Both the position numbers and the translations under genes were made by a program. Below, piece by piece: positions 1 to 64,000 of a stretch of 64,000 nucleotides of DNA. How positions within the stretch are numbered: position 1 is the first letter of the stretch; each line of letters begins with the position of its first letter. The DNA lies in the NCBI GenBank assembly GCA_903832055.1, contig CAILAC010000012.1, positions 84,991 through 148,990 on the forward strand. Reading direction: 5' to 3'. Source of the DNA: an uncultured Acidobacteriota bacterium. GTDB lineage: Bacteria > Acidobacteriota > Terriglobia > Terriglobales > Acidobacteriaceae. The notes below the pieces were generated by a model, which was not told the origin of the DNA, ran no database searches, and saw nothing but the letters and a program-made list of their open reading frames with translations.

Positions 1-1
1 G

Positions 2-1081
2 TGGTTTGGCGGAAGAACGCGCAATCCATGGAATCCCAACCAGGGATCAAGCGGCTCTTCGGCTGGCTCGGCAAGCGCCGTTGCCGCCGGTTGCGTGGCT
101 TTTGCCATCGGCTCGGAGACTCTCGGCTCAATTTCCTCGCCCTCAACGCGCTGCGGGGATACGGGACTCAGGCCAACCTTTGGCTTTGTGCCTCGCACCG
201 GAGCCATGGCGCTGAGCTGGACGATGGACAAGCTGGGCCCCATTTGCCGGGCAGTTGAGGATTGCGCGATTGTCTTTGACGCGATTCATGGGCCAGACGG
301 GCAGGACCTCGCGACCCGCGAGGCGGCCTTCAACTGGGACGCGCAATATGATTGGAAGCGCCTGCGGGTGGGCTATTTCAAAAGCGAGTTTGACCCTATC
401 AAGCCCTTCAAAGCAGAAGGGCCAAAGGCGGGCGAGTCTGCCGAGGAAAAGAAGCAACGGGAAATCAGCAATGCCGAGCGCGAGGCTGCCCACGCGCGCC
501 GCGCCTACGACCAGCAATACGAAGCAGCCGCGATCGACAAATTGCGCAGCATGGGTGTCACCCTCATTCCCGTCGAGCTGCCCAAACTGCCCTACGGATC
601 GATGACCCCACTGTTGACCGCCGAGGCGGCCGCAGCCTTTGACGACCTGACGATCTCAGGCAAGGACAAGCTCCTCACCGAGCAGGGCGAAGAAGACTGG
701 CCCAACGCCTTCCGCATCGCCCGCTTCTACCCCGCGGTCGAATACATTCAGGCCAACCGGGCGCGCACTCTGGCCATCCGCGAGCTGTCAAAACTCTTTG
801 AGCAGGTCGATGTCATCGTCACCCCGACCTTTGGCGAACAGCTCACGGCCACCAACCTGACCGGGCACCCCGCGCTCATCCTGCCCAATGGACTGCGCGG
901 AGCGGACGCACCTCGACCGCCAAAGATTGATGATGGCAACAACGACGACATCGGCGGCCCACAAACGCCCGTGAGCCTGACCTTTCTCGCTGGACACTTC
1001 CAGGACGCAAAGCTCTGCGCCTTTGCGCGCGCCTATCAGGAGGCGACCGGCTTCCACAAGCTGCATCCCAAACTCGACTGA
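2..1081 (+). CDS. amidase (amidase-signature family), 5'-truncated by the window edge
   Basis: Frame 2 is open from nt 2 and reads ...NQGSSGSSAGSASAVAAGCVAFAIGSETLGSISSPS..., the Gly/Ser-rich amidase-signature block. It is the same frame as ORF-track entry 95..1081. Stop at 1079-1081. Confidence 0.85.
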   Translation, partial: WFGGRTRNPWNPNQGSSGSSAGSASAVAAGCVAFAIGSETLGSISSPSTRCGDTGLRPTFGFVPRTGAMALSWTMDKLGPICRAVEDCAIVFDAIHGPDGQDLATREAAFNWDAQYDWKRLRVGYFKSEFDPIKPFKAEGPKAGESAEEKKQREISNAEREAAHARRAYDQQYEAAAIDKLRSMGVTLIPVELPKLPYGSMTPLLTAEAAAAFDDLTISGKDKLLTEQGEEDWPNAFRIARFYPAVEYIQANRARTLAIRELSKLFEQVDVIVTPTFGEQLTATNLTGHPALILPNGLRGADAPRPPKIDDGNNDDIGGPQTPVSLTFLAGHFQDAKLCAFARAYQEATGFHKLHPKLD

Positions 1082-1498
1082 GCCCTCTCGGCGGTCGCAG
1101 CAATCTTGCAGAATTGCCAACACCCCCTTCCGGGACTCCATCAGCCCGGTTCGAGCATTTCCAACTCATTTGCGTAGAATTATGCGCTCCAGGCGTACGC
1201 TTGAGATGAATCAACCGGCAGCACCCAGGAAACCCGATTTCACCGCGAGCCAGCCTCGATGCGGAGCAAAAAGTGGCACAAAAACACACAAAATGCGCCA
1301 GGTAACCACCACTTAACTACCGCATCATCAAGGCTTTAGCGCAGAATTTTGGCAAAAACACCCCACCCCCCCCTTTTTTATGTGTGCAGATTGCCTTCTT
1401 ACGATTACTTGAGTAACTAGAATCGCTTTTCAATCGATGAATGCGCCTCAGAAAAGTGACCTCGAACTCAGCACAGCTGGAGCAATTAGCATCAGGTT

Positions 1499-2290
1499 AT
1501 GTCACTTGTCCAGGTAGAATCCGTGAGCAAGAACTATCCCCGACGCGAAGGGCTGCGGCAGGTCGATCATTTCGTCGTCCAGAATGTCAGCTTCAATATC
1601 GCCGAGGGTGAAACCCTGGGCCTCGTCGGCGAATCCGGTTCAGGCAAGAGCACCGTGGCGCGGATGATTCTGGGCCTCGTGGCACCGACCAGCGGCGTGA
1701 TTCGCATAGCTGGCGTTGAGGTCGGCGGAGACCGGACGCAAGGTTTGCGGCGGCAGATGCAGCCCGTTTTCCAGGACCCCGCAGCGGCGCTCAATCCGCG
1801 CATGCGGGTGCTTGAGATCATCACGGAACCGCTGGTCATCCACGGCAAGGCCGCGGGCATCGACACAAGCGGCGCGGCACTCAAGGCCGCTGCTAGCGCT
1901 CTGCTGACCTCAGTTGGGCTGGACGAGTCGGCGCTCGGACGCTATCCGCATGAGTTCAGCGGGGGGCAAAAGCAGCGCATTAACATTGCCCGGGCGCTGG
2001 CCTTGCGGCCACAGTTTCTTGTTCTCGATGAGCCGGTCTCGGCGCTGGACGTGAGTGTAGGCGCGCAGATCATCAATCTGCTGCGCAATCTACAACGAGA
2101 GCATGGACTGACTTACCTCTTCATCAGCCACTCGATGCCGCTGGTGCGGTATCTCTCCACGCGCATTGCGGTGATGCAAAAGGGGCGGCTGGTCGAGATT
2201 GGCGAGGCGGAGGAGCTTTGCGCCCATCCGCGCGAGGCCTACACACAGCAGTTGCTGGCGGCGACTCCAGAGCTGGCAGGCAGACGATAA
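1499..2290 (+). CDS. ABC transporter ATP-binding protein (DppF/OppF-like), orphan
   Basis: ATG at 1499. Walker A GESGSGKST, ABC signature FSGGQKQR, Walker B LVLDEPVSALD. No permease or binding-protein gene is adjacent. Confidence 0.9.
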   Translation: MSLVQVESVSKNYPRREGLRQVDHFVVQNVSFNIAEGETLGLVGESGSGKSTVARMILGLVAPTSGVIRIAGVEVGGDRTQGLRRQMQPVFQDPAAALNPRMRVLEIITEPLVIHGKAAGIDTSGAALKAAASALLTSVGLDESALGRYPHEFSGGQKQRINIARALALRPQFLVLDEPVSALDVSVGAQIINLLRNLQREHGLTYLFISHSMPLVRYLSTRIAVMQKGRLVEIGEAEELCAHPREAYTQQLLAATPELAGRR

Positions 2291-2323
2291 TCCATCGTCT
2301 GCCCACTCGCTCTGAACGCGCAA

Positions 2324-3112
2324 CTACTTGGGCTGCGGAGGGCTGGCCGGCTTGTCGGCGGGCGGCGCTGCGGGCGCAGTTGCCGGTGCTGAGGGTGTTG
2401 CCGCTGCGCTGCCGGGAGCGGCCGGTTTGGGTGCCATGCCGCCAGGCATTGGGCGACCGCCCTGCATTCCGGGCATTCCCGGCTGCGGTGCAGTCGGCAG
2501 GTCGGTGATGTCTACCAGTTCGACATCAAAGATCAGGTCAGACTTGGCGGGAATCACCGGCGGGCGACCCATTGCTCCGTAAGCGAGCTGGTAGGGGATG
2601 AAGATGCGGCGCTTGCCACCGATCTTCATGCCTTCAAAGCCCTGGTCCCAGCCTGGAATGACGCGGCCGCGGCCCTGAGGAAACTGGATCGGCTGACCCT
2701 CGCCCATTTTGGGCTTGCCGTCAGCGTCCATCTCCGGCTTGCCGTCCTTGTCCATGACAGGCATCTTGTGGTCAAAGGAGGAATCAAACTTTTTGCCGTC
2801 TGAAGCAAGGTATCCCGTGTAATGAACCTTGTAGAGCTTGCCCGATTCGGCAAGAGCGCCGGTGCCGATGCTGATGTCCTGGTACTTGAGCGCAAATGCA
2901 GTCTTGAGCAGCCCCTTGACAGCGGGAACGCCGGGAGGGAGCTTGATGGCGGATGCACCGGCGACAGCCGGCTTTTTGACTGCGCCCGGAGCGGTTGCAG
3001 ACTTGGGCGCAGCAGTAGTTGTGGGCTTGGTGGCAGGCTTGGCTGGCGTGGTCTGTGCGGCGTTGACCGTAAGAGGTGCCGCAAGGGCGAGCATCAGTGC
3101 GATTCGATTCAT
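2324..3112 (-). CDS. secreted FKBP-type peptidyl-prolyl cis-trans isomerase
   Basis: Signal-peptide-like N-terminus MNRIALMLALAAPLTVNA. FKBP core YKVHYTGYL..DGKKFDSS..GRGRVIPGWDQGFEGMKIGGKRRIFIPYQLAYG..DLIFDVELVDI. Low-complexity Ala/Pro/Thr/Lys linker and a Met/Gly/Pro-rich tail. Confidence 0.9.
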   Translation of the reverse strand: MNRIALMLALAAPLTVNAAQTTPAKPATKPTTTAAPKSATAPGAVKKPAVAGASAIKLPPGVPAVKGLLKTAFALKYQDISIGTGALAESGKLYKVHYTGYLASDGKKFDSSFDHKMPVMDKDGKPEMDADGKPKMGEGQPIQFPQGRGRVIPGWDQGFEGMKIGGKRRIFIPYQLAYGAMGRPPVIPAKSDLIFDVELVDITDLPTAPQPGMPGMQGGRPMPGGMAPKPAAPGSAAATPSAPATAPAAPPADKPASPPQPK

Positions 3113-3241
3113 AGGGGGTTCAATGACTCCGAAGTAGCTTTATCCGGGAGTTTAACAGGCTGCGCCGTGGCTTCGTCACCGGAATGCGGGTTGAGCAGAG
3201 ATTTCAGTTCTGCATTTGGGCTAAAGCCTTTACATTGAGAT

Positions 3242-4033
3242 ATGGATTCTCCAATTCTTCATACTTTGCAGCTTGCCTGGCTGCCAGTGGCTTCCTTCCT
3301 TGCTGGTGGACTCAATACGGTTGCCGGTGGCGGATCGTTTCTTTCACTGCCTGCATTGCTGAGCGCGATGAAAGGCTCGGGCACGAGTTCAGTAACGGCA
3401 AGCGCCACCAACACCGTGGCTCTGTGGCCGGGGCAGCTCACCTCAGTCTTTGCATATCGCGACAATCTCAGCCGGCACGCGAAACGTCTGCTGCCGTTGG
3501 GCATTGCGTCCTTGATTGGCGGCCTGGTCGGAGCGTGGCTGCTGGTGATTACGCCCAGCAGCCGGTTTCTCTTTCTGCTGCCCTGGCTGCTGCTGTTTGC
3601 AGCGGTGATGTTTGTACTGAGCGAACCGCTGGGCCGCTGGATTGCCACGCGCGGTAACGCGGCGCGATCTGACCTGTGGCTGATTGTCGGGATGGTGGTG
3701 GTCAGCGCCTATGTCGGATACTTTGGCGCGGGTGGCGGATTTCTGGTGATGGCCCTGTTTGGCCTGTGCGGCGTTACTGACATTCATGAGATGAACGCGC
3801 TCAAGGTGGTTACCGCTGTCGTTTCGATTGGTATTGCTGTTGCGGTGTTTGTCTACAGCGGCCGTGTCGTGTGGAGCTATTGCTGGCAGATGGCGATTCT
3901 TGCAGGAATTGGCGGCTACGTGGCTGCGCGTTACAGTAAGCGCGTGAACCCGAAGCTGATGCGGCGCATCGTGGCGTCTGTAGGATTTGTGACTGCCGCC
4001 TACTTCTTCTGGCGTGCCTACGGTCCCAGATAG
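3242..4033 (+). CDS. TauE/SafE (DUF81) family membrane transporter, paralog 1
   Basis: Polytopic hydrophobic protein with FLAGGLNTVAGGGSF near the N-terminus and GYFGAGGGFL in the second half, the two signature repeats of the TauE/SafE family. Confidence 0.85.
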   Translation: MDSPILHTLQLAWLPVASFLAGGLNTVAGGGSFLSLPALLSAMKGSGTSSVTASATNTVALWPGQLTSVFAYRDNLSRHAKRLLPLGIASLIGGLVGAWLLVITPSSRFLFLLPWLLLFAAVMFVLSEPLGRWIATRGNAARSDLWLIVGMVVVSAYVGYFGAGGGFLVMALFGLCGVTDIHEMNALKVVTAVVSIGIAVAVFVYSGRVVWSYCWQMAILAGIGGYVAARYSKRVNPKLMRRIVASVGFVTAAYFFWRAYGPR

Positions 4034-4039
4034 CTGGAA

Positions 4040-4912
4040 ATGCCCTGTTTAGAATGGGAGCAGATGCATTTGCTCCCTTTCACAGCTGAAATTGCGGCGA
4101 CCTTCAATGCAGTTGACTGGCGCCTGCCGTGGCTGATCTTCGCATCCTTTCTTGGCGGCGCGCTTAATGCAGTGGCGGGCGGAGGCTCGTTTCTCACTTT
4201 TCCAGCGCTGCTGGGCATCGGCCTGCTGCCGATTCAGGCCAATGCCACCAATACGGTTGCGCTGTGGCCTGGCCAGCTGCTGTCGATTGCGGCGTATCGA
4301 GACGAAGTGCGCAAGCGGACCGCTCTTGCCTGGCGGATGGCGCTGGCTGGCCTGCTCGGCGGGTCGGGCGGCGCGATTCTGCTGCTGCATACCCGTGCGA
4401 CGACGTTCATTCATCTGGTGCCGTGGCTGCTGCTGTTTGCCTCTACCATTTTTGCCGTGAGCGACCCGGTGATGAAGTGGCTGGAGCGGCGGGCTAAACG
4501 CAATGCCGAGCAGTCGTCTGATTCTTCCAAGTCCGCGATGAAGGAGCCGCGGAACTTTCTGCTGCTGGCGCTGGCGACGGCGATTGTCTGCTTTTACATT
4601 GGATACTTTGGCGCAGGGGCGGGATTTCTGCTCATCACGCTGCTCTCGCTCTTTGGCTTCCAGGACCTGAACGAGATGAATGCCATGAAGGTGGTGGCGA
4701 CCACAATGGCCAATGGCATGGCCTGCATCCTGTTTGCTTTCAGCGGCAAGGTGGAGTGGCACTATTGCCTGGCTGCGATGGTGACCTGCGCTCTGGGTGG
4801 CTACCTCTCAGCAAGGATTGCCCAGCGACTGAACCAGCGGTTTTTGCGCGGCCTCGTCGTGGTGATCGGGTTGGGCATGGCTGCATTCTTCTTCTGGAAG
4901 TACTACGCGTAA
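4040..4912 (+). CDS. TauE/SafE (DUF81) family membrane transporter, paralog 2
   Basis: Same motif pair as the upstream gene (FLGGALNAVAGGGSF, GYFGAGAGFL). It starts 6 nt after the upstream stop. An alternative start at ATG 4064 (MHLLPF...) is possible. Confidence 0.8.
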   Translation: MPCLEWEQMHLLPFTAEIAATFNAVDWRLPWLIFASFLGGALNAVAGGGSFLTFPALLGIGLLPIQANATNTVALWPGQLLSIAAYRDEVRKRTALAWRMALAGLLGGSGGAILLLHTRATTFIHLVPWLLLFASTIFAVSDPVMKWLERRAKRNAEQSSDSSKSAMKEPRNFLLLALATAIVCFYIGYFGAGAGFLLITLLSLFGFQDLNEMNAMKVVATTMANGMACILFAFSGKVEWHYCLAAMVTCALGGYLSARIAQRLNQRFLRGLVVVIGLGMAAFFFWKYYA

Positions 4913-4944
4913 CCCCAACCGCAGGCATCAGGCAAAATAGAGAT

Positions 4945-5385
4945 ATGAGTCACGAAGGCATTCGTTTTATCAGCAAGGAAGAACAAGAGAAGGTCGAGCG
5001 GGAAGAAAAGCGCGCAAGCGCGCTGACCAAAGCTGCACTGACGCCGGCCAAAGTGCGCGTGTTGAAGACCGAAGGCACGGGCATGGAGATTGACTGGGAA
5101 GACGGCCACCACAGCCAGTGGCACTTTGCCTGGCTGCGCAACGCCTGCCCCTGCGCGACCTGCGTGGAGGAGCGGAAGATGCAGGGGCGCGAGCCGGGCG
5201 TTCCCAAGCCGCAGCCCAAGCAGCTATTGCAGATGTACGAGGCCCCGGCGCGGCCGGCGAGTGCGCACGCGGTTGGCCGCTATGCGATCCAGTTCAACTG
5301 GCAGGACGGGCATTCGAGCGGCATCTATTCGTGGGACTTTTTGAGGCGGAACTGCCAATGCGCGGAGTGCAAGGCCGCGCGCTAA
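4945..5385 (+). CDS. DUF971 domain protein (gamma-butyrobetaine-hydroxylase-like N-terminal fold)
   Basis: ATG 4945 inside ORF 4756..5385. Two copies of the pattern W.DGH.S...W..LR..C.C..C are present (IDWEDGHHSQWHFAWLRNACPCATC; FNWQDGHSSGIYSWDFLRRNCQCAEC). Confidence 0.75.
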   Translation: MSHEGIRFISKEEQEKVEREEKRASALTKAALTPAKVRVLKTEGTGMEIDWEDGHHSQWHFAWLRNACPCATCVEERKMQGREPGVPKPQPKQLLQMYEAPARPASAHAVGRYAIQFNWQDGHSSGIYSWDFLRRNCQCAECKAAR

Positions 5386-5395
5386 AGGATCCTGA

Positions 5396-5545
5396 CTATC
5401 GGATGACAGCCTCTACGACTGCAGGAACGACGACCCGCAGCACTTCAGGCACAACTATCCAGGCAACGTAACCTGATAAAACGGCGATTGGCAGCGAAGC
5501 CAGGAGCACGAACCTGCGCAGGGATGATGTTTCGTTTGCAATCAT
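5396..5545 (-). CDS. small hydrophobic protein (49 aa), not in the ORF track
   Basis: ATG at 5545-5543, preceded by GAGGAG (complement of 5552-5557) with 6-nt spacing. Translation: MIANETSSLRRFVLLASLPIAVLSGYVAWIVVPEVLRVVVPAVVEAVIR*. It lies 71 nt downstream of, and co-oriented with, the DUF3606 gene. Confidence 0.35.
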   Translation of the reverse strand: MIANETSSLRRFVLLASLPIAVLSGYVAWIVVPEVLRVVVPAVVEAVIR

Positions 5546-5616
5546 GGCGATCTCCTCTGCTCGGATATACGCTGGAGTGCGGGTAAAGTTGCCTTCGCGG
5601 TTTGATTCGCAGAAAT

Positions 5617-5850
5617 TCAGGCTACTTTGTGGGCATGGAGTGCGGCGCGTATCTTTTCGACGTGGGTTCCGTGGGCTCGGATCGCCTCGTGAAGCTTGTC
5701 GCCGGTCACGCTGAATTCCTTGGACCAGTACGCGATGTCAGAAGCCATTTTGGGGTTGATTTCTTTGGGGTTGTTAGGGCCCTTGGTAGGTTGCACTTCG
5801 TGCATTGCGTGGGGAGCCTGGCTCTTGGGGGAATCGTGGTGCTCGGACAT
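5617..5850 (-). CDS. DUF3606 family small protein (77 aa)
   Basis: Only the last 77 codons of ORF 5617..6312 look real (ATG at 5850-5848). The C-terminal ASDIAYWSKEFSVTGDKLHEAIRAHGTHVEKIRAAL matches the DUF3606 pattern (..YW...F.V....L..A....G). Confidence 0.65.
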   Translation of the reverse strand: MSEHHDSPKSQAPHAMHEVQPTKGPNNPKEINPKMASDIAYWSKEFSVTGDKLHEAIRAHGTHVEKIRAALHAHKVA

Positions 5851-5962
5851 GGGTACTTCCTCTCGTTTTCTCCTTAAGTTCGATGAGGAAGTGCCGGGTT
5901 GAGATGTACGTGCCGCTTGAAAGGGTTTGCATTGGACGCGTACCTGAGATGTTGCGCGGTGG

Positions 5963-6397
5963 GTGCAGATGGTCTGCCGCACAATTCCTGGTGAATCGAT
6001 GCTGGCTGGGGCGATGAGCGAGTTGGGGCCCGCAGATTTCTCAGAGATGGTTGCTCTCGCGGCGTTGACCGAGCCGGGGCCGTTTCGCGATGGCACGGGT
6101 ATGCTCGGCGGTTTTCTGGGGATCCGCATCGATGGCCGCCTGGCGGCAATGGCGGGACGCCGGCTGCACCCGACTGGATACGTTGAGGTCAGCGCGGTCT
6201 GTACGCACCCGGAGTTTCGTGGCCGGGGATATGCCCTGGCACTTGTCGCGATGGTTGCACGCGGAATCCATGCCGAGGGAATGACTCCCGCATTGACCTC
6301 GTTTGAGGCCAATGCGGGAGCAGTCAGGATTTACGAACAGGCCGGTTTTGCCGTGCGGCGCAGGTTTGAACTGGCAGTAGTGCGACCGCCGTCTTAG
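5963..6397 (+). CDS. GNAT family N-acetyltransferase
   Basis: Acetyl-CoA motif A: EVSAVCTHPEFRGRGYALALV. C-terminal NAGAVRIYEQAGF. An in-frame stop at 5945-5947 limits the N-terminus. The start is GTG 5963 or ATG 5969/5999. Confidence 0.75.
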   Translation: MQMVCRTIPGESMLAGAMSELGPADFSEMVALAALTEPGPFRDGTGMLGGFLGIRIDGRLAAMAGRRLHPTGYVEVSAVCTHPEFRGRGYALALVAMVARGIHAEGMTPALTSFEANAGAVRIYEQAGFAVRRRFELAVVRPPS

Positions 6398-6479
6398 GCC
6401 CGACCGGCAACTGATGCGGCTGTTGCCGGCCACTGCGGGCGAATTTTCAGAACAATTGATTCTTCTCTTTGGCGCGTCG

Positions 6480-6851
6480 CTATTTCGACGGTGCCGGATC
6501 AGCGGCTGGTGGTGCCGCCGCTGGAGCCGCAGCCTTGAGTTTTGTGAGGGATTCGTCGACGCGCTTTTTGAAGTCAGAGGCATCGTTGTTGACGAGGCCG
6601 CTGAAGGCGGTTTGTATCTGCATTTCGCAGCCTGTGCCGACAGTATTGAGCAGCACCGTATTGAGGCGCTTGCCGGTCAAGTTGCCGCCAATGTTGTAGG
6701 AGGCTGTCATCTCCTCATTGACGATGCTGATGATGCCGTACTTGCCGGAGTTGCGCAAGGTGTCTTTAACGGCGGGCCAAAGCGTTGAGCAGGGTACGCT
6801 ATAGCTATCTTTGTGTGTCTTGGCCAGAGCAGATGCTGTGATGATCAGCAT
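6480..6851 (-). CDS. hypothetical secreted protein or lipoprotein
   Basis: Single clean ORF with an Ala/Pro-rich C-terminal tail. The hydrophobic N-terminus looks shortened when started at ATG 6851; upstream in-frame codons read TKRFAIAAL but contain no canonical start. Confidence 0.45.
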   Translation of the reverse strand: MLIITASALAKTHKDSYSVPCSTLWPAVKDTLRNSGKYGIISIVNEEMTASYNIGGNLTGKRLNTVLLNTVGTGCEMQIQTAFSGLVNNDASDFKKRVDESLTKLKAAAPAAAPPAADPAPSK

Positions 6852-7346
6852 CAGTGCGGCAATGGCAAATCGTTTCGTGTCGTTCTCCCCCTACTTTCCT
6901 TTTTTGTATGAAGCCCAATCTCAGCGAAAACACCCGTCTTGATTTCAAAGAGCCAGCCGGAGCAATTGCGGACGCGCCAACACTATAGCAAAAGTTGAGG
7001 CGCGCTTACGAATGCGGCAGGATCGACGCTGAGAGACGGGCTCGACAAGATCGACGTTGCAGACCGAATGCTGGTTGGCCAGGAAGGCAATCAAGGTAAA
7101 CCGGTTCCGCTGACCAACATAGACGGGCCGAAAGACACAAGCAAAAACTGTCGGACGACTGCCCGGCCATTCAGAATTGGGCAGTTTGTTCATTGTCAGA
7201 CTGCTGACCTCTGACTTCGATGATGAAGGATTCGGTGGAAGTTATCGGCGACCGATTTGGGATGGACTTGGGTTGGGTTGCGCTGAGGGGTGTGTGAAAA
7301 CGGACTGTTTTGCAAGGAAGTTGGACGATTCCTGTATATTTTCGCA

Positions 7347-7793
7347 ATGCGTTTGGCGTCACAGGAGACACGCTCTTATTTTGTAACTGCTTTTACGGCG
7401 GAGCGGCGCAGACTGTTTCAGGTGACTGACAATGCGGAACTGTTTCGACAGACGCTTTTCGACTATCGCGGGCAGGGGCGGTATCTGCTCCATGCGTATG
7501 TCATTATGCCGGATCATTTTCATGCTTTGATTACGCCGGCTTCGGATGTTTCTCTTGAGAAGGCTATGCAGTTCATCAAGGGCGGGTTTTCTTTCCGTCT
7601 GAAGAGCAAGATGGATGTGTGGATGCGTAGTTTCAACGAAAGCCAGGTCTCGACGAAAGAGAAATTTGCAGAGTGTGTGCGGTATATCGAGGAGAATCCG
7701 GTTCGGGCAAGGCTCGTTGATAGGGCGGATGCTTATCCGTTTAGTTCGGCGGCTGGGGCGATGGACGCGATGCCTGCGCATTTCCGGCGTTGA
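7347..7793 (+). CDS. REP-associated tyrosine transposase (RAYT; IS200/IS605-like HUH Y1 family)
   Basis: HUH motif in YVIMPDHFHALITP. Catalytic Tyr motif in CVRYIEENPVRARL. Size is about 148 aa from ATG 7347. GC is about 50% in the stretches I counted, against about 60% in the neighbours. REP-like palindromes follow immediately. Confidence 0.85.
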   Translation: MRLASQETRSYFVTAFTAERRRLFQVTDNAELFRQTLFDYRGQGRYLLHAYVIMPDHFHALITPASDVSLEKAMQFIKGGFSFRLKSKMDVWMRSFNESQVSTKEKFAECVRYIEENPVRARLVDRADAYPFSSAAGAMDAMPAHFRR

Positions 7794-7812
7794 CGTGCGG
7801 GTTTGGGCTGGG

Positions 7813-7888
7813 GCGCAGGTTTTACGGATGATGTTGGTGGTCGGGCGGAGGCGCTGGTTTTACGGATGATGTTGGGGGTCGGGCGGAG
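7813..7888 (+). repeat. 38-bp tandem duplication (2 units, 36/38 identical)
   Basis: Unit 1 (7813-7850) is gcgcaggttttacggatgatgttggtggtcgggcggag. Unit 2 (7851-7888) is gcgctggttttacggatgatgttgggggtcgggcggag. Confidence 0.95.
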
Positions 7889-7948
7889 GGAGCCGGGGCA
7901 TTGATGCCCCGGAATTAGGGCTGAAGTAGAGCGCCTTTAGGCGCGGGC
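7884..7948 (+). repeat. REP-like element, class 1, copy A (two hairpins)
   Basis: Sequence cggagggagCCGGGGCAttgaTGCCCCGGaat...GCGCCtttaGGCGCgggc, with an 8-bp stem at 7893-7912 and a 5-bp stem at 7931-7944. Confidence 0.8.
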
Positions 7949-7971
7949 TCTTCTTTGATTGGCGGCAAAAG

Positions 7972-8038
7972 GCCCGCGGCTAAAGCCGATTCGTTGCGAG
8001 ACATCTATTCAGGGGCATGAATGCCCCTGCTCCCTCCG
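7972..8038 (-). repeat. REP-like element, class 1, copy B (inverted relative to copy A)
   Basis: The reverse complement reads cggagggagCAGGGGCAttcaTGCCCCTGaat...CGGCtttaGCCGcgggc. That is 29/32 and 15/17 identity to the ends of copy A, and the stem differences are compensatory. Confidence 0.8.
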
Positions 8039-8173
8039 GGTTCGCGCTGGGCGCGAATGGGGTTTGCTTTGGTTGAGTTCCCGTGGAGCAGCAGATTCCC
8101 TGACAAGAGTGGCGGACGGAAGAGCATGAACGGGGCTGGCTTTTGTGGTTTCCTACCCACATTTGTTTAGAGT

Positions 8174-8212
8174 GAGAAACCCAGGTCTGAAAATCCAGAC
8201 CTGGGGCACCCG
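8174..8212 (+). repeat. REP-like element, class 2, copy 1 (10-bp stem hairpin 8180-8205)
   Basis: Sequence gagaaaCCCAGGTCTGaaaatcCAGACCTGGGgcacccg, 38/39 identical to 11458-11496 in the same orientation. Confidence 0.9.
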
Positions 8213-8290
8213 CGTTTGCTGCTTTTCGGACTTGCGTTACCCGCCCAACGGTACACTAGGGGTAGGGCATTTCCCTTTTGGTGTGGTGGG

Positions 8291-11200
8291 TTGCGGGAAC
8301 TTTTGGACAAATTGAATCCTGAGCAGCGGGCGGCTGTTGAGACTGTTGACGGGCCGGTGTTGATTTTGGCTGGGGCGGGGTCGGGGAAGACGCGCGTTAT
8401 TACCTTTCGCATCGCCTATCTGATTCAGGAGCATGGGGTTGCGCCGGATTCGATACTGGCGGTCACGTTTACGAACAAGGCTTCGAAGGAGATGGGCGAG
8501 CGGATTGACCGGCTGCTCGAACGCGGTTCGTTGACCAAGCCGCTGATTGCAACGTTTCACTCGCTGTGTGTGCGGATTTTACGGCGGGACATTGAGGCGC
8601 TGCGGATTGGGACCGGGCCCACGGCCACCGGGCTGACCAAGGATTTTGCCATCTACGACGAGAACGACCAGCAGGCGATTGTGAAGACAATCATGAAGCG
8701 GATGGGCCTCGACACCAAGCAACTGACGCCGCGCAATGTGCTGGGCAAGATTTCGTGGGCGAAGAGCCACATGATCGATCCGCAGGAGTTTTACCTTGGC
8801 TCTTCTGACCCCGGCTCGGAGCGGATTGCTCACATCTACGAGGCGTACCGCAAGGAGATGGCGAAGAACAATGCGCTGGACTTTGACGATCTGCTGCTGG
8901 AGACGGTGCGGCTGCTGAAGTCTTCAAGCGAGGTACGGGAGCGGTACCAGCGGCGCTATAAATATCTGCTGGTGGACGAGTACCAGGACACCAACCGTCC
9001 GCAATACGAAATGATGAAGCTGCTGGCAGGTGACCGCAGGAACGTCTGTGCCGTGGGAGACGAGGACCAGAGCATCTATTCGTGGCGCGGGGCCGATATC
9101 CGGAACATTCTGGAGTTTGAGCAGGATTTCCCGAACGCGAAGATTGTGCGGCTGGAGCAGAACTACCGGTCAACGCAGGTGATTCTGGAGGCGGCTGGAG
9201 CTGTTGTCGCCAACAACGCGCAGCGCAAGGGCAAGACGCTGTGGACGGAGCGCGATGGCGGGTCGCTGGTGGGGTACTACGAGGCTCCGGATGGGGAGAA
9301 CGAGGCCTTGTTTATCGCCGACAAGATCAACAAGTACCTGCGTGAGGCGACGTCAGAAAACCGTGACGCTGCGAAGTGCGCGGTGCTTTACCGGACGAAT
9401 TCGCAGTCGCGGCTGGTGGAAGAGGCGCTGCGGCGGTACGGAATCAAGTACACGATGGTGGGCGGATTCAGCTTTTACGAGCGGGCCGAGATTCGCGACA
9501 TGCTTTGTTATCTGAAGCTGGTGCAGAATCCCGATGACTCGGTGGCTTTGCAGCGCGTTGTGAACACGCCGACGCGGGGAATTGGGAAGACGACGCTGGA
9601 GACGCTGGAGAGGATGGCTCTCGAAACGGGCGTTTCGACGTGGGCGGCGATTGGCGAGGCGATTCGGGGGCGGCTGATTCCGGCGCGGGCGTGTCTGGCG
9701 CTGGAGGGGTTTCAGCAGCTGATCAAGGATGCGCGGGCGCTGATGAATCCGGATTTTGCGGGGGCACTGGCGGCGGATTTGAAGGGAGCGGCGGCTGAGG
9801 CGGCTGAGCAATCGGAAGCGGATGTGGATTTTGGATTTGGCGAGAACACGAGCTTTGATTTTGGGGATGCGGGCGAGGCTACGGATTTTGATTTTGGCGG
9901 GGCGGCGGAGGTAGAAGCGCCAGTGGCCGAAGTGCCGATGGCGGAATTACCAATGATGGAATTGCCAATGATGGAATTACCCATGATGGACGCGCTGATG
10001 CTTTCGCCCTTTCACAAGAGCGCGGCCAAGGTGACGCCGCGCAGGATTGCGGCGCGGGTGAGCCGGGCGGAACTGGAGGACAAGCCGCGGGGAATTCTGG
10101 ATACCAGTCTCGATGCTTCGGCTGGTTTCAGGAAGCCGGGCGAGCGCGGGACGCTGCCGGAGCTGATCCGGTTTTTGATTGACCGCAGCGGATACATCAA
10201 GGTGCTTGAGGCTGAAGGGTCTCCGGAGGCTATCAGCCGGATCGAGAATCTGAAAGAACTGGCGAATGCGGCGCAGGATGCAGAGGGTCGCGGGGAGACG
10301 CTGAGCGAATTTCTGGACCATGCGGCGCTGGTTTCTGACACGGACAAGTTTGATGCGGATGCGCGGGTGACGCTGATGAGCCTGCACGCGGCCAAGGGGC
10401 TGGAGTTTCCGCTGGTGTTTTTGGCGGGGCTTGAGGAGGGGCTGTTTCCGCATTCGCGGACGCTGAACGACCCGAACGGCCTCGAGGAAGAGCGGCGGCT
10501 TTGCTATGTGGGCATGACGCGGGCGATGGATACGCTGGTGCTGACGCGTGCGGAGTACCGGAGGCGGTATGGCAACGATGCTCCTGAGAGAAGTACGCCT
10601 TCGCGGTTTCTCGAGGAGATACCGGGGCGGCTGATGGAGAATCTCGGCTCGCCACGGGGTACGACGGGCTATGGCGGGAATGCTTCGTTCTCTGGGCGCG
10701 GGCCAGGGTATGGGTATGGCCGCGGCGACTCGGATGCTGGCGATTTTGGCGGGCATTACAGCTATGAGGATGAGGACCAGAGCGGGGCGGCGACTGTCGG
10801 CCGGGCTCCCGCTGGGAATTATGGCGGCCTGAAGGCGACGCCGTATCCGAAGCCCGGGGTGACGGTCTGGCCGCCGCAATTGAAATCGAGCGGGGCCGGC
10901 GCAGCGGGGAAGCCAGTTGAAAAGGGTCCCGATTCGCTGGACAATATCGCGCAGTTTTTTGGCGGACGGGGCGGTGTTGGTGGCGCTGGCGGCGGGTATG
11001 CGCGGCCAAAGATGGAGATTCCGCAGACGGTTGCAGTGGCGGGTTTGAAGAAGGGGAGCCGGGTTCGTCACGGAAAATATGGCGAAGGAACCATTATTCT
11101 CCGCGAGGGAGACGGAGAAGATGCGAAACTGACAGTACACTTTGTTAAATTTGGGGTGAAGAAGCTCATCGAAAAGTTTGCGCAACTGGAAAAGATGTAG
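8291..11200 (+). CDS. uvrD: ATP-dependent DNA helicase UvrD/PcrA with long low-complexity inserts and a C-terminal Tudor-like domain
   Basis: SF1 motifs are present: AGAGSGKT, DEYQDTN, QNYRS, VLYRTNSQSR, LMSLHAAKGLEFPLVFL, EEERRLCYVGMTRA. The ORF-track start 8216 is a TTG inside or adjacent to the REP. TTG 8291 (MRELLDKLNPEQ) or 8303 fits the family N-terminus better, so the start is uncertain. Confidence 0.9.
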   Translation: MRELLDKLNPEQRAAVETVDGPVLILAGAGSGKTRVITFRIAYLIQEHGVAPDSILAVTFTNKASKEMGERIDRLLERGSLTKPLIATFHSLCVRILRRDIEALRIGTGPTATGLTKDFAIYDENDQQAIVKTIMKRMGLDTKQLTPRNVLGKISWAKSHMIDPQEFYLGSSDPGSERIAHIYEAYRKEMAKNNALDFDDLLLETVRLLKSSSEVRERYQRRYKYLLVDEYQDTNRPQYEMMKLLAGDRRNVCAVGDEDQSIYSWRGADIRNILEFEQDFPNAKIVRLEQNYRSTQVILEAAGAVVANNAQRKGKTLWTERDGGSLVGYYEAPDGENEALFIADKINKYLREATSENRDAAKCAVLYRTNSQSRLVEEALRRYGIKYTMVGGFSFYERAEIRDMLCYLKLVQNPDDSVALQRVVNTPTRGIGKTTLETLERMALETGVSTWAAIGEAIRGRLIPARACLALEGFQQLIKDARALMNPDFAGALAADLKGAAAEAAEQSEADVDFGFGENTSFDFGDAGEATDFDFGGAAEVEAPVAEVPMAELPMMELPMMELPMMDALMLSPFHKSAAKVTPRRIAARVSRAELEDKPRGILDTSLDASAGFRKPGERGTLPELIRFLIDRSGYIKVLEAEGSPEAISRIENLKELANAAQDAEGRGETLSEFLDHAALVSDTDKFDADARVTLMSLHAAKGLEFPLVFLAGLEEGLFPHSRTLNDPNGLEEERRLCYVGMTRAMDTLVLTRAEYRRRYGNDAPERSTPSRFLEEIPGRLMENLGSPRGTTGYGGNASFSGRGPGYGYGRGDSDAGDFGGHYSYEDEDQSGAATVGRAPAGNYGGLKATPYPKPGVTVWPPQLKSSGAGAAGKPVEKGPDSLDNIAQFFGGRGGVGGAGGGYARPKMEIPQTVAVAGLKKGSRVRHGKYGEGTIILREGDGEDAKLTVHFVKFGVKKLIEKFAQLEKM
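9929..9988 (+). repeat. in-frame 15-bp tandem repeat (4 units) inside uvrD, encoding E-[VL]-P-M-[AM]
   Basis: Units are gaagtgccgatggcg / gaattaccaatgatg / gaattgccaatgatg / gaattacccatgatg. The last three differ by one base each. Confidence 0.95.
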
Positions 11201-11272
11201 ACGGGCGTGAACGTAGATCGCGGGTGAGATTTCCCCAGGACAAGATTTCAAGCGAAAAGAGAAGAGAAGACC

Positions 11273-11431
11273 ATGGCAGATACCACCAAGATTGAAGACG
11301 TACTGGAACGAAAGAAGCTGAAGCGCGCCGCACGCAAGGCGGCCGCTCCCAAGGGCCCTCGTGTGGGCGCACGCGGCGAAAACAAGCAGAAGCTGAAGAA
11401 GGCTGCGCGCGGACAGAGCAAGCGTAAGTAG
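11273..11431 (+). CDS. small, highly basic protein (52 aa), not in the ORF track
   Basis: ATG 11273 follows a purine-rich stretch (aaaagagaagagaagacc). Translation: MADTTKIEDVLERKKLKRAARKAAAPKGPRVGARGENKQKLKKAARGQSKRK*. The REP hairpin begins 27 nt after the stop. Confidence 0.35.
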   Translation: MADTTKIEDVLERKKLKRAARKAAAPKGPRVGARGENKQKLKKAARGQSKRK

Positions 11432-11457
11432 TTGAGGCACCCGGATTTTTGGAGTTC

Positions 11458-11496
11458 GAGAAACCCAGGTCTGAAAATCCAGACCTGGGGTACCCG
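11458..11496 (+). repeat. REP-like element, class 2, copy 2 (hairpin 11464-11489)
   Basis: Sequence gagaaaCCCAGGTCTGaaaatcCAGACCTGGGgtacccg, with one mismatch to copy 1. Confidence 0.9.
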
Positions 11497-11650
11497 AGCA
11501 GTTGCGAAGACAGTTTGAGTTGTGCAAGGGGTTCCTGAGATTGTTTTCAGGAGCCCTTTGCAGTCTTGTATAGTTGGGCAAACATGATTGCCCGGAATGA
11601 GCTGAAAGCGCTTATTCTGAGTTGAAATTTGTCGGACGAGGAGCTTTATC

Positions 11651-13201
11651 CTGGCTAGCCAACTGCTCAAGCGCAAGTCAATTGACAAGCTGATCCTGGA
11701 CTCCCAGGATCCTGAACACAGCCTGAAGAAGACGCTCGGCCCGTGGTCGCTGACGGCGCTGGGCATTGGTGCGGTGATCGGCTCGGGCATCTTTACGGTG
11801 ATCGGGACGGCGATTTCTGGCGAGAAGTTTGACACGACAAGCGTGCTGAACACGCCGCTGGCGGACTACCTGATAACGCATACGGCGCTGGCGGGGCGGC
11901 CGGGTGCGGGGCCAGCGCTGGCGATTTCGCTGGTGCTGGTGGCGATTGTGTGCGGGCTGACGGGGCTGTGCTACGCAGAGCTGGCCTCGATGATTCCGAT
12001 TGCCGGGTCGGCCTACACGTATACCTATGCGACGCTGGGCGAGCTGGTGGCCTGGATTATCGGCTGGGACCTGATTCTGGAGTACGCCGGGTCAAACATG
12101 ACGGTGAGCGTTGGGTTTGCCGCGCATGTAGTGGATTTGCTGGACTGGTTTGGGCTGCATCCGTCGGCGCGATGGATTTCGCCGGCGTATCTGCCTGCCG
12201 GATTGCAGGACCTGGCGGGCAATGACCTGTATGCGCCGGGCTGGCATTTTGGATTCAATATACCGGCGTTTTTGATTGTGCTGCTGCTGACTGTCGTGCT
12301 GGTAAGGGGCATCCGGGAGACGGCGGAGGCCAACAATGTGATGGTGGGCCTGAAGCTGACGGCGATTTTGATTTTCATTTTTGCTGCGCTCGAATACATC
12401 CATCCGACGAACTGGCACCCTTTTGCGCCGAACGGGATGTCGGGAATCCTGGCTGGCGGATCGATTATCTTCTTTACGTATATCGGGTTTGATTCGGTTT
12501 CGACGGCGGCGGAGGAGTGCAAGAATCCGCAGCGGGATCTGCCGATTGGCATTATCGCCACGTTGGTGGTGTGCACGGTGCTGTATGTGGCGGTGGCGGT
12601 TTGTTTGACCGGTTTGGTGCCGTGGCAGTCAATGGTCGGCGATGCGGCGCCGGTGGTAAATGCGCTGAAGAAGCTTTCACTGACGCCGGACGGGCATCCG
12701 CTGCACTGGGTAAGGCTGGCGGTGCTGTTTGGCGCGCTGACGGGCATGCTTTCTTCGCTGCTGGTGTATCAACTGGGGCAGTCGCGGGTGTGGTTCTCGA
12801 TGTCGCGGGACGGCCTGCTGCCGAAGATTTTCAGCCGGGTCCATAAAAAGTACAGGACTCCCGCGTTTTCGACGTGGGTGGCGGGATTTGTTGTCGCGAT
12901 TCCCTCAGGACTCTTTGACATCGGAACGCTGGCTGACCTGTCGAATATTGGCACGCTGTTTGCGTTTGTGCTGGTTTCGATTGGGGTGCTGGTGTTGCGC
13001 TACCGTGAGCCGGAGCGGCGGCGCGGGTTCCGGGTGCCGGGGGGGCCGGTGATCCCGGCATTGAGCATTGTTTTCTGCGTTCTGCTGATGAGCGGGCTGC
13101 CGATTATTACCTGGATGCGGTTTTTCGTCTGGCTGGTAATCGGTCTGGTGATCTACTTCTTCTACAGTCGGCACCGGTCGGAGTTTGCGTCGGGGAAGTA
13201 G
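11651..13201 (+). CDS. APC-superfamily amino acid permease (cationic amino acid transporter-like)
   Basis: 12-TM-like hydrophobic protein. The conserved TM1 block LGPWSLTALGIGAVIGSGIF lies upstream of the first canonical start (GTG 11774). The frame is open from 11621 after TGA 11618-11620. AGGAG at 11638-11642 precedes ATC 11648 / CTG 11651. The start coordinate is uncertain. Confidence 0.8.
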   Translation: MASQLLKRKSIDKLILDSQDPEHSLKKTLGPWSLTALGIGAVIGSGIFTVIGTAISGEKFDTTSVLNTPLADYLITHTALAGRPGAGPALAISLVLVAIVCGLTGLCYAELASMIPIAGSAYTYTYATLGELVAWIIGWDLILEYAGSNMTVSVGFAAHVVDLLDWFGLHPSARWISPAYLPAGLQDLAGNDLYAPGWHFGFNIPAFLIVLLLTVVLVRGIRETAEANNVMVGLKLTAILIFIFAALEYIHPTNWHPFAPNGMSGILAGGSIIFFTYIGFDSVSTAAEECKNPQRDLPIGIIATLVVCTVLYVAVAVCLTGLVPWQSMVGDAAPVVNALKKLSLTPDGHPLHWVRLAVLFGALTGMLSSLLVYQLGQSRVWFSMSRDGLLPKIFSRVHKKYRTPAFSTWVAGFVVAIPSGLFDIGTLADLSNIGTLFAFVLVSIGVLVLRYREPERRRGFRVPGGPVIPALSIVFCVLLMSGLPIITWMRFFVWLVIGLVIYFFYSRHRSEFASGK

Positions 13202-13223
13202 CCTTGCTTCAAGGGGGACACAG

Positions 13224-13625
13224 ATGATGAGCCCGCCGGTAATATCTGGAATTTCGCCCTCGTTCATCGTTCGTAACATCACGAATTCTGTGGTTTTCTA
13301 TCGCGATGCATTGGGCTTCGAAGTCATGTTTCAGGAGCCCGAGAACGACCCTTTCTTTGCGATCGTTGTTCGCGATGGAGCGATGCTCTTCCTGAAAGTG
13401 GTGGGCGTGGATCCGCTGCCGAATGCGAAACGTCATCCCTGGGCGAGGTGGGATGCCTACGTTACTGTGGCTGATCCGGATGCTCTGGCGGCTGAGTTTC
13501 TGGCGCGCAATGTCGCTTTTTCCGTTCCGCTGCAGGATACCTCGGATGGCTTGCGGGGCTTTGAGTTGGAAGATGCCGATGGCTATGTGCTGTTTTTTGG
13601 CCGGCCTCATGAAAATTCAAAGTGA
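13224..13625 (+). CDS. VOC / glyoxalase-bleomycin resistance family protein
   Basis: ATG 13224 follows aaggggga. The sequence has the VOC pattern: FIVRNITNSVVFYRDALGFEV...FFAIVVRDGAMLFL...GLRGFELEDADGYVLFFG. Confidence 0.8.
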   Translation: MMSPPVISGISPSFIVRNITNSVVFYRDALGFEVMFQEPENDPFFAIVVRDGAMLFLKVVGVDPLPNAKRHPWARWDAYVTVADPDALAAEFLARNVAFSVPLQDTSDGLRGFELEDADGYVLFFGRPHENSK

Positions 13626-13683
13626 GTTGCTGAAGGCGTTTGCCAAATCTTCCCCGACGCAGTTAGGCGCACTAGAATTAGGT

Positions 13684-14727
13684 ATGTCTGACGAAGTCTA
13701 CGATTTCATACGCCGGTTGCCCAAGGCGGAGTTGCATCTGCATCTGGAGGGAACGATTGAGCCCGCGACGCTGGTGGAGCTGAGCGAGCGGGTGGATGTT
13801 GGCCCGGATGCGGAGCCAATGACGCGCGAAGCGGCTGAAGCGCTGTACCAGTACAAGGACTTTTCTGGATTTTTGAACGCCTTCAAGACGGTGACCCGGC
13901 GACTCCGTGGCCCTGCCGAGTATGAACTTGCCGCGTGGCGGATGTTGGAGCAGTTGGCAGCGCAGGGCGTGGTGCACGCGGAAGTCTATATTTCTGTAGG
14001 GGTTGTCTATTTCTGGCGCAAGGAAGAGGATGCTCACGACCCACAGCTTTTTGAGAAGATCTTTGCCGGTCTGGAACGAGCGCGGGAGCGCGGCGAGCGG
14101 GAGTTGGGGGTAACGCTCTATTGGATTTTTGACGCGGTGCGGCATTTTTCTGTACCGGAGGCGGAGCGGGTCTTTCGGCTGGCGGCCCGAATGAAAGCGG
14201 AGTATCCCTCGATTATCGGCATTGGCCTGGGCGGGGATGAACGAGTGGCTGGCTCCGAGCCGTTTCGCGCCATGTATGCTGAGGCCGCTGAGGCTGGGTT
14301 GCGGCTGACCAACCATGCCGGGGAGACGACCGGACCGGAGGCGATCTGGGAGGCTCTGAGCATTGGTTCAGAACGGTTGGGACATGCGCTCTCGGCGATT
14401 CACGACGCCGAACTGCTTGAGGAATTGAAGAAACGCCAGACGCCGCTGGAGTTGAATCCGAGTTCGAACGTGCGGACCGGCGTCTGCGAATCGTTTGTCG
14501 AGCACCCGTTGCGGCTGTATTTTGACGCTGGGCTGATGGTTACCATCAATTCAGATGACCCGGCGTTTTTTGGGTCGAACGTGGAAAACGAGTACCGGCT
14601 GGCCCACGCACTGCATGGATTTGCGCATAACGAATTGAAGAGACTGGCGTCCAACTCGTTCAAGGCGAGTTTTTTGCCGGAGGCAGTAAAAGAGCATTGG
14701 CTCGCCCAAATTGAATCATTGCACTAA
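13684..14727 (+). CDS. add: adenosine deaminase
   Basis: ATG 13684 inside ORF 13423..14727. Motifs LPKAELHLHLEGT, NHAGE, RLGHA, TINSDDPAFF. Confidence 0.9.
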   Translation: MSDEVYDFIRRLPKAELHLHLEGTIEPATLVELSERVDVGPDAEPMTREAAEALYQYKDFSGFLNAFKTVTRRLRGPAEYELAAWRMLEQLAAQGVVHAEVYISVGVVYFWRKEEDAHDPQLFEKIFAGLERARERGERELGVTLYWIFDAVRHFSVPEAERVFRLAARMKAEYPSIIGIGLGGDERVAGSEPFRAMYAEAAEAGLRLTNHAGETTGPEAIWEALSIGSERLGHALSAIHDAELLEELKKRQTPLELNPSSNVRTGVCESFVEHPLRLYFDAGLMVTINSDDPAFFGSNVENEYRLAHALHGFAHNELKRLASNSFKASFLPEAVKEHWLAQIESLH

Positions 14728-14808
14728 AGCTTCAGTGCGCTCCCACGTTCGTGCGCTGGACACTGGAAGCTGATGGTGCGTTATGATGTGCTCAGGAGGA
14801 GTCCCCCC

Positions 14809-15021
14809 ATGTCCGAATCCGAAGCATCCACCCCTATTGAAACCAGCAACAATACACTACGCGCTATCGGGTGGGTCTCGCTCGGTGTCGGCATTGCCGC
14901 AGTGGGCATTGTTGTGGGCCGCGAACTCCGCAAGCGGTATCAGTTCAACCACCGCACTCCGTATGATTTCTATGCCAATGCCGGGACGCAGGCTGCGTCT
15001 GAGTTTGGCATGGGGGTGTAG
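14809..15021 (+). CDS. small single-TM protein (70 aa)
   Basis: ATG 14809 is preceded by AGGAGGA (14794-14800) with about 8-nt spacing. One hydrophobic helix: AIGWVSLGVGIAAVGIVVG. Confidence 0.5.
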   Translation: MSESEASTPIETSNNTLRAIGWVSLGVGIAAVGIVVGRELRKRYQFNHRTPYDFYANAGTQAASEFGMGV

Positions 15022-15592
15022 CATCGGCCGACAACTGCTGGTTTTACTCGCAGCAGTTTGCATGACGATTTCGCTGGCTGGATGCGGAGGGGTGGCGCAC
15101 GCCAACCGAAATATCGCCTTTATGGGCGACTCGATCACAAACTTCTGGTGGCTTCCCGAGACAAATTATGGGGTGCCCGGTGATGTGACGAGCCAGATGC
15201 TCGCTCGTTTTCCATCCCAGGTGCTTGGTCATCACTACAAGGCCGTCGTAATCCTTGGCGGAACCAACGACATGCGTCACAAGACGCAGACGGTTCCGCA
15301 GGAGGTCGACCTGGCGATAAGCAACCTGCAGGCGATGGCCGCGATGGCCGAGAGCGAGAAGATGGTCGTCGTGCTGTGCACGATTCCGCCGATTCGCAAT
15401 TTGAATGAGCGCGTGGTTCCGCTGAATCAAGCGATTGAAGCCCTGGCTCAGGAGCACCATTACAAGCTGGTGGATTACTTCACGCCAATGGTCGGCCACC
15501 CGGAATACTTTCGGGATGGGCTGCACCCTTCCGATGAGGGCTATTTTGTCATGCAGCAGGCACTGGCAAAGGTGCTGCCGCTGGACTACTGA
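15005..15592 (+). CDS. SGNH/GDSL hydrolase lipoprotein
   Basis: SGNH blocks FMGDSIT, ILGGTNDM and DGLHPS. With TTG 15005 the N-terminus is MAWGCSIGRQLLVLLAAVCMTISLAGCGG, which has a lipobox LAGC. ATG 15062 would leave no signal peptide. The start is uncertain. Confidence 0.75.
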   Translation: MAWGCSIGRQLLVLLAAVCMTISLAGCGGVAHANRNIAFMGDSITNFWWLPETNYGVPGDVTSQMLARFPSQVLGHHYKAVVILGGTNDMRHKTQTVPQEVDLAISNLQAMAAMAESEKMVVVLCTIPPIRNLNERVVPLNQAIEALAQEHHYKLVDYFTPMVGHPEYFRDGLHPSDEGYFVMQQALAKVLPLDY

Positions 15593-15614
15593 GGCAGCAC
15601 CTTCGTTACGAAAG

Positions 15615-17645
15615 CTAGAGTTCAGTCGAGCGGGATCGGACCAGCTCCTGGGATTTGGCAATGAAGTCGGCAACAGAAATTGACCCCTGGTCGCCTTTGG
15701 CTCGGGTGCGAACGCTGACGGCGTGGGCCTCAGCTTCCTTGTCGCCCATGACGAGGATGTAAGGGGTTTTCTGATTGGCAAAGTCGCGGATCTTGCCGTT
15801 CATCTTTTCGTTGCGGCTGTCGATTTCTACGCGGAATCCGGCCGCCTCCAACTCGGCTTTGACCTGGTTGGCGTAGTCGTGGTGGCGTTCGCTGATGGGA
15901 ACGAGGCCGATCTGGAGGGGAGCAAGCCAGAGCGGGAAGGCTCCGGCATAGTGCTCAATGAGCACGCCGAAGAAGCGCTCAACCGAGCCGAAGAGGGCGC
16001 GGTGGACCATGACGGGCTGGTGGCGCTCGCCATCTTCGCCCACGTATTCGAGCTCAAAGCGGGCGGGCAGAGTGAAGTCAAACTGGACCGTCGAGAGCTG
16101 CCAGAGACGGCCGAGCACGTCGACCAGCTTGAAGTCGATCTTGGGGCCGTAGAAGGCGGCTTCGCCGGGGATGGTCTTGTAAGGGATGTTTTTGCTCTTG
16201 AGAGCGCGCTCGAGGGAGCCGATGGCGAGCAGCCAGTTTTCGTCACTACCGGCGTATTTGGCGCGGTTGGCGGGGTCCCAGATGCTGAGCTCGACCTTGA
16301 ATTCTGCAAAACCAAAAGTCTTGAGGACGGCCTCGGCAAACTCGATGCAGCCGATGGCCTCTGACTCGATCTGCCCCGGCGTGCAGAAGATGTGAGCGTC
16401 GTCCTGGGTAAAGCCGCGGACGCGCAGCAGGCCGTGCATGGTGCCGGAGCGCTCGTAGCGATAGACGTTGCCGAGTTCGGCATAGCGGACGGGCAGGTCG
16501 CGGTAGCTCTTGGGGGTGTTTTTGTAGATGAGGATGTGGAAGGGGCAGTTCATCGGCTTCATGCGATAGTCTGCGTCGTCCAGCTCCATCGGGGTGAACA
16601 TGTTTTGCGAGTAGTAGCCCTCGTGTCCGGAGATTTTCCAGAGATCGACGCGGGCGACGTGGGGGGTGTTGACGAGGGAATAGCCGCGGCGGATGCACTC
16701 GTCTTTCATCCAGTCTTCCATGATCTTGCGAATCATGGCTCCTTTGGGATGCCAGAAGATGAGGCCGGGGCCGGCCAGCTCCTGAATGCTGAAGAGGTCG
16801 AGCTGCCTGCCGAGCAAGCGGTGGTCGCGGCGGGCGGCCTCTTCAAGCCGGGCGAAGTGGGCGTCCATCTCTTTTTGCGAGAAGTAGGCGGTGCCGTAGA
16901 TGCGCTGGAGCTGAGGGTTCTTTTCGTCGCCGAGCCAGTATGCTCCGGCGAGGTTGGTGACCTTGACGGCTTTGACGCGGCCGGTGGAGGGAACGTGGGG
17001 GCCGCGGCAGAAGTCAAGGAAGCTGCCGTTGCGGTAGAAGCTGACCTGGTCGCCGGGTTGAGTGAACTTGGTGACGAAGTGGGTCTTCATGAAGTCGCCG
17101 TCGTGCTCGAAGGTGGCGAGGGCTTCTTCGCGCGGCGTGGCTTCGCGGGTGAATTTCTCATCACGGGCGACGACTTCGGCCATTTTGGCTTCAATGGCCT
17201 TAAGGTCGTCGGGGGTGAAAGGCTTTTCGCGGAAAAAGTCGTAGAAGAATCCCTGATCTGTGGCAGGGCCGTGGCCGAGCTTGGTCTCAGGAAAGAGCTC
17301 AAGGACAGCGGTGGCCATGACGTGGGCGGCTGAGTGGCGGACGACTTTGAGGGCCTCGGGATCGTTCTCTTTGATGAGCGCGAGGTGGGTGTCTTCAGTG
17401 AGCGGAGTGGTCAGGTCAACGAGGCGCGGGCCGGCAGCGGCGGCCGAGTACATGGCAGCGTCAGAGTCCTCTTCGATTTCCGATGCGGCAGCCTGAGTGG
17501 CGGCAACCGGCGTGATGCGCGCTACGACGCAGGCGGCGGCGAGGCGCGGGGAAATGGAGGTGGCGATGTCAAGCGGCGTGGTGCCGATCGGCACTTCGCG
17601 GATGGCCCCGTCGGGGAGATGGATGGCGATTGTCTGCGTGCTCAT
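15615..17645 (-). CDS. thrS: threonine--tRNA ligase
   Basis: ATG at 17645-17643 (MSTQTIAIHLPDGAIREV, TGS domain). Class II aaRS core (FWHPKG, RGFTQDDAHIF, YGPKIDF) and a C-terminal anticodon-binding domain. Confidence 0.95.
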   Translation of the reverse strand: MSTQTIAIHLPDGAIREVPIGTTPLDIATSISPRLAAACVVARITPVAATQAAASEIEEDSDAAMYSAAAAGPRLVDLTTPLTEDTHLALIKENDPEALKVVRHSAAHVMATAVLELFPETKLGHGPATDQGFFYDFFREKPFTPDDLKAIEAKMAEVVARDEKFTREATPREEALATFEHDGDFMKTHFVTKFTQPGDQVSFYRNGSFLDFCRGPHVPSTGRVKAVKVTNLAGAYWLGDEKNPQLQRIYGTAYFSQKEMDAHFARLEEAARRDHRLLGRQLDLFSIQELAGPGLIFWHPKGAMIRKIMEDWMKDECIRRGYSLVNTPHVARVDLWKISGHEGYYSQNMFTPMELDDADYRMKPMNCPFHILIYKNTPKSYRDLPVRYAELGNVYRYERSGTMHGLLRVRGFTQDDAHIFCTPGQIESEAIGCIEFAEAVLKTFGFAEFKVELSIWDPANRAKYAGSDENWLLAIGSLERALKSKNIPYKTIPGEAAFYGPKIDFKLVDVLGRLWQLSTVQFDFTLPARFELEYVGEDGERHQPVMVHRALFGSVERFFGVLIEHYAGAFPLWLAPLQIGLVPISERHHDYANQVKAELEAAGFRVEIDSRNEKMNGKIRDFANQKTPYILVMGDKEAEAHAVSVRTRAKGDQGSISVADFIAKSQELVRSRSTEL

Positions 17646-17930
17646 GGGTAGAAGAGGGTCCTCTGAAGTCTTATGCCGACCTTGCTGAGGCAACACCGGC
17701 AACCTCTCAGGATATACCGGATGCCCGCATGGCTTCATTTCCGTAAGGAAAGAAGCGCGTTTGAGTGCCAAATCAGACTGCAAACCTTATCGTTCTTGTG
17801 AAATGATGCTTGAACAGTGGGTATGTTGCCCACTCTTCCTTGCAGCCTGAGTCTTTATAGCTTTGTTTGCCGCACTCCGATTTCCAACTTCAACTTCAAC
17901 GTAAGGAAATTCAGGAGTTTCCAAGTGACC

Positions 17931-18767
17931 ATGTTCATTCGCCTGGGGTACGACCTTCAGTTTGATGTTCCCGCGCCGCTGACGTATGTGGCCCAGTTGC
18001 GGGTGCATTCTTCACGCGCAGCTGAGTTGCGCGAGCCGGATGTCGTTCATCTTGAAAGCACGCATGATGCGGGCACTGTGGCAATTGATTCGCATGAATA
18101 CATGGATGGATACGGAAACATCTGCACGCGGTTTGTTGCGCCTGCGGGTCACTTGAAGATCTGGGGATCGACGGTGATTGCCGATTCTGGCGAAGTGGAT
18201 GCAGTGGCCTGGGATGCGCAGGAGATTCCGACGGCAGAGTTGCCGGATGAAGTGCTGGTGTTTCTGCTGAACAGCCGCTACTGCGAGGTGGATTTGCTTT
18301 CGCCAATTGCCTATGAGCTGTTTGGCAACATTGCTCCGGGTTGGGGTCGGGTGCAGGCGATCTGCAACTGGGTTCATAACAAGGTGACCTTTAATTACGC
18401 TATGACGCGGCCGACGAAGACGGCGCTGGATGTGTTTACGGAGCGGGTGGGGGTGTGCCGGGATTTTCAGCATCTGGCGGTGGCCTTTTGCCGGTGCATG
18501 AACATACCGGCGCGGTATGCGGCTGGATACCTGGGCGATATCGGGGTGCCCCTGCGGTTGCCCATGGATTTCAGCGCGTGGTTTGAGGTGTATCTGGACC
18601 ACAAGTGGTGGGCCTTTGATGCGCGTAACAACATGCCTCGGCTGGGCCGGGTTTTGATGGCGACGGGTCGGGATGCGGCCGATGTGGCGTTTCTGACATC
18701 GTTTGGCAGCTCGACATTGACCAACTTCTACGTTGTGTCTGAAGTCGAGGAGCAGCCGGAGGCTTAA
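17931..18767 (+). CDS. transglutaminase-like cysteine protease family protein
   Basis: ATG 17931 (a GTG at 17925 is also possible). Bact_transglu_N-like N-terminus MFIRLGYDLQFDV. Catalytic-core pattern GVCRDFQHLAVAFCRCMNIPARYAAGY...WFEVYL..KWWAFDA. Confidence 0.85.
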   Translation: MFIRLGYDLQFDVPAPLTYVAQLRVHSSRAAELREPDVVHLESTHDAGTVAIDSHEYMDGYGNICTRFVAPAGHLKIWGSTVIADSGEVDAVAWDAQEIPTAELPDEVLVFLLNSRYCEVDLLSPIAYELFGNIAPGWGRVQAICNWVHNKVTFNYAMTRPTKTALDVFTERVGVCRDFQHLAVAFCRCMNIPARYAAGYLGDIGVPLRLPMDFSAWFEVYLDHKWWAFDARNNMPRLGRVLMATGRDAADVAFLTSFGSSTLTNFYVVSEVEEQPEA

Positions 18768-19015
18768 GGGGCTTCCGCGATTATTTTCTTTGCTGGAGGT
18801 TGCGCTAAGCAGCCTGATGAGCTTAATCTTGGGCCATGTCTCGATGTCGCTAGTGCCGGACTGGTACTTATGCCGAGGCGTTCTTGTGCCTGTCAATGGT
18901 CAGAGCTTCTGATACGATTGCACGGGGCAGGGGCTTAAGGCCCCGGTAAATTCCAGACAAACAGCGTGACTTTCGAAACGAATTTTATCTATTCAGGAAA
19001 GCTGAGGTGTGTGCA

Positions 19016-19987
19016 ATGGGTATTGCAGCAAGCGTGATTGAACTGATCGGCAAAACTCCGCTGGTCCGGCTGAACAAGATGACCGCCGGATTGCCCGGCG
19101 AAGTGGTAGCCAAGCTCGAGAGCCAGAACCCCATGAGCAGCGTCAAGGATCGTATTGGCCTGGCAATGATTGAAGCCGCAGAACGGGAAGGCAAGATCAA
19201 GGCTGGCGAAACGGTATTGATCGAGCCGACAAGCGGCAACACCGGCATTGGCCTCGCGTTTATCGCGGCGGTGAAGGGCTACCGGATCATCCTGACCATG
19301 CCGGAGACGATGAGCATGGAGCGCCGCATCGTGCTGCGCAGCTTTGGCGCGGAACTGGTGCTGACGCCGGGGCCCAACGGGATGAAAGGCGCGATTGCCA
19401 AGGCCAACGAGATTCTGGCGCAGACGCCGAATGGACACATCCTGGGGCAGTTTGATAATCCGGCCAACCCGGCAATCCACTATGCGACGACGGGGCCTGA
19501 AATCTGGGCCGACACCGAGGGCAAGGTGGATATTTTCATCTCTGCGGTGGGCACCGGCGGCACGCTGACCGGCACTGCCAGCTATCTGAAGGAGAAGAAC
19601 CCGGCGATCAAGATTGTCGCAGTGGAGCCGACCGACAGCCCGGTGCTGAGCGGGGGCAAGCCTGGGCCGCACAAGATCCAGGGGATCGGCGCAGGGTTTA
19701 TCCCGGCGATTTTGAAGACCGAGCTGATCGACGAGATCGTGCTGGTTTCAAATGATGAAGCGGTCGCAACAGCAAAGCGGATGCCGCTCGAAGAGGGCAT
19801 CTTTGTGGGTATTTCGTCGGGTGCAGCGGTGTTTGCAGCAATCAAGGTGGCAGCGCGCCCTGAGAATGCCGGCAAACGCATTGTGGTGATCATCCCCAGC
19901 TTTGGCGAGCGTTATCTGTCAAGCGTACTGTTTGAGGCCACGCGCGCCGAGATGGCGGCTCTGCCTACTTCGCCGGTAACACTGTAG
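19016..19987 (+). CDS. cysK: cysteine synthase A (O-acetylserine sulfhydrylase)
   Basis: Motifs [21 protein letters not shown] (PLP Lys), [20 protein letters not shown]. Confidence 0.93.
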
Positions 19988-19993
19988 TAGACA

Positions 19994-20030
19994 GCCACTG
20001 GCTTCCAGCCTATCGCTGGTAGCCAGTGGC
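19994..20030 (+). promoter_or_regulatory. strong stem-loop between cysK and cysE (15 bp + 1 mismatch, 5-nt loop)
   Basis: Sequence GCCACTGGCTtCCAGCctatcGCTGGtAGCCAGTGGC. It starts 7 nt after the cysK stop and ends 26 nt before the cysE ATG. No U-tract follows it. Confidence 0.7.
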
Positions 20031-20055
20031 CGGTCTCTCGAGGCCAGGAACAACG

Positions 20056-20802
20056 ATGGATTGGCTGTCGCGGATTCGCGAAGATATTCGTTCGGTAATG
20101 GATCGCGACCCGGCGGCTCAATCGGCGTTGCAGGTATTTTTGTGCTCGCCGGGGCTGCATGCAGTGTGGACGCACCGCATGAATCACTGGCTGTGGCGCC
20201 ATGGATTCAAGCTGACGGCGCGAATCCTTTCACAGGCATCGCGTTTCTGGACCGGGGTCGAGATTCATCCTGGCGCACTGCTGGGGCGGCGCTTGCTGAT
20301 TGACCACGGCATGGGTGTGGTGATCGGCGAAACGGCGATTGTAGGCAACGACGTCACTCTGTATCAGGGTGTGACGCTGGGTGGTACCGGCAGCAAGAGC
20401 GCCAACAACAGCCCTAAAAGGCACCCAACCCTGTGCGACGGGGTGTTTGTCGGGAACAATGCGAACATTCTCGGCAACATTACAATCGGGGAGAATTCCC
20501 GGGTCGGTGCCGGATCAGTCGTGCTCAACGATGTGCCGCCAAACTCGACAGTAGTGGGCGTGCCGGCGCACATCATCTACCGCAATGGACAGCGGGTGCT
20601 GATTACCGATCCGCATGACGTGAAAGACCCGCTCTCGGATGCTCTGATCGCGCTGGCGCAGCGGGTGGACAAGCTGGAAGACTGCACCGGCAATGCGCGG
20701 CAGGCTCCCAGCCCCTTTTTGGAAGAGGAGACCGAGCGCGCGGCTTATCGGCTGGAGATGGAGCAGTTGCGCGATTACGTTTCGATGGGCGAAGGAATCT
20801 AG
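20056..20802 (+). CDS. cysE: serine O-acetyltransferase
   Basis: ATG 20056. N-terminal SATase helix region ([24 protein letters not shown]) and hexapeptide repeats ([41 protein letters not shown]). Confidence 0.92.
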
Positions 20803-20884
20803 CTGAACGCCGGAGAGGCACGAGGCGGGTGTGGGCAGGTAGACTTCAACTGATATTCCTGAAACCAGCTAATTCCCTTTTTCG

Positions 20885-23155
20885 ATGCTTCAAACTCAAG
20901 TTCTTCGACTGTCCATTCTCGCCCTTGCTCTCTTCGCTGGCCTGCTGGCAGAGGCGCGGGTGTCGCCGGTTCCGGTGCCGCAGGAGTTGCGATCCACTGA
21001 ATATACGGTGCTGATCGATGGCAAGCTGGTCGACGTTGCGCATGCGGCTGCAAGTTATGACTACGTCAGCATTGAATCGACAGGGCCGGTGAAGGTCAGT
21101 ATCACGGCTGCGGAGAAGGACTTCTGGGCGACAGGGGTGGATATTCAGCCGTGGCGGCTGGGGATTCGGCCAACGCGGGTGGGCAATACAATCGAGTTTC
21201 GGCTGAACTTTGACGCAGACCGGCCGGTAAAGCTTTCCATCACGAGGCCTGGGGACTTTCTCAATCATGCAAAGATGCTGTTCTTCTTCATGTCGCCGCC
21301 TGTGGCTCCGCCGCCGACAACTCCGGACGGGTTCTTTCATTTTGTTGCTCCGGGGGTGCACCGCGAGAGCCTGAACCCGAAAAGCGGCGAGACCTGGTAC
21401 CTGGCGCCGGGTGCGGTAATCTTTGGCAGCCTCAACCTGTGGCGGGTCAACCATGTCAACGTTGTCGGCCGGGGCGTGATCGTGTACGACGGGCCCCAGA
21501 ACCCCGAGGATGATGATGGTTGGATGCAGAAGCCGGACTGGCACTGCATTGGGGCGCTGGAGGCGCATCATATTCACATCAGCGGCGTGACGTGCCTGGT
21601 GCGCAGCCGCACGTGGTCAGTTCAGATGAAGGACTCGACCGACTTTGTCTACGACGACCTGCGGGTAATTGGCGGCAATCCTGGCAATGCCAATCAGGAC
21701 GGAATGGATTGGCTCGGAGGCGGCGACGCAGTGGTGAGGGATTCGTTCTTTCGAGCCTCGGATGACGTGTTTGCCATGCAGGGCAACTGGGATGGCTACG
21801 AGCATGCCAAGCTAGTGACGCCGGGCGAGGATGTCTCGAATATCACGGTGGAGCACAGCGTGCTCTCGACCAGCATCTCAAACATCGTGCGCGCTGGATG
21901 GCCCGAGAAAACCTTCAATTCGCACAACTTTACCCTGCGCGACTCAGACATACTGCACAGCGGTATCGGCTCATGCGGGCCACCGTTTGCGCTGTTTACG
22001 TATTGGGGAGACAAGGGGACAAAGGGCAATCACTTCGGGTATACCTTTGAAAATCTGTGGCTTGACGACTGGTACTCGCTCTTCCAGATTGAGCAGGATG
22101 AGGCCCGGCTGCATGACTTCATCTTCAAAAATATCTGGGCCTTTGATCAGCCGCCGCTGGTTGGCTCGCGGATCAACGGCCCGGTGAAGGATGTTCGCAT
22201 TGAAAATGTAAAGGTCGGCCAGGCGGTCGCTGATTCAAACGCAAAGCTGCGCCTTGAGCTTGCCGGCAACGCGCCGCAGCCTGCGTATGCGCCGGTAGAC
22301 CGCTGGGTTCATGCGGAGTTTCATGTGACGCCAGCGGTGCTGACGCCTGGAGTGGCGGCGGAATTCAGCGCAGACTCGGTAACCAGCCCCCATGCCCGTT
22401 ACACCTGGCTCTTTGGGGATGGAACTACGGCCCAGGGCCAGCATGTGCGGCACCGCTTCACGGACGCGCTGGGCACAGCGCTCGATGGAACGGAAGCGAT
22501 AGGTGCCGGGCGGTTCAGAGTGCTGCTGCGGGTGGAAGACAACGCCGGCAACCAGGACTGGGCCAGCCAAAGCGTGGTCGTAGTGAGCCGCTGGCATGAG
22601 GCTGCCGCGTTGAAGCCGGGCGCGGGCGGCGTGGGCGGCGACAAGGTTGAGATGGAGCCGGGATTGACGTATTCAATCTACCCCGGCAGTTGGCCGGAGT
22701 TGCCGGAATTAGGAAATGAAACGCCGACCTTCCATGATGTCGCAAGCGACCTGGCAGATGTATATTCCGGGGGATTTACCCGATTTGCAGTGACCTATGA
22801 CGGCTTCATCGATGTTCCGGCCGATGGCGGCTACAGCTTTCATCTGATGGAGCGGGACGGGGCGCGGCTGCGGATTGACGGTGATCTATTGGTACAGACG
22901 GGGCCACCGTTTGCTGAGGTTTGCGGCTCTCCGGTCAATGCAGTGCGCTATGCCCGGGGGGCCATCGGGCTGCGTGCCGGCAGGCATAGTCTGCATATTG
23001 AGGCACTCGAATCGATGAGCCCCGGCCATCCACATCTGCTGTGGGAGGGGCCGGGCATTGGCCTTGCGGACGTTCCCGCCCGGGCCTTGAGCCATCAGAC
23101 TGGCACCACCCGGCTGACGAAGCAGGGCGCGCCAATCAGCACCATTGAACCCTAG
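20885..23155 (+). CDS. secreted beta-helix glycoside-hydrolase-like protein with PKD and PA14 domains
   Basis: Signal peptide MLQTQVLRLSILALALFAGLLAEA. NQDGMDW..DAVVRDSFFRASDDVFAM resembles the catalytic Asp region of GH28/GH49-type beta-helix folds. PKD-like segment YTWLFGDGTTAQG...RVEDNAGN. PA14-like segment GLTYSIYPGSW...YDGFIDVPADGGYSFHL..DGARLRIDG. Confidence 0.75.
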   Translation: MLQTQVLRLSILALALFAGLLAEARVSPVPVPQELRSTEYTVLIDGKLVDVAHAAASYDYVSIESTGPVKVSITAAEKDFWATGVDIQPWRLGIRPTRVGNTIEFRLNFDADRPVKLSITRPGDFLNHAKMLFFFMSPPVAPPPTTPDGFFHFVAPGVHRESLNPKSGETWYLAPGAVIFGSLNLWRVNHVNVVGRGVIVYDGPQNPEDDDGWMQKPDWHCIGALEAHHIHISGVTCLVRSRTWSVQMKDSTDFVYDDLRVIGGNPGNANQDGMDWLGGGDAVVRDSFFRASDDVFAMQGNWDGYEHAKLVTPGEDVSNITVEHSVLSTSISNIVRAGWPEKTFNSHNFTLRDSDILHSGIGSCGPPFALFTYWGDKGTKGNHFGYTFENLWLDDWYSLFQIEQDEARLHDFIFKNIWAFDQPPLVGSRINGPVKDVRIENVKVGQAVADSNAKLRLELAGNAPQPAYAPVDRWVHAEFHVTPAVLTPGVAAEFSADSVTSPHARYTWLFGDGTTAQGQHVRHRFTDALGTALDGTEAIGAGRFRVLLRVEDNAGNQDWASQSVVVVSRWHEAAALKPGAGGVGGDKVEMEPGLTYSIYPGSWPELPELGNETPTFHDVASDLADVYSGGFTRFAVTYDGFIDVPADGGYSFHLMERDGARLRIDGDLLVQTGPPFAEVCGSPVNAVRYARGAIGLRAGRHSLHIEALESMSPGHPHLLWEGPGIGLADVPARALSHQTGTTRLTKQGAPISTIEP

Positions 23156-23348
23156 CTGGAACTCTGGCTCAAGCCGCAGTTTCGCGACAAAACCCTCGCA
23201 AGTCTGGCCTTTGCAAACGCCACCCCATGCCCAATTGGAGACAGTCGTGCGCGTTTGCGCGGAATAGCTTGGATAGACGCGGTGAAATGCCGCGCTGGGC
23301 CAAGCCCCGATTGACTTAAATCGACACAAATTGATGAGGAGATTCGCA

Positions 23349-23531
23349 ATGACAACTTCGAGCACGCACGACCAGGTAGAAGGCAAGGTTCACGAAATCA
23401 AGGGAGCGATCAAGGAGAAAGTCGGGGAAATCACGAAGAACCCTACGCTTCAAGATCAGGGAACGGCCGAACGAATCCAGGGAACGATTGAGAAGAAGAT
23501 TGGCGAAATCAAGCAGGTTCTCGAGAAATAG
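23349..23531 (+). CDS. CsbD family stress-response protein
   Basis: ATG 23349 follows GAGGAG with 7-nt spacing. Sequence: VEGKVHEIKGAIKEKVGEITKNPTLQDQGTAERIQGTIEKKIGEIK. Confidence 0.85.
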   Translation: MTTSSTHDQVEGKVHEIKGAIKEKVGEITKNPTLQDQGTAERIQGTIEKKIGEIKQVLEK

Positions 23532-23540
23532 AGGCCCGCT

Positions 23541-23594
23541 TAAAAAAATCAGGCCCTGGACGGAGAGCTACTCCGCCCAGGGCTTTTGAGTTTT
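23541..23594. terminator. bidirectional intrinsic terminator between convergent genes
   Basis: Hairpin GCCCTGGaCGGAGagctaCTCCGcCCAGGGC (23553-23583). It is followed by ttttgagtttt on the + strand and by tgattttttta on the - strand. Confidence 0.75.
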
Positions 23595-24957
23595 ATCTTC
23601 CTGCGGTGGATGGCGTGCCGCCTTCGGCAGGTTCCAGGTCGAGGCGGGCGCGTTCGCCATTGATGAGCACGACGCCGGCGTCGATCAACTGCTGGCCGGT
23701 GCAGTCGTAGGCCTCGTAGCGGCGCAGGGCTTCCATGGGAAAGAAGAATTCGACAGACAATGGCGCTGCCACGGGTACGCCGGGCTTTGCGCGTCCGCGT
23801 ACGGTGGTGCTGAAGCTGATGCCGTCAAAACCCTGATCGCCAGGAAAGTAGCCGAGAACGCGGCGAATGAGCGGCGAGATGTGTTCGTCAAATGCCAGGG
23901 CAGCCGCCTTGTAGCGGGAGATGCCCTGCGGTTCTGCGAGTGCCGTGGTCATCGACAGTTCGAGATACACCTGATGACGGAATGGAATGAAGGCAGGCGG
24001 CGCGTAGGTGACGAAGTGCGCTGCCGGCTCGAGTTCCTTGAGCATGTGATTGCTGACGCCTTGAATGGAGGTCTGCAAAACGGCGAGCGCCTGCGGCGAT
24101 GTGTCGCGCGCGGGCGGTGGGGTTGGTGCGGGAGCGACGGGCTGGGCTGTAGACGGCGTGACCGGGGCGGCGGCTACATACTGGGGCCGCGCTGCACTCT
24201 GCTCTGTGGCTGGCGGGACTTGAGTGGCAGGGACTTGAGCGGCTGGGGGGGGCGCGCTCGCGAGCACCGTCGGCGGGGCCTCAGGCTGGCCCGGCTGCTC
24301 TTCGTCGGTAAGCCAGAGGCTCAGCTGATTGGCATTGAGAAAGACTTCGGCGTCGACAATCGCGGCCTGCTCAGCGAGATTGCTCTGCGCGGACATCAGC
24401 CGTTTGGCGGCTGTCTGCGGAAAGTAGACCATCAGGTTTTCTGGCCGCTCGATGGGCATGCCCATGGTTTTGGAGACAACATGATGCGAAACTTCGATTG
24501 CGTATCCCTGCACCGCAGCGTTGTTTTGAAACGCCGGAACTGCAGCCTTGAGGATGGGCAGCACCACAGAGATAAAAGTCTCCTTGGCGCGCTGTTCGCT
24601 GGTGAATTTGTCGGAAGCATAGGCGCCGTAGTAATTGCCTGAGATGGCGAGGACGGTTGCGCCGTTGTAGCGCTCGAAGCGAATCGAGTGCTGGTCTGAG
24701 CGCTTCTGCGCCCTCTCATCGATATCGAGCTTGCGGCTGAAGTAGAACGGGAAGTTGAAGTGATGTGCGGCGATGTTTTGGCCGATCACGTTCAAATCGT
24801 TCATCGAGCGCTGCTGCAATGCGCGAATCTCAGAGTCTTGAATCTCAACTGGAGAAACGACCTGTGCGATAGCAATGGGCGTTGCAAAGCCCATAAGAAT
24901 GATGCCCCAGAATACGAAGCCAGGAATAACTGCCCAGGCAGCCCTACTTATGCGCAT
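23593..24957 (-). CDS. hypothetical secreted two-domain protein with a Pro-rich linker (last gene of the cytochrome operon)
   Basis: Signal or anchor sequence MRISRAAWAVIPGFVFWGIILMGFATPIAIAQ. A central Pro/Ala/Gln-rich linker of about 80 aa. No motif I recognise. The start overlaps the upstream stop by 14 nt. Confidence 0.7.
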   Translation of the reverse strand: MRISRAAWAVIPGFVFWGIILMGFATPIAIAQVVSPVEIQDSEIRALQQRSMNDLNVIGQNIAAHHFNFPFYFSRKLDIDERAQKRSDQHSIRFERYNGATVLAISGNYYGAYASDKFTSEQRAKETFISVVLPILKAAVPAFQNNAAVQGYAIEVSHHVVSKTMGMPIERPENLMVYFPQTAAKRLMSAQSNLAEQAAIVDAEVFLNANQLSLWLTDEEQPGQPEAPPTVLASAPPPAAQVPATQVPPATEQSAARPQYVAAAPVTPSTAQPVAPAPTPPPARDTSPQALAVLQTSIQGVSNHMLKELEPAAHFVTYAPPAFIPFRHQVYLELSMTTALAEPQGISRYKAAALAFDEHISPLIRRVLGYFPGDQGFDGISFSTTVRGRAKPGVPVAAPLSVEFFFPMEALRRYEAYDCTGQQLIDAGVVLINGERARLDLEPAEGGTPSTAGR

Positions 24958-25696
24958 AAACCGTCCCTGCTGGCTGATACGGAGGATCAGCTAAAGCCCG
25001 AGTATAGGCGATGAGCGCCCGCACCTCCGCGAGGCTGAGAGTTTTTTCGTAGGGTGGCATCAATGCGGATCGCTTCAGCGCGGGGCCGCCGTACTGGATG
25101 ATTGCCGTTAGATCCGCGTCACTCATCTTGTTGAGAGTATTGCCGTCGGTGAAAGCGTGCGGCTTGGTTTCGAGGTTGTCGTAGTTGGAGACGCGCTCAG
25201 CGGATGACTCTGGATCGTGGCACCGGGTGCAGTACTTATCCGCGAGAATTGCGCCGAGACGCTGCTGATAGCCGAGAGCCGTCTCGATGACATCGAGCGA
25301 AGCCGGCTTTGCCTTGCCCGGTGTGACCGCGGTGAGCTGGTAGCGCCCGGCGATGCCGCCCAGGGTGACGGCGGTGGTGGCCTGGCCACTGGTGTCAGTA
25401 AGGGCCGCGGCAGGTTCAAAGCTGACGCCTGCGGGGCCTTGAAACTGGACCAGCGCTCCGGGAACGGCAGTGCCCTGCTCGTCATTGACCTGAACGACGA
25501 CCGGGTCTTTGAGCGCTGTGCCAGTGGCGCCGACCTGATGTCCACCACTTGTCTCGACGATGGCGGCTCCGGTGCCGGTGGGTTTGAGAGCTGCGTTGGG
25601 TTGGGTGCCTGACTTACATCCAGCAAGCGCGACGACGGCGAGGAGCGCCAGGCAAGCGGATGATCGCAAGACCTCAGTGTTGACTCGTTTCATCAT
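24944..25696 (-). CDS. lipoprotein with an Ig-like domain and a C-terminal class-I monohaem cytochrome c
   Basis: Lipobox LALAGC. Big-like segment DPVVVQVNDEQGTAVPGALVQF...TDTSGQATTAVTLG. One CXXCH (CTRCH) with a distal MPPY Met. ATGATGA overlap with the upstream gene. Confidence 0.85.
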   Translation of the reverse strand: MMKRVNTEVLRSSACLALLAVVALAGCKSGTQPNAALKPTGTGAAIVETSGGHQVGATGTALKDPVVVQVNDEQGTAVPGALVQFQGPAGVSFEPAAALTDTSGQATTAVTLGGIAGRYQLTAVTPGKAKPASLDVIETALGYQQRLGAILADKYCTRCHDPESSAERVSNYDNLETKPHAFTDGNTLNKMSDADLTAIIQYGGPALKRSALMPPYEKTLSLAEVRALIAYTRALADPPYQPAGTVYAHK

Positions 25697-27759
25697 TGCT
25701 TTGCTCCTTTTCCGCTTGTGCCTTTAAGCGACATGAGGAAGGCCGTCAATGCGCGGGCATCTTCGTCACTCATCTTCTGGTTGGGCTCTGCTGTGCCGGG
25801 GCGCAGCGCTTGCGGATTCTTGAGCCAGGCGTAGGTCCAGGCCGGAGTCAGACGTGAGCCGACCTGCGTCAGGGTGGGTCCGATGTAGCCCTTGTCAGTT
25901 TTGGTATCGACGATGTGGCAGGACTGGCATGCGAATTTGGAGTAGAAGAGTTGCCGCCCTTGCTCCACCACCTGTGGAGGATTGGTGGCTGACGGCGCGG
26001 TGTCGGGGTCGACGGCGGATGTCTGATAGACGGCGAGCATGAAATCCGTAAGTTCCTTGTTGTCGCTGTCAGAGAGGTTGAAGCGGGGCATGCGCCGGAT
26101 GAGCGATGGCCGCAGGGTATTGGGATTCTTGAGGAAATCGGTCAGCCACTGACGCTGAACGCTGCTGCCCTCGTAGGTCAGGTCAGGGGCCATGTCGCCG
26201 CCTCTGCCGTTGATCCGGTGGCAACTGAAGCAGGCGAGCTCGGTCATGAGCTTGCCGGCGTGGCCAGCGGGCTGGTAGTTGGTGTCTTCTGCAGCAGCGA
26301 CGCGCAGCGTGTCAGGAATTGTGCGGCTGCGGCCGGTCTGTGCGAGCAGGGCCGTAGTCAATGCATCGGTCTGCGCATTGGAAAGCGCGAACTGCGGCAT
26401 CTTCACCGCGCCACCGAAGGCACGCGGCTGGCGAATCTTGCTCACGATGTAAGTTGAAACCGTATGCTCCATGCCGGGTAGGAATGCGATCTGCGCAAGC
26501 GGCTTGCTGCCGATGGTGCTGAGATCGGGCGCGAAGTTCTGCGGTGTCTGCACGCCGTTGATCTCGTGGCAGGCGGCGCATCCGCCGTCGATGATAAGTC
26601 GGCGGCCACGGGCAATCTGCTGCGGTGTGGCCGCGGCAAGCTGCACGTTTGCGCCGTAATCTGCATCCGTCTTGCTGTGCAGATAGTCCGCCAGTGTGGC
26701 AATCTGCCGGGGCGTAAATCGGTAGTGCGGCATGGGCGTTGTGGCGTCGTAAATGCGCGGATTATTCAGCCACGCATTGAGCCATTCCGGCTTGACCTTG
26801 TTGCCGATGCGCGTCAGCTCAGGGCCAACGTCGCCACCGACAACATTGCCCGCCGCATTTTGAACTGCGTGGCAGGATGAGCAGAAGGATTGTCCATAAA
26901 GGCTCGCGCCATCAGCAGGATTGGTCGCCGACCCTGCCGAAGCATTCTTGACGCTTGCCGCTGAAGTATCGCCGGGCTGCGGTTTGCTTGAGCTGATAAG
27001 GTAAGCGGAAATATCGCTCGCGTCCTGATCGGTGAGCTTGTAGTTAGGCATCGTGGCAGTAGCCGCGTATGCCTGCGGGTCTTTGAGCCAGCTGTAGATC
27101 CACTCGCGTGTGGTCTTGTCGGCGACATGAACGAGTGACGGCGGATGATCGGTCGGCATCATCTTTGTGCCGTCGGGCCGCGTAACAGCGTGACATCGAA
27201 CGCAGCCGTAGCGCGCCAGCATCGTGCGGCCAAGATTCAACTGCGGAGTGCCGGCCATTGCGTTCTGATGGCATTGACCGCAACCTGCTTCAATATAGCG
27301 CGTGGGCAGGATGGGCGCTTCGCCATCGCGTTCGCTGTGGTGCGCCTCGGAGACGGTGGTGGCTGCCCCCTGACCGCCATGACAGATTACGCAGCCAAAT
27401 CCATCCACCGAATGTGGAATCGCCGGGTGCTTGCGAAATGGCTGCTGATGTTCGTCTGCCAGGCTGGCTTCGCTCAAGCCAAGATGACACGTAGTGCAGC
27501 GATCGACGACGCCCAGCTCGGGCATCCATATCTGGTGGATACCAGGCTCGAAGCGACGGCGCATGGAGACCGCGTCGCCGCGATCGCGAATCAACGATAG
27601 ATACTTGCGCTGATAGCTATGCCACTGGCTGAAGTGCTCCTTGGTGGGTGTGACAGCAAGCGCAAGCAGCAGAACAAGGCTGACAACGCCAAAGGCCCGC
27701 ACCGGATCGCCGAAGAGCGCTTGCCACGCAGAGGAAATGTATTTTCGTATGGATTGCAC
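25693..27759 (-). CDS. membrane-anchored octahaem c-type cytochrome
   Basis: Eight CXXCH motifs: CTTCH, CVICH, CGQCH, CVRCH, CSSCH, CAACH, CFSCH, CQSCH. N-terminal TM helix AFGVVSLVLLLALAV. GTG start at 27759 directly abuts the upstream TAA. Confidence 0.9.
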   Translation of the reverse strand: MQSIRKYISSAWQALFGDPVRAFGVVSLVLLLALAVTPTKEHFSQWHSYQRKYLSLIRDRGDAVSMRRRFEPGIHQIWMPELGVVDRCTTCHLGLSEASLADEHQQPFRKHPAIPHSVDGFGCVICHGGQGAATTVSEAHHSERDGEAPILPTRYIEAGCGQCHQNAMAGTPQLNLGRTMLARYGCVRCHAVTRPDGTKMMPTDHPPSLVHVADKTTREWIYSWLKDPQAYAATATMPNYKLTDQDASDISAYLISSSKPQPGDTSAASVKNASAGSATNPADGASLYGQSFCSSCHAVQNAAGNVVGGDVGPELTRIGNKVKPEWLNAWLNNPRIYDATTPMPHYRFTPRQIATLADYLHSKTDADYGANVQLAAATPQQIARGRRLIIDGGCAACHEINGVQTPQNFAPDLSTIGSKPLAQIAFLPGMEHTVSTYIVSKIRQPRAFGGAVKMPQFALSNAQTDALTTALLAQTGRSRTIPDTLRVAAAEDTNYQPAGHAGKLMTELACFSCHRINGRGGDMAPDLTYEGSSVQRQWLTDFLKNPNTLRPSLIRRMPRFNLSDSDNKELTDFMLAVYQTSAVDPDTAPSATNPPQVVEQGRQLFYSKFACQSCHIVDTKTDKGYIGPTLTQVGSRLTPAWTYAWLKNPQALRPGTAEPNQKMSDEDARALTAFLMSLKGTSGKGAKQ

Positions 27760-28464
27760 TTAACTCCTCCAGGGCAAAACCCAGGACCAGCCGGGGCCGC
27801 GAAACCATGTACCCACAGCAGTGAGCACAATCAATTCAAAGAGAAACCACGTCATGATCCAGTAGGCAAATGGCTTCGAAGCAAGGTAGCGACGCCACCG
27901 CGAAGGTGACTCCAGCGTGCTGTTGGCGCCGATGAACATCGCGATAGCAACAATCACCGTTGGCGCAACCGCAACATAGACATCGAAGAACACTAGAAAC
28001 GCAAGCAATCCAGCTGTTGCAACGTAAAAGATATTCAGGCGCTTTGTGCGGTCTTTTAGAAACAGGCCCTGCGCCTCAATGTTGATGTTGAAGTATGGAA
28101 TGACGATCAACGAGACGATGAGCATCGTCGGCACGAGCACCCCCGCGACAACGGGCGGGAAGTAATGCAGCAGCTCTTGCAGGCCGAGGAAATACCACGG
28201 TGCCTTGGCGGGGTTGGGCGTATGCGTCGGGTCAGCTATGCCTTCGAGAGGTGCATTGAAGAACAGCGAGATGACAACCAGCAGAATCGCCAGCAGCTCA
28301 ATCGCAAGTGCTGCGCGAAAGAGCACGCCGGGATAAGTCTGCATCTGCTCTTCGCGAGCCACCTTGACCTGCGCACTGGTGCGGCGCGTGACAAAGACGA
28401 CTCGTGTCGGAGAGCGCCGCTGGTCTGAGTCAAGACCAGCGATGAAATCTTTTGGAGTGCTCAT
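27760..28464 (-). CDS. cytochrome b C-terminal part (b6f subunit-IV-like, extended)
   Basis: [20 protein letters not shown] aligns with the PEWYF Qo-site segment of subunit IV / cytochrome b. About 5 hydrophobic helices. ATGA overlap with the cytochrome b6-like gene. Confidence 0.85.
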
Positions 28465-29249
28465 TTCGTCTCCTTCGCCGGGAGTGGTGGTGCGGCGGCA
28501 GCCTGTGCCCTGGGCTCAGACTGCTGCACATACAGCCCGCCATCTTTGCGAATACGCCAGAAGTGAATGGCGATGAAAACAATCGCGGTCAGTGGCAGTA
28601 CGACACAGTGCAGTACATAGAAGCGGAGCAATGCGTTTGCGTTAACCTGATTGCCGCCCAGTAACAGGAAGTGAATCTTGCTGCCGACAATCGGCACTGC
28701 GGATGAAATATTCGAGCCAACTGTAATAGCCCAGAATGCCAGCTGGTCCCACGGAAGCAGATAGCCGGTGTAGCTGAGCAATAAAGTAATCAGCAGCAGC
28801 ACAATGCCGATGACCCAGTTGAATTCGCGCGGTGTGCGATAGGCGCCGCGATAGAAGACCTTGAACATGTGCGCAAAGACGAGAAAGACCATCAGCTGCG
28901 CCGACCAGCGATGCAGGTTTCTCAGAAAAAGTCCTGACGAAACAACAAACTGCAGGTCCTTCATGTCGGCGTATGCCTGCGGCACTGAAGGGTGGTAATA
29001 CAGCATGAGCAGAATGCCGGTGACCACGAGGATAAGAAATGTGCCCAGCGTGAGTGTGCCGAGATACCAGGTTGAACTGAAGCTCACCATGCGCTTGCGC
29101 ACTTTGGTTGAGAAGAGGTGAAGGAATACATTCTGCTGAATCGCAAGCGCGCGATGCAGAGTGCTGTTGCCGCTGCCGCTGCGAAAGACTGAGCGCCACA
29201 CGCGGCTGCCGCGAACTTGTTCAATGATTTGATCGGTCTTCGTGGTCAT
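28461..29249 (-). CDS. cytochrome b N-terminal part (b6-type)
   Basis: Haem ligand pairs H-x13-H ([18 protein letters not shown]) and H-x14-H ([25 protein letters not shown]). ATG 29249 lies 2 nt after the Rieske stop; the ORF-track start 29255 is a TTG overlapping it. Confidence 0.9.
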
Positions 29250-29251
29250 GC

Positions 29252-29743
29252 TCAAACCCTCAAGTACTGCAGCGCGGGGACGTTGATGGAGCGATCGACC
29301 ATGAGATTGCCCTCATCGCTGACCCAGACCTTGAGCCATGGCAAGGGCTTGGGCGCGGGGCCTTCAATCTTCTCGCCGGTGCGCTTGAACTTGCTGCCGT
29401 GACAGGGACAGGTGATCATGCCGAGGTCCTGATTCCATGTGGTCAGGCAACCGAGATGGGTGCATATCGCGCCAATTGCGAAGAAGCCCTCTTCTGCGCG
29501 AATGGTGTAGATTCCGGCGTTCACGTCCATGCTCACCAGGCCCACGGGAAAGCTCTCGGGTCTGCCTGCATTGACGATTGACGACGGCTCGTAGAGCACA
29601 TTGGGTGAGAGATAGTTGTATGAGAAAACAGCTGTGCCGGCAGCAGCGATGCCCAGCGATCCCAACCCTACCTTGGTGAAGAACGCTCTTCGGTCGAAGC
29701 TATCGGCCGAGGGTGTCGTTCCTATCTGTTTCAACTCGTGCAT
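29252..29743 (-). CDS. Rieske [2Fe-2S] protein with a twin-arginine signal/anchor
   Basis: Tat motif [20 protein letters not shown]. Cluster boxes CTHLGC and CPCHGS. Confidence 0.93.
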
Positions 29744-29746
29744 GCG

Positions 29747-31729
29747 TTACCTCGCGATCGCGCCGGCTGCGAGCGGTTTCGCGCGCAGAGGGCCGTCGAT
29801 AGATTCAAGAGAAATTAAGCCGGTGGGATCCACTGAAAAAATGTTGTAAGACTCCATCGTGATGGTGCCCGCTGGACAACGCGCTGCGCAGAGGCCGCAG
29901 CGAATGCAACGAGACTCATCCTTGAGCATCGCGGAGCCGGTGATGACACCTAGTTCGTCTGCCTGAATGTCATCCAATTCGACACCGAGCAGGTCGCGTA
30001 CATTGCCTAACTGCGTGGTTGTTTCTTCATCAAATGAAATGCGTTCGAGCGATACGAGTTCGAGGCAGCTCTCGGGGCATACGTCAACGCAGCCACCGCA
30101 GAGAATGCACTCGGTTGCATCTTCTGAATTGCCCTCAAAGACAGTGTTGACCCAGCAGTGGAGGCAGCGTTGCGCCTCTGCCATTGCAGACTCAGCATCG
30201 AATCCAATCTCCACTTCAGTCACGCCGGTGCGGCGCTTGAGTGGCTGCATTGGGATGGCTGGGCGTGTCTTGTCGAGCAAGTCGAGGGGCATGTGATAAC
30301 GCTCCATGACTTCGACTTCGATAACTGGATCGGGGTGTTTGGTGCCGCGCAGATACTCATCAATCCCGACGGCTGCGCGCTTGCCATCAGCCACGCTGTC
30401 GATGATGAGTCGCGGGCCAAAGACGCAGTCGCCACCAGCGAAGACTCCAGGTGCTGAAGTCATCAACGTCTGCGGATTCACAGCGACCAATCCGCGCGGG
30501 GAAACTCCAACTCCGTCTTCAGGAGTCAGGAAAGTTAGATTCGCTGCCTGACCGATGGCCATGATGATGGTGTCGCATTCGAGCAGGGTTTCGCTGTTCT
30601 CAAAGAAGGTCGGATTGAAGCGCCGGTTCTCATCGAAAACTGATTTGGTCTTGAGCACTTCGAGCCCGATGGCGTGCCCGTCTTTACCGACAATCTGCTT
30701 GGGACCAAAGCCGGCATGGATGATGATGCCTTCTTCGACTGCCTCATCAATCTCTTCGAGTGATGCGGGCATTTCAGCGCGATTTTCGAGGCAGACAAGG
30801 TGTACTTCCTGGGCACCGAGTCGCAGCGCAGAGAGCGAAACGTCCATCATTTCGCGCGCTGCGACAGCATCCACGCTGTCCTGCGTTGGTTCAAAGTTTT
30901 CGACTCCCGCTGCATGCTGCTTGAGCACTTCGCGAGCTGCTGAGCGGGCCACATCCATGGCGACATTGCCGCCGCCGATGACCAGTACCTTCTTGCCGAT
31001 GGTGAAGCGATAACCCAGATTCACGTTGAGCAGGAAGTCTATGCCCTTGTAAACACCATCGAGATTGACGCCAGGGATGGTGAGGTCGCGGCTGCGATGC
31101 GCGCCAACTGCAATGAGCACTGCATCGAATTTGCTGCGCAGATCGGCGATGGTAAAGTCGCGTCCGGCAGCACTGTTAAGTTTCAGCGTGATGTCGCCGG
31201 TGGCAAGGATTTCGCGGACCTGCGCCTCGACAACATCGCGAGGCAGGCGATACTCAGGCAGGCCCAGATAGAGCATGCCGCCTGCGACTTGTGAAGCCTC
31301 AAACAGAGTGACGGAGTAGCCCATCAGGCCCAGATCATGCGCTGCGGAAAGTCCTACCGGGCCTGCTCCAACAATGGCCACGCTGAGATTGAGTTTGGGT
31401 TGCAGACGGCCGGCGTTTACGTCAATTGGATTGCGCGACTCAGGGCCATGCTGCTCAGTGAGGAATCGCTTGAGTGCGCGGATGGCGATAGGCTTGTCAA
31501 TCTCACCGCGACGGCACGCAGTTTCGCAGGGATGTGCGCAGACGCGGCCGCAGATGCTGGCGAGCGGATTTGGTTCGCGCGCATAGCGATATGCGTCTTC
31601 GAAGTTACCCTCGGCGATCAGTTCTACATAGCGGCCCGCGTTGGTATGTGCGGGACAGGCCGTCATGCAGGGAAAGTTGGTGTTCAACCATTCCTGATCA
31701 ACCTTCTTGTTGATAAAGCGTTGCTGCAT
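29747..31729 (-). CDS. GltD-like NAD(P)H-dependent FAD/FeS oxidoreductase fused to a 2x[4Fe-4S] ferredoxin domain
   Basis: N-terminal Cys clusters (CMTACPAH..., CGRVCAHPCETACRRG). FAD fold VAIVGAGPVGLSAAHDL. NAD(P)H fold VLVIGGGNVAMDVARSA. C-terminal CILCGGCVDVCP and CIRCGLCAARCP. No signal peptide. The stop lies 3 nt before the Rieske ATG. Confidence 0.88.
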   Translation of the reverse strand: MQQRFINKKVDQEWLNTNFPCMTACPAHTNAGRYVELIAEGNFEDAYRYAREPNPLASICGRVCAHPCETACRRGEIDKPIAIRALKRFLTEQHGPESRNPIDVNAGRLQPKLNLSVAIVGAGPVGLSAAHDLGLMGYSVTLFEASQVAGGMLYLGLPEYRLPRDVVEAQVREILATGDITLKLNSAAGRDFTIADLRSKFDAVLIAVGAHRSRDLTIPGVNLDGVYKGIDFLLNVNLGYRFTIGKKVLVIGGGNVAMDVARSAAREVLKQHAAGVENFEPTQDSVDAVAAREMMDVSLSALRLGAQEVHLVCLENRAEMPASLEEIDEAVEEGIIIHAGFGPKQIVGKDGHAIGLEVLKTKSVFDENRRFNPTFFENSETLLECDTIIMAIGQAANLTFLTPEDGVGVSPRGLVAVNPQTLMTSAPGVFAGGDCVFGPRLIIDSVADGKRAAVGIDEYLRGTKHPDPVIEVEVMERYHMPLDLLDKTRPAIPMQPLKRRTGVTEVEIGFDAESAMAEAQRCLHCWVNTVFEGNSEDATECILCGGCVDVCPESCLELVSLERISFDEETTTQLGNVRDLLGVELDDIQADELGVITGSAMLKDESRCIRCGLCAARCPAGTITMESYNIFSVDPTGLISLESIDGPLRAKPLAAGAIAR

Positions 31730-31811
31730 GGGTGACCATCCGCGTCTGGGGAAGTGGGAGAAGGGGGAAGCGGGCGTGACTTCACGCCCGTTGAGTTACT
31801 TTTGAAGCGAC

Positions 31812-32393
31812 TTACTTTGAAAGCGTGAAGTCTGATGCAGTGTCGCCTGCAACCTTTACAGGATTCGACTTGGTCTTTGCACCCTCATGCCATGCGGTGA
31901 CGGTGTATGCGCCATCAGGAACGTTGTCGATCTTGTAGGCACCCGACTTATCAGTCTCAGCAAAGTAAGGCGTGGGCGAAACGATGATGTAAGCGGCCAT
32001 CTCAGGATGTACATTGCAGAGCAATGGCACAGCACCGGGGTTATCGAACTTGAAGCTCTGCTTCTGCCCCTGAGGCCATGTGCCGAGGTTGTGGCCAAGC
32101 TTCTTGTTACCGCTGATCGAAATCCAGAAGACGTTGTGCGCTACGCTGTCGCTGTTGAGGAATTCGACGGTCGTGCCTTGCTCAATGGCCACAAGGTGAG
32201 GCGTGAACATCAGGCCTTTTTGATCGATGACGATGTGCTGGGTGGGGGCGGGAAATGTCTTGCCGGGGATAGCTTCGACATAGACGACGGAGACGCCTGA
32301 GACGCCTGATACCTTGCCGTGGATGGTCCCTGCAACCGCTGCTGTGCTGAGTGCGGTAATCGCGATAAGTGTTGCCAGTGTGATGCGTTTCAT
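31812..32393 (-). CDS. secreted cupredoxin (amicyanin/plastocyanin-like) with a C-terminal CarboxypepD_reg-like beta-sandwich
   Basis: Signal peptide MKRITLATLIAITALSTAAVA. Candidate type-1 Cu ligands are His in SVAHNVFW and C-x2-H-x2-M in LLCNVHPEM. The tail YFAETDKSGAYKIDNVPDGAYTVTAWHEG is typical of CarboxypepD_reg-like folds. Confidence 0.8.
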   Translation of the reverse strand: MKRITLATLIAITALSTAAVAGTIHGKVSGVSGVSVVYVEAIPGKTFPAPTQHIVIDQKGLMFTPHLVAIEQGTTVEFLNSDSVAHNVFWISISGNKKLGHNLGTWPQGQKQSFKFDNPGAVPLLCNVHPEMAAYIIVSPTPYFAETDKSGAYKIDNVPDGAYTVTAWHEGAKTKSNPVKVAGDTASDFTLSK

Positions 32394-32433
32394 ATCTGCT
32401 CCTGAGTGGGAAAGTGAATGCCGTTAAAGTTTG

Positions 32434-34017
32434 CTAGTAGACGAACTCCAGCCCGGTGACGAGTACGTTTGTTCGGAAGGGATTGCCAATAGCTGCACCC
32501 GTGGATGGGTTGTAGACAATCTGCTGGGGCTGAATCTGGTACTCAACCGACGCCTTGATGTTGGCGTGGATGAGGAACTGCTCGCCGAGCGTGAAGCGAT
32601 TGCGCGTTGCCCGGTATGGCGAGAAGAAGGAAGACGACGGTGGAGCCGTTGGGTCGTACATAAGGAAGTTGACCCGATCAGCAGTTGACTTGACCTGATC
32701 CCAGCGCACGATGCTCATGGCCCAGGGCAGCGCAAGATAGTCAGCCTCAAGGAAACTGCCGCTGAATGTAACTGCAGCCTCAGGCTTGAAGCCGGTGATG
32801 GCACCACTTTCGACAGTGGATTCAGGCACAAGGTTGTGATCGTGGGCTGCCATGTACACACCAAACAAATTGAATGTTCGGTAGTTAAAGTTGACGTCGC
32901 CGCCGATGCGGTAGAACGGCTCACGCGCGGTGAGAACGACTGGGGTCACACCGTCGGCCAGGACACCAGACACAGTCTGTACGCTGCGACCGTAGAAGCC
33001 AAAGGTTCCTAGCGCCAGGAAGGTGTGATCACGCGGACCGGAAGCACCAGCAGCCTGAACGCCGTTGCGGCTTTCCGGATTTTTTTCAAGGTTGAAGCGA
33101 TAAATGAATCGGCCGTAGATGTCTTTGTAGTTGGAGTCGGAACTGAATGCGACTCCATTACCCGGCTTGACCGTGGGCGCTGTAGGAGCTGCACCGCTGG
33201 TGTTTTGATTCATGACCGCGAGAGAGTAGTGGTAGCCCTGGTAGGAGTGCCCTCCGCTGATTTCAAGCCCGTGTGCAGCACTCGAAATCGACGCCCCGTT
33301 GTTGACAAATTCAGGCCGTCCAATGCCATTCTGGACGCCGATATTCGCCTCGCCGAAGAGGTCCCAACCGCTGAGGTTCCAGGAGCGTGCCTGACTGAAC
33401 GGGATATCCAGTTCAAACTGACCAAAGCGCAAGTTCACTGAGTCTGTGGGCATTTTGAGGAATCGGCTGACGTCGTGAAATTTGAGGTACGCATCGCCCA
33501 ACGCGCCGTTGGCATTCGCACCGGCGACGCTGATGTCGTCGTCAACCCAGAAGGAGATACCGGTTCCGAAATTGCCCGCCGTAAAGATACTGAAAAGTCC
33601 TGGTTGAAAGTCAGATTTGGGGACAAATGTACCAATAGTTCCGGCAGGCAGAACCTGGTTGAAGTTGTTCCGGCTGGAGCCAACCTGCTGGTAGAACTGG
33701 TTGTAGCGCAAGCCAATCGGCGGCAGGCCGGGAATGGTGCCGGGATATACCGTGTGCGGAAATAACTCGGCCTGTGCCGGTGCTCCAAGGAGAATTGGCG
33801 GAGCCTTGAGAAAGGACTCGTCATCCTTGGGAAACTTGAAGCCTGCATCCTTGAATGCCTTGCCGAAGTCATTGAGCTTTGGGAAGTCCAGGTGGCAGGT
33901 GGTGCAGGATGTACCGTACTGACGGGAAAACGCGGGAATCGCTCGACTCGTTTGCGGAAGCAAAAGAACCGTCAGTGCAGCGACAAAAAGGATTCGGGAA
34001 AGCCATTTTCGATTCAT
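32434..34017 (-). CDS. outer-membrane beta-barrel-like protein with one N-terminal CXXCH (fused cytochrome-porin architecture, Cyc2-like)
   Basis: ATG 34017 (MNRKWLSRILFVAALTVLLLPQTSRA signal peptide). CTTCH lies 11 residues into the mature protein (IPAFSRQYGTSCTTCHLDFPKLNDFGKAFK). About 480 aa of alternating amphipathic strands, rich in Gly/Tyr/Phe/Asn, follow. The C-terminus ...VTGLEFVY ends in an aromatic residue, as in OMPs. Confidence 0.8.
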   Translation of the reverse strand: MNRKWLSRILFVAALTVLLLPQTSRAIPAFSRQYGTSCTTCHLDFPKLNDFGKAFKDAGFKFPKDDESFLKAPPILLGAPAQAELFPHTVYPGTIPGLPPIGLRYNQFYQQVGSSRNNFNQVLPAGTIGTFVPKSDFQPGLFSIFTAGNFGTGISFWVDDDISVAGANANGALGDAYLKFHDVSRFLKMPTDSVNLRFGQFELDIPFSQARSWNLSGWDLFGEANIGVQNGIGRPEFVNNGASISSAAHGLEISGGHSYQGYHYSLAVMNQNTSGAAPTAPTVKPGNGVAFSSDSNYKDIYGRFIYRFNLEKNPESRNGVQAAGASGPRDHTFLALGTFGFYGRSVQTVSGVLADGVTPVVLTAREPFYRIGGDVNFNYRTFNLFGVYMAAHDHNLVPESTVESGAITGFKPEAAVTFSGSFLEADYLALPWAMSIVRWDQVKSTADRVNFLMYDPTAPPSSSFFSPYRATRNRFTLGEQFLIHANIKASVEYQIQPQQIVYNPSTGAAIGNPFRTNVLVTGLEFVY

Positions 34018-34432
34018 AAAGACGCCTCGGAGACTCGGTCGGGGATTCAAATCCAAGCTTTCAATCGTTTGTGTTCCTATTGTGGAGGGGAATCCGCTTC
34101 AGCGAATGTGACGACCATCACGCGAGATGGCGGTTCTGACATGGGACGCGATTGCACAGAGGGGCAATTGCCAAGCCCTTGTTCACGCTGCAAACGTAGG
34201 TTGCAAGGTCAGAAGTTGATGTTCAAAAGAGCTCTCACTTGCCCGCACGGGGCAGGATTCATAGAGGCACGGGAGCCTGAACCTCGATGGGCAGGCACCT
34301 GGTTCTCCCTGGGAATTGTCGGTTTTCGGCGCGCTATGCCGCAGCCAGTGTCGTTGAGCGGAACGAACCGGCGCATTTGATGGGTACGCGGCTGGTTTGT
34401 TGGATCGGGCCTGGCTCAAGCCATTGAGGGGC

Positions 34433-34762
34433 TTAATCCTTCATCTGTACCAGTAGCATGCGCACTGCGGTCTTTGCCGAGATTCCGTGCGACAGCATCG
34501 GTGGCATGTAGACAAAGGAGCCGGGTTGAGCTTCGACAATATCCGCCCCCAGCTGCACCTGGGCCAGCCCCTCGATAAAGTAGAGAACTGCCGGCGTAGG
34601 GGCCGAATGTGCTGACAGCTCCTCGCCGGCCGCGAAGCCAAACAGGGTAATGTTCACCTTCTGATCCTTGTGCAACACGCGGCTGAGAATGCCCTTCTCG
34701 GGAAGGGTGAACTCCTGTTGCAGATTTGCAAAATAGGCATAATCCATTTGCTTCTCTCTCAT
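34433..34762 (-). CDS. cupin domain protein
   Basis: Cupin_2-like pattern GEELSAHSAPTPAVLYFIEGLAQVQLG....PGSFVYMPPMLSHGI. ATG 34747 is an alternative start. Confidence 0.7.
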   Translation of the reverse strand: MREKQMDYAYFANLQQEFTLPEKGILSRVLHKDQKVNITLFGFAAGEELSAHSAPTPAVLYFIEGLAQVQLGADIVEAQPGSFVYMPPMLSHGISAKTAVRMLLVQMKD

Positions 34763-35185
34763 TCCATTGCACTTGCGGTTGGTCGAATTTCGTTGCTGCG
34801 GGCGGGGTTGGTGAGCAATCCTGGACTGAAAGCGCCAGAAATCCAGCGAATATCAGACCTCCGGATTGTTCAGAGATGCCAGATATGGCCAAAACACTCC
34901 AGGCGAACGATACCAGACCCTCATGCGCGAAGGCTCACATGAGAACCCGCAGCACAATCTGGATTCCCCGCAAGCGGTTATGCTTTCCAGCATCTGGACT
35001 GGCTCTGCGCCTGCTGCAAGCGTTGCAGTTTCCTGTCAGATTCCGTGTGCAGATTCAGACAGAGACTTCATTTCTTAAGGGGCGGCGACTCATGCCACAG
35101 CGGCCCGGCGAAAGGCTGCGAAGATGCATCTATCTCCACAGACCTGCTCAGCAGGGGCAGATGACATTTGCTTTGAATTGAGTAG

Positions 35186-35260
35186 TGGTGGCCAGAGACG
35201 GGATCGAACCGCCGACGCCGGCCTTTTCAGGGCCGCGCTCTACCACTGAGCTATCTGGCC
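35186..35260 (-). tRNA. tRNA-Phe (anticodon GAA), CCA encoded
   Basis: The reverse complement is GGCCAGATAGCTCAGTGGTAGAGCGCGGCCCTGAAAAGGCCGGCGTCGGCGGTTCGATCCCGTCTCTGGCCACCA. It folds as a cloverleaf: 7-bp acceptor stem, anticodon loop CUGAAAA, GGTTCGATCC T-arm. Confidence 0.95.
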
Positions 35261-35396
35261 TCAGTGAAATTGCAGGAACAAACGACTGGCGCTGGAATCG
35301 ACCGACGGGCGGGAATACTGCGCTTCTGCAACGACCTGCTTAGTATAGCAAGACGAGCCGCTGCCGCCAAACCGGAGAACTGCCGCGGTTCAGGCA

Positions 35397-36395
35397 ATGG
35401 TCGCATGTGTTCAGCGCGGTTGTGTTTTCATTGAGGGAATGCAGCGACAACCGACAATGAGGGGGTTCGCAGGCCGGGTGGCAGCTCCAGCTGCCGTGCT
35501 GGCGCTCAGCCTGCTCTGGGCGCTCAGCGGTGTGCGCGGCGAACTGCTGCCCGGCCCGACCCCTCTCTCGGTGGCGCAACTTGAGAGGCAGGCGCTGCCG
35601 CTTTTGCTGTTTGCCGCCATCGCTGCCCTGGCCGCCCTGCTCAGGCGGGAGCAATGGCCGCGCAGGCACCAGCTCTGGAATGCAATCACGCTTGGAGCAG
35701 GGCTCTTTCTGGTGCCGGCAATGCTCATCTACTTATCTGAGGCAACTGTTTCTGCTTACACGCGCACGGTGCTTTTGATCCTGGTTCCGGTCTTCGCCGT
35801 GGTCGTGAACCCCCATGCAGGAAGCTCACAGGCTGGCGAAGTTCGCTACGGGCTGGCTGCTTCTCTGGCGGCTGTGGTCGGCGCGCTTTGCGTCTTCCCG
35901 GTTCGCTTCCCCGGCTCGTTTCCAGAAATTGCAGGTTTCTGCGCGGTCATAGTTGCCGCAGCCTGTATTGCCGCCGCCAATTGCCGCGCCAACGCTTTGG
36001 CGCTGCCTGGCTCCGCCTCATGGGCAGCCACGGCAGCCGTTGCCGCCGCAACCGCTGCATCGGGGCTGTTGGCCGCGAGCGCCTGCCTTGAGAAAACCCT
36101 CTGGCGCTGGAACCTTCCTGCCGGTGAATGGCTGTGGTCCGTCGCGCTGGAGTTGCCCGCGCTGCTGCTGTTGTTCTGGCTGCTTCGCCGTCTCCCCGCG
36201 CCTCGAATGGCGACGCGCTACAGCTTTGCGCCGCTGCTTGCCGTGCTCATCGGCATGGCCGCCCTGCGCCCGGCGCTTGATTCAATCCAGCCTCGCACCT
36301 GGCTGGGCCTCATCCTCATGGCCACCGCCGCATCCTGGCTGCTTCTTGCCCCTGAGAGCGAAGTCTGCTCGCCCTCTTCCGCACTCGGCTTGTAG
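35397..36395 (+). CDS. polytopic membrane protein (possibly DMT/EamA-like)
   Basis: About 10 hydrophobic segments and a very Ala/Leu-rich composition. The start is uncertain (ATG 35397, 35439 or 35457). No diagnostic motif was recognised. Confidence 0.5.
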   Translation: MVACVQRGCVFIEGMQRQPTMRGFAGRVAAPAAVLALSLLWALSGVRGELLPGPTPLSVAQLERQALPLLLFAAIAALAALLRREQWPRRHQLWNAITLGAGLFLVPAMLIYLSEATVSAYTRTVLLILVPVFAVVVNPHAGSSQAGEVRYGLAASLAAVVGALCVFPVRFPGSFPEIAGFCAVIVAAACIAAANCRANALALPGSASWAATAAVAAATAASGLLAASACLEKTLWRWNLPAGEWLWSVALELPALLLLFWLLRRLPAPRMATRYSFAPLLAVLIGMAALRPALDSIQPRTWLGLILMATAASWLLLAPESEVCSPSSALGL

Positions 36396-36476
36396 CTCAG
36401 TGAAACTCGAATCGCCGCCAAGCCAGCACTCTCCAGTACACTGAGTTTCAATTCACCTGTTCCCTGCGAGGTTTCA

Positions 36477-38030
36477 ATGCGTTTTCTTCCTGCCGCCCTG
36501 CTGATCGCACTTGTGCCGCTCTGCTCCTGCACCCGCAACAGCAACGATAGTCAGGGACAGGAAGCGAAGACGGAGCGCGCCTTTCAGCGTGCGCGGCAGC
36601 AGGGGTCTTTGGCGCTGCGTACGTTTCTTCTCAGCTTCCCCAAGGGTGCTGACCTGCACGTTCACCTCAGCGGGGCCGTCTACGCCGAAAACTGGATTCG
36701 CGCGGCCGCCGAGGATGGCCTCTGCGTGGACACCAAGGCGCTCAAATTTGCCAAGCCCACCGGCAAATCCTGCGCCAAAGACCAGATGGCCGTCACCGAC
36801 CTGCTGGCCCATACCGAGGGCCCCAACCAGGACATCTACGACAAGCTGATCAACGCCTTCTCGATGCGCAGCTACGTGCCCTACTCCGAGTGGAGCGGCC
36901 ACGACCAGTTCTTCTCTACCTTTGGCCACTTCAGCGGAACCGACAAACGACACACCGGCGAGTGGGTCGACGAGGTCATCTCCCGCGCCGCCCGGCAGAA
37001 CGAGCAGTACATCGAGCTGATGGAGACGCCGCCGTTTGGCCACGCCGCCACGATTGCCCACCAAATCGGCTGGGATGCGAACCTGCCCGAGTTTCGCCAG
37101 AAGCTGCTGGCCGCAGGCCTCGACCAGGAAGTGGACGCCGCCCGCGAGCACGTCGAGTCGGCCCTCACCCTACGCAACCAGATCGAACACTGCGGCACCG
37201 CGCAGGCCGCGCCCGCCTGCCAGGTCCAGGTGCGCTTCATCTATCAAATCCTGCGCGGCTTCCCCAAAGAGCAGGTCTTTGCCCAAACGCTGCTTGGCTT
37301 TGAAGCCATCAGCAAGCTGCCCGAATTTGTCGGCATCAACTTTGTGCAGCCGGAAGACGGCTACATCTCCATGCACGACTACACGCTCCAGATGCAGATG
37401 CTTGACTATCTGCACTCGGTCTACCCCAACGTGCATATTTCGCTGCATGCGGGCGAGCTTGCCCCCGGCCTGGTGCCGCCCGAGGGATTGCGCTTCCACA
37501 TTCGCCAGGCCGTCGAGCTGGGCCACGCCGAGCGCATTGGCCACGGCGTTGACGCGCTCTACGAAGACGATGCCCCCGGCCTGCTCCGGGAACTGGCTGC
37601 CAAGCATGTCATGATCGAGATCAACCTCACCTCGAATGACGGCATTCTGGGCATCAAGGCCGACGAGCACCCCCTGCCCTACTACCGCAAGGCCCATGTG
37701 CCGGTCGCGCTCTCCACCGATGACGAAGGCGTTTCCCGCATCGACCTGACCCATGAATACGTGCGCGCCGCCGAAGACTACAGCCTCAGCTACGTCGAAC
37801 TCAAGCAGATGGCCCGTACCGGCATGGAGCACAACTTCCTGCCCGGCAAAAGCCTCTGGGCCAAACCCGACGACTTCACCCAATTCAACTCAGCCTGCAC
37901 CGAACTCCAGTCCGAGGTCCACCTCACACCCACCTCCGCGACCTGCCTTGACTTCCTCAAAAACAACGAAAGGGCTGCCGCCCAACGGGAACAAGAGCGC
38001 CGCCTCCGCGAGTTTGAGGCTAAGTGGTGA
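36477..38030 (+). CDS. secreted adenosine/AMP deaminase-family lipoprotein (ADGF/CECR1-like)
   Basis: Lipobox LVPLCSC. Metal and catalytic motifs GADLHVHLSG, ISLHAGE, RIGHGVD, EINLTSN, ALSTDDEGV. Confidence 0.85.
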   Translation: MRFLPAALLIALVPLCSCTRNSNDSQGQEAKTERAFQRARQQGSLALRTFLLSFPKGADLHVHLSGAVYAENWIRAAAEDGLCVDTKALKFAKPTGKSCAKDQMAVTDLLAHTEGPNQDIYDKLINAFSMRSYVPYSEWSGHDQFFSTFGHFSGTDKRHTGEWVDEVISRAARQNEQYIELMETPPFGHAATIAHQIGWDANLPEFRQKLLAAGLDQEVDAAREHVESALTLRNQIEHCGTAQAAPACQVQVRFIYQILRGFPKEQVFAQTLLGFEAISKLPEFVGINFVQPEDGYISMHDYTLQMQMLDYLHSVYPNVHISLHAGELAPGLVPPEGLRFHIRQAVELGHAERIGHGVDALYEDDAPGLLRELAAKHVMIEINLTSNDGILGIKADEHPLPYYRKAHVPVALSTDDEGVSRIDLTHEYVRAAEDYSLSYVELKQMARTGMEHNFLPGKSLWAKPDDFTQFNSACTELQSEVHLTPTSATCLDFLKNNERAAAQREQERRLREFEAKW

Positions 38031-38232
38031 GGGGCAAAACTCTCGCCGAGCGATCATGAGACGAGCCATGAAGGGGTTGCGCGAAATGAGGATTCAGGAA
38101 TGACGGCCGGATTTAGCTCAACCTCATAGCCGCATTCCCTCATCTCGCCCGTTCAAAACCCACTCATCCCGCTGAATTACCCTTGAAGTGAAGCAAGCCA
38201 TTTGAAACCAAACCCTCGGAGCCCGCATCCCC

Positions 38233-39525
38233 GTGCGCATCATCCTCTCGAATATCGGCACCATGGGCGACATTAACCCTCTGATCGCCATTGCGCTTGA
38301 GTTGAAGCGGCGCGGGCACCAGCCGGTGATGGCGGTGCCGCCGGTGTATGGGCCGCGGATTGTGCCGCTGGGCCTCGAGTTTCACCCGGTGCGGCCGGAT
38401 ATTGACCCAGGGAACACCGCTCTTGCCGCCATGATTTATGACGTGCGCAAGGGCACCGAGCGCGGCTTGCGGGAGTTTCTTTTCCCTGCGCTGCGGCAGA
38501 CCTACGACGATCTGTTGGCGGCTGCAACGCTGCCCCAGCGCGCCGATCTGCTGCTGCTGGGTGAGTTGAACTACGCCGGGCCGGTGGTCGCCGAAGTCAC
38601 AGGGATTCCCTGGGCGAGCTACGTGCTGGCACCGCTGAGCTTTTTTTCGGCCTACGATCCGCCGGTGCTGCCGATGTATCCACGGCTCTCGCGGGCGGAC
38701 AAGACGGTGCCGGGGATGGGCCATGCGATCCGGCGGCTGGTCAAGCTGATGAGCCGCAAGTGGCCGCAGCCGGTCTACGACCTGCGTCAGGCACTGGGCC
38801 TGCCGCGCGGGGCGAATCCACTGTTTGATGCCAAACATTCGCCAGACCTGGTGCTGGCGCTATTCTCGCGCGTACTCGGCCGGGAGCAGCCGGACTGGCC
38901 AGAACACGTGGCCATCACCGGATTCTGTTTCTACGATGCGGATGCCGGAAATGCCAAACTCCCGCTGCATCTAGAGGAGTTTCTCGCCGCCGGGCAGGCG
39001 CCGCTGGTATTTACCCTGGGTTCGGCTGCGGTCATGGCCGCTGGTCACTTCTACGAATACGGAGCGCGTGCGGCGGAGCGACTGGGGCAGCGGGCGGTGC
39101 TGCTGATTGGGCCAGATGCCCGCAACCGGCCCAAACATCCGCTGCCGCCGTCGATCTGCGTTGCAGAATACGCGCCCTATTCAGCGCTGTTTTCGCGCGC
39201 TTCGGTCATCATTCATCAGGGCGGGGTGGGCACCACGGCCCAGTGCCTGCGCGCCGGCAAGCCCATGCTCATCATGCCCTACAGCCACGATCAGCCCGAC
39301 AATGCGCGCCGGATGCGGCGGCTCAAGGTGGCCAGGGTCATCCAGAAGCAGCACTTTACGCCGATTCGTGTTGCGCGCAAGCTGCGAATTCTGCTGGACG
39401 AGCCAATCTATGCCCACAGGGCACAGCACATCGCAGAGCGGCTGCACAGCGAAGACGGCGTCGCACATGCCTGCAACGCGCTTGAGGGATTGGTTTTAGC
39501 GAAGAAGGATGAAGCACGAAGCTAA
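38233..39525 (+). CDS. glycosyltransferase family 1 (MGT / UDP-glycosyltransferase-like, GT-B fold)
   Basis: GTG 38233. N-terminal NIGTMGDINPLIAIALELKRRGH. C-terminal nucleotide-sugar motif VIIHQGGVGTTAQCLRAGKPMLIMPYSHDQPDNA. Confidence 0.85.
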   Translation: MRIILSNIGTMGDINPLIAIALELKRRGHQPVMAVPPVYGPRIVPLGLEFHPVRPDIDPGNTALAAMIYDVRKGTERGLREFLFPALRQTYDDLLAAATLPQRADLLLLGELNYAGPVVAEVTGIPWASYVLAPLSFFSAYDPPVLPMYPRLSRADKTVPGMGHAIRRLVKLMSRKWPQPVYDLRQALGLPRGANPLFDAKHSPDLVLALFSRVLGREQPDWPEHVAITGFCFYDADAGNAKLPLHLEEFLAAGQAPLVFTLGSAAVMAAGHFYEYGARAAERLGQRAVLLIGPDARNRPKHPLPPSICVAEYAPYSALFSRASVIIHQGGVGTTAQCLRAGKPMLIMPYSHDQPDNARRMRRLKVARVIQKQHFTPIRVARKLRILLDEPIYAHRAQHIAERLHSEDGVAHACNALEGLVLAKKDEARS

Positions 39526-39579
39526 TATAAATTTCGGAGTTTTCAGAGCTTTTCCGGATGAGAAGGCATTCACTCGCAG

Positions 39580-39611
39580 CACTAGGGCGAGGTTCGCACC
39601 TCGCCCTAGTG
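39580..39611. repeat. perfect 14-bp inverted repeat with a 4-nt loop, between the GT gene and cspA (convergent)
   Basis: Sequence CACTAGGGCGAGGTtcgcACCTCGCCCTAGTG. No U-tract follows it on either strand, so it is not a canonical intrinsic terminator. Confidence 0.8.
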
Positions 39612-39659
39612 ATTAAAAATCGGATTCTGCCAGAATCCCTCGGAGTCCGTTATCGGGAA

Positions 39660-39860
39660 TTAGAGAGGCTGTACGTCAGCCGCCTGCCAGCCCTTGGGAC
39701 CCTTCACTACGTTGAACTGAACGGCCTGACCTTCTTGCAAGCTCTTGAAGCCGTTCGAGTTAATAGCGGAGTAGTGAACGAACACATCTTCGCCGTTCTG
39801 ACGCGAGATGAAGCCGAAGCCCTTCGCGTCGTTAAACCATTTCACAGTGCCTTGTTCCAT
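39660..39860 (-). CDS. cspA: cold-shock protein (CspA family)
   Basis: RNP1/RNP2 motifs KGFGFI and VFVHY. Begins [33 protein letters not shown]. Confidence 0.95.
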
Positions 39861-40091
39861 TTTGAGTCGTATTTCCTAAACTTTGAATTGCGCTTGAGTG
39901 AAACGGAGCGACCACTGGCAGATCTTGCTTGGTTGGGCGAGTACTGCTCACGCCCGGTTCGGTTCTAACGCTGTGTTCATCTTACCATTGTTCTGGAAAT
40001 CTGGGTACGTAAATATGCAAGTCCCACATCCAGAGCGATTTTGACCTGTTTTAGCGAGTCCATCATCTCTTCACTGGGGTAATCTTTCGCC

Positions 40092-41498
40092 ATGGCTTCC
40101 CCCACCCGTCCTGTCCCGTTTCCTGACCCGTTTCAAAACCCGTTTCGCAACCTGCTGGAAGGTCCCCTGGCCACCCTCGCCGCCGCCTTTGCCGATCTTC
40201 CCCCCTGCAATCAGCCCTCGGATGACGCGGAGAGGCGCACCGCCATGGCCGCAGTGCTTGAAGATGTGGCGGTACGGATGGGCGACAACTACCCCTACTT
40301 CCATCCTCTCTATGCCGGGCAGATGATTAAACCCCCGCATCCAGTTGCACGCGCCGCCTACGCGCTGGCCATGACGATCAATCCAAACAACCACGCGCGC
40401 GACGGCGGACGCGCCAGTTCAACGATGGAGGTGGAGGCGGTCGCCGCGATTGCGCGCATCTTCGGTTGGAACACCCATCTCGGCCACCTCACCTCGGGCG
40501 GCACCTTTGCCAATCTTGAGGCGCTCTGGGTGGCCGGCCAGCTTGCCCCGGCAAAACGCATCGTGGCGTCAGAGCAGGCGCACTACACCCACAAGCGCAT
40601 CAGCGCCGTGCTGCAGTTGCAGTTCAGCTCTGTGGCTTCAGACGCGGCCGGGCGCATGGATCTGAACGCCCTCGAAGACGAGCTGCGATGCGGCGATGTG
40701 GGCACAGTGGTCGTCACCATGGGCACCACGGCGCTTGGCTCCGTTGACCCCCTGCCGGAAATCCTCGCGCTGCGCGACCGCTATGGCTTCAGGATTCACC
40801 TGGACGCGGCCTACGGCGGCTATTTCAGGTTGATTGCCGGGCAATTGGATACCGCGGCGCATGCGGCCTATTCACTGATGGAGCAAGCCGACTCAATCGT
40901 GATTGACCCGCACAAGCATGGGTTGCAGCCGTACGGTTGCGGCTGCGTGCTGTTTCGTGACCCGGCCGTGGGGCGCTTCTACAAGCACGATTCACCGTAT
41001 ACCTACTTCACCTCAAATGAATTGCATCTGGGCGAGATCAGCCTGGAGTGTTCGCGCGCCGGAGCGTCGGCCGTGGCGCTGTGGGCTACGCAGCGGTTGC
41101 TGCCCCTCACCGCTGACGGGGAATTTGCCCGCGATCTGATGGCCAGTCGTCGTGCCGCCCTTGAACTGCATCGCCGGATCCGCCAGGATGCTCGATTTGA
41201 GTCTTTCCCATCGGGACCAGAACTCGATATTGTTGTGTGGCGGGTCAGGGGAAGTTCAACGGCGCAAATGTCGGATCGCGCGCAGAGGATTTTTGATGAA
41301 TGTGCCGCATTCAATTTGCACCTTGCGCTAGTACAATTGCCCGGAGCGATGTTTGGCAGTCACGACGCAATTGCTTCCCCAACCTTGGTGACCTGTTTAC
41401 GCTCAGTGCTGATGAAGCCGGAACATGAAAACTGGCTGGGGGAAATCTGGGAGCGGCTTAGCTCAGCTGCAGACCGGGTACTTGATTTGGAACAATGA
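40092..41498 (+). CDS. PLP-dependent group II decarboxylase family protein
   Basis: Motifs HLTSGGTFANLEAL, HLDAAYGG, and PLP-Lys in SIVIDPHKHGLQPYGCGCVLFRD. Confidence 0.8.
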   Translation: MASPTRPVPFPDPFQNPFRNLLEGPLATLAAAFADLPPCNQPSDDAERRTAMAAVLEDVAVRMGDNYPYFHPLYAGQMIKPPHPVARAAYALAMTINPNNHARDGGRASSTMEVEAVAAIARIFGWNTHLGHLTSGGTFANLEALWVAGQLAPAKRIVASEQAHYTHKRISAVLQLQFSSVASDAAGRMDLNALEDELRCGDVGTVVVTMGTTALGSVDPLPEILALRDRYGFRIHLDAAYGGYFRLIAGQLDTAAHAAYSLMEQADSIVIDPHKHGLQPYGCGCVLFRDPAVGRFYKHDSPYTYFTSNELHLGEISLECSRAGASAVALWATQRLLPLTADGEFARDLMASRRAALELHRRIRQDARFESFPSGPELDIVVWRVRGSSTAQMSDRAQRIFDECAAFNLHLALVQLPGAMFGSHDAIASPTLVTCLRSVLMKPEHENWLGEIWERLSSAADRVLDLEQ

Positions 41499-41605
41499 GG
41501 TTGCTTTTCAGCAAACCTCCTGGCACAACGGCCAAGGCTCAAGAGAGGCCGGTTCAGCGCAGATCCTGCAATTCAACGTCAGTCTGTAAGCATTTGAGGG
41601 TGAAA

Positions 41606-42550
41606 ATGGCAGGAAAAGAAGAAAACGTTGTCATCAGCGCAGGAGATTGCACCCTCACTCTCATCCCGGCTCTGGGAGGAAAAATCAGCTCCCTGCGCAT
41701 CCTTTCTCATGAGTTGCTGCAGTCTCCCCTTCATCCATTCGCGCCCAGAACACACACCATGGGCTTTGCTGAAGGCGACGCCAGCGGATGGGATGAATGC
41801 CTGCCATCGGTCTCTGAGTGCACCGTAGCGACTGAAGCGGGAAAGGCTTTCATCCCCGATCACGGCGACCTGTGGCGCATTCCCTGGCAGGTTTTGGATT
41901 CCAGCCCCGACTCCGCTACGCTGCGCGTCTCCTGCTTCTCGTTGCCACTGCAACTGACCCGCTCGGTCATCCTCTCTGAGACGCAAACCGGCTGGCGCCT
42001 GCAGCTGCTCTATTCGCTCACCAACATGGGCGCAACAAGCGTCCCTTGGGCATGGACCGCGCATCCCCTCTTCGTTTCAGAACCCGGTGATCGCATCGTG
42101 CTGCCGGGCGAAGTACAAGCCCTGCGTCTTGAAGGCTCGGGAGGCAACCGGCTCGGCTGCAACGGAGATGAAGTCTCCTGGCCCATCGCAACGCTTGCCG
42201 ATGGATCGGCTTTCGACCTGAGTCTGGCTCGCTCCGCCGACACCGGCTTCGGCGACAAGCTCTTCACCGGAGTCATGCAAGATGGCTGGTGCGCCCTTGA
42301 GCGGCCTTCCATCGGGTTGCGCCTGAGCGTTCACTTTGACCCCAGACTCACCCCGTATATTGGGTTATGGCTCTGCTACGGCGGCTGGCCTGAAGAACCC
42401 GGCCTCAAGCAGGTCTGCGTTGCTCTCGAGCCCTCCACTTCCCCCGTTGACTCACTCGCTGAGTCCGGTTCGTGGTCGCGCACCCTGGCTCCCGGTGAAA
42501 CAGTCAACTGGCCTATGACTCTCGGTATCGAACCCATTCAGCCTGGCTAA
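41606..42550 (+). CDS. aldose-1-epimerase (galactose mutarotase)-like fold protein
   Basis: ATG 41606 follows gagggtgaaa. All-beta composition with LIPALGGKISSL, HGDLWRIPW, WTAHPLF and ALEPST segments typical of mutarotase-like proteins. It sits upstream of galK. Confidence 0.65.
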   Translation: MAGKEENVVISAGDCTLTLIPALGGKISSLRILSHELLQSPLHPFAPRTHTMGFAEGDASGWDECLPSVSECTVATEAGKAFIPDHGDLWRIPWQVLDSSPDSATLRVSCFSLPLQLTRSVILSETQTGWRLQLLYSLTNMGATSVPWAWTAHPLFVSEPGDRIVLPGEVQALRLEGSGGNRLGCNGDEVSWPIATLADGSAFDLSLARSADTGFGDKLFTGVMQDGWCALERPSIGLRLSVHFDPRLTPYIGLWLCYGGWPEEPGLKQVCVALEPSTSPVDSLAESGSWSRTLAPGETVNWPMTLGIEPIQPG

Positions 42551-42644
42551 CCACTGTCTGCAGCAACGAAAGCGATCCACCGCGCCATCTCGCGCACTGA
42601 ACTGATTCATTTTGATGCTTTTTCATCATTGAGGTAGATATCCA

Positions 42645-43799
42645 ATGAAAGACCCCGCCGCCCTTCGCGTCCTCCATGAGAATCGCTACCACGCGACCCC
42701 CCACATTTTTGTCGCACCCGGACGTGTCAATCTGATCGGTGAACACACCGACTACGCTGAAGGGTTTGTCATGCCCGCTGCGATTGATTTCGCTACTCTC
42801 GCCGCGATCTCGCCGCGCAACGATGGAAAGGTTGTCATCTACGCTGAGAACTTCGGCGAAGAGCGCTCCTACGAGGCCAATGCGCTGCCCTCTCAGCCCT
42901 CCGGCGAATGGTCTGACTATCCACTCGGCGTGCTCGCCATTCTGGCCGGCGAAGGATACACAATTCCAGCGATGAGCCTCAGCCTTTGGGGCGACGTGCC
43001 GCTCGGCTCAGGCCTCAGCAGTTCTGCAGCAGTTGAAGTTGCCACCGCGGTTGCCGTCACCGGCATGATGGGCGTCAGCATCCCTGGGCCAAAGCTGGCC
43101 CGGCTCTGCCAGCGGTCTGAAAACGAGTTTGTCGGCGCCAACTGCGGCATCATGGACCAGTTCATCTCTGCCAACGGAGCAAAGGACCACGCGCTGTTGC
43201 TCGATTGCCGCGACCTCAGCTACCGACTTGCGCCCATTCCAGCCGACGTCGCGCTGGTCATCGCCAACACCATGGTCAAGCACTCGGTCGCCGGCGCCGG
43301 CTACACCACCCGCCGCGCTGAGGTAGAAGAGGCCTGCGCAGTCCTTGCCTCGCACCGGCCTGAAATCAAATTCCTGCGCGATGCCACTGTTGCCGACCTC
43401 GAAGCCTGGGGCCATGAAATCTCTCTCAATGCCCTGAAGCGCGCGCGCCATGTCATCACCGAAAACAACCGGACAGAGGCCGCCGCCGAGGCCCTCCTCG
43501 CCAACGACATGCCCACCCTCGGCCGCCTGATGCATGAGGCCCACGTCAGCTACAGCAAAGACTTTGAAGGCAGCTGCGTCGAGGCCGATACCATGGTCGA
43601 TCTCGCCCAGGACCTGCCCGGCCTGATCGGCGCTCGCCTCACCGGCGGCGGTTTTGGCGGCTGCACCATCAACCTGGTCGAATCATCGCAGGCTCAGACC
43701 TTTGCGCTGGCGCTCAAAGAACGCTACCAGAAGGCAACCGGCATCACCCCAGAGATTCACATCTGCCATGCCTCAGCAGGGGCGCACGCAATTTCCTAG
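42645..43799 (+). CDS. galK: galactokinase
   Basis: Galactokinase signature GRVNLIGEHTDY. GHMP motif PLGSGLSSSAA. TGGGFGGC near the C-terminus. Confidence 0.93.
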   Translation: MKDPAALRVLHENRYHATPHIFVAPGRVNLIGEHTDYAEGFVMPAAIDFATLAAISPRNDGKVVIYAENFGEERSYEANALPSQPSGEWSDYPLGVLAILAGEGYTIPAMSLSLWGDVPLGSGLSSSAAVEVATAVAVTGMMGVSIPGPKLARLCQRSENEFVGANCGIMDQFISANGAKDHALLLDCRDLSYRLAPIPADVALVIANTMVKHSVAGAGYTTRRAEVEEACAVLASHRPEIKFLRDATVADLEAWGHEISLNALKRARHVITENNRTEAAAEALLANDMPTLGRLMHEAHVSYSKDFEGSCVEADTMVDLAQDLPGLIGARLTGGGFGGCTINLVESSQAQTFALALKERYQKATGITPEIHICHASAGAHAIS

Positions 43800-44246
43800 C
43801 ACTCGCCCGCCGAGGGCGCTTTGATGAAATTTACAAATATTCCAGTTTGACTTCATCTCATCGAAGCGAATTTCAGGGCAGTTTCGCCGACTTTGAGCCG
43901 TTGTTCTCTCGACTCGGATTTCCTCTGCCAATCGAGGTCAATCGCTGTATCAGGGCACACCAAAGAGGTGGGCCCGCATGCACGATTGTGGGATAGGCCG
44001 TCGCTTCCCAAGCCGATAGCGTGAAGGCTGGCAAGATTTTGCTGTTCCGTGAATTGACGCCTTGGTACTATCAAGGGGCATCTCATGCTCTGAGTTTTTT
44101 GAAAACGTAAGTCATATCGGCCAGTCAGCCCGGCCACTTTGATTTGAGAAATATCGCCGACCATGCCTGGCTGATCTGCCTCAGGCGGCGCAGGGGCTCA
44201 CTCCCCTGAAGATCCCCCGATTTTTTGCACCGGAGATAACGACATC

Positions 44247-46016
44247 ATGTCCACCCCCATCTTTCTCAAGCAGCACGCCTACGAATCCTTTCCTCAAAAC
44301 GGCGTCGTAGCCTATTTCTCCATGGAAATTGCGATCAACCCCGGCATGCCTACTTATTCTGGCGGCCTCGGCGTGCTCGCCGGAGACACCCTTCGTTCCG
44401 CTGCCGATCTCGGCACCCCTCTGGTCGCCTTCACCCTGCTGCACCGCAAGGGCTACTTCCGCCAGCACCTTGATGCCCAGGGCAAGCAGACTGAGGACAT
44501 TCAGCCCTGGATCGTCGAAGACTACTGCACCGAAGAGGCCCCCCGCGTCACCGTAACGGTTGAAGATCGTACCGTCACCCTCCGCGCCTGGCGCTATGAC
44601 ATGGCTGGCCGCGCCGGGCACGTGATTCCCATCTACCTGCTCGACACCGACCTCCCAGAGAATTCCCCCTGGGACCGCAGCCTCACCGATCACCTCTACG
44701 GCGGCGACTCCAACTACCGCCTGCAGCAGGAGATCGTCCTCGGCATGGGTGGCGTCCGCATCCTCAACGCTCTCGGCCATCGCGTCAACGTCTATCACAT
44801 GAACGAAGGCCACGCCGCCTTCCTCACCCTTGCCCTGCTCGAAGCGCAGCTCGGCGGCGGCCCCCTCAACAAGGTCACCCCGGTCGATGTCAACGCCGTT
44901 CGCCAGAAGTGCGTCTTTACCACCCACACCCCGGTGCCGGCCGGCCATGACCGCTTCTCCATCGAGCAGTCAAACCGCATTCTCGGCTATGAGCGCACCG
45001 CTCGGCTGCAGTCCCTGGGCTGTTGTCACGAGGGCATGTTGAACATGACCTACGTCGCCCTGGTCTTCTCCCGCTACGTCAACGGCGTCGCACTGCAGCA
45101 CGGCAACGTCTCCCGCGAGATGTTCCCCGAATACAAGATCGACTCCATCACCAACGGTGTGCACGCGCCCACATGGCTCTCGCCCCAGTTTCAGGAGCTG
45201 CTCGACAAGACCATCCCCAACTGGCGTCGTGACAACCTCTACATGCGCAACGCCATCGAGATTCCCCTGCCAGACATCATCGCCGCCCACGCTCAGGCCA
45301 AGGAAACACTCCTCGCCGAAGTCGCCTCGCGCACCGGCCTGGTGCTTAATCCCAAGGTGCTCACGCTTGGCTTTGCCCGTCGCGCTGCCACCTACAAGCG
45401 CGCTGACCTGCTCTTTGCCGATCCGGAACGCCTGCTCGAAGTTGCCAAGTCCGCTGGCGGATTGCAGATTCTCTATGCCGGCAAGGCCCACCCGATGGAC
45501 GAGCCCGGCAAGGCTCTCATCCACAGCGTCATCGAAAAAGCACAGAAGTACTCCGGCGTCGACCTTCGCGTCGTCTACCTGGAGAACTACGACTGGCAGC
45601 TCGGCGCACTGCTCACCGCCGGCGTCGATGTCTGGGTCAACACCCCCAAGCGCCCCTATGAAGCCTCCGGCACCAGCGGCATGAAGGCTGCCCTCAACGG
45701 CGTCCCCAGCCTGTCGATTCTGGATGGATGGTGGATCGAAGGCTGCCTCGAACACTACACCGGCTGGGCCATTGAAGACGGCGACGACGATGCGGCCGAA
45801 GCCACCTCACTCTACGAAAAGCTCGAAAACGCCGTTGTGCCGCTCTACCTCAAGTCCCCCGAAGCCTGGGGCCACCTGATGCGCACCACCCTGGCCTACA
45901 ACGGCTCCTACTTCAACACCAATCGCATGGTCAAACAGTACATCCGCAACGCCTACTACCCCGTCTCACTCGTCACCCCCTCAGAAGTCCGCGAAACCGT
46001 CGGCGTCAACAGCTAA
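44247..46016 (+). CDS. glgP: alpha-glucan phosphorylase (GT35, short form)
   Basis: [11 protein letters not shown] near the N-terminus. PLP-Lys motif [16 protein letters not shown]. Confidence 0.88.
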
Positions 46017-46033
46017 ACCCCATGCATCACTCA

Positions 46034-46076
46034 AACGGCCCTGGACGCGATAGCGTTCAGGGCCGTTTTGCTTTGT
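46034..46076 (+). terminator. intrinsic terminator after glgP
   Basis: 10-bp stem AACGGCCCTG / CAGGGCCGTT (46034-46043 / 46058-46067), running into ttttgctttgtgtg. Confidence 0.65.
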
Positions 46077-46222
46077 GTGCGCCAATTGCCGAGTGCCGCA
46101 GATCTCGCTTTTGAGATGCGGGTTTTCCGGGACTCCGCACTAGGACACGCACCCCCGCCCCTTTGAGGGAGCGCAACTCAATTCTTTTGTGACCTTCTGA
46201 CGGTAATTCAAGGCAACTGGCT

Positions 46223-47959
46223 TCAACGGGCGTTGGGCAGCAGGCCCTGTTCGACGAGGACCGGTGGATGGCGGTAGTGGGTGTGCTGCTCGTAGTCGTA
46301 GGCCCAGCCGAGCAGGTCGCCGTCATGCCACCGGCGCGTGGAGAGTTCGAGGCCGAAGGGCAGGCCGCTGGGGTAGAAGCCGCCAGAGACGACCACGGCG
46401 GGGACGCCAAGGATGTTGACCCAGCTGGTTTCAGAGTGGGGTCCGCCGCTGATTTCGCCATTCTGGGGCATGGTTTCGTCGGGTGGGGGCATCTGGGCGG
46501 CGGGGTAGACGTAGCCGTCGAGGTGGAAGCGGTCGAGGGTGTCCAGGAATATCTTCATGGCAGCGGCAAGGGGCCGGGTGACGTTGGCGGCGTAGCGCGG
46601 GTCACTCTCGATGTGGGATTGCCGCTGGGCGGGGAGCTTGCGTCGGTCGCTTTGGGCTGAGGCGCCGACGATGGTGGCCGGGAGCGGCTGGCCGGTGGCC
46701 TTTTCGTACTCTTCGGGTGAGTGGTACTGGGCTGGCCCAAATTCTCTGAGGAAGTTTTCTGTGCCCTGGCGAACGTAAGGGAGTGTACCGACGCGGCTGG
46801 CTGTTTTGGCGAAGCTGTCGGGGAGGATTTGGTCGTCGAAGACGATTTCGGCACCGGCGGCGCGGAGGCCGTCGAGAGATGCGAGGAAGGCGGCGCGGGT
46901 TTCGGGCGTCAGAGGGGTGGCGGTACGGCGCTCTTCCGCCTCAGCTTGGGCTGCAGGGACGATGGCGGCGATGCCCTGGAAGGGAACATCAGTGCCGCGG
47001 AGGATGAAGGCAGGGACGCCGAAGCGCTTGCCCTGGAGTGCGCCGGGCTTGAGGTACTGCGTGTAGGGGCCGGGCTGGGCGTGAGTGGGGGCCTCGGCGG
47101 TGCGGGGATCGAGAGGGTCGGGGGTCGGTTTGCCGTCCAGATTGATGCCAGCCATGACGTCAAGCGCCGCGACGGCATCGGGGACGTTGCGGGCGATGGG
47201 GCCGGTGTTGTCGAGGAGCCAGTCGAGCGGGGCGATGCCGGCGATGGAGACTAATCCTCGGGTCGGAAAAACGCCGACGACGGCCGAGGTGGCAGCGGGC
47301 ATGCGGATGGAGTTGCCGGTATCAGTCCCAGTGCCGAGAACGGCCATATTGCTCGTGACGGCGGTGACGGTGCCTCCGCTGGAGCCGCCGGGCGAGAAGC
47401 GGACATCGTAGGCGTTGCCAGTGCGGCCAAAGGAACTGGAGCGGTTGGTGTCGCTGGCGGCGAAGTCGGGCATGTTGGTGTGGCCGATGAGGATGGCTCC
47501 GGCAGCGCGGAGTCGGGCGGCGACGGTCGCGTCTCTGGGGGCGATGAGTTCGTGGCCGGGAAGGGTGTAGCCATGCCAGCCGTCAGTGGTGACCAGGCCC
47601 TGGATGCTGGTGTTTGCCTTGATGACAATCGGGATGCCCCACAGGGGACCAACGCGCTGATCTTCAGGCGCGGCGTCGTCTTTGGCGGCCTGGGCGAGGG
47701 CTTCTTTTTCGAGGATTTGTTCTATAGGGCGGTAGATGCCGTTGTACTTGTGGATGCGCGCGAGGTGCCACTGGACGACCTGGGTGACGGTGTATTTGTG
47801 GCTGGCGTAGAAGGCGTGGATCTGGGGGATGGTGGCTTCGAAGAGGTCTTTGTCGATGACGGCATTGGGGTCGGGCGCGGGAGATTGGGCGATAGCGGGA
47901 AGGGCGAGGGCGGGGATTGCGAGGGCGAGGGAAAGGCAGAGGGCTGCACGTTTCGGCAT
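46223..47959 (-). CDS. secreted amidase (amidase-signature family)
   Basis: Signal peptide MPKRAALCLSLALAIPALALPAIAQ. Signature block GGSSGGTVTAVTSNMAVLGTGTDTGNSIRMPA. Confidence 0.88.
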   Translation of the reverse strand: MPKRAALCLSLALAIPALALPAIAQSPAPDPNAVIDKDLFEATIPQIHAFYASHKYTVTQVVQWHLARIHKYNGIYRPIEQILEKEALAQAAKDDAAPEDQRVGPLWGIPIVIKANTSIQGLVTTDGWHGYTLPGHELIAPRDATVAARLRAAGAILIGHTNMPDFAASDTNRSSSFGRTGNAYDVRFSPGGSSGGTVTAVTSNMAVLGTGTDTGNSIRMPAATSAVVGVFPTRGLVSIAGIAPLDWLLDNTGPIARNVPDAVAALDVMAGINLDGKPTPDPLDPRTAEAPTHAQPGPYTQYLKPGALQGKRFGVPAFILRGTDVPFQGIAAIVPAAQAEAEERRTATPLTPETRAAFLASLDGLRAAGAEIVFDDQILPDSFAKTASRVGTLPYVRQGTENFLREFGPAQYHSPEEYEKATGQPLPATIVGASAQSDRRKLPAQRQSHIESDPRYAANVTRPLAAAMKIFLDTLDRFHLDGYVYPAAQMPPPDETMPQNGEISGGPHSETSWVNILGVPAVVVSGGFYPSGLPFGLELSTRRWHDGDLLGWAYDYEQHTHYRHPPVLVEQGLLPNAR

Positions 47960-48047
47960 GACTCATCTTCGCATTTCTTGGGATTTTGGCGAAGGAGTAG
48001 GCCAGGGGCTGCCCGCTCCTTTTGGATTTTCTGGGGTATGAAGTTGG

Positions 48048-49268
48048 CTAGAAGCTGGCGGCCATTTGAATGGGGGCAGGGAGGATTTGCTGGTAGCCGT
48101 GGTAGACGTCTTCGAAGACGGAATCCCACGAAGCGGTGAGTGCGTAGGATCTTGCAGCTTTGCGCATCTCTGCGTGGCGAGCGGGATTGGCAATGAGGCT
48201 GGCGATGGCGTTGGTGAAATCTTCGTCGGAGACGATGCGGCCGGTTCGGTCGTCTTCAACGATGTAGCGGGGGCCACCGTCGGGGGTCACGATGGCGGGG
48301 ACGCCGCTGGCGAGGGCCTCGAGGACGACGTTGCCAAAAGTGTCGGTGTGGGATGGGAAGACGAAGAGGTCCATAGAGGCGTAGGCGCGAGCGAGGTCAT
48401 CGCCGCGGAGGACGCCGGCGAACTCGGCATTGGGAAGGCGTTCGCGGAGCCAGGCCTCTTCAGCACCGTGGCCGATGATGAGAAAGCGGAAGTTGGTGTG
48501 GCCGAGGGCGAGGAGTTCGTCGTGGATGGTGGCGAGAAGGGTGACATTTTTCTCAACCGAGAGGCGGCCGACGAAGCCGAGGACGCATGTGGAGTCGTCG
48601 GAATCGGGGTCAGCGCGCTGGCGGCGGCTGGGCTTGAAGAGTTCAGTATCGACGCCGCGGGGCATGCGGTAGCAGGGGCGGCCGGTACTGGCCTCGAGGA
48701 GCTGGCATAGTTCAAGGTTGGGGGCAAAGAGAACTTTGGCGATGGAGTAGAAACGGGCGGCGGCGGCCATGGTGAGGTCTTCGATGACCTTGCCGGTGGA
48801 GAGGGAGTGGCGTTCAGGGAGGAGCTTGAGGAGCCAGTCTGAGCGGCGGGCGAGGTATTCGTGGACGTTGGTGTGCCAGGAGGCGGCGAGGGGCAGGCCG
48901 AAGTGGTGGGCAAGGCCCGCGCCGACCATGCCTACCTCGCTGGGTCCGGTGATGTGGATGAGGTCGGGCTGGAACTGCTCAAGAACCTCGCCAATGATGG
49001 GGATGTGGCGGGGAAAGGCGGGGTCGAAGCGGAGGTCCTTTTCGAGGGCGAAAGAGAAGATGCCGCGCGGGAGTTCCAGAGTCCAGACGCTTCCTTCCTG
49101 GCGGAAGGCGGGTTCACCGGAATCGGTTCTGTCACCGGCGCGGACGCAGAGGAAAGGCAGGCCGCTGCGCCGGGCGTAGGACTCAAAGTGCCTGCTGGTG
49201 TGCGCTACTCCGTTGACCTCGTGAAAGGAGTCAGGGAAGTACGCTACTCGAGGTTGCTCAGACTGCAT
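48048..49268 (-). CDS. glycosyltransferase family 4 (GT-B)
   Basis: ATG 49268 (MQSEQPRVAYFPDSFHEVNGVAHTS). C-terminal E-x7-E-type region VFPSHTDTFGNVVLEALASGVPAIV. Confidence 0.85.
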   Translation of the reverse strand: MQSEQPRVAYFPDSFHEVNGVAHTSRHFESYARRSGLPFLCVRAGDRTDSGEPAFRQEGSVWTLELPRGIFSFALEKDLRFDPAFPRHIPIIGEVLEQFQPDLIHITGPSEVGMVGAGLAHHFGLPLAASWHTNVHEYLARRSDWLLKLLPERHSLSTGKVIEDLTMAAAARFYSIAKVLFAPNLELCQLLEASTGRPCYRMPRGVDTELFKPSRRQRADPDSDDSTCVLGFVGRLSVEKNVTLLATIHDELLALGHTNFRFLIIGHGAEEAWLRERLPNAEFAGVLRGDDLARAYASMDLFVFPSHTDTFGNVVLEALASGVPAIVTPDGGPRYIVEDDRTGRIVSDEDFTNAIASLIANPARHAEMRKAARSYALTASWDSVFEDVYHGYQQILPAPIQMAASF

Positions 49269-49322
49269 ACAGGTATTGTGACGCCTCGGCTTGGACGAAG
49301 GATTCAAAAGACCGGGATGCGC

Positions 49323-50498
49323 CTAGTACGCTTCCTGATCTTCAAGTCCAAAGCGCAGTTGCTGAGAATCGCTCCATGCGTAGCGAAGGCTTCGGGAGAA
49401 GGGCGTCGTGCCGAGCAGGCGAGCCATGGAAATGACTGCCTGAATGGCCTTGGGTGCGTGGCCCTTGGGCCAGATTTCGCTGAGGGGGCGGACGATTCCG
49501 TTGGCGTCCTGGTGGTAAGCGCGCTCGTCCCAGGTGCGGGAGCCTTGCGGGAAGTCGGGGTAGTCACGAATGGCGTCCATCGTGGACTGGAGGATGCGGT
49601 GCTTCCAGGGCTCAGCGTACTGGGGCATGAAGAGAAGGTCGCTGCGGCGCTCCTTGCGGACTTCATGCACGAATTCATTGAAGCTGGTGGCGTTGGTGAG
49701 GTTGATGTTGGCATTGGGCTCGACGCCGTGACGGTCGCCGCCCGAGATGAGGAGCATGTTCCAGCGCTCGGCGAGGCGGCGGACGGCGCGATTTTCTTCC
49801 CAGTCGCGCAGGCCGTTCAGTTCAAGAGCGTGGAAATGGGCACCGTTTTTCTCGAGAAACTCGTTGACGAGGAAATCGTGTTTTTCCTGGCCGATCATGT
49901 AGAGGTCCCAGAGTGGGTGGTTGAAGATGATCAGAACATTGGGCTCGGCATTGAGGGCGATGAGGATTTCGGTGAGCCGGGCGTCAGAGGGATTGGCGGT
50001 AAAGGCTGCCAGATCTTCCATCCACTGGATGGCGCGCGCGCTGGGCAAGTTATGGATGCCGAGATGAAAGTACTGCTTGGAGTTATGTTCGCCGGCGTAG
50101 GGAGCGGTCCATTCTACGGAGACGGGGGTGTGGCGGGCAGAGGGGATGGCGCGCAGTTTGAGGGGCGCCTGGATGTTGTCGTGATCGGAGACTGAGACGA
50201 AGGGGATGAGGTCGAGCTTCTCGATTTGATTGCATTCGAGATCGTAGGCCAGCTTGGGGGTGAGGGGCGGGGTCCAGTAGCTGGTGTTCCAGTTGATCTC
50301 GATGCCGTGCTTTTCCTGGGAGCGACGCTCAAGGCGCTGGATAAGGGGACGGGCGATGGCGAACTGCGCTCCCCAATTGGCCACGAAGTCCAGGGTTTCC
50401 TGGGATTGATTGGTGTGGCTGTGGAGAGAGACTCCGCTTTGAAAACCGCGCGCCGCTGCTGGGTCGCGCCACAGGTACGAGATCGTAGAAGTGGGCAT
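49323..50498 (-). CDS. PHP-like metal-dependent hydrolase fold protein (hypothetical)
   Basis: ATG 50498. His/Asp-rich motifs spaced as in PHP domains: VSLHSHTNQS, SVSDHDN, FNHPLWD, ISGGDRHG. The assignment is tentative. Confidence 0.55.
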   Translation of the reverse strand: MPTSTISYLWRDPAAARGFQSGVSLHSHTNQSQETLDFVANWGAQFAIARPLIQRLERRSQEKHGIEINWNTSYWTPPLTPKLAYDLECNQIEKLDLIPFVSVSDHDNIQAPLKLRAIPSARHTPVSVEWTAPYAGEHNSKQYFHLGIHNLPSARAIQWMEDLAAFTANPSDARLTEILIALNAEPNVLIIFNHPLWDLYMIGQEKHDFLVNEFLEKNGAHFHALELNGLRDWEENRAVRRLAERWNMLLISGGDRHGVEPNANINLTNATSFNEFVHEVRKERRSDLLFMPQYAEPWKHRILQSTMDAIRDYPDFPQGSRTWDERAYHQDANGIVRPLSEIWPKGHAPKAIQAVISMARLLGTTPFSRSLRYAWSDSQQLRFGLEDQEAY

Positions 50499-50721
50499 GT
50501 GTGCTCCTGTCCGGTCGCTGCTGAGTGTTCTTACGAACAAGTATGCCTCGTAAACGGTGAATACCTGGTGAAAAGGGCGAGAATGTGCGTTCAAAAACTG
50601 GCCTTCGAATAGCCGGGAATCAAACCAGTACTGGTTCGAAGCTCATGGGCGCGACGAATCGCGACGCCCTCTGAGTTAGACGCTTGAGGGAGCCTGGGGA
50701 TAGTAAGTCCAGGGTAATCAG

Positions 50722-51780
50722 CTACAGAGTGCGGGCAAACTCCGGACCGAGGAGGTCTTCAAGGCTTGGCGCATGGGGTGCGCCGCTGGAGGGATGGTGC
50801 TCCTGATGGGCCTCAAAATTGAGATGGTGGGTGGTGAGTCCTTCGCGAAGGATCTCAAAAGCCTCCTCCGGAGTGTCAGCGAACTTGAACAAGTCAACAT
50901 CCTTGGGTGAGATGGCGCCCGTATTGACCAGCCACTCGAAGTTGAAGACCTTATTCCAATACTCCGTGCCATAGACCACGACCGTGATGTTCTTAGCCAG
51001 TTTGTGAGTCTGGACGAGGGTAAGTACCTCGAACATCTCATCGATGGTGCCGAAGCCGCCGGGAAAGATGACCAGTGCCTTGGCAAGATAGGCAAACCAG
51101 AGCTTGCGCATGAAGAAGTAGTGGAACTCGAAGTTGAGTGCCGGGGTGATGTAGGGGTTGGGGCGCTGTTCAAAGGGCAGGCGGATGTTGAGGCCGATGG
51201 TTTTGCCTCCTGCCTCCATGGCCCCGCGATTGGCAGCTTCCATGATGCCGGGTCCACCGCCCGAGGTGACGACGAAGCGATGACGGCCAGAGGTGGGCGA
51301 AATGGTCGAGGCCCATGTGGTGACCAACGAGGCGAGGCGGCGTGCGTCTTCGTAGTAGCTGGCCATTTCAACCGCAGCGACGGCGCGGCGGCGGCTGAGA
51401 TCGCTGGCGGTGCCCTCGAGGATTTCGGGGATGCTTGCGGGCTGCTCGCTTTTGGGGGCGGGGGCCATGGAGCCGGTGTTGTTGAGCAGTTCGAGAGCGC
51501 GGTCGGCTTCTTCTCTGCCGTGGAAGCGAGCGGAGCCGAAGAAGACGACAGTGTCCTGGATGCGCTCACGACGGAACCTGGCCAGAGGCTCAGTGTACTC
51601 AGCGAGAATGCGAATGATGCGACCGTCAGGACCGTTCAGAAACGCCGGGTTCTCATAGGCCAAGGGGGCGCGATCAAGAGCGGGCAGCTCCACCGGAATC
51701 TGGGCTGAGGTGTTCATTTCCGGTTGAGGAGAAGGTTGCTCCCCGTGCTGGTGCGATAAGGGGCGATCAGGATTGCTCAT
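50722..51780 (-). CDS. LOG / TIGR00730 family nucleotide 5'-monophosphate nucleosidase-like protein
   Basis: ATG 51780. Motifs VVFFGSARF, VVTSGGGPGIMEAANRGA, PGGFGTIDEMFE. It has N- and C-terminal extensions. Confidence 0.85.
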   Translation of the reverse strand: MSNPDRPLSHQHGEQPSPQPEMNTSAQIPVELPALDRAPLAYENPAFLNGPDGRIIRILAEYTEPLARFRRERIQDTVVFFGSARFHGREEADRALELLNNTGSMAPAPKSEQPASIPEILEGTASDLSRRRAVAAVEMASYYEDARRLASLVTTWASTISPTSGRHRFVVTSGGGPGIMEAANRGAMEAGGKTIGLNIRLPFEQRPNPYITPALNFEFHYFFMRKLWFAYLAKALVIFPGGFGTIDEMFEVLTLVQTHKLAKNITVVVYGTEYWNKVFNFEWLVNTGAISPKDVDLFKFADTPEEAFEILREGLTTHHLNFEAHQEHHPSSGAPHAPSLEDLLGPEFARTL

Positions 51781-51911
51781 CGTGTCTCTCGAATGGTGGC
51801 CGTGGTCTGTGCATGGGCAAGTGCTGCATCTCCGCATGCCTGAGCCCTGAGTGTAATGGCTGGGATCGGTAGTCCCAGGGAGAATCATGAAAAAAGAGTT
51901 TGAAGAACGGT

Positions 51912-52265
51912 CTAACGCTGATACGGATCAGAGGATGGTCGCAGAACTTCGTGCAGGGCGATCCAGAGATTGAGCAAGCCGAGGCCGCTGACGATGCCGC
52001 GAACGGCGCCATTGGCGACCAACCCGGAGAGGGTGGGGGACTGGGAGAAGAGAGGGTTGTTGTCCCAGGCGGGCGGGTACCACGGGGCGAAACAGACGAC
52101 CAGGCCCAGATAAAGGCGGACAATGACGCGCAGAAAGCGTTCTGCCTGTTGCAGCCAATAGGGGATGCGCTGGGGCGGATAAGGCGAGGGCGCGACGAGG
52201 TTTCCCTGACTGGCAGAGGTTGGGGTGGATGTACCGGAGGTTTCGGGTTGGCTGGCTTGAGACAT
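51912..52265 (-). CDS. hypothetical small membrane protein
   Basis: ATG 52265. Two hydrophobic helices (LRVIVRLYLGLVVCFAPW; VRGIVSGLGLLNLWIAL). Co-oriented between typA and the LOG gene. Confidence 0.4.
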   Translation of the reverse strand: MSQASQPETSGTSTPTSASQGNLVAPSPYPPQRIPYWLQQAERFLRVIVRLYLGLVVCFAPWYPPAWDNNPLFSQSPTLSGLVANGAVRGIVSGLGLLNLWIALHEVLRPSSDPYQR

Positions 52266-52425
52266 GAGGAAGTTGATTAAGAGACCTGCCACCAAACGCG
52301 GGGCACCCTATAGGAACGGTACCATAGCTCTCACAATTGGACTGCCCTTGCAACAATCCGGCAGGGTGGCTTGTTCAACGCCCTGCCGGATTTTATATGC
52401 GAGGTTGTTTGCTGCCCTGCGGCGA

Positions 52426-54243
52426 TTACTCGCTGCCACCCTTGCGGGTCTTGGGGCGCTGGTTCGCCTGGAGGATCTTCTTCCGCAGGCGGAGGGATTT
52501 GGGGGTGACTTCGACGAGTTCGTCTTCGGCGATGAACTCGATGGCCTGCTCCAGATTCATGAGGCGGGCTGGGGCGAGGCGCAGGGCTTCGTCGGAGGAG
52601 GAGGCGCGCATGTTGGTCAGCTTCTTTTCGCGGACGGCGTTGACGTCGAGATCGTTGTCACGCGAGTGCTCACCGATGATCATGCCTTCGTAGACTTCAA
52701 CGCCGCTGCTGACGAGCAGAACGCCACGATCCTGCATGCCAAAGAGCGCGTAGGTGGTGGTGGTTCCGGTGCGGTCGCTGATGAGCGCGCCGGAGAGGCG
52801 CTGGGGGATTTCGCCCTGGTAGGGCATGTAGCCGTCGAAGAGGGTATTCATGACGATGGTGCCGCGGGTTTCGGTGAGCATTTCTGACCGAAGTCCGATG
52901 ATGCCGCGCGAGGGGACGCGGAACTCCATGCGCACGCGGCCAGAGCCGTGGTTGTGCATTTTGGTCATTTCGCCCTTGCGGGGTCCGAGCTTTTCGATGA
53001 CCACGCCGGTGAACTCTTCGGGAACGTCGATGGTGAGGTGCTCGACGGGCTCCATCTTGACGCCGTCGACGGTCTTGACGACGATTTCGGGGCGCCCGAC
53101 CATGAGTTCAAAGCCTTCGCGACGCATCATTTCGATGAGCACGCCGAGCTGCATTTCGCCGCGGCCGAGGACCTTGAAGCTGTCAGGGCTGCCGGTTTCT
53201 TCAACGCGGATGGAGACGTTGGTGAGCAATTCGCGATCGAGGCGCTCACGGAGGTTACGGCTGGTGACGAACTTGCCTTCCTTGCCGCAGAAGGGCGAGT
53301 TGTTCACCGAGAACTGGATGGCGATGGTGGGCTCGTCGATGACGATGAGCGGCAGCGGCATGGGGTTTTCGACGCTGGTGAGGGTTTCGCCGATCGTGAT
53401 GCCTTCAACGCCGGCGATGGCGACGATATCGCCGATCTCGGTTTCGGTGGTCTCGGTGCGTTTGAGGCCGGCGAAGGTGAAGAGCTTGGTGATCTTGACC
53501 TTTTGCAGCGAGAGGTCACGGCGCGAGAGCATGACTTCGTCGCCAACGTGCAGGGTGCCCTGGAAGACACGGGCGATGGCGATGCGGCCGAAGTATTCAG
53601 AGTAGTCAAGGTTGGTGACGAGGATCTGCAGCGGGGCTTCAGGATCGCCGACGGCGGCAGGAATCGTGTCAACGATGGCCTTGAAGAGCGGCTGAAGATC
53701 GGTGCCAACGACGGCCATGTCTGTCGTTGCGGTACCGTTCTTGGCAACGCAGTAGAGGACGGGGAAATCGAGTTGGTCTTCTTCGGCATCGAGGTCGATG
53801 AAGAGGTCGTAGATTTCGTTCAGCACTTCCTGGACGCGGGCGTCGGGGCGGTCAATCTTGTTGATGACGACCATGGGCTTGAGGCCGGCCGCGAGGGCCT
53901 TGGCGAGCACGTAGCGGGTCTGAGGCAGGGGACCCTCGGCAGCGTCAACGAGGAGCATGACGCCATCGACCATCTTGAGACCGCGCTCGACTTCACCGCC
54001 GAAATCAGCGTGGCCCGGCGTGTCAATGATGTTGATCTTGCCGCCCTCGAAGAAGATGGCTGTGTTTTTGGCGAGAATGGTGATGCCGCGCTCGCGCTCG
54101 AGGTCGTTGGAATCCATGACGCGCTCGGCGACCGCTTCATTGGCGCGGAAGGTGCCGGACTGACGCAGCATGGCGTCAACGAGGGTGGTCTTGCCGTGAT
54201 CTACGTGGGCGATGATGGCGATGTTGCGGATGGTCTGGCTCAC
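52426..54243 (-). CDS. typA: translational GTPase TypA/BipA
   Basis: GTG 54243 gives [23 protein letters not shown] (G1). [12 protein letters not shown] (G3), NKIDR (G4). EF-G-like domains through to the C-terminus. Confidence 0.95.
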
Positions 54244-54601
54244 AGGGGTAACTGTTCCTTTGCTTCTTTTCTGGGGAGACGGCAAGCAGATTGAACTGCT
54301 GGTACGCGCCTCGTTTCACACTTAGGTTTGCTGCTCTGGCCGATTTGGCAGGCGTTGCAGCTGGGCTGGCATAAGAGCCTGATCGCGGCCGGAAGAGCAG
54401 GCACGGCCGATGCTGATACGTCGCCCAGGGCGGTCGCTCTCTGCACAATCGTCCCGATGCGCATTCATAGCGCGTTCATAACGGAGGAACGGAGAGCAGC
54501 CGCACAATGCGGCTTTGTATAGTCTAGCAGGTGCGGTGATTCGGGGTTTTCCGGGGTTACAGAAATGTCACTTTCCGCCATTTTTTGGGCAGGACAGAGT
54601 C

Positions 54602-55393
54602 TTAAGCGCCGCGGGCATAGAGGAGTTTGTTGAGGAAGACTCGTGGGGTCTGGCGGCGAATTTCACCGGTGTTGAGCCAGTGAGCGCAGTCAAAGTGGCG
54701 CAGGGAACGGCGGAACATCATCGCTCCGTTGATGACGTAGTTCGGCACCTGGATGGCGCAATCGATGCCGGGGAGTTTGCGCTCGCTGATGAGGAGCTTG
54801 CGCTCAAAGGGAAGCTCGGCGAATCGAGTGATATGCGCAGGCTGGGCGCCATCTTTGTCGATGGTGAACTTGACCACGAGCCGGTCGAGGTTCAGATTCT
54901 GGCAGCCTGCCTCCCACGATTCGCGGGATTCTTCTTCTGTGTTGTAGTGGAGAAAATGGATTTCAACCTCGTCGCGGAGGACTGCCATTGGCCACTTTTG
55001 GCGGCGGTTTCGCAGGCGATTGACGCTGGGGTGGCGCGAGGTCTGGATGAATCGCAGGGGCGAACTGAGATAGCCGGGGAGGTCGCCGAGAAAGCGCAGG
55101 AAGCATTCTGCGTGCATGCCTGAGCCTGCCAGCGGGGTCTTGCAGGGCAGACCCCACTCCTGGTAGAGCGCCTGGCCCCAGCAGTCGTTGGAGATCACGG
55201 AAAAGTCGGCGGATTCAAGTCCATAGCGATTGATGCCTGCGCCGACCTGGTTGCGGAGGCTCTTGAGAATGGTGGGCAGGGCCTTTGACGCCGGGCGCAG
55301 CTTTTTGGCGGAGACATCGACAGCCTGCGGCAGGGATGCTGCCTGCTGGATGCGATTGCGAGTCGGTGCAAATGCTGCCTGGTCAGTCGCCAT
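54602..55393 (-). CDS. DUF1919 domain protein
   Basis: The core FSVISNDCWGQALYQEWGLPCKTPLAGSGM...FLRFLGDLPGYL matches the DUF1919 pattern seen in exopolysaccharide loci. Confidence 0.7.
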   Translation of the reverse strand: MATDQAAFAPTRNRIQQAASLPQAVDVSAKKLRPASKALPTILKSLRNQVGAGINRYGLESADFSVISNDCWGQALYQEWGLPCKTPLAGSGMHAECFLRFLGDLPGYLSSPLRFIQTSRHPSVNRLRNRRQKWPMAVLRDEVEIHFLHYNTEEESRESWEAGCQNLNLDRLVVKFTIDKDGAQPAHITRFAELPFERKLLISERKLPGIDCAIQVPNYVINGAMMFRRSLRHFDCAHWLNTGEIRRQTPRVFLNKLLYARGA

Positions 55394-55459
55394 CGTGGTT
55401 TCCCCGTTTCATGGGAGTTGAAAGCAATGAATTCGGCATCGGCTGGTTCACTCGATGCG

Positions 55460-56551
55460 TCAGTTGATGCTCGATGCCGCAGCATTGGTGGTCATCGGCG
55501 CATGTTCAAGCGCACTTTTTGGAACTGCTGAGTCTGCCTCGGGTTGAATCCATTCGAGCAGACGGCTACCGTTGGCGGCTACGGCTTGAAACTCCGCAGG
55601 AGTTGCATAAGTAGCGACGGCCGCGCCGTGCGGCATTGCATTTTCAATTTTGAGCCTGGCTGGACTGGGAGTGTCTTGATCGTACAACACGTCCTGAAGG
55701 TGGACGCTGGCAGGGTTGAGCTTGGGCAGAAAGTCGACCGGATCGAGATGTGCCACGCTTTCAATAAAAGCCTTGGTGTTGAGACGGGGGCGTTCTTCGT
55801 CGAGAATCAGCTTGGAATCGGCGAGCCAGTGAGGCCAGTCTCCCCAGGGATCCATCAGTTCGATGCGCTTGAGCCGTGGCTCAACGCTCGCAGTGAGAAT
55901 GGCAATGGAGCCACCCGAACCCTGGCCGAACATCCCAACGCGGGAAGTATCGAGGTCTTTGCGGGTTTCAAGATACTTGAGGATCATCTGTACGTCGTGT
56001 ACTGACGTCACGAGCGCTTCAGGGAGATCACTGACAAACCATTCGTCGAGGCCACGGCCATGAAATCGCTCTCCGGTAAGGGCTGAGACGAAACCGACGG
56101 CCGCATAGCCGCGGCTGGTGACGAGTTTGCAGAATTCGTCGTTGCGAAAGCGGTCAGTGTCGGTGGGGAATCCGTAGAGGAAGATGGTCACGGGTGGCCG
56201 TGCGACATGGAGCGGGCGAATCACGTAGACGTCAATGGGGTCACTGGAGCGCCAGTTCATGCGGAAGAATTCACGGGTGAAATTGGGATTTTCGTCGCGT
56301 TGGACGAGAAATGGCTCGGTCGCAGTGAGGGGCTTCCCGGCAAGGCTGAGGGTGGTCAAATCTTCGTTGGAAGGCTGTGCCACCGGAAGTTCAACAGCGG
56401 CAAGGGCACTTGAAATCGGCTGGGGCGCTGCGGCCTGGGGCACGGCATGAGAGACAAGCGCGGCAGAGATCAGGATCGAGGAGGCCGTTACTTTTCCAAG
56501 GGCAGCCCGGATGTTGAAGCAGTTTGGGCTGAGTTGTGGGAACTTGCGCAT
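55460..56551 (-). CDS. secreted alpha/beta hydrolase
   Basis: Signal-like N-terminus. Nucleophile elbow MFGQGSGGS (G-x-S-x-G). Preceding VTIFLYGFP strand. Confidence 0.75.
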   Translation of the reverse strand: MRKFPQLSPNCFNIRAALGKVTASSILISAALVSHAVPQAAAPQPISSALAAVELPVAQPSNEDLTTLSLAGKPLTATEPFLVQRDENPNFTREFFRMNWRSSDPIDVYVIRPLHVARPPVTIFLYGFPTDTDRFRNDEFCKLVTSRGYAAVGFVSALTGERFHGRGLDEWFVSDLPEALVTSVHDVQMILKYLETRKDLDTSRVGMFGQGSGGSIAILTASVEPRLKRIELMDPWGDWPHWLADSKLILDEERPRLNTKAFIESVAHLDPVDFLPKLNPASVHLQDVLYDQDTPSPARLKIENAMPHGAAVATYATPAEFQAVAANGSRLLEWIQPEADSAVPKSALEHAPMTTNAAASSIN

Positions 56552-56670
56552 GAATTGATGCCTTAGTTATCGATTGCTGAATGATTAGACATGAGTGGGC
56601 CAGGACCGAAGTCCTGACCCGCCCAGTGTTGCGAATGCGTTTCGGGGGACAGGAATCGCCCCCGAAAGTT

Positions 56671-58446
56671 TTACTGGTAATCCTTGCTGTTGAGGGTGCC
56701 AGCGGTCGCCGGGTTGGGCTTGAGGTAGATGTTGCCACCTACGTCGCCGCCTGCTTCAGTGGAGCCAGCGAGCAGACCGTTGTTGGGGGTGACACCGACG
56801 CGGGTGTAGTGCGAGCGGTAGTAGAGCAGGCCGGGATCGCCGTCCAATGTCGGAGCCATCGGGACGTAATCAGGAATCGAGGAGTTGACGTGATTCTGAG
56901 TGGCGGTTACGAGGGCTGCGGTGTTGGTGTAATTGGCGGTTCCCGTGGCATCGGTGACGACGCGAAGGATGCCCCAGGCCTGGTACTTGCCGTTGCGGAG
57001 GTTGGGGAAGGAGGTTCCCGGAGCCTTGGGGCAACCAGCAGCCGAGCAGGCGGGGAACTGACCATTGGTGTAGGTGGCGTTGATCGGGTCAGTGCTGTGC
57101 CAGGTCAGGTAGCCGTAGAGGGGGTTGTTGGCAATGGCAGAGAAGTTGCCGTAGCCGAAGAAGTTGTAGCCGACTGCGTCGGTCACGAATTCAACGAGCT
57201 TGGTTTCGTCGCCGGTGCCGACAGCGCGCGAACGATCGCCGATGCCGTTGGCGCAGGTCTTGCCGCCGGTGCCGCCTGAGCTGTTGGAGAGCGGAGTGTA
57301 GGGGGTGTAAGGAGTAAGCTTGGCACCCGTGTTGGACCACGCTCCGAGCTTGAATTCGGTGGCGGCGGTAATGCCGGTTTCCTGCGAAGCTGCGTTGACG
57401 TATCCCTTGTTGAGGTTGGCGGTGAACTCTTCGGTGGTCATGGTGCCAGAGAGGGGCTCACGCAACATCACGTGGAGAGGAATGGTGGTGCCGGGGATGG
57501 CGCAGTTGACGCCGCTGAAGATCTGCTGCTGAATCTGGCCAGGCAGATCCTTGTACTTCGGCAGACCGCCCTGAGCGAGGGTCTTGCCGGCGGTGGCGGA
57601 AGCGCCCGCGCCGTTGGGGTTCTGACGGTTGACAAAGAAGACGATCGGAGCAGCGCCCACCGGGATGGTGACGGAAGCCGGAACGGTCTGGTTGGTGAAG
57701 GGATCCTTGCCGCCGGAGAGCGCGAAAGCAACCGGCTGAGCCGAACCGCTGACGGAGCTGACGATGTTGGTGCCGACGAGGGTGTTTGGTCCGGTGCCGT
57801 AGCCGAGGCCAAAAGCCTTGGTGGTGTCGACCAGAGCCGCGCCCTGGGTGCTGACAACGCGCTGCTGCTCGAACTCTGCATCTTCAGGACGGATGTCGGT
57901 CATCGCAGCGGTGAAGTTGGAACCCTGAAGAGCGGCGAAGATGTCGCTGGGCAGGGAGGTCTGATCGGTGGTGCCGAGGATGGCGGAGCTGATCAGGTTG
58001 GTGTTGCCGGCACTGGCCTTGACGCCGCAGCTGGTCAGATACGCGGTGGTGTTGTAGCAGGTATCGAGCAACAGGGTGGCGCGGGGAACGGCGAAGAACA
58101 AGCGATCGCCGACGATCGAATCGACCGAGAGACCAGCCCAGACCTTGGAGTGATCGTTGGTCCAGATGACCCAGAGGCTGCCCGACTGGAGGGAGATACT
58201 GCTGGAGCGGGTGTCGTTGCCGTCAGCGCAATCTGCGAGGCAGGTGCCCTTGACGGTAAAGTGCGACGCGCCGGGGGTGGCGCTGGTGTCGAGGCTGACG
58301 GCGAGATTGTACGCGCCAATGCCGAAGGACTGCCACTGGGCAGAAGATCCGGCACCTACCCACTGCACAACCGGTGTGGTCGCACAAGCGAACGCGGGCA
58401 GAACTGCGAGGACTGCTGCCGCGATGAGATTCTTGAAACGCATCAT
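56671..58446 (-). CDS. secreted protein with a divergent PstS/PBP-like scaffold and large insertions
   Basis: Signal peptide MMRFKNLIAAAVLAVLPAFA. WVGAGSSAQ, MTDIRPEDA and LREPLSGT resemble anion-binding PBP (PstS-type) segments. The function is unknown. Confidence 0.7.
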   Translation of the reverse strand: MMRFKNLIAAAVLAVLPAFACATTPVVQWVGAGSSAQWQSFGIGAYNLAVSLDTSATPGASHFTVKGTCLADCADGNDTRSSSISLQSGSLWVIWTNDHSKVWAGLSVDSIVGDRLFFAVPRATLLLDTCYNTTAYLTSCGVKASAGNTNLISSAILGTTDQTSLPSDIFAALQGSNFTAAMTDIRPEDAEFEQQRVVSTQGAALVDTTKAFGLGYGTGPNTLVGTNIVSSVSGSAQPVAFALSGGKDPFTNQTVPASVTIPVGAAPIVFFVNRQNPNGAGASATAGKTLAQGGLPKYKDLPGQIQQQIFSGVNCAIPGTTIPLHVMLREPLSGTMTTEEFTANLNKGYVNAASQETGITAATEFKLGAWSNTGAKLTPYTPYTPLSNSSGGTGGKTCANGIGDRSRAVGTGDETKLVEFVTDAVGYNFFGYGNFSAIANNPLYGYLTWHSTDPINATYTNGQFPACSAAGCPKAPGTSFPNLRNGKYQAWGILRVVTDATGTANYTNTAALVTATQNHVNSSIPDYVPMAPTLDGDPGLLYYRSHYTRVGVTPNNGLLAGSTEAGGDVGGNIYLKPNPATAGTLNSKDYQ

Positions 58447-59168
58447 GAATGTTGCTCCTGAATCGAAAAATTGGTGAGGCGTACGCTACCGCACAAACTT
58501 GTGTTGTGCAGGCATCCAGCTTTTCGTTGGCTGCCCGCCGTCGGACTGAACTGATGGCGCTGATATTTGTTTGATCCGCGCTTGGAAAGTCGGTAGAACT
58601 TCAAAAGTGTTCGGTATGGTGCTGTCGTGGTTCCCAGCGACTGGACCGAGCTCGATTGGGGATGCGAAAAAAGGCACAGTTTGGGTATACGGCCTCGTGG
58701 GGGTAGTATGGCCGCCGAAGTCGTAAGTTCAGGGCTGTTGCTGTTAGTTCTCTCTTACTAGCTTCCTTGTCCCTGGACCATTGCTTCCTATGTGAACTTG
58801 GTTTGAGTACCCGTGATGAATCATCTCCGAAGATTTTTAACAAGGGATTACAAATGGATGAATAAATCCGGTGTGTTGGAGTACTTTTGCAGCGCATCTG
58901 CGTTGAGTTGTACGCATAAATTTACTTAGTTTAATATTCGATGAATCCTCACGGAGGCAGTGGGGATTCAGGGCTATATCTGGGCTAATCTAAGGTTCGC
59001 TCCCCCCACTTTGAATGACGGTCTGGGCAGGGGGCTACGCTGACGGCTCTCGTCAGAACGGTTCACATCTGGACTGCCGTTCCCCATCAACCTTGGCGGA
59101 ATACGAGGGCGTTCCCAGAGGAATCTGGACCCGCCCGCTGCCACGAAAACGACACCAGGAATTCAATT

Positions 59169-62100
59169 ATGCTTCGATTTCGCTTGGGGGTGATTGTCGC
59201 CCTCCTCATGCTCTCCGCCGCTGTGTGCGTACAGGCGCAGAATGCTCGCATTTCCGGGACGGTTACCGATTCATCTGGCGGCGCGCTGCCCGGTACAGAC
59301 GTGAAAGCGGTCAACACCGAGTCCAAGGCGGAGGTCATTGTCACGACGGATGCCGCAGGCGTCTTTACCGTGGCTTTCCTGCCTGCAGGCCGGTACACCC
59401 TCCATGTCGAAGCGCCGGGGTTTTCGCCGTATGTCAGCCCGGAACTGAAGGTCGATGTGGGCCAGGGCGCGACCTTTAATGTCACGCTTCAGGTGGAGTC
59501 TGCGGCAACCAATGTCGAGGTGACTGCGGGCGGCGGAGCGGCTGAGGTCGAGACTACGTCCTCTGAAATCACCGGCACCATTACCGGCAAGGAAGTGACC
59601 AGTCTGCAGCTGAATGGTCGCAACTTTACGCAATTGATCGCGCTGGTGCCCGGCGTCAGCAATCAGAGCGGGCAGGATGAAGCCAAGGTGGGCGTCAGCG
59701 GCAGCGTTAAGTACAGCGTCAACGGTGGCCGCACGGAGTACAACAGCTATCTGGTCGATGGATCGGACGTGCTGAATACCGGCATCAATTCTGATGCAAG
59801 CACACTGGTTGTATTCCCTTCAATTGATGCGATTCAGGAAATCAAGGTACTTACGTCGAACTACGGAGCGCAGTTTGGCGGAACCGCTTCCGGCATCACG
59901 GTTGTGACCACCAAGTCTGGTACAGACGCCTTCCACGGCAACGCTTATGAGTTTCTTCGCAATGAAATCTTCAATGCGCGCAATTATTTTGATCAGCCGG
60001 GGCGAACCCCTCTCTATCGTCGTCAGGATTTTGGCCTGACCTTTGGCGGGGCCCTGGACTTCAGCAATCTGGTGCATCCGAAGGCTGGCAGCAAGACGCA
60101 TTTCTTCTTTTCTGAGGAAGTCCGTGTCGAGAAATCCCCAACGCCATCGTCTTCCTACCGCCATCCTGTGCCGTCTGACCAGGAGCGTTCCGGCAATTTT
60201 GCGGATGTATGCCCGCTGGACGGATCCAACTTTACCCGCAACAAGACCTCCACTTCAGGCTTTCCGGATTGCCCTGGCCTGCTGGATGGCGGCAAATATC
60301 GCCACCTCGGAGATTTCAACGCCAGCGATGGCACCTATACGATGGGCCAACTGGACCGCGTGGGGCAGGGCTTGCTCGCAACGAATATGATTCCGCATGC
60401 CAACGCCCCCACCGGTTGCAACAACACGGTGACGGCGAACCTGGCAGATCGCTCGTCATGGCCATGCTTCAACTACACGCTTTCACCGCCCACCAACTGG
60501 CGCGAGGAGCTGTTCCGGATCGACCGGCAGGTGAATGACAAAGTCCAGGTGAACTTCCGCTACATTCACGACGCATGGGATACGCAGGTGCAGACGCCGC
60601 AATGGGGCAAGGTGATCAACAGCTTTCCGACCGTGGAAAACAAGTTCACCGGCCCTGGCCTGAACATGATTCTGCGCACGACGGCAGCAATCACACCGAC
60701 ATTGCTGAATGAATTTGTCATCAGCTATACGAACTCGACAATTAACCTGACTGACTTTGCCGGTCCGGGTGCGACTCTTTCGCGGCCCACGGGCCTCGAT
60801 GCTCCCTGCGCCTACGCTGACCCTGACCACAACAGGTACATCCAGTGCCCGATCGGGGCGATTTTCCCTGGCGTCTCCGGGTCGAAAGTGCCCGGTATCG
60901 TGATTGGCGGCAGCAACGCGGAGTACGGCGGCGCCGGTTTTGCAGTCGATGAAGGCTACATGCCCTGGGAGCACTCCAACCCTGTCTATATGGTTGGTGA
61001 TAACGTGACCAAGGTGCTTGGCCCACACAGCATTCAGTTGGGCGTGCAGGCGAGCCTCTTCCAGCGTAACCAGAGCAATGGCGCAATCGGCGCGGCGACT
61101 GGCGACACGCAGGGAATTCTGACCTTCAACAGCCAGAGATCCTTTCACACCACGGGTAACTCCTTTGCCGACATGCTTTACTATGCCGGCAATGGATCGA
61201 CGAACATCACTTACAACAATGCAGTCGCGAGCTTTGAGCAGGACAGCGCCCGGGGACGCTACCGCCAGCGATATTACTCAGTGGAACCCTACCTGCAGGA
61301 TGACTGGGCAGTTACACGCCGCTTCACGATCAACGCGGGCGTTCGCGTAAGCCTGTTCAGTATCTTCCGTGAATCGAACAAGCAGGCTTATAACTGGGTG
61401 CCCTCGGCCTTTAATCGCTCGCTGGCTTCTTCTGCCCGGGTTGACTCTTATACGGGGCAATTACTGGATACGCCAACGGGAAATCCTATCGGAATCAATC
61501 TCGCCAGCCCTGATGCGCGCATCACAAATGGTCTCGTTCGTTGCGGTGTGAACGGTGTTCCCGATGGCTGCATGACGAACGATAACTATGCCAATCCTGC
61601 CCCCCGCGTCGGCTTTGCATGGGATACGTTTGGCAACGGCAAAACCAGCATTCGAGGCGGTTACGGCATCTTCTTTGAACACGGCACGGCGCAGGAAGCC
61701 AACACCGGTTCGCTTGAGGGTGGAGCACCAATGGTGCTGAACATGATTGCCAACAACCCCTACAACTACAACTGCATCGGCGGCTTCGGCGCTCCTGATG
61801 GTCTGGCTGTGCCGGGATGCCAGCCGGGCGCGTATCCGATCAACATCACTTCGATTCCGACCAAAGCGGTCTGGTCAAACGCGCAGCAGTGGAGCTTCAG
61901 CTGGCAGCAGGATCTGGCGCACAACATTGTCGGCACGTTTGCCTATGTGGGCAGCAAGGGTACTCACCTGAGCGTGCAAAAGCAGATCAACCAGTTGAAG
62001 CCGGTTCCGGATGGATTGAATCCCTACGGTCCGCATCAGCCGCTCATTCCAGGCATTTCAGCGGCAGGCGGCAACTTTCTGGGAGATTGCGCGAGTTTCT

Positions 62101-63194
62101 CGGGTTACTCATTCCCAATCGGCATTGCAACAGGGTTTGGCAGGACGTCGCCTATCACCGTCGAGCAGCCGGCCGCAGTCAACATGAAAGCTGCCTGCTA
62201 CGGTCAGCCTGGTACATCCCAGGGCGCATTTCCTGACCCCAACGTGCTGCGCCAGGTGGCTCCCGGATTCGGCAAGATCATCTCGCTTGAGAATGTTGGC
62301 GACTCTTCGTATCACGCCTTCCAGACAGCTCTGCGGCGCACCTCGGCCAACCTGACCCTGGGCGTGACGTATACCTGGAGCCATTCAATTGACGACGCTT
62401 CTGACCGTTCAGACACAACGTTTGTGAACTCGTTTGATCTTCGCTCAAACAAGGCGAGTTCAAACTTTGATCAGCGCCATCTGCTGAATATCAGCTACGT
62501 CTACCCGGTCTCATTCTTCAAATCAATCCAACAGATCTTTGACTGGATTCCGAAGGATCCGACGAAGAACTGGGAGGCGGCAAAGCCGGGCCTGCAGCTC
62601 GGCGATCTGGGGCACGTTCTGCTGGATCACTGGGAGATTTCGGGCATCACGGTATTCCAGAGCGGCACTCCCTTCAGCCTGATCAACAACGGCAGCCCTA
62701 CGGGTGTTTCGTCGCCTGACAATGCCGGCGTGGCCAATGGCGCTGGCTCGGGTTCCTTTCCTGACAGAATCACCAGCGTGCACCATGCGCCGCCGGCAGG
62801 GTCTGACAATGCCAAAAGCTTTGGCCCAATCCTGCTGAATCCGGCTGCCTTCGTGGCCCCCCGGGGACTCACGTTTGGCGACGCCGGACGCAATTCACTC
62901 AACAATCCTCACCGGACCAATGTTGACGTCACCTTGCTCAAGCACTGGGTGCCCAGGGAGGGAACTGAGCTCGAATTCCGCGCTGAGGCCTTCAACGTCT
63001 TCAATCACACCCAGTTCCGGATCTTTGACCCCGTTCTGGGCAATCAGGCGCAAAACACGGTGAGCTGCTATGGCAGTGAATCTGAAAACTTCTCGGCCGG
63101 CGCAGCCAGCTGCCTCTCTGGCAGCGGTCTCCTTCATCCAGTGGATGCACACCGTCCGCGCACCATTCAATTTGGCCTGAAATATGCCTTCTAA
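59169..63194 (+). CDS. TonB-dependent receptor with an N-terminal CarboxypepD_reg domain (1341 aa)
   Basis: Signal peptide. ISGTVTDSSGGALPGTDVKAVN...GRYTLHVEAPGF (CarboxypepD_reg). Plug region with LQLNGRNFTQL. Long beta-barrel ending ...IQFGLKYAF. Confidence 0.9.
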   Translation: MLRFRLGVIVALLMLSAAVCVQAQNARISGTVTDSSGGALPGTDVKAVNTESKAEVIVTTDAAGVFTVAFLPAGRYTLHVEAPGFSPYVSPELKVDVGQGATFNVTLQVESAATNVEVTAGGGAAEVETTSSEITGTITGKEVTSLQLNGRNFTQLIALVPGVSNQSGQDEAKVGVSGSVKYSVNGGRTEYNSYLVDGSDVLNTGINSDASTLVVFPSIDAIQEIKVLTSNYGAQFGGTASGITVVTTKSGTDAFHGNAYEFLRNEIFNARNYFDQPGRTPLYRRQDFGLTFGGALDFSNLVHPKAGSKTHFFFSEEVRVEKSPTPSSSYRHPVPSDQERSGNFADVCPLDGSNFTRNKTSTSGFPDCPGLLDGGKYRHLGDFNASDGTYTMGQLDRVGQGLLATNMIPHANAPTGCNNTVTANLADRSSWPCFNYTLSPPTNWREELFRIDRQVNDKVQVNFRYIHDAWDTQVQTPQWGKVINSFPTVENKFTGPGLNMILRTTAAITPTLLNEFVISYTNSTINLTDFAGPGATLSRPTGLDAPCAYADPDHNRYIQCPIGAIFPGVSGSKVPGIVIGGSNAEYGGAGFAVDEGYMPWEHSNPVYMVGDNVTKVLGPHSIQLGVQASLFQRNQSNGAIGAATGDTQGILTFNSQRSFHTTGNSFADMLYYAGNGSTNITYNNAVASFEQDSARGRYRQRYYSVEPYLQDDWAVTRRFTINAGVRVSLFSIFRESNKQAYNWVPSAFNRSLASSARVDSYTGQLLDTPTGNPIGINLASPDARITNGLVRCGVNGVPDGCMTNDNYANPAPRVGFAWDTFGNGKTSIRGGYGIFFEHGTAQEANTGSLEGGAPMVLNMIANNPYNYNCIGGFGAPDGLAVPGCQPGAYPINITSIPTKAVWSNAQQWSFSWQQDLAHNIVGTFAYVGSKGTHLSVQKQINQLKPVPDGLNPYGPHQPLIPGISAAGGNFLGDCASFSGYSFPIGIATGFGRTSPITVEQPAAVNMKAACYGQPGTSQGAFPDPNVLRQVAPGFGKIISLENVGDSSYHAFQTALRRTSANLTLGVTYTWSHSIDDASDRSDTTFVNSFDLRSNKASSNFDQRHLLNISYVYPVSFFKSIQQIFDWIPKDPTKNWEAAKPGLQLGDLGHVLLDHWEISGITVFQSGTPFSLINNGSPTGVSSPDNAGVANGAGSGSFPDRITSVHHAPPAGSDNAKSFGPILLNPAAFVAPRGLTFGDAGRNSLNNPHRTNVDVTLLKHWVPREGTELEFRAEAFNVFNHTQFRIFDPVLGNQAQNTVSCYGSESENFSAGAASCLSGSGLLHPVDAHRPRTIQFGLKYAF

Positions 63195-63222
63195 GCACCC
63201 TGCATTTATGGAGCAAACACAC

Positions 63223-64000
63223 ATGTCTAAATATTCTGCTCTCGCACTGGTCCCAGCGGCGTTCATGATGACGCTGCTGGTGACCGGTTGCAGTTCATCT
63301 AAAGTCGCGACTACTCCGGTCATTCCGGGCAAACCTGTGCCGAGTGTTGTGAACAGCTATACGGGCACACAAAACGTAAGCGACGTTGGCGGAGTGAGCC
63401 TGGGCGGCGTCTGGGGCCTCACGTTAAATTCGCAGCTGAATCAGTTTTCATCGGAAGACTACTCCAACATCCCCAGCCTGAATTTTGGCGCACCCATTAC
63501 GGGGACGACGCAGACCACAGGAGCATTTGTGACGGTTGTACCGGGGGATGCGGGCGGCGCACTCAGCAATGGATTGGCTGTGAGCATTCCGGGCGAGGCT
63601 GCGATGCTGCGTCCCGGCACCAACGGTGAAGCGCCAGTGCTGATGGCGGGGCAGACCAGTTGCCTGGGAGTCAAGTCTGCTACCCCATTCTCGTTCGTCT
63701 CACTGCCGAACCTGACCTGGCAGCCCGACAAGAACGCAGCTTACGGTTCAGTCATTGCGCACTCTATCGGGTCATCCTGGACCTTTGCTGGAACGCAGCA
63801 ACACCTTTTGAACGGCACATCGGCACCCAACCTGACTATTCCGCAAGGCACTTGCTTGCAGGCGCAAGAGGGTTATGTGATTTCGGTTCCCTCCACGGGA
63901 GCCACCGGCGGAGCAACATGGACCTTTGCCATGGGACCCACGGGCTACTTTGCAGGCGACCTGGGAAGCGGCAACCCGAGCAAGCCGGGGCCTTCCGGAC
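63223..64000 (+). CDS. lipoprotein of unknown function, 3'-truncated by the window edge (not in the ORF track)
   Basis: ATG 63223 (or 63208). MSKYSALALVPAAFMMTLLVTGCSS has a lipobox. The frame stays open to nt 64000. It lies 28 nt downstream of the TonB-dependent receptor. Confidence 0.7.
   Translation, partial: MSKYSALALVPAAFMMTLLVTGCSSSKVATTPVIPGKPVPSVVNSYTGTQNVSDVGGVSLGGVWGLTLNSQLNQFSSEDYSNIPSLNFGAPITGTTQTTGAFVTVVPGDAGGALSNGLAVSIPGEAAMLRPGTNGEAPVLMAGQTSCLGVKSATPFSFVSLPNLTWQPDKNAAYGSVIAHSIGSSWTFAGTQQHLLNGTSAPNLTIPQGTCLQAQEGYVISVPSTGATGGATWTFAMGPTGYFAGDLGSGNPSKPGPSG

Follow-up and report, generated by a model that had tools for sequence, protein, structure and literature searches.

Nine closely packed genes, referred to here as g1 to g9, occupy positions 34017 to 23593 on the minus strand of the window, the 64-kb stretch of DNA that was analyzed as a whole. 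The run was recovered from the open reading frame listing and from a separate parse, and independent gene calling predicts the same nine genes on two public contigs encoding identical proteins. The junctions from g1 to g9 are, in order, 40, 82, 3, -4 (or +2), -4, 0, -4, and -14 nt; g5 starts with TTG, and use of an ATG two codons further in would make the g4/g5 junction +2 instead of -4. Upstream, 415 nt separate g1 from a cupin gene (34433-34762, minus strand). The run, its junction lengths, and the 415-nt leader had been described in an earlier sequence-only reading and were all reproduced by the open reading frame listing and our own parse. The gene-by-gene domain calls of that reading also hold in Pfam/NCBIfam profile searches and a motif parse of all nine genes, as does its count of nine c-type hemes beyond g1 (eight CXXCH motifs in g7 and one in g8). 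The features of the locus are as follows.

34108-34121, no strand: GTGA-N6-TCAC palindrome (GTGATGGTCGTCAC on the minus strand), with its center about 98 nt 5' of the g1 start codon (ATG)
34079-34084, minus strand: possible -10 hexamer CACAAT, read from the sequence
32434-34017, minus strand: g1, predicted Cyc2-superfamily fused monoheme cytochrome-porin, 527 aa, with signal peptide (profile search, motif, AF2 model)
31812-32393, minus strand: g2, secreted type-1 cupredoxin with a C-terminal CarboxypepD_reg-like beta-sandwich (Pfam Copper-bind, CarboxypepD_reg)
31769-31792, minus strand: stable G+C-rich hairpin in the 82-nt g2-g3 gap, directly 3' of the g2 stop (hairpin scan)
29747-31729, minus strand: g3, cytoplasmic NfnB/GltD-like NAD(P)H flavoprotein (matches to Fer4_20, Pyr_redox_2, 2x[4Fe-4S])
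29252-29743, minus strand: g4, Tat-exported Rieske [2Fe-2S] protein (Pfam Rieske, RRAFF Tat motif)
28461-29255, minus strand: g5, cytochrome b6-type subunit (Pfam/NCBIfam profiles, PDB search)
27760-28464, minus strand: g6, subunit-IV-like membrane protein (Pfam Cytochrom_B_C, hydropathy scan)
25693-27759, minus strand: g7, membrane-anchored octaheme cytochrome c (8 CXXCH, Pfam matches)
24944-25696, minus strand: g8, lipoprotein with an Ig-like domain and one class-I heme c domain (lipobox LAGC, 1 CXXCH)
23593-24957, minus strand: g9, secreted or membrane-anchored protein of unknown function (two alpha/beta domains, Pro/Ala-rich linker)
23553-23583, minus strand: intrinsic terminator hairpin at the operon end (13 bp, 10 of them G-C, followed by T7)
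23349-23531, plus strand: convergent CsbD-like gene sharing the terminator hairpin with the operon (hairpin between its stop and the g9 stop)

No Pfam or NCBIfam family matched g1. Its profile search reaches full-length proteins of 425-578 aa bearing the canonical AIPAFARKY...CXXCH...PKL, which is the Cyc2 motif as defined previously (PMC8406198). The g1 motif reads AIPAFSRQYGTS-CTTCH-LDF-PKL, i.e., AIPAFSRQY, 3 aa, CXXCH, 3 aa, and PKL, and differs from the published consensus in having Ser in place of Ala. The protein is predicted to form a barrel and has a single CXXCH, at residue 38; exactly one CXXCH is present in 80/80 orthologs. The AF2 model, of low confidence (pLDDT 58), has 16 strands, and its best Foldseek matches are 16-strand porins (E about 1e-11). 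On the profile search, the motif, and the 16-strand model, the Cyc2 analogy made earlier for g1 is sound, and g1 is, as judged from sequence and model, a member of the Cyc2 fused cytochrome-porin superfamily. The parallel with rusticyanin drawn for the cupredoxin does not stand. The ligand loop of g2 is short and amicyanin-like (CNVHPEM, kept in 77/78 orthologs), the top NCBIfam match is amicyanin, well under the cutoff, and rusticyanin gave no match among the NCBIfam models; g2 as a rusticyanin-like protein was rejected on these grounds.

By sequence, g3 to g7 match the Rieske/b6 architecture of anammox bacteria, whose complexes Kustd1480-85 and Kuste4569-73 likewise carry an NAD(P)H-type flavoprotein on a Rieske/b6 complex; in these homologs the flavoprotein has been proposed as the electron output, reducing NAD(P)+ by bifurcation (PMC12954380). 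A Fer4_20 domain with 2x[4Fe-4S], an FAD/NAD(P) domain, and a C-terminal 2x[4Fe-4S] ferredoxin domain make up g3, which has no signal peptide and scores 457 bits against NF009410 (cutoff, 516). Among solved structures, it is closest to a molybdopterin oxidoreductase and to a formate dehydrogenase subunit that has a GltD-like region; NfnA, dihydropyrimidine dehydrogenase subunit A, NfnI, and GltD come next. The top PDB matches of g4 are two Kuenenia Rieske proteins, 9rk4 (1.5e-24) and 9rk3 (5.9e-19), and its Ser/Phe pair, conserved among g4 orthologs, is the same as that of Kuenenia Kustd1480, the Rieske potential of which was measured at +335 mV (PMC12954380). For g5, the top PDB matches are cytochrome b6 chains (2.6e-46), and the score against the ExtP model is 259 bits (cutoff, 290); the protein has the four canonical heme histidines and an extra invariant His46 in an N-terminal extension (H46, H115, H129, H216, and H231 are each kept in 51/51 orthologs). 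A hydropathy scan gives g6 four to five hydrophobic segments, whereas canonical subunit IV has three and the subunit IV proteins of Kuenenia contain five helices (PMC12954380). In g7, four closely spaced hemes precede four class-I domains; all eight CXXCH motifs are kept in 47/48 orthologs, and a PDB sequence search returned no solved relative. The Kuenenia PDB matches, the relatives of g3, the helix count of g6, and the conserved motifs together bear out the anammox analogy that had been proposed for this part of the operon.

The single CXXCH of g8 is kept in 48/48 orthologs; its Big_1 match is subthreshold, and the 'Ca. Acidiferrum' orthologs (161-163 aa) are devoid of the Ig domain. No family in Pfam or NCBIfam matched g9, and its approximately 1977 homologs are all unnamed. 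A fold search of the PDB with its AF2 model (pLDDT 74) gave nothing at E<=0.001.

Comparing gene neighborhoods, as the sequence-only reading had suggested, revealed all nine genes in colinear order in 55 of the best 80 related Terriglobia species genomes, and also in 'Ca. Acidiferrum', where identity is only 27-62%. Recurrence of this order in 55 other genomes at species level puts the nine-gene arrangement beyond chance. Cofactor motifs are conserved across the orthologs of the operon genes. All 80 genomes are metagenome-assembled, so that the operon is known here from such assemblies and Fe(III) reduction from isolates. The related loci come from acidic peat and bog, and the carriers are many uncultured soil and peat Acidobacteria. 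In all 55 of these loci (type A) and in 'Ca. Acidiferrum', g3 to g8 are inserted between g2 and g9. Another 19 loci (type B, polyphyletic on the g1 tree) keep g1, g2, and g9 without g3 to g8, one of them lacking g2; g3 to g8 are replaced by a diheme cytochrome c in 15 of the 19 and by nothing in three. Thus, g9 is genetically tied to g1 and g2, and its staying with them although g3 to g8 are swapped for a diheme cytochrome c or nothing strengthens the functional unity of the locus. The Rieske/b-flavoprotein-octaheme module is of a known kind, as are the individual parts, which limits the novelty suspected earlier to the combination: our literature search found no description of that module together with Cyc2, a cupredoxin, and g9.

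The GTGA-N6-TCAC palindrome is the sole copy within the window. In 77/83 loci, the 350 nt ahead of g1 contain a site of this form, against a chance expectation, estimated from the computed site rate, of about 0.3 loci. We regard it as a candidate operator for regulators of the CRP/FNR family. Genes for FNR-like regulators adjoin the operon in several loci; they have a CRP-type recognition helix (SRETVxR) and the cysteine pattern C-x2-C-x8-C plus a fourth Cys. With a regulator of the GTGA-N6-TCAC type bearing an FNR-like cysteine cluster, the operon is probably induced when oxygen becomes limiting. A sigma-70 scan detected no canonical promoter for the minus strand; if the operator is a class II site centered at -41.5, the possible -10 hexamer CACAAT would put the transcription start near 34073. 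The same GTGA-N6-TCAC site is also seen upstream of tandem-Usp genes in locus L057.

From the gene content, cofactor motifs, synteny, modularity, operator, and regulator linkage observed here, we infer the assembly, substrate, direction, and regulation of an electron conduit. Our tentative proposal is that, in an acidophilic Terriglobia bacterium, the operon encodes a low-oxygen-induced envelope conduit linking NAD(P)H and menaquinone with soluble extracellular iron, with outward flow preferred. At the outer membrane, g1 would exchange single electrons with soluble redox species entering its pore, most likely iron. The periplasmic g2, probably docked through its beta-sandwich domain, would bridge g1 to g8 and g7, with g7 being a subunit of the Rieske/b6 complex g4-g6 and g3 sitting on the cytoplasmic face of that complex; g9 may be an accessory periplasmic factor for the g1-g2 module. 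Electrons from NAD(P)H would pass through FAD and the FeS chain to the b hemes, while those of menaquinol would enter at the Qo site, and both would continue from the Rieske protein via c hemes and copper to Cyc2, which at acidic pH would pass them on to Fe(III) in soluble or complexed form, the Q-cycle conserving energy on the way. A CRP/FNR-family regulator binding GTGA-N6-TCAC would govern expression, probably turning it on under oxygen limitation. The wiring of an outer-membrane site with both the quinone pool and NAD(P)(H), as envisaged in the sequence-only reading, thus remains the natural reading, backed by deep synteny and the g9 linkage, with the assembly of the parts presumed. If so, the conserved cluster in many soil and peat Acidobacteria is a plausible undescribed iron-cycling route in acidic soils.

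Regarding direction, we slightly favor outward Fe(III) reduction, itself held tentatively, over Fe(II) oxidation; the Fe(II) oxidation with reverse flow suggested earlier is plausible and no better supported. A donor site for NAD(P)H and an exit site lie within the operon, a terminal oxidase is absent from it, and each outward step would be thermodynamically downhill. Microaerobic Fe(III) reduction is known from Acidobacterium capsulatum and Acidicapsa spp., and the outward reading fits this heterotrophic phenotype of Acidobacteriaceae and FNR-type control. 'Ca. Acidoferrum' has been proposed as an acidophilic Fe(III) reducer (PMC7980381), and the bc1-c4-rusticyanin-Cyc2 chain of Acidithiobacillus ferrooxidans, operating backwards, has been put forward as an Fe(III) reductase (PMC8790237). 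A reductive role for Cyc2 is a proposal only (PMC8790237), and the biochemically tested members of the family, A. ferrooxidans Cyc2, Leptospirillum Cyt572, and Mariprofundus Cyc2PV-1, are all Fe(II) oxidases (PMC8406198). The role proposed for the flavoprotein in the anammox homologs, an electron output and not an input, likewise speaks against the outward reading. The low confidence of the g1 model and the Ser/Ala change in its motif also count against the conduit.

Oxidation of Fe(II) in the g1 pore, with electrons passing to the cupredoxin and the hemes of g8 and g7, is a serious if somewhat doubtful possibility. From there, electrons could run downhill to an oxidase encoded elsewhere, as in type B with its diheme cytochrome c, or uphill through Rieske/b6, driven by proton-motive force or by bifurcation/confurcation, to menaquinone and, via g3, NAD(P)+. 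Besides the known activity of the Cyc2 family (PMC8406198), the locus types argue for this: type B (Cyc2-like protein, cupredoxin, diheme c, unknown open reading frame) mirrors the rus operon of A. ferrooxidans in its electron carriers and, like that "downhill" operon, has no quinol-oxidizing module of its own, and type A mirrors petI, which carries the NAD(P)-type dehydrogenase gene sdrA. The Rieske protein has the high-potential Ser also found in the Kuenenia complexes, for which NAD(P)H production has been proposed, acidic peat and bogs are where Fe(II) meets oxygen, and low-oxygen control would equally suit a microaerophilic Fe(II) oxidizer. However, a search of the window genes found no oxidase in the operon or the window, the amicyanin-type loop of g2 is short and lacks a rusticyanin match, and the potential of the Fe(III)/Fe(II) couple at pH 4 may exceed that of a normal cupredoxin. 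Reverse flow to NAD(P)H is mainly an autotroph need; Terriglobia are, to our knowledge, organoheterotrophs, and we know of Fe(III)-reducing isolates among them and of no Fe(II)-oxidizing one.

It is improbable that the same wiring serves a partner other than iron, such as Mn(II)/Mn(III), copper, or the soluble organic redox shuttles of humic or quinone type in which peat is rich. Cyc2 homologs are candidate components of Mn(II) oxidation in 'Ca. Manganitrophus', peat studies favor organic matter over metal oxides as the main extracellular acceptor in ombrotrophic bogs, and the roles of divergent Cyc2 clades are described as uncertain (PMC8406198); however, Cyc2-family proteins have been demonstrated on Fe(II) only, the small 16-strand pore favors small ions over humic molecules (PMC8406198), and the lineages concerned are tied to iron cycling (PMC8790237, PMC7980381).

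The description of the locus as one transcription unit needs qualifying, due to the hairpin behind g2. Hairpins of unrelated sequence stand at this position in 40/40 type-A loci listed and in most type-B loci, with a T-run in some orthologs, and this conservation suggests attenuation or processing. The element is a candidate attenuator, partial terminator, or 3' stabilizer that may uncouple g1-g2 from g3-g9 and would set the ratio of g1-g2 to the downstream genes. Tight spacing, synteny, and an operator before g1 only speak for the single unit. The hairpin, the type-B loci, and the stand-alone Rieske/b6-octaheme operons of Nitrospina, Kuenenia, and Methylomirabilis would suit two merely adjacent systems, a general quinol:cytochrome c oxidoreductase or complex III serving aerobic respiration (g3-g8) and a separate envelope module (g1-g2 with or without g9) whose own g1-g2 transcript ends at the hairpin, but this is unlikely, given the invariant insertion of g3-g8 between g2 and g9, g2-g3 gaps of mostly 60-100 nt, the absence across loci of any recurrent site or promoter-like element before g3, and the polyphyly of type B, as a housekeeping complex III would not be dispensable among close relatives. 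At the far end of the operon, the bidirectional terminator reported earlier is plausible in that the hairpin is shared with the convergent CsbD-like gene, but it is asymmetric, with T7 on the operon side and only a T4 run on the other.

Nine minus-strand genes, g1 to g9, run from 34017 to 23593, both in the six-frame ORF list and in a direct parse of the sequence. They are predicted to encode a Cyc2-type porin (g1), a cupredoxin (g2), a flavoprotein (g3), a Rieske protein (g4), a cytochrome b6 (g5), a subunit IV (g6), an octahaem cytochrome c (g7), a lipoprotein monohaem cytochrome c (g8), and a secreted or membrane-anchored protein without a family (g9). The junctions measure 40, 82, 3, -4, -4, 0, -4, and -14 nt, the fourth becoming +2 if g5 begins at ATG and not at the upstream TTG. 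Independent gene calls on two public metagenome contigs encoding identical proteins give the same nine genes. A stretch of 415 nt containing no credible gene separates g1 from a small cupin gene upstream (34433-34762), and the downstream end carries the following features.

23583-23553, read in the direction of the operon: terminator hairpin of 13 bp with 10 G-C pairs, followed by T7, between the g9 stop codon and the convergent CsbD-like stop codon.
23349-23531, convergent to the operon: CsbD-like gene of 60 aa, downstream of g9.

The gene layout, the junctions, the non-coding region upstream, and the closing hairpin are thus all as described in the sequence-only reading. Elsewhere, the window has the housekeeping genes of an ordinary chromosome (UvrD, ThrRS, BipA, an amino-acid permease, adenosine deaminases, and a TonB-dependent receptor). 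It also includes two sizeable ORFs without a Pfam family, one on the plus strand at 35397-36395 (332 aa, apparently a membrane protein) and one on the minus strand at 56671-58446 (591 aa). The evidence base is computational throughout, and the observed carriers are metagenome-assembled genomes (MAGs).

The Cyc2 family is defined by a monohaem cytochrome fused to a 16-strand porin, with the motif AXPXFAR[Q/K][T/Y] just before CXXCH and PXL four residues after it, and the motif varies between clusters (PMC8406198); the length criterion applied is at least 365 aa (PMC8406198). The g1 protein (527 aa) matched no Pfam or NCBIfam model. Its hydrophobic signal-peptide segment spans residues 9 to 27, and its sole CXXCH is CTTCH at residue 38, with one CXXCH likewise present in all 80 of the 80 orthologues. 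The surrounding sequence reads AIPAFSRQY-GTS-CTTCH-LDF-PKL, in which FPKL is invariant. AIPAFSRQY agrees with the Cyc2 consensus at eight of nine positions, the exception being Ser for Ala, a replacement that is invariant across the g1 clade. The strict screen PXFAR[QK][TY] used for the published Cyc2 tree (PMC8406198) would therefore drop g1, and motif-based surveys could undercount Cyc2-type genes of this kind. A search of 1.84 billion representative proteins with a profile of g1 relatives (A1) returned 2,979 matches; among the best 150 of these, dozens are full-length proteins of 425 to 578 aa, most with the exact sequence AIPAFARKY, three residues, CXXCH, and a later PKL. The E values of full-length proteins with the exact motif were 1e-33 to 1e-143. 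The 'Ca. Acidiferrum' clade, encoded in operons of the same kind, is represented by the g1 homologue P0242, which has AIPAFARKY. An AlphaFold2 model of g1, of low confidence (pLDDT 58, pTM 0.59), contains a 16-strand barrel of about 430 aa, and its best structural matches in Foldseek are the 16-strand general porins OmpU, Omp-Pst1, OmpF, and PorB (E of about 1e-11 to 1e-9). Because every feature other than the Ser/Ala position is present and the profile links g1 to exact-motif proteins, we assign g1, as a predicted protein, to the Cyc2 superfamily. The earlier identification of a haem-porin of Cyc2 type thus holds, with CXXCH, PKL, a predicted 16-strand barrel, and profile continuity in its favor and a motif that carries Ser for Ala.

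With Acidithiobacillus ferrooxidans Cyc2, Mariprofundus Cyc2PV-1, and Leptospirillum Cyt572, g1 shares the signal peptide, the N-terminal CXXCH, the downstream PKL, the predicted barrel, and, with Ser for Ala, the upstream motif; at 527 aa, it is longer than typical Cluster 1 Cyc2 proteins. Acidobacterial proteins adjoin Leptospirillum Cyt572 in a similarity network (PMC10654088), which is no more than a lead for the placement of g1. The small size of g1 and its fusion of a porin with a monohaem cytochrome led us to reject a conduit of the MtrAB kind. MtrCAB, PioAB/MtoAB, and the acidobacterial EET1/EET2 clusters (2026 peat preprint) resemble the present locus in that an outer-membrane electron conduit is encoded by a syntenic cluster, in the case of EET1/EET2 also in peat Acidobacteriota. 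Those systems, however, depend on 26-strand porins sheathing deca- or multihaem cytochromes and are able to reach solids, whereas the outer-membrane part of the present locus, a small porin fused to a monohaem cytochrome, suits soluble species, and its multihaem protein has an inner-membrane anchor.

The g2 protein matches the Pfam model Copper-bind at 30.6 bits (cut-off, 21.2). Its ligand loop, CNVHPEM (C-x2-H-x2-M), is of the short amicyanin type and is kept in 77 of 78 orthologues, and the upstream His lies in VAHNVFW. On these features g2 is predicted to be a secreted type-1 cupredoxin. The other matches at E ≤ 0.01 are only to amicyanin, plastocyanin, pseudoazurin, and an anammox S-layer model, all far under their cut-offs, and a rusticyanin-type match is absent at this threshold. 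A CarboxypepD_reg-like beta-sandwich follows the cupredoxin domain at the C terminus and may serve for docking to outer-membrane barrels. The same type of domain heads the TonB-dependent receptor of the window (59169-63194).

The third gene ends 3 nt upstream of the Rieske gene. Its product contains Fer4_20 (two [4Fe-4S] clusters), a Pyr_redox_2 domain for FAD and NAD(P), and a C-terminal ferredoxin with two further [4Fe-4S] clusters, and it lacks a signal peptide. In a PDB search, its top two matches were a molybdopterin oxidoreductase and a formate dehydrogenase subunit, each with a GltD-like region; other close solved relatives are NfnA/NfnI, dihydropyrimidine dehydrogenase subunit A, and GltD. 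We therefore class g3 as a predicted cytoplasmic flavoprotein of the NfnB/GltD-like type. The Rieske protein g4 has a Tat signal, and its best PDB matches are the Kuenenia stuttgartiensis Rieske proteins 9rk4 (1.5e-24) and 9rk3 (5.9e-19). Its box II, CPCHGSKF, carries the second-sphere Ser that raises the potential and has Phe at the Tyr position, a pair found also in Kustd1480, for which +335 mV was measured (PMC12954380). The best PDB matches of g5 are cytochrome b6 chains (2.6e-46); its four haem histidines are kept in all 51 orthologues, and no Cys able to bind haem ci is present in g5. His46, in an N-terminal extension, is equally invariant (51/51) and is likened by position only to Kuenenia His43/His62. 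The g6 protein matches Cytochrom_B_C and has four to five hydrophobic segments in a crude hydropathy scan, from which the number of helices is approximate. Exactly eight CXXCH motifs occur in g7, as in 47 of 48 orthologues, behind an N-terminal membrane anchor; sequence search found no solved relative of g7.

In Kuenenia, Kustd1480-85 and Kuste4569-73 combine a Rieske protein, a b6-like cytochrome b, a five-helix subunit IV, and a hexa- or octahaem cytochrome c that replaces cytochrome f (PMC12954380). They also include a cytoplasmic NAD(P) oxidoreductase with an FeS chain and a predicted extra inter-monomer haem b on His43/His62 (PMC12954380). The mechanism proposed for them is a quinol bifurcation in which NAD(P)+ receives one electron uphill and a high-potential acceptor takes up the other (PMC12954380); the high-potential partner of Kustd1480-85 is unknown (PMC12954380). 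From their sequences, g3 to g7 reproduce this list of subunits, the comparison of the b, subunit IV, octahaem, and flavoprotein subunits being by description only. The anammox analogy that had been drawn for the Rieske/b genes is therefore borne out, since the subunit list matches and the nearest solved relatives of g4 are the Kuenenia Rieske proteins. What is shared with Kustd1480-1485 and Kuste4569-4573(4) is the set of Rieske protein, four-helix b6, enlarged subunit IV, multihaem cytochrome c, and FAD/FeS oxidoreductase. The present operon differs in belonging to another phylum, to an organotrophic soil acidobacterium without an anammoxosome, in having no HAO-like subunit, and in including the extra lipoprotein cytochrome g8 together with g9. 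It differs also on its high-potential side, where the genes indicate a link with a cupredoxin and a Cyc2-type protein of the outer membrane. This suggests that the genes next to the Rieske/b block offer a candidate high-potential partner, namely, the cupredoxin and the Cyc2-type cytochrome. Split b6 and subunit IV, a Rieske protein, and an atypical octahaem cytochrome c are likewise described for operons of Nitrospina gracilis and 'Ca. Methylomirabilis oxyfera' in PMC3578206, whose passage on them mentions no Cyc2-type, cupredoxin, or flavoprotein gene in them; this likeness is also one of description.

The g8 product, a lipoprotein, combines an Ig-like domain with a single haem. Its orthologues in loci L084 to L088 (161 to 163 aa), which represent the operon version of the Acidoferrales, are without the Ig-like domain, and because of this absence we regard that domain as an addition specific to the Acidobacteriaceae lineage. 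For g9, neither Pfam nor NCBIfam contains a family. The model of g9 consists of two confidently predicted alpha/beta domains separated by a Pro/Ala-rich linker, and comparison of the model with PDB folds gave no match; sex-pheromone lipoproteins, the best candidates as fold relatives (E of about 0.01), were treated as noise.

Relatives of g1 were sought in one genome per GTDB species, which gave 530 stretches, of which the best 80 were examined. Operon relatives occur in at least 530 species-level genomes and among thousands of metagenome proteins. The best 80 of the 530 are all MAGs of Terriglobia from peat, bog, palsa, and soil, assigned to Terracidiphilus, Granulicella, Silvibacterium, and Acidobacteriaceae, and no cultured Terriglobia isolate is among them. 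The taxonomic placement relies on MAG loci of Terracidiphilus and Acidobacteriaceae at 77% identity. Colinearity of the nine genes, or of those that the contig includes, marks 55 of the 80 loci, here called type A. Type B comprises 19 of the 80 loci, which are without g3 to g8 yet retain g1, g2, and g9, apart from L013, which is without g2 too. A dihaem class-I cytochrome c of 301 to 341 aa lies between g2 and g9 in 15 of the 19 (e.g., L040 12198-13103), and in three others (L013, L038, and L045) nothing lies there. On a neighbor-joining tree of g1, type B forms one clade of 12 and seven loci scattered among type A; we conclude from this scatter that exchange or loss of the middle cassette took place repeatedly.

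The clade lying next outside these has the canonical Cyc2 motif and consists of 'Ca. Acidiferrum' (= Acidoferrum, order Acidoferrales) and one MAG labelled Ca. Eisenbacteria. The 'Ca. Acidiferrum'-clade operon has the same nine-gene order at 27 to 62% identity (g1, 40 to 44%). The comparison of neighborhoods that the sequence-only reading had proposed thus shows the order recurring in 55 of the 80 Terriglobia loci and in Acidoferrales. The Candidatus Eisenbacteria MAG (L087/L088; NCBI GCA_035607085.1) has the same nine genes, with a g1 67% identical to P0242, and reflects either an error of binning or taxonomy or a transfer between phyla. Because g1, g2, and g9 persist without g3 to g8 and the synteny is deep, we conclude that g1-g2-g9 is the core module, to which g9 belongs functionally, and that the Rieske/b-flavoprotein-cytochrome block was inserted into it as an optional partner at the inner membrane. 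The position of g3 to g8 within the g1-g2-g9 module speaks for type A as a single functional system and against chance adjacency; that the operon instead comprises two independent units is improbable. The notion that g3 to g8 are a 'housekeeping complex III' was largely rejected on the grounds of synteny and dispensability.

Two elements of likely regulatory significance lie within and upstream of the operon.

31769-31792, directly after the g2 stop codon: stable, G+C-rich hairpin.
34108-34121, upstream of g1: GTGA-N6-TCAC palindrome, present in a single copy in the 64-kb window.

A hairpin after g2 is found in each of the 40 type-A loci covered and in the majority of type-B loci (L004 to L083); its position is kept, the sequences are unrelated, and some have a T-run. 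It probably attenuates transcription or stabilizes the g1-g2 mRNA, setting the ratio of g1-g2 to the downstream genes. The earlier proposal of one transcription unit agrees with the tight spacing of the nine genes and calls for qualification in view of this conserved hairpin. In 77 of 83 loci, the palindrome occurs no more than 350 nt before g1, compared with about 0.3 loci expected by chance, as estimated from the background rate, and certain Terracidiphilus-type loci contain it two or three times, at spacings of 26 and 42 nt. TTGA-N6-TCAA, the classical FNR box, is in none of the 83 upstream regions, and a promoter scan found no canonical sigma-70 promoter on the operon strand. If the palindrome is a class II activator site, the -10 element would be CACAAT (34084-34079), with a transcription start near 34073.

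Two divergent regulators of the CRP/FNR family lie upstream of the operon in 'Ca. Acidiferrum' (L085/L086, 8034-9800). Regulator homologues flank the operon in L071 (8941-9615) and L075 (8494-9162) and are within about 5 kb of it in four more loci; no CRP/FNR-family regulator gene is within the 64-kb window. The adjacent regulators have an N-terminal C-x2-C-x8-C plus a fourth Cys, and their recognition helix is SRETVxR. We take the Cys set to be FNR-like and the SRETVxR helix to be CRP-like, presumably fitting a GTGA half-site. In the type-B locus L057, the palindrome (sites at 2831, 15903, and 19374) precedes three tandem-Usp genes (2831-3781, 14814-15842, and 18420-19310); a P-type ATPase and a Pat-like acetyltransferase are encoded near these Usp genes. 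Because the palindrome precedes the Usp genes in L057, the pattern suggests a regulon for oxygen or energy limitation (of the hypoxia/stress type) that would include the Cyc2-like operon.

The predicted proteins very likely form an electron-conduit architecture, leading from g1 via g2 to g8 and g7 and on to g4-g6 with g3. In such a conduit, g1 would exchange electrons with small soluble redox species in its pore, g2 would shuttle or bridge electrons to the haems of g8 and g7, g7 would be the equivalent of cytochrome f/c1 for the g4-g6 complex, and g3 would sit on the cytoplasmic face of that complex.

With respect to direction, we lean slightly, and tentatively, to outward flow to Fe(III). Electrons would pass from NAD(P)H to the b haems and menaquinone, then to the Rieske protein (about +300 mV), the c haems, copper, and Fe(III) at acidic pH; this route would be downhill at every step, and a Q-cycle could conserve energy. 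The preference arises because Fe(III) reducers are known in this group, because a reversed chain has been proposed, because control of FNR type is suggested, and because the operon contains a donor site and an exit site without an oxidase. Acidobacterium capsulatum and Acidicapsa spp. reduce Fe(III) under micro-aerobic conditions (PMC8790237), 'Ca. Acidoferrum' was named for its potential for Fe(III) reduction (PMC7980381), and the rus/petI chain of A. ferrooxidans is proposed to be reversible, running backwards to Cyc2 as a ferric reductase (PMC8790237). Such control would suit an alternative electron sink. Only slightly less probable is that Fe(II) is oxidized and that electrons reach NAD(P)H by reverse or bifurcating flow. 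Fe(II) oxidation is the only demonstrated activity of the Cyc2 family (PMC8406198), type B is similar to the rus operon and type A to petI, and the anammox complexes provide a precedent for the flavoprotein as an electron output (PMC12954380). A substrate other than iron, such as Mn or humics, seems quite improbable.

Common to the rus and petI operons of A. ferrooxidans and the present locus is the path from an outer-membrane monohaem cytochrome to a periplasmic cupredoxin, to c cytochromes, and then to an oxidase or to a Rieske/b complex towards NAD(P). With petI in particular, the locus shares an NAD(P)-type dehydrogenase gene next to those for the bc subunits (there, sdrA). The present locus differs in uniting the outer-membrane and Rieske/b parts; in contrast to rus, its cupredoxin is not rusticyanin and cox genes are absent, no aa3 oxidase genes (coxBACD) being found among the nine genes or in their flanks. 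In contrast to petI, it has b6/subunit IV and an octahaem protein and not a bc1 complex with cytochrome c1, and its flavoprotein is NfnB/GltD-like and not a short-chain dehydrogenase.

A more far-reaching reading, which we consider unlikely, is that the nine proteins form one envelope-spanning supercomplex in which the Rieske/b6 part performs quinol-based electron bifurcation. One electron would leave through the octahaem protein, copper, and Cyc2 to a high-potential extracellular sink, Fe(III) at acidic pH, and the second would be pulled uphill through the b haems, including an extra haem ligated by His46, and the FeS chain to NAD(P)+. Run in reverse, electrons from Fe(II) and NAD(P)H would merge into the menaquinone pool. 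If true, this would be the first non-anammox example of the hypothetical Rieske/b mechanism for generating NAD(P)H and would identify the high-potential partner missing from it, and the supercomplex would be an iron-cycling mechanism of abundant soil Acidobacteria.

Every part of the operon comes from a known family, and the Rieske/b-flavoprotein-octahaem block belongs to a known kind, as a new member from outside the anammox bacteria. Apparently new are its conserved union with a Cyc2-type porin-cytochrome, a cupredoxin, and g9, the modularity of the cassette, and the regulatory elements. Searches combining Cyc2 with Acidobacteriota, Terriglobia, Rieske, cupredoxin, b6, or peat found no published description of the cluster in the literature outside subscription journals, an absence that is not proof. 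The 2026 peat preprint on extracellular electron transfer concerns other porin-multihaem clusters and leaves Rieske and cupredoxin proteins unmentioned. As far as that literature goes, the suspicion that the combination had not been reported stands, the parts themselves being known. Among the published Cyc2 gene contexts covered, none is in an operon with a Rieske/b complex, unlike g1.

Terriglobia are among the most abundant bacteria of acidic soils and peat, and certain members reduce Fe(III). We found no description of a molecular route for Fe(III) reduction by Terriglobia, and the operon is a candidate for such a route. It places a Rieske/b-NAD(P) oxidoreductase of the anammox type in another phylum, with a plausible high-potential partner encoded alongside, and so adds a second system for testing the quinol-bifurcation route proposed to lead to NAD(P)H. 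A ready-made comparative experiment exists in the natural cassette swap (six Rieske/b genes, a dihaem cytochrome c, or nothing).

Two minor observations concern the surroundings of related loci. In L057, a monohaem cytochrome c (16340-16789) that sits among three small ORFs without a family matches the Leptospirillum cytochrome 579 model at 34 bits (cut-off, 280), a hint too weak to be used. In some genomes, a gene for a phage-type integrase or transposase lies a few kilobases from the operon (L040, 8127-9302; L084, 21432-21485; L087, 4076-4849), which hints at lateral mobility of the module.

Follow-up and report, generated by a model that had tools for sequence, protein, structure and literature searches.

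A predicted NAD(H)-linked Rieske/cytochrome b complex of the kind discussed for anammox bacteria, encoded by a soil acidobacterium

Whether Rieske/cytochrome b complexes can reduce NAD(P)+ by quinol-based bifurcation has been a standing question since the anammox genome papers, and it has been approached only with anammox enrichments, which grow slowly and resist genetic work. Complexes of these bacteria (Kuste4569–4574 and Kustd1480–1485; Kartal 2011/2013, de Almeida 2016, Hauser 2025) are the named reference systems with an NAD(P) oxidoreductase subunit. Co-migration of the flavoprotein was reported for them, and AlphaFold3 models give an FeS path to the b haems (PMC12954380, PMC5600118). 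Kuste4570 was modelled by Hauser et al. on the template 9bp5, and a potential of +335 mV was measured for the Rieske protein Kustd1480, which carries an S/F pair (Hauser et al./anammox literature: PMC12954380, PMC5600118). In phylogenetic studies of cytochromes b, comparable complexes appear as 'subfamily G' (Dibrova 2013, 2017) and as the 'APWY clade' (Kao and Hunte 2014), none of whose members has been biochemically characterised. The idea of an NAD-linked cytochrome b is thus already known, from the anammox work of 2011–2013 and from the 'many other cases' in Dibrova et al. 2017.

The window analysed here, a stretch of 64,000 nucleotides from an uncultured member of the Acidobacteriaceae, contains a flavoprotein gene at the head of a seven-gene set, followed by genes for a Rieske protein, a split cytochrome b, a subunit IV-like protein, an octahaem cytochrome c, a lipoprotein cytochrome c and an unknown protein (Table 1). 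The genes are spaced by −14 to +3 nt, the start of the subunit IV-like gene overlapping the cytochrome b stop by 4 nt, and a terminator stands at the end; its strong hairpin is taken as the putative end of the operon. The flavoprotein reading frame starts with ATG and stops with TAA at 29749–29747, as confirmed by ORF search and translation. After a CGC spacer the Rieske ATG follows at 29743, reproducing the 3-nt distance given in a preliminary description of this DNA, and a GAGG Shine–Dalgarno-like motif overlaps the end of the flavoprotein gene ahead of the Rieske ORF.

Table 1. Coordinates of the flavoprotein gene, its domains and the neighbouring features in the window.
Feature	Position	Strand	Basis
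NAD(H)-binding FAD/iron–sulfur flavoprotein, cytoplasmic (predicted), 660 aa	29747..31729	minus	ORF, Pfam, NCBIfam, AF2, Foldseek
N-terminal DPD-II/NfnB-type domain, predicted two FeS clusters (residues 18–94; C21, C25, C60, C64, C68, C72)	31448..31678	minus	Pfam, alignment to T. maritima NfnB 4ylf_B
FAD and NAD(H) Rossmann domains (residues 116–449; GAGPVG 121, GGGNVA 252)	30383..31384	minus	Pfam, motifs, NfnB alignment
Variable low-confidence insertion in NAD-binding domain (about residues 267–299)	30833..30931	minus	AF2 pLDDT, locus alignment
Circularly permuted segment (residues 489–525, ...AEAQRCLHC) with C522/C525	30155..30265	minus	NfnB alignment
C-terminal 2x[4Fe-4S] ferredoxin domain (residues 537–626), internal loop of low confidence	29852..30121	minus	CxxCxxCxxxCP x2, Pfam Fer4_7/Fer4
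Rieske [2Fe-2S] protein, 163 aa, twin-arginine signal (DRRAFFTK)	29252..29743	minus	ORF, Pfam, NCBIfam
b6-type four-helix cytochrome b, 262–264 aa, N-terminal extension of ~29 residues	28461..29255	minus	Pfam Cytochrome_B 4.8e-46; ExtP-like 259 bits
Cytochrome b His46 codon, motif N42-x-F-L-H46-x4-K/R	29118..29120	minus	alignment of linked cytochromes b
Cytochrome b Tyr64 codon, at b6 haem cN-binding Cys35 (CLGG to YLGT)	29064..29066	minus	HMMER alignment to 6rqf_I/1vf5_A
Subunit IV-like membrane protein, 234 aa, APWY at residues 88–91 (bases 28192–28203)	27760..28464	minus	Pfam Cytochrom_B_C; ExtQ-like
Octahaem cytochrome c, membrane-anchored, 688 aa	25693..27759	minus	eight CxxCH, N-terminal TM, Pfam Cytochrom_C x5 and Cytochrome_C7
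Lipoprotein, Big_1 Ig-like domain and one class-I cytochrome c domain, 250 aa	24944..25696	minus	Pfam, sequence scan
Last operon gene, 454 aa, N-terminal hydrophobic segment, Pro/Ala-rich linker	23593..24957	minus	ORF
Intrinsic-terminator-like hairpin, 13 bp (10 GC) and T run, 10 nt past last gene	23553..23583	minus	sequence scan
Amicyanin-like cupredoxin (H...C-x2-H-x2-M) fused to CarboxypepD_reg-like domain, exported, 193 aa, upstream accessory	31812..32393	minus	ORF, Pfam, NCBIfam
Exported 527-aa protein, one N-terminal CxxCH, beta-rich, end ...GLEFVY, upstream accessory	32434..34017	minus	ORF, sequence scan

ORF, Pfam and motifs agree with the earlier picture of a 660-residue protein with N-terminal Cys clusters, FAD and NAD(P)H folds and two CxxCxxCxxxCP motifs, both of which are exact. 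Its Cys residues lie at 21, 25, 60, 64, 68 and 72, at 522 and 525, at 541/544/547/551 and 555, and at 608/611/614/618. Pfam assigned Fer4_20 to residues 18–94 (1.6e-22), Pyr_redox_2 to 116–449 (1.6e-29) and Fer4_7 to 541–621, besides Fer4, and NCBIfam gave PRK12771 with 456.8 bits. Hydropathy analysis returned no hydrophobic 19-residue window and hence no TM segment, and the N-terminus is not signal-peptide-like, in line with the absence of a signal peptide noted before. The family assignment lies far outside chance: among 8000 scored candidates, 7991 reached E ≤ 1e-20, and the best 120 share 81–94% identity and are 660 aa long in nearly all cases. The AF2 model has a pLDDT of 82.4 and a pTM of 0.83.

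The best PDB matches by sequence and by fold are the NfnB-like subunits of NfnABC/StnABC, aligned over 663–692 columns. E-values in phmmer were 2.5e-75 (4ylf_B) and 7.6e-72 (5jca_L), Foldseek gave a TMt of 0.79–0.80, and over the whole chain the fold is shared with 9bov_A/8oh5_C at a TMq of 0.65. The FAD and nucleotide domains as well as the proximal and distal clusters correspond to those of NfnAB, NfnABC and StnABC (4ylf_B, 5jca_L, 9bov_A, 9n5u_A, 8oh5_C). Residues 489–525 align to NfnB residues 6–42 but follow the flavin domain, a placement shared with 9bov_A, 9n5u_A and 8oh5_C; it is the same circular permutation as in NfnABC/StnC, likewise followed by more ferredoxin-like clusters. By this permutation C522 and C525 complete the NfnB-type ligands of the N-terminal cluster domain. 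Ligands are present for four FeS clusters: the permuted N-terminal domain supplies those of two, and the C-terminal ferredoxin domain those of the other two. R521, C522 and C525 are present in 74 of 74 flavoprotein locus copies, each of the eight Cys of the ferredoxin domain in 73–74, and each of the 16 main FeS Cys in 69–74. The label 'GltD-like' is better replaced by 'NfnB/StnC-like', since the closest relatives are NfnB-like modules of bifurcating NfnABC/StnABC and not GltD proper. On the curated GltD/GltA models the scores (TIGR01318 237, TIGR01317 195, TIGR01316 312) fall below the cut-offs of 483, 448 and 472.

Unlike NfnB, the flavoprotein carries Lys87 at the position of Glu117, the proximal-cluster Glu, in the alignment to 4ylf_B (K87 has no exception in alignments A1/A2), and its predicted partner is a membrane cytochrome b complex; a C-terminal formate-dehydrogenase-like domain is missing, and NfnA/HydBC-like partner genes were absent from the flanks examined. 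At the NADPH-binding YRR motif of NfnB (PMC7596348) it shows C313-L314-E315. All 74 locus copies have E315 and 71 of them L314, the general form being [C/S]-L-E. Because this form replaces the NADPH-specifying YRR, the nucleotide is predicted to be NAD(H), so that the originally proposed NAD(P) link is probably one to NAD(H). The NAD-binding domain also contains an insertion with a pLDDT below 50 across residues 270–304, which measures 27–47 aa in most phyla and 2–9 aa in Planctomycetota/Brocadiales.

A similar insertion of ~32 aa, the lack of YRR and a preference for NAD(H) were described for DsrL-1A (PMC7596348). DsrL has the same linear domain order (N-Fd / FAD-NAD / linker / C-Fd) at ~650 aa, and its C-terminal ferredoxin domain docks onto the partner (PMC7596348). 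It differs in that here the first two cluster Cys come from the permuted segment and the predicted partner is membrane-bound. This domain order of a soluble enzyme, together with the missing TM segment, is what would be expected if the flavoprotein were a stand-alone enzyme that is merely co-transcribed, such as an NAD(P)H:ferredoxin or NAD(P)H:acceptor oxidoreductase of NfnB/DsrL/GltD type, or the beta subunit of a formate dehydrogenase. Database names, some of them from JGI, point in the same direction ('formate dehydrogenase beta subunit', 'glutamate synthase beta subunit-like'), and dsrL is present elsewhere in peat Acidobacteria. Against this, the protein scores far under the curated cut-offs of the GltD, GltA, AegA and YgfK models. 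No gltB, nfnA, dsrAB or fdhA was found in the operon or the flanks examined, and dsr genes (dsrAB/dsrC) were absent among the neighbouring ORFs scanned at ~15.6–42.5 kb of the window.

Eighty loci were collected as the best-scoring relatives of the flavoprotein and thus sample an orthologous family rather than cytochromes b at large. Of the 75 that could be evaluated, 71 have the Rieske and cytochrome b genes directly downstream of the flavoprotein on the same strand; in three further loci they stand elsewhere in the same locus. The adjacency occurs in at least 15 phyla, including Acidobacteriota, Verrucomicrobiota, Calditrichota, Myxococcota, Actinomycetota, Chloroflexota, Planctomycetota with Brocadiales, and Nitrospirota. 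A peculiarity of one genome, envisaged in the preliminary description as an argument against a joint function, can thus be ruled out. The spacing to the next gene has a median of 3 nt and is ≤30 nt in 65 of the 71. Flavoprotein and cytochrome b diverged together (Mantel r = 0.93 for all loci, 0.75 for a subset of 22 representatives sharing less than 60% identity; p = 0.001), with an r that equals or exceeds that of cytochrome b and Rieske, although linkage and co-divergence are also expected of any co-inherited operon. The p-side partners differ by locus (HAO-like in L082, CcoNO in L055, multi-cupredoxin in L049); the flavoprotein is constant.

Since the flavoprotein stands almost always directly before Rieske/cytochrome b across phyla, we place the acidobacterium among the organisms with a putative NAD-linked cytochrome b complex, a biochemically unproven kind so far discussed mainly for anammox. 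Near-zero spacing, co-divergence, a clade-specific invariant His on the cytoplasmic face of cytochrome b (see below) and the reported co-migration of the anammox homologues with the membrane complex make a soluble stand-alone enzyme improbable. A subunit of the Rieske/cytochrome b complex is, in our view, very probable. An indirect service to the complex, as redox sensor or regulator or as maturation or repair reductase for haems or FeS centres with no catalytic entry or exit of electrons, would be compatible with the operon linkage, and nothing specific speaks for it. The conservation of the four-cluster wire and of the FAD and nucleotide sites over at least 15 phyla, the stoichiometric-looking translational coupling to structural genes, and the lack of likeness to known maturation factors in Pfam and NCBIfam render it highly improbable.

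The Rieske protein has the boxes CTHLGC and CPCHGS and is of the Ser–Phe type; GS-x-F/Y (Ser-x-Phe/Tyr) recurs in essentially all flavoprotein-linked Rieske genes. In the cytochrome b all four haem-ligand His are present, and the helix B and D pairs align with those of spinach/M. laminosus b6. His46 occurs in 73 of 73 flavoprotein-linked copies within the N-x-F-L-H motif. In the alignments it is found neither in b6 nor in a flavoprotein-free cytochrome b of L016, and the N-terminal extension that bears it lacks a counterpart in most of 53 matched solved cytochrome b sequences. His46 was equated with Kuenenia His43/His62 by position and spacing rather than by alignment to the Kuenenia sequences, the distance from His to the R-K pair being 201–202 residues in the Brocadiales locus L082 compared to 204 for His43/Arg247 and His62/Arg266. 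By this analogy it is a candidate for binding an extra b haem on the n-side. Because Tyr64 replaces Cys35, haem cN is presumably absent. Among the 73 linked cytochromes b, the Brocadiales copy is the only one with Cys in this column, so haem cN would mark the anammox subgroup and not the wider clade. About five hydrophobic helices are predicted for the subunit IV-like protein from hydropathy, as one of its four hydrophobic stretches is long enough for two. The Qp motif APWY is present in 71 of 72 loci.

Judged by these sequences, the complex matches the Kuenenia Kuste4570/Kustd1483 complexes and two groups from cytochrome b phylogeny, 'subfamily G' of Dibrova and the 'APWY clade' of Kao and Hunte. 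With these two groups it shares the short cytochrome b beside a large Cys-rich NAD(P)-binding oxidoreductase, the APWY motif, a Rieske centre predicted to be of Mid+ to high potential (Kao and Hunte), and a patchy distribution over many phyla that suggests lateral transfer. The subfamily G/APWY literature searched (Dibrova 2013 excluded) describes neither the nine-gene form of Terriglobia nor the invariant His nor the replacement of YRR. Similar to the anammox complexes are the four FeS sites, [C/S]-L-E in place of YRR, a Lys at the proximal cluster (Lys87 fits the 'buried lysine' described for Kuste4570/Kustd1483), the split b6-type cytochrome b with conserved N-terminal His, the enlarged subunit IV with APWY, and a multihaem cytochrome c replacing cytochrome f/c1. 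The Ser–Phe pair is shared with Kustd1480, and the best PDB template, 9bov/9bp5 (one identical sequence), with Kuste4570. The flavoprotein is 39% identical over residues 6–629 to the copy in L082, a Brocadiales locus with a kuste4569-74-like operon in the order flavoprotein–Rieske–cytochrome b–SUIV–hexahaem–HAO-like octahaem. In contrast to anammox, the CxGG for the covalent haem cN modelled in Kuenenia is missing and the NAD domain carries a 34-aa insertion. The hexahaem and HAO-like proteins are replaced by an octahaem cytochrome and the Big_1/cytochrome c lipoprotein, cupredoxin and haem-porin-like genes lie upstream, and the host, an acidobacterium of peat/soil, has no anammoxosome.

Of the eight CxxCH of the octahaem cytochrome, four belong to a c7/c3-like part and the others to class-I cytochrome c domains; in canonical bc1/b6f, which shares the Rieske protein and the dihaem cytochrome b with four His, c1 or f stands in place of this protein and no flavoprotein precedes the Rieske gene. 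The lipoprotein gene is kept across Terriglobia-type operons, and the last gene, which has no family match in Pfam or NCBIfam, is found at the same place in L001, L006, L007, L009, L015–L025, L051, L065 and L084. The cupredoxin gene is part of Terriglobia-type loci and also occurs at the locus in several further phyla. The 527-aa protein has no matches in Pfam or NCBIfam, all homologues are named 'hypothetical', and its AF2 model (pLDDT 39) is too poor for use; from its sequence it is a candidate outer-membrane haem-porin of Cyc2/Cyt572-like architecture. The extHIJKLMNOPQS cluster of Geobacter likewise places a Rieske/cytochrome b-like module, ExtOPQ(S), beside multihaem cytochromes and an outer-membrane porin. 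Cytochrome b and subunit IV-like protein score best on the ExtP and ExtQ models (259 and 50 bits) but fall under their cut-offs, and the Ext cluster differs by its porin type and by having no flavoprotein.

As the best explanation, with a probability of roughly one half, we propose that the flavoprotein is the NAD(H)-binding subunit of an APWY-type Rieske/cytochrome b complex that bifurcates electrons from quinol and reduces NAD+; in kind it would be orthologous to Kuste4570/Kustd1483. In analogy to the Kuenenia models, the ferredoxin domain would dock on the n-side of the cytochrome b dimer, where the invariant His46 pair would bind an additional b haem. The resulting wire would run NAD(H)–FAD–four FeS–haem b–bN–bP–Qp. 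Oxidation of menaquinol would take place at Qp and be bifurcated, as in the proposal made for anammox. The first electron would pass via the mid/high-potential Ser–Phe Rieske centre and the octahaem and monohaem cytochromes to a high-potential sink, likely cupredoxin and the outer-membrane haem-porin-like protein in Terriglobia and a cbb3 oxidase or HAO-like enzyme elsewhere. The second would be driven through very low-potential b haems to NAD+. The comparative data support the FeS-wire reading of the preliminary description, and we lean towards an FeS/extra-haem wire between NAD(H) and cytochrome b.

The net direction from quinol to NAD+ is more tentative, falling just short of even odds. The host quinone is presumably MK-8. 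Transfer from NADH to the b haems is thermodynamically downhill and would run unless n-side quinone reduction is blocked, and terrestrial Acidobacteriaceae have no obvious need for quinol-derived NADH; according to the peat MAG study most of them live organoheterotrophically and possess NDH-1 and alternative complex III. The same complex might therefore work in reverse, with the flavoprotein as NADH input that reduces n-side haems or n-side quinone via the FeS wire (the 'second electron' of Mitchell's original Q-cycle), making it a proton-motive oxidoreductase from NADH to cytochrome c, cupredoxin or an extracellular acceptor in a heterotroph. Besides the organotrophic host clade and the strongly downhill reaction, this would fit the predicted NAD(H) rather than NADPH specificity and the loci in which the whole chain is encoded together (Rieske–cytochrome b–haem c–CcoN–CcoO–flavoprotein in L055). 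The Terriglobia haem-porin-like protein and cupredoxin could take electrons outwards, the Geobacter ExtOPQ genes likewise stand beside an outer-membrane porin, and a membrane-anchored dehydrogenase ancestry of exactly such kind was discussed by Dibrova et al. However, the haem cN Cys, part of the b6-type quinone-reducing site, is missing in 72 of 73 copies, and a mid/high-potential Ser Rieske centre in a presumed menaquinone organism would be unneeded for the reverse mode and fits bifurcation to low potential. Reverse operation would also waste energy where NDH-1 exists (Hauser et al.), an argument that is weak for heterotrophs. Overall, we regard the reverse mode as rather unlikely.

The analysis predicts that the complex uses NADH rather than NADPH, that His46 carries a third b haem, that haem cN is lacking, and that the Rieske centre has a potential of at least about +250 mV. 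Because the same module and ligands are widespread (Acidobacteriota, Verrucomicrobiota, Actinomycetota, Myxococcota and others), it would be a general respiratory device and not an anammox oddity, and organisms easier to handle could be used for its test. More speculatively, and with considerable doubt, the non-anammox members may form a distinct class in which the His46 interface haem and the four-cluster wire to NAD+ replace haem cN and n-side quinone reduction. Such a linear non-Q-cycle quinol 'bifurcase' would be hard-wired in the Terriglobia nine-gene unit to cupredoxin and outer-membrane haem-porin.

Where genome surveys of soil Acidobacteria enter these genes under an ordinary 'bc1/pet operon' (e.g. 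the peat MAG study), they overlook the cytoplasmic NAD-linked subunit and possibly also an extracellular electron-transfer module. If the distinct class and its haem-porin unit hold true, abundant 'heterotrophic' soil and peat Acidobacteria would couple extracellular iron/humic redox chemistry across the envelope to cytoplasmic NAD(H).

The flavoprotein is encoded by a 660-aa ORF with an ATG start. Its TAA stop codon (29749–29747) is followed by CGC and then by the ATG (29743) of the 163-aa Rieske ORF, as stated in the preliminary description, and a GAGG motif ahead of the Rieske ORF overlaps the 3' end of the flavoprotein gene. All sequence features noticed earlier are present, namely the Cys pattern, two GxGxx[G/A] and two CxxCxxCxxxCP motifs; the reported absence of a signal peptide was confirmed, with neither a hydrophobic segment nor a signal-like N-terminus being found. 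Pfam domains comprise Fer4_20 (residues 18–94), Pyr_redox_2 (116–449) and a Fer4 dicluster (541–621), and NCBIfam ranks the generic PRK12771 'NAD(P)-binding protein' highest. Scores for the GltD, GltA, AegA and YgfK models of NCBIfam are far under their cut-offs. By cut-offs and gene context, an identity as GltD, formate dehydrogenase beta subunit, dihydropyrimidine dehydrogenase or DsrL was rejected. Among solved structures, the NfnB-like subunits of the bifurcating enzymes NfnABC (9bov_A, 9n5u_A) and StnABC (8oh5_C) are closest in sequence, followed by a second tier of NfnB (4ylf_B, 5jca_L), GltD and DPD. An AlphaFold2 model built with 26 diverse homologs was confident (pLDDT 82.4, pTM 0.83) except for residues 1–7, 270–304, 576–595 and 637–660, and Foldseek aligned the full chain to 9bov_A, 8oh5_C and 9n5u_A (663–692 columns, TMq 0.65). 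The best 120 homologs share 81–94% identity and are almost all exactly 660 aa long; named sources among them are Terracidiphilus, Ca. Sulfotelmatomonas and other Acidobacteriaceae MAGs. Together with the 100% match of an upstream protein (see below), these homologs assign the window to an acidobacterium of the Terriglobia from peat or soil.

Residue-level alignment matches residues 489–525 (...AEAQRCLHC) with the N-terminus of NfnB, so that C522 and C525 complete two NfnB-type clusters by circular permutation. Such a permutation of the cluster segment is shared with NfnABC/StnC. A fifth cluster formed by C522/C525/C555 was excluded since C522 and C525 correspond, in permuted position, to the first two Cys of the NfnB motif. 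C555, right behind the first ferredoxin motif (CPESC), occurs in 67/74 family members; the four predicted clusters can be formed without it. Lys87 occupies the place of Glu117, which in NfnB is the fourth ligand to the proximal cluster, and C313-L314-E315 that of NfnB Y310-R311-R312, which grips the 2'-phosphate of NADPH (PMC7596348). Among 74 flavoproteins of other genomes, each of the 16 main cluster Cys is kept in 69–74 copies, E315 in all and L314 in 71. From the conserved cluster Cys we predict that the protein binds four FeS clusters and, judging by the exchange of YRR for CLE and by analogy with the enzymology of DsrL-1, that its substrate is NAD(H) and not NADP(H).

The seven genes of the operon are spaced by −14 to +3 nt, and a GC-rich hairpin with a T run follows the last one (see table). 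A promoter scan gave two sites compared to a mean of 4.1 in shuffled controls, that is, fewer than expected by chance. The listed start of cytochrome b is a TTG overlapping the Rieske stop, whereas gene calls of relatives (262 aa) use the ATG at 29249, two codons 3' of the TTG and 2 nt past this stop. The last protein combines an N-terminal hydrophobic segment with a long Pro/Ala/Gln-rich linker, and its position is kept in most Terriglobia-type loci. The flanking genes (adenosine deaminase, glycosyltransferase, PA14/PKD protein) are unrelated to the operon; the large, secreted PA14/PKD protein is convergent with the operon end and appears unrelated.

Table. Positions of the operon, its upstream genes and neighboring elements in the window.
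Feature	Position	Strand	Properties
Haem-porin candidate	32434–34017	−	527 aa, exported
Cupredoxin	31812–32393	−	amicyanin-like, exported; upstream of the flavoprotein gene
Hairpin	31769–31792		GC-rich, 8–10 bp, then C/U-rich tract; between cupredoxin stop and flavoprotein start
Flavoprotein	29747–31729	−	660 aa
Rieske protein	29252–29743	−	twin-arginine signal
Cytochrome b	28461–29255	−	b6-type
Subunit IV-like protein (SUIV)	27760–28464	−	234 aa, ca. 5 hydrophobic helices
Octahaem cytochrome c	25693–27759	−	membrane-anchored
Lipoprotein	24944–25696	−	Big_1 domain and one cytochrome c domain
Last operon gene	23593–24957	−	454 aa, no family match
Hairpin with T run	23583–23553		13 bp, GC-rich
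PA14/PKD protein	20885–23155	+

Two further genes precede the flavoprotein gene. In the cupredoxin, a part with an amicyanin-like copper site (His...C-N-V-H-P-E-M) is joined to a CarboxypepD_reg-like beta-sandwich; in the Terriglobia-type cluster its gene always separates that of the haem-porin candidate from that of the flavoprotein. Directly behind its signal peptide the haem-porin candidate has a single CxxCH (AIPAFSRQYGTSCTTCH); the rest of the protein is beta-rich and ends with ...GLEFVY. This architecture is similar to that of the fused cytochrome-porins Cyc2 and Cyt572. No Pfam or NCBIfam model matches it and every homolog is annotated as 'hypothetical'. Since its AlphaFold2 model, built with database homologs, reached a pLDDT of 39, the assignment as an outer-membrane-type haem-porin stays tentative. 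A database entry 100% identical to this protein is encoded on environmental contigs whose genes are arranged as in the window, and the gene adjoins those of the flavoprotein, Rieske protein and cytochrome b in Terriglobia as well as in loci labelled Eisenbacteria, Bacteroidota, Myxococcales and Omnitrophota. In an Acidisarcina sp. MAG (L084/L085, 1348–2835) a three-domain multicopper oxidase gene is found immediately 5' of the haem-porin candidate. The hairpin between the cupredoxin and flavoprotein genes could act as a partial terminator or processing site dividing the nine genes into 2 + 7; its folding is no better than that of 13/200 shuffles (z = −1.6) and is not exceptional.

An exhaustive profile-free protein search revealed full-length relatives of the flavoprotein with 40–58% identity. 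With an alignment of ten relatives as query, one genome per GTDB species was scanned, yielding 80 loci with 10-kb flanks that represent the best-scoring relatives and sample the orthologous family. According to their labels, which may be wrong for MAGs, they derive from Acidobacteriota (Terriglobia, Bryobacterales, Vicinamibacterales, Blastocatellia, Holophagae, Thermoanaerobaculia), Verrucomicrobiota, Calditrichota, Eisenbacteria, Bacteroidota, Myxococcota, Victivallales, Zixibacteria, Actinomycetota, Nitrospirota, Chloroflexota, Omnitrophota and Planctomycetota, including one Brocadiales genome. Six-frame ORFs of the loci were searched with the window proteins. Rieske and cytochrome b genes lie directly 3' of the flavoprotein gene on the same strand in 71 of the 75 loci with sufficient downstream DNA; in three they occur elsewhere in the locus, and in one, a short contig, none were found. 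The adjacency is hence not confined to this genome. By a simple start-codon heuristic, the median distance to the next gene is 3 nt, with at most 30 nt in 65/71 loci. All nine genes were recovered again starting from a cytochrome b homolog (Acidisarcina MAG) and from a flavoprotein homolog with 81% identity and different flanks. A protein search with cytochrome b gave only relatives of at least 78% identity and added little.

Four operon types were distinguished: the nine-gene form of Terriglobia; flavoprotein–Rieske–long cytochrome b–multihaem c in most phyla; flavoprotein–cytochrome b–SUIV–Rieske in Actinomycetota and Chloroflexota; and flavoprotein–Rieske–cytochrome b–SUIV–hexahaem–HAO-like octahaem in Brocadiales. 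The last type has the same composition as Kuste4569–4574 of Kuenenia and occurs twice on one contig of the Brocadiales MAG, as tandem paralogous operons (L082, 398–7677 and 9857–16912). In a Blastocatellales locus (L055, 3522–11887) the order is Rieske, long cytochrome b, heptahaem cytochrome c, CcoN, CcoO and then the flavoprotein, a string embedding a cbb3-type oxidase; a Holophagaceae locus (L073) is laid out similarly.

Pairwise distances of flavoprotein and cytochrome b correlate with r = 0.93 over 70 loci and with r = 0.75 for 22 representatives of less than 60% mutual identity (Mantel p = 0.001). These values are at least as high as those for cytochrome b and Rieske (r = 0.89 and 0.59, respectively). 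The similarity of the flavoproteins follows operon type and not host taxon; Acidobacteriaceae contain both the split-cytochrome b form and a 48%-identical long-cytochrome b form (L033–L037). This pattern fits a co-evolving module, contact not being proven by correlation. An NfnB-like cytoplasmic flavoprotein with a conserved chain of four clusters is accordingly encoded and co-inherited with a b6-type Rieske/cytochrome b complex. That it works as a stand-alone soluble enzyme is very improbable, as the conservation data weigh against it.

The linked complexes bear signatures of their own. Aligned to b6 (6rqf_I, 1vf5_A), the window cytochrome b keeps all four haem His ligands and contains a conserved R236-K237 pair, while Cys35 (CLGG), which holds haem cN in b6, corresponds to Tyr64 (YLGT). 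Among 73 linked cytochromes b this Cys is present only in the Brocadiales L082 operons. All 73 contain His46 in the motif N-x-F-L-H-x4-K/R, within an N-terminal extension lacking a counterpart in most of 53 matched solved cytochrome b sequences. In the flavoprotein-linked complex, loss of the cN cysteine is accompanied by gain of an invariant His on the n-side, which is absent from spinach b6 and from the flavoprotein-free cytochrome b of L016, an acidobacterial contig. There, a second Rieske/cytochrome b pair followed by a nine-haem cytochrome (4566–7360) lies just upstream of the nine-gene cluster, with the Rieske motif CACHNGIY and without the NxFLH extension. The Qp motif APWY occurs in 71/72 loci, and Rieske box II reads CPCHGS-x-F, with Y in a few.

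The feature belongs to a kind already in the literature (2011–2025) and is not a new one. Dibrova et al. described an NAD(P)-binding oxidoreductase with cytochrome b inside planctomycete operons and 'in many other cases', such complexes being expressed in Kuenenia. Kao and Hunte (2014) defined a multi-phylum, uncharacterised 'APWY clade' with Rieske proteins predicted as Mid+ (S-F) to high potential. Rieske potentials measured by Hauser et al. (2025) are +303 mV (Kuste4569) and +335 mV (Kustd1480), the latter having the same Ser/Phe pair as the window protein. In their AlphaFold3 models a buried Lys sits at the cluster closest to FAD, one of four FeS clusters, and SUIV has five helices; unexpectedly, a b haem is held by His43/His62 of the two cytochrome b monomers, near Arg/Lys at the end of helix D. 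The Lys (K87) and the enlarged SUIV are shared with the window. Judged by position and spacing (His to R/K 201–202 in the Brocadiales copy vs. 204 in Kuenenia), His46 is probably the equivalent of Kuenenia His43/His62. A genome paper on peat Acidobacteria treats these genes as a two-component bc1 'pet operon' of the ordinary kind.

The direct FeS connection between cytochrome b and NAD(P)(H) proposed in the preliminary description is supported by comparative genomics (71/75 adjacency, r = 0.75–0.93 co-divergence). The C-terminal ferredoxin domain would dock beneath the cytochrome b dimer and trade electrons with an extra haem and haem bN. We consider an anammox-type mode, menaquinol bifurcation with NAD+ reduction, most likely, with a probability of about 45%. 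Menaquinol would be oxidised at Qp, the first electron passing via the mid- to high-potential Rieske to cytochromes c and the second via the low-potential b haems to NAD+. The host quinone is presumably menaquinone; together with the Ser-type Rieske this implies a very low bP potential, supporting this mode. Further support is given by the dispensability of the quinone-reducing cofactor cN in the family, and by the p-side partners, high-potential sinks that are interchangeable: an HAO-like protein in Brocadiales, CcoNO in L055, a multi-cupredoxin in L049, and a cupredoxin plus haem-porin candidate in the window. The main rival, with NADH entering as Mitchell's 'donor d' and the complex acting as an NADH:cytochrome c reductase, would suit an organoheterotroph that may have an extracellular outlet for electrons, and is somewhat less likely than menaquinol bifurcation.

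To the known class our analysis adds the candidate extra-haem His invariant throughout the family, the loss of the cN cysteine almost everywhere outside anammox, the YRR to [C/S]LE change predicting NAD(H), and a coupling, specific to Terriglobia, with a cupredoxin and a haem-porin-like protein. The non-anammox hosts may make the biochemical function of the whole class testable.

What the first reader, a model, noticed from the sequence alone, without database searches (positions are those of the whole stretch)
32434..34017. Cyc2-like fused monohaem cytochrome-porin candidate at the head of the operon
Seen in sequence: a signal peptide, a single CTTCH only 11 residues into the mature chain (IPAFSRQYGTSCTTCHLDFPKLNDFGKAFKDAGFKF), then about 480 aa of alternating amphipathic, Gly/aromatic-rich segments ending in ...VTGLEFVY. 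A terminal aromatic residue is a typical OMP beta-signal. Established knowledge: 'signal peptide + one N-terminal CXXCH + porin barrel of roughly 430-570 aa' is the defining architecture of the Cyc2 iron oxidases. Inference: this protein could place a haem in or at an outer-membrane pore. Whether it is a true Cyc2 homolog or an independent family with the same layout cannot be decided by eye.
Basis: partly seen in the sequence, partly recalled or inferred. Interest (0 to 1): 0.8.

Follow-up and report, generated by a model that had tools for sequence, protein, structure and literature searches.

The report
Cyc2-type haem-porin heading a respiratory operon
This gene from a soil acidobacterium encodes a true relative of the Cyc2 iron oxidases: one haem fused to a 16-strand outer-membrane pore. 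It heads a conserved nine-gene operon that links it, through a blue-copper protein, to an unusual NAD(P)-linked Rieske/cytochrome b complex.

Summary
Window 32434-34017 (-) encodes 527 aa with a Sec signal peptide and a single CTTCH (the only two Cys). AlphaFold gives a confident 16-strand barrel (pLDDT 86) that matches OmpF/OprP-type porins.

- It carries the published Cyc2 signature with identical spacing (AIPAFSRQY-GTS-CTTCH-LDF-PKL) and one A->S change.
- A profile of 60 independent signature-bearing proteins, including one from Mariprofundus, aligns end to end (E=2e-64; barrel alone 2e-34).
- Direct barrel similarity to the Mariprofundus and Acidithiobacillus proteins is not significant. 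It is reached only through intermediate sequences, and those two also fail to match each other.

The new part is the context. The gene heads a conserved nine-gene operon: Cyc2-like, type-1 copper protein, NfnB/GltD-like flavoprotein, Rieske, split cytochrome b, octahaem c, lipoprotein cytochrome c, and an unknown protein. The Rieske subunit's best PDB matches are those of the anammox NAD(P)-reductase Rieske/cytochrome b complexes.

Most likely it is an outer-membrane electron gate for soluble iron, wired to this chain. The direction of flow, haem loading, location and substrate are untested.

The parts
32434..34017 (-). Cyc2-family fused monohaem cytochrome c / 16-strand porin (527 aa), first gene of the operon
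   Evidence: ORF and translation. More than 2600 homologs, all unnamed and without a Pfam domain. End-to-end profile match to signature-defined Cyc2-type proteins. Confident AlphaFold barrel model matching porins.
33940..34017 (-). Sec signal peptide (residues 1-26, predicted cleavage SRA|IP)
   Evidence: n-, h- and c-regions read from the sequence. Helix at residues 3-19 and low model confidence at 21-31. SignalP was not run.
33874..33942 (-). Cyc2 signature block, AIPAFSRQY-GTS-CTTCH-LDF-PKL (residues 26-48). The haem-binding CTTCH lies at 33892-33906.
   Evidence: Compared with the published consensus. P28, R32, Y34, T36, C38, C41, H42 and L48 are invariant in 116 sequences.
32437..33717 (-). 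16-strand beta-barrel (residues 101-527) ending in the beta-signal-like ...GLEFVY
   Evidence: DSSP strands of the AlphaFold model. Foldseek matches to Omp-Pst1, OmpU, OmpF, PorB, Omp32 and OprP at E=7e-12 to 7e-9. Barrel-only profile match E=2.3e-34.
31812..32393 (-). Periplasmic type-1 copper protein (cupredoxin) with a C-terminal CarboxypepD_reg/Ig-like domain (193 aa), the likely partner of the haem-porin
   Evidence: Pfam Copper-bind and CarboxypepD_reg. Copper ligands H86 and C126-x2-H129-x2-M132 are present, as is a signal peptide. PDB sequence matches to amicyanin and plastocyanin. A homolog lies near a Cyc2-type gene in 32 of about 120 genome loci.
29747..31729 (-). NfnB/GltD-like NAD(P)-binding FAD and Fe-S flavoprotein (660 aa)
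   Evidence: Pfam Pyr_redox_2, Fer4_20 and Fer4. NCBIfam 'NAD(P)-binding protein' E=1e-136. Best PDB matches are NfnABC 9bov/9bp5, the same homolog reported for Kuste4570.
29252..29743 (-). Rieske [2Fe-2S] subunit (163 aa; CTHLGC ... CPCHGS)
   Evidence: Pfam Rieske. Cluster-binding motifs. Best PDB matches are 9rk4 (E=1.5e-24) and 9rk3 (E=5.9e-19), the Kuenenia Kuste4569 and Kustd1480 proteins.
27760..29255 (-). Split cytochrome b: b6-like N-terminal part (28461-29255) and subunit-IV-like C-terminal part (27760-28464)
   Evidence: Pfam Cytochrome_B E=4.8e-46 and Cytochrom_B_C E=1.5e-5.
25693..27759 (-). Membrane-anchored octahaem cytochrome c (688 aa)
   Evidence: Eight CXXCH motifs and an N-terminal hydrophobic segment. 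Pfam Cytochrom_C (5 stretches) and Cytochrome_C7.
24944..25696 (-). Lipoprotein with an Ig-like (Big_1) domain and one cytochrome c domain (250 aa; lipobox LAGC, CTRCH)
   Evidence: Pfam; sequence features.
23593..24957 (-). Conserved 454-aa secreted or anchored protein of unknown family, last gene of the operon
   Evidence: No Pfam or NCBIfam hit. Conserved at this position in L001, L123, L124 and L125. Follows the Cyc2-like and cupredoxin genes directly in L088.
23553..23583 (-). Intrinsic-terminator-like hairpin (13 pairs, 10 G-C, followed by a T run) closing the nine-gene row

Best explanation
The gene encodes a member of the Cyc2 family. It is a Sec-exported protein in which a short N-terminal monohaem c-type cytochrome head (about 75 residues) is fused to a 16-strand outer-membrane porin.

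Proposed mechanism (inferred): the haem sits in or at the pore and exchanges single electrons with a small soluble redox species that can enter the pore, most probably iron. On the periplasmic side it exchanges electrons with the type-1 copper protein encoded next to it. That carrier is shared with the c-haem (high-potential) side of the co-encoded Rieske/cytochrome b complex. This complex is of the anammox type and carries a cytoplasmic NAD(P)-binding flavoprotein.

I commit to the direction set by family precedent: Fe(II) -> haem-porin -> cupredoxin -> a terminal oxidase encoded elsewhere. In this reading the Rieske/cytochrome b complex feeds the same cupredoxin pool from quinol.

Shown here: family membership, fold, operon structure and its conservation.
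Inferred: haem attachment, outer-membrane location, iron as substrate, and the direction of flow. I put inward against outward flow at only about 55:45.
For: Family membership:
- Cyc2 signature with exact spacing.
- End-to-end profile match E=2.2e-64, barrel alone E=2.3e-34, no hits for shuffled controls.
- Barrel-only profile comparison: target subfamily against distant FARKY relatives, probability 100%, E=3e-63. Those relatives against the Mariprofundus protein, 95.8%, E=7e-9; against the Acidithiobacillus group, 91.5%, E=9e-7.
- Identity to the Mariprofundus (25%) and Acidithiobacillus (24%) proteins is at or slightly above the identity between those two (22%). It is slightly above the inter-cluster range Keffer et al. 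report.

Fold: pLDDT 86.2, 16 strands, matching 16-strand porins and OprP.

Operon:
- Nine same-strand genes with short or overlapping junctions and a strong terminator after the last gene.
- The same gene order, with different flanking genes, in relatives at 60% and 42% identity (where the octahaem gene is called in fragments and the last two genes are not evident).
- The same order also in Terriglobia, Thermoanaerobaculia and Eisenbacteria genomes.

Cupredoxin link:
- Intact type-1 copper site.
- A homolog lies near a Cyc2-type gene in 32 of about 120 loci from many phyla.
- In one acidobacterial subfamily a small monohaem cytochrome c occupies the same slot, as expected for an interchangeable periplasmic shuttle.

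Rieske/cytochrome b type.

Iron and direction:
- The three biochemically tested family members are reported as Fe(II) oxidases.
- Acidithiobacillus passes electrons from Cyc2 to a cupredoxin, rusticyanin.
- The 42% subfamily occurs in Ca. Acidiferrum, proposed as the dominant iron cyclers of acidic tropical soils.
Against: - No experiment supports any step.
- Direct barrel similarity to the Mariprofundus and Acidithiobacillus proteins is not significant (E=0.0057 and 0.044). The link is transitive.
- The literal published pattern PXFAR is not met (FSR).
- The Mariprofundus and Acidithiobacillus sequences used are MAG genes, not the proteins that were assayed.
- The published authors themselves regard the function of divergent family members as uncertain.
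- No terminal oxidase is in the operon.
- The homologous anammox complexes are proposed to use their c-haem side as an electron outlet, which fits outward flow better.
- By my own rough estimate, not a tool result: at the pH 4-5 typical of Terriglobales soils the Fe(III)/Fe(II) couple may lie above the potential of an ordinary amicyanin-like cupredoxin. That would make inward flow unfavourable unless the potentials are raised.
- No Met or His other than H42 is conserved across the family, so the distal haem ligand is unknown.
Confidence: 0.5

Rival explanations
1. Same protein and same wiring, but electrons flow outwards. The Rieske/cytochrome b complex oxidises quinol, or takes electrons from NAD(P)H through its flavoprotein. 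It passes the high-potential electron through the octahaem cytochrome, the lipoprotein cytochrome and the cupredoxin to the haem-porin. The haem-porin then reduces a soluble high-potential oxidant such as Fe(III) or Mn(III) complexes in acidic soil. In this reading the Cyc2-type protein is a terminal reductase. It may serve as the sink that lets the complex bifurcate quinol electrons to NAD(P)+.
For: - The operon encodes a complete path from a cytoplasmic NAD(P)-binding flavoprotein to an outer-membrane haem and contains no oxidase.
- The closest characterised complexes (Kuenenia Kuste4569-74 and Kustd1480-85) are proposed to send the Rieske-side electron to a terminal acceptor while reducing NAD(P)+. 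The window's Rieske protein matches their Rieske subunits best.
- The Rieske protein has the CPCHGS serine that the Kuenenia paper associates with potentials above +200 mV.
- The same operon occurs in a Thermoanaerobaculia MAG, and a Cyc2-type gene lies next to Rieske and cytochrome b genes in a Desulfobaccales MAG. Members of those lineages are anaerobes (from my own knowledge).
Against: - Every tested Cyc2-family protein has been assayed as an Fe(II) oxidase. No family member is known to act as a reductase.
- A 16-strand pore may not admit chelated Fe(III).
- It is unclear why an organoheterotroph would need NAD(P)H made from quinol.
- The bifurcation scheme is itself still a hypothesis for the anammox complexes.
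Confidence: 0.32
2. It is an independent family that has converged on the Cyc2 layout (signal peptide, one CXXCH, barrel) without common ancestry.
For: - No Pfam, NCBIfam or PDB sequence hit.
- Direct barrel-only comparison with the Mariprofundus and Acidithiobacillus proteins is not significant.
Against: - The Mariprofundus and Acidithiobacillus Cyc2-type proteins also have no Pfam hit, and their barrels do not match each other either (E=0.22).
- The 23-residue signature has the same spacing.
- The full-length profile match is E=2e-64, and E=2e-34 without the head.
- There are transitive barrel links at 92-100% probability.
Confidence: 0.03
3. It is a Cyc2-family protein whose role is not respiratory iron redox. 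It might act on another small redox-active solute (Mn, Cu, organic radicals, humic quinones, reactive oxygen or nitrogen species), or in redox sensing or detoxification at the outer membrane.
For: - The family is spread over many phyla not known to oxidise iron, including Nitrospira, Gemmatimonadota, Ignavibacteriota, Myxococcota and Planctomycetota.
- The published authors allow for additional functions.
- The distal ligand is not a conserved Met or His. That would be compatible with an open or unusual haem site.
Against: - Tight and widely conserved coupling to electron carriers and a Rieske/cytochrome b complex points to bulk electron flow rather than sensing.
- Iron is the only substrate shown for the family.
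Confidence: 0.12

Closest known systems
Cyc2 fused cytochrome-porins: Cyc2(PV-1) of Mariprofundus ferrooxydans, Cyc2 of Acidithiobacillus ferrooxidans, Cyt572 of Leptospirillum (McAllister 2020; Keffer 2021, PMC8406198)
   Same: - Signal peptide, a single N-terminal CXXCH, the AXPXF-x-R[Q/K][T/Y] block with the same spacing, and PXL four residues after the haem motif.
- About 430-570 aa, a 16-strand porin, and an aromatic C-terminus.
- No Pfam model for any of them.
- First gene of an electron-transfer operon.
- A cupredoxin partner, as in Acidithiobacillus.

   Different: - FSR instead of FAR, as in most of the acidobacterial relatives fetched. The published screen, which required PXFAR, would have dropped this clade (inference).
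- Only 24-25% identical to the Mariprofundus and Acidithiobacillus proteins, with barrel homology detectable only through intermediates.
- The hosts are soil Terriglobia, not known iron oxidisers.
- The operon partners are a Rieske/cytochrome b complex with an NAD(P) flavoprotein, rather than cyc1 and cox genes.
NAD(P)-oxidoreductase-containing Rieske/cytochrome b complexes of the anammox bacterium Kuenenia stuttgartiensis (Kuste4569-4574, Kustd1480-1485; Kartal 2013; PMC12954380)
   Same: - One cluster holding Rieske, split cytochrome b6/subunit IV, a multihaem cytochrome c, and an NfnB/GltD-like FAD and Fe-S NAD(P) subunit.
- The window's Rieske protein matches 9rk4 and 9rk3 best.
- The flavoprotein matches NfnABC (9bp5/9bov), as reported for Kuste4570.

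   Different: - The host is an acidobacterium with no anammoxosome.
- The partner on the c-haem side is a cupredoxin plus an outer-membrane haem-porin, not an HAO-like octahaem enzyme.
- Only the Rieske and flavoprotein subunits were compared with solved structures.
rus and petI operons of Acidithiobacillus ferrooxidans (Cyc2 -> rusticyanin -> Cyc1/aa3 oxidase, or -> CycA1 -> bc1 -> NADH)
   Same: An outer-membrane Cyc2, a periplasmic cupredoxin and a Rieske/cytochrome b complex form one functional network. The cyc2 gene is first in its operon.
   Different: - Here all three are in a single operon without an oxidase.
- The cupredoxin has an amicyanin-like C-x2-H-x2-M loop and an extra Ig-like domain.
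- NAD(P) coupling is built into the Rieske/cytochrome b complex instead of going through NDH-1.
Porin-cytochrome conduits MtrCAB, MtoAB and PioAB
   Same: All move electrons across the outer membrane with haem held in a beta-barrel.
   Different: Those are 26-strand barrels that sheathe a separate decahaem protein. This is a 16-strand barrel fused to a single haem.
General and phosphate-selective 16-strand porins (OmpF, Omp-Pst1, OmpU, PorB, Omp32, OprP)
   Same: The barrel fold: Foldseek E=7e-12 to 7e-9, TM-score normalised to the target 0.56-0.64.
   Different: There is no detectable sequence similarity. Those porins have no haem head.

Membership tests
Cyc2 fused cytochrome-porin family (Keffer et al. 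2021) | N-terminal Sec signal peptide | tested here: met
   The n-, h- and c-regions with SRA|IP were read from the sequence. The model has a helix at residues 3-19 followed by a disordered cleavage region. No dedicated predictor was run.
Cyc2 fused cytochrome-porin family (Keffer et al. 2021) | Exactly one CXXCH, close to the mature N-terminus | tested here: met
   CTTCH at residues 38-42 holds the only two Cys. It is invariant in 116 homologs.
Cyc2 fused cytochrome-porin family (Keffer et al. 2021) | AXPXFAR[Q/K][T/Y] consensus, with PXFAR five residues upstream of CXXCH | tested here: inconclusive
   The target reads AIPAFSRQY, so 8 of 9 consensus positions match and the spacing is identical. 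The literal FAR is FSR. Sister sequences L119 and L088 (56% and 51% identity by tblastn) and all 39 distant representatives inspected carry FAR or FSR at the same place.
Cyc2 fused cytochrome-porin family (Keffer et al. 2021) | PXL motif four residues downstream of CXXCH | tested here: met
   CTTCH-LDF-PKL. P46 is 99% and L48 100% conserved.
Cyc2 fused cytochrome-porin family (Keffer et al. 2021) | At least 365 aa, with a C-terminal beta-barrel porin of about 16 strands (OprO/OprP-like) | tested here: met
   527 aa. The AlphaFold model has pLDDT 86.2, pTM 0.83 and 16 long strands. Foldseek matches 16-strand porins, and OprP 2o4v gives the highest TM-score normalised to the query, 0.46.
Cyc2 fused cytochrome-porin family (Keffer et al. 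2021) | Sequence homology to accepted family members, including those of known iron oxidisers | tested here: met
   - A profile of 60 signature-bearing genome proteins, including one from Mariprofundus, scores E=2.2e-64 end to end.
- phmmer against the Mariprofundus ORF gives E=2.6e-10, mostly from the head.
- The Acidithiobacillus-type profile matches the head only (54 bits).
- Barrel homology to both is transitive only.
- E-values use an arbitrary database size of 1e6.
Cyc2 fused cytochrome-porin family (Keffer et al. 2021) | Score above threshold with the FeGenie Cyc2 cluster 1, 2 or 3 HMMs, and placement in the published tree | not testable with these tools
Cyc2 fused cytochrome-porin family (Keffer et al. 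2021) | Covalent haem, outer-membrane location, Fe(II) oxidation activity | not testable with these tools
   These need experiments.
NAD(P)-oxidoreductase-containing Rieske/cytochrome b complex (anammox R/b-2 and R/b-3 type); applies to the downstream genes | One cluster encoding Rieske, split cytochrome b/subunit IV, a multihaem cytochrome c, and an NfnB/GltD-like FAD and Fe-S NAD(P) subunit | tested here: met
   Pfam and NCBIfam assignments. Eight CXXCH motifs in the cytochrome. The Rieske protein's best PDB matches are Kuste4569 and Kustd1480. The flavoprotein's best matches are NfnABC.
MtrB/PioB/MtoB porin-cytochrome conduits | A barrel of about 26 strands that sheathes a separate decahaem cytochrome | tested here: not met
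   16 strands with a fused single haem. No MtrB-family hit in Pfam or NCBIfam.

The most novel reading that the evidence does not exclude
In abundant soil Terriglobia, a Cyc2-type haem-porin works in the opposite sense to the textbook iron oxidases. It would be the outer-membrane outlet of a self-contained, nine-gene trans-envelope chain. In that chain an anammox-type Rieske/cytochrome b complex sends its high-potential electron through a cupredoxin to soluble Fe(III) or Mn(III) outside the cell. The low-potential branch is coupled to the cytoplasmic NAD(P)(H) pool. If so, 'Cyc2' marker-gene counts in soils would partly be reporting metal reduction rather than iron oxidation. It would also supply the first physiological partner for NAD(P)-linked Rieske/cytochrome b complexes outside anammox bacteria.
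Probability: 0.3. Interest if true: 0.8.

Novelty: new variant of a known kind. Interest (0 to 1): 0.58.

Why it matters
Cyc2 is widely used as the marker gene for microbial Fe(II) oxidation, for example in FeGenie and in soil metagenome surveys.

This clade is large. The first search gave at least 2647 homologs, almost all from soil and peat metagenomes. It occurs in dominant soil Acidobacteriota, carries no annotation, and deviates at one position of the signature that a published screen required.

Its fixed genetic coupling to a cupredoxin and to an NAD(P)-linked Rieske/cytochrome b complex gives two poorly understood components a concrete, testable partner:
- Cyc2 homologs in organisms that are not known iron oxidisers.
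- The anammox-type Rieske/cytochrome b complexes, whose function is still a hypothesis.

If either direction of flow is confirmed, it would add a compact route for iron redox cycling by some of the most abundant bacteria in acidic soils.

Tried and rejected
- Pfam, NCBIfam and PDB sequence searches of the target gave nothing. This is uninformative, because the Mariprofundus and Acidithiobacillus Cyc2-type ORFs also have no Pfam hit.
- tblastn against PLSDB plasmids found no match.
- The first AlphaFold run, with 28 close homologs, failed (pLDDT 38.5). Only the alignment of 116 sequences, including relatives at 23-35% identity, gave a usable model.
It was replaced by a degenerate DNA pattern for the Cyc2 signature.
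- The listing of cluster members gave no taxonomy for the distant representatives.
- A full-text search for the motif strings returned noise.
- The Keffer supplements hold no sequences, so the assayed Cyc2(PV-1), A. ferrooxidans Cyc2 and Cyt572 proteins could not be compared directly. MAG genes from Mariprofundus (L005) and Acidithiobacillus (L023) were compared as stand-ins. The Leptospirillum ORF (L122) is cut at 130 aa and was recorded only in passing.
- Direct barrel-only profile comparison of the target subfamily with L005 and with the Acidithiobacillus group was not significant.
- An 'uphill' scheme, Fe(II) -> reversed Rieske/cytochrome b complex -> NAD(P)H, was considered and set aside. 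Running this complex in reverse would consume NAD(P)H rather than make it. This is my own reasoning, not a tool result.
- No paper describing this operon was found. The library searched is incomplete.
Full report
1. THE OBSERVATION

Window 32434-34017 on the minus strand is an ORF of 527 aa that starts at an ATG preceded by GAGG. The sequence begins MNRKWLSRILFVAALTVLLLPQTSRA|IPAFSRQYGTSCTTCHLDFPKLNDFG... This has the n-, h- and c-regions of a Sec signal peptide.

The protein has one CXXCH, at residues 38-42, and these are its only two cysteines. The mature chain is rich in Gly (10%) and aromatic residues (13.8%) and ends in ...GLEFVY. The window holds one copy.

The haem motif is not a chance occurrence. 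C38, C41 and H42 are invariant in 116 homologs down to 23% identity. Each of 39 distant full-length representatives has exactly one CXXCH at the same place.

2. THE FAMILY

The protein has no Pfam, NCBIfam or PDB sequence match. It does have a very large unnamed family:
- at least 2647 proteins with E<=1e-3 in the 5.8-billion-protein collection. None listed has a Pfam domain, and the names given are 'hypothetical protein' or nothing. They come mostly from soil and peat metagenomes and Terriglobales MAGs;
- 2218 representatives at the 50% clustering level.

Keffer et al. 2021 (PMC8406198) define the Cyc2 family by these features:
- a signal peptide;
- a single CXXCH;
- the motif AXPXFAR[Q/K][T/Y], which they call unique to Cyc2, with PXFAR five residues before the CXXCH;
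- PXL four residues after the CXXCH;
- at least 365 aa, with a 16-strand OprO/OprP-like porin.

The target reads AIPAFSRQY-GTS-CTTCH-LDF-PKL. Every element and every spacing is present, with one A->S change. Its distant relatives (23-35% identity) read AIPAFARKY.TSC.TCH..FPKLN.FG.AF..NGY.

3. LINK TO PROTEINS FROM KNOWN IRON OXIDISERS

Of these, 119 yielded a translated match, and each match sits on an ORF with a single CXXCH. The 90 complete ORFs of at least 365 aa mostly end in an aromatic residue. The rest are cut by contig ends or are shorter ORFs, including two of only 91-93 aa.

The hosts include a Mariprofundus sp. (L005), a zetaproteobacterium (L049), an Acidithiobacillus sp. (L023) and a Leptospirillum sp. 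(L122, cut). They also include Ca. Nitrospira defluvii, Ralstonia, Ignavibacterium and many Acidobacteriota. In L023 the ORF is followed by a dihaem c4 cytochrome, as in cyc2-cyc1.

Profile tests gave these results:
- A profile of 60 of these proteins aligns to the target from end to end. The three closest relatives of the target and the Acidithiobacillus-type group were left out. The result was E=2.2e-64, 224 bits, HMM positions 1-411 of 412.
- The target without its cytochrome head still scores E=2.3e-34. Twenty shuffled copies gave no hit (database size set arbitrarily to 1e6).
- The Acidithiobacillus-type profile matches only the head (54 bits).

Barrel-only profile-profile comparisons:

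| Comparison | Probability | E-value |
|---|---|---|
| Target subfamily vs distant FARKY relatives | 100% | 3e-63 |
| Distant FARKY relatives vs Mariprofundus barrel | 95.8% | 7e-9 |
| Distant FARKY relatives vs Acidithiobacillus group | 91.5% | 9e-7 |
| Target subfamily vs Mariprofundus barrel | not significant | 0.0057 |
| Target subfamily vs Acidithiobacillus group | not significant | 0.044 |
| Acidithiobacillus group vs Mariprofundus barrel | not significant | 0.22 |

Global identity of the target to L005 is 25% and to L023 24%. L005 and L023 are 22% identical to each other. Keffer et al. report about 17-23% between clusters.

I conclude that the protein is a divergent member of the Cyc2 family. 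Its head is directly similar to those of iron-oxidiser proteins. Its barrel is homologous to theirs only through intermediate sequences.

4. THE FOLD

A shallow alignment gave a useless model (pLDDT 38.5). With 116 diverse sequences AlphaFold2 gave pLDDT 86.2 and pTM 0.83. The model has 16 long strands between residues 101 and 526, and a small helical and short-strand head before them.

Foldseek against the PDB returns 16-strand porins: Omp-Pst1 at E=7e-12, then OmpU, OmpF, PorB and Omp32. OprP (2o4v) has the highest TM-score normalised to the query, 0.46. 2o4v is one of the two templates reported for Cyc2(PV-1).

5. THE SURROUNDINGS

The gene is the first of nine on the same strand with short or overlapping junctions. 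A strong hairpin followed by a T run at 23583-23553 closes the row. The genes, in order:
1. The Cyc2-like protein.
2. A 193-aa secreted cupredoxin with an intact type-1 copper site (H86, C126-x2-H129-x2-M132) and a C-terminal Ig-like domain.
3. A 660-aa NfnB/GltD-like NAD(P), FAD and Fe-S protein.
4. A Rieske protein (CTHLGC/CPCHGS).
5. A b6-type cytochrome b.
6. A subunit-IV-like protein.
7. A membrane-anchored octahaem cytochrome c.
8. A lipoprotein with an Ig-like domain and one haem.
9. A 454-aa protein with no known family.

The Rieske protein's two best PDB matches are 9rk4 (E=1.5e-24) and 9rk3 (E=5.9e-19). [quoted passage not shown] The flavoprotein's best matches are the NfnABC entries 9bov and 9bp5. 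9bp5 is the homolog that paper found for Kuste4570.

Those complexes are proposed, but not proven, to bifurcate quinol electrons. One electron would go to NAD(P)+ and the other through the multihaem cytochromes to a favourable acceptor.

6. CONSERVATION OF THE CONTEXT

The same gene order, with unrelated flanking genes, is found around relatives at 100%, 60% and 42% identity. Around a 67% relative the first six genes are the same. There the octahaem gene is called in pieces, and the last two genes are not evident. The 42% subfamily includes proteins from Ca. Acidiferrum (Terriglobia).

Across the 120 signature loci, which are only 8 kb each, so these counts are lower bounds:
- A homolog of the window's cupredoxin lies near the Cyc2-type gene in 32 loci. 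The hosts include Acidobacteriota, Nitrospira defluvii, other Nitrospirales, Gemmatimonadales, Chloroflexi, Myxococcota, Anaeromyxobacter, Planctomycetota and others.
- The run Cyc2-like, cupredoxin, flavoprotein, Rieske, cytochrome b recurs in a Terriglobia MAG (L119), a Thermoanaerobaculia MAG (L093) and an Eisenbacteria MAG (L011).
- In a Terracidiphilus-type subfamily (L020; also L043 and L044) the slot between the Cyc2-type gene and the flavoprotein is not filled by a cupredoxin homolog. In L020 it holds a small monohaem cytochrome c. This is what one expects of an interchangeable periplasmic shuttle.
- In L088 the Cyc2-like gene, the cupredoxin and the 454-aa protein occur together without the Rieske/cytochrome b genes.

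7. MECHANISM

Shown here: a Cyc2-family haem-porin, conserved co-linearity with a periplasmic one-electron carrier, and, in Terriglobia and some other lineages, conserved co-linearity with an NAD(P)-linked Rieske/cytochrome b complex.

Inferred: the haem in or at the pore exchanges electrons with a small soluble species, most probably iron, and with the cupredoxin. The cupredoxin is also the carrier served by the c-haem side of the Rieske/cytochrome b complex.

The direction of flow is open.
- For inward flow (Fe(II) oxidation): the three assayed family members are reported as Fe(II) oxidases, and Acidithiobacillus passes electrons from Cyc2 to rusticyanin. The Rieske/cytochrome b complex and the haem-porin would then be two feeders of one cupredoxin pool, which is drained by an oxidase encoded elsewhere.
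- For outward flow: the operon has no oxidase, it encodes a complete NAD(P)-to-outer-membrane path, and in the anammox scheme the c-haem side is an outlet. Acidobacteriia are reported as iron reducers in acidic soils.

I set aside a reversed, 'uphill to NAD(P)H' use of this complex. Running it backwards would consume NAD(P)H. This is my own reasoning, not a tool result.

I commit to Fe(II) oxidation at roughly 55:45 over outward flow. Overall confidence in the full statement is 0.5.

8. COMPARISON WITH WHAT IS KNOWN, AND NOVELTY

The protein belongs to a known family. Two things appear not to have been described.

First, this is a very large acidobacterial clade in which the signature reads FSR. 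Of 335 motif-bearing relatives fetched, 247 have FSR, though this sample is biased by how it was collected. The published tree required PXFAR, so by inference this clade would have been filtered out.

Second, a Cyc2-type gene is coupled in a conserved operon with a cupredoxin and an anammox-type NAD(P)-linked Rieske/cytochrome b complex. Searches for Cyc2 together with Acidobacteria, Rieske, cupredoxin or synteny found no description of this. A 2026 preprint on extracellular electron transfer in peat Acidobacteriota deals with multihaem porin clusters. It mentions neither Rieske proteins nor cupredoxins. One paper notes that Leptospirillum Cyc572 is connected to a dense cluster of homologs from Acidobacteria and Nitrospira, so acidobacterial relatives as such are not new.

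I rate this a new variant of a known kind, of moderate to good interest.

9. LIMITS

- Nothing was tested experimentally.
- The FeGenie HMMs were not available.
- The proteins that were actually assayed were not available as sequences.
- E-values from my own HMMER runs use an arbitrary database size.
- The 8-kb loci undercount gene linkage.
- The literature library is incomplete.

Noticed in passing
window 23593-24957 (-); also L088 1780-3063: The last gene of the operon encodes a 454-aa protein with an N-terminal hydrophobic segment and a Pro/Ala-rich linker. It has no Pfam or NCBIfam hit. It is conserved at this position in relatives. In L088 it follows the Cyc2-like and cupredoxin genes directly, with no Rieske/cytochrome b genes between them. 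It may therefore belong to the outer-membrane/periplasmic module.
   Followed up: partly
L020 3981-4508 (-), and upstream 5835-7996 (-); L005 3057-5817 (+): In a Terracidiphilus-type Cyc2 subfamily a small monohaem cytochrome c (CAKCH) occupies the cupredoxin slot ahead of the flavoprotein-Rieske-cytochrome b genes. A histidine kinase and a sigma-54-type response regulator lie immediately upstream. The same kind of regulatory pair lies upstream of the Mariprofundus cyc2-type gene in L005.
   Followed up: partly
target residues, alignment A3: Across 116 family members no Met or His other than the CXXCH histidine is conserved. The next best columns are H331 at 66% and H392 at 62%. Y34 (100%), R32 (100%) and K71 (96%) are conserved near the haem motif. 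The distal haem ligand is therefore not the usual Met or His, or it varies within the family.
   Followed up: no
L034 and L096 (Alphaproteobacteria / Roseiarcus MAGs): Two complete ORFs of only 91-93 aa carry the full Cyc2 head signature (..PQFARQTGKSCNFCH...PRLN..G.AFKN.GF.FPE) with no barrel attached. The cytochrome head therefore seems to exist also as a stand-alone small protein.
   Followed up: no
L063 (Desulfobaccales MAG) 2074-4688 (+), 6444-7994 (-): An Acidithiobacillus-type (FARQT) Cyc2-family gene is followed on the same strand by Rieske and cytochrome b genes. A GltD-like gene lies nearby on the opposite strand. This is a possible second, independent association of the family with this kind of complex, in a lineage of anaerobes.
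   Followed up: no
window 35189-35260 (-): A tRNA gene is the only Rfam match in the window at gathering threshold. A small cupin gene (34433-34762, -) lies between it and the operon, about 415 nt upstream of the Cyc2-like start.
   Followed up: no
window 20885-23155 (+): A 756-aa secreted protein with PKD and PA14 domains converges on the end of the operon. It is also present in the identical metagenome contigs. No link to the operon is evident.
   Followed up: no
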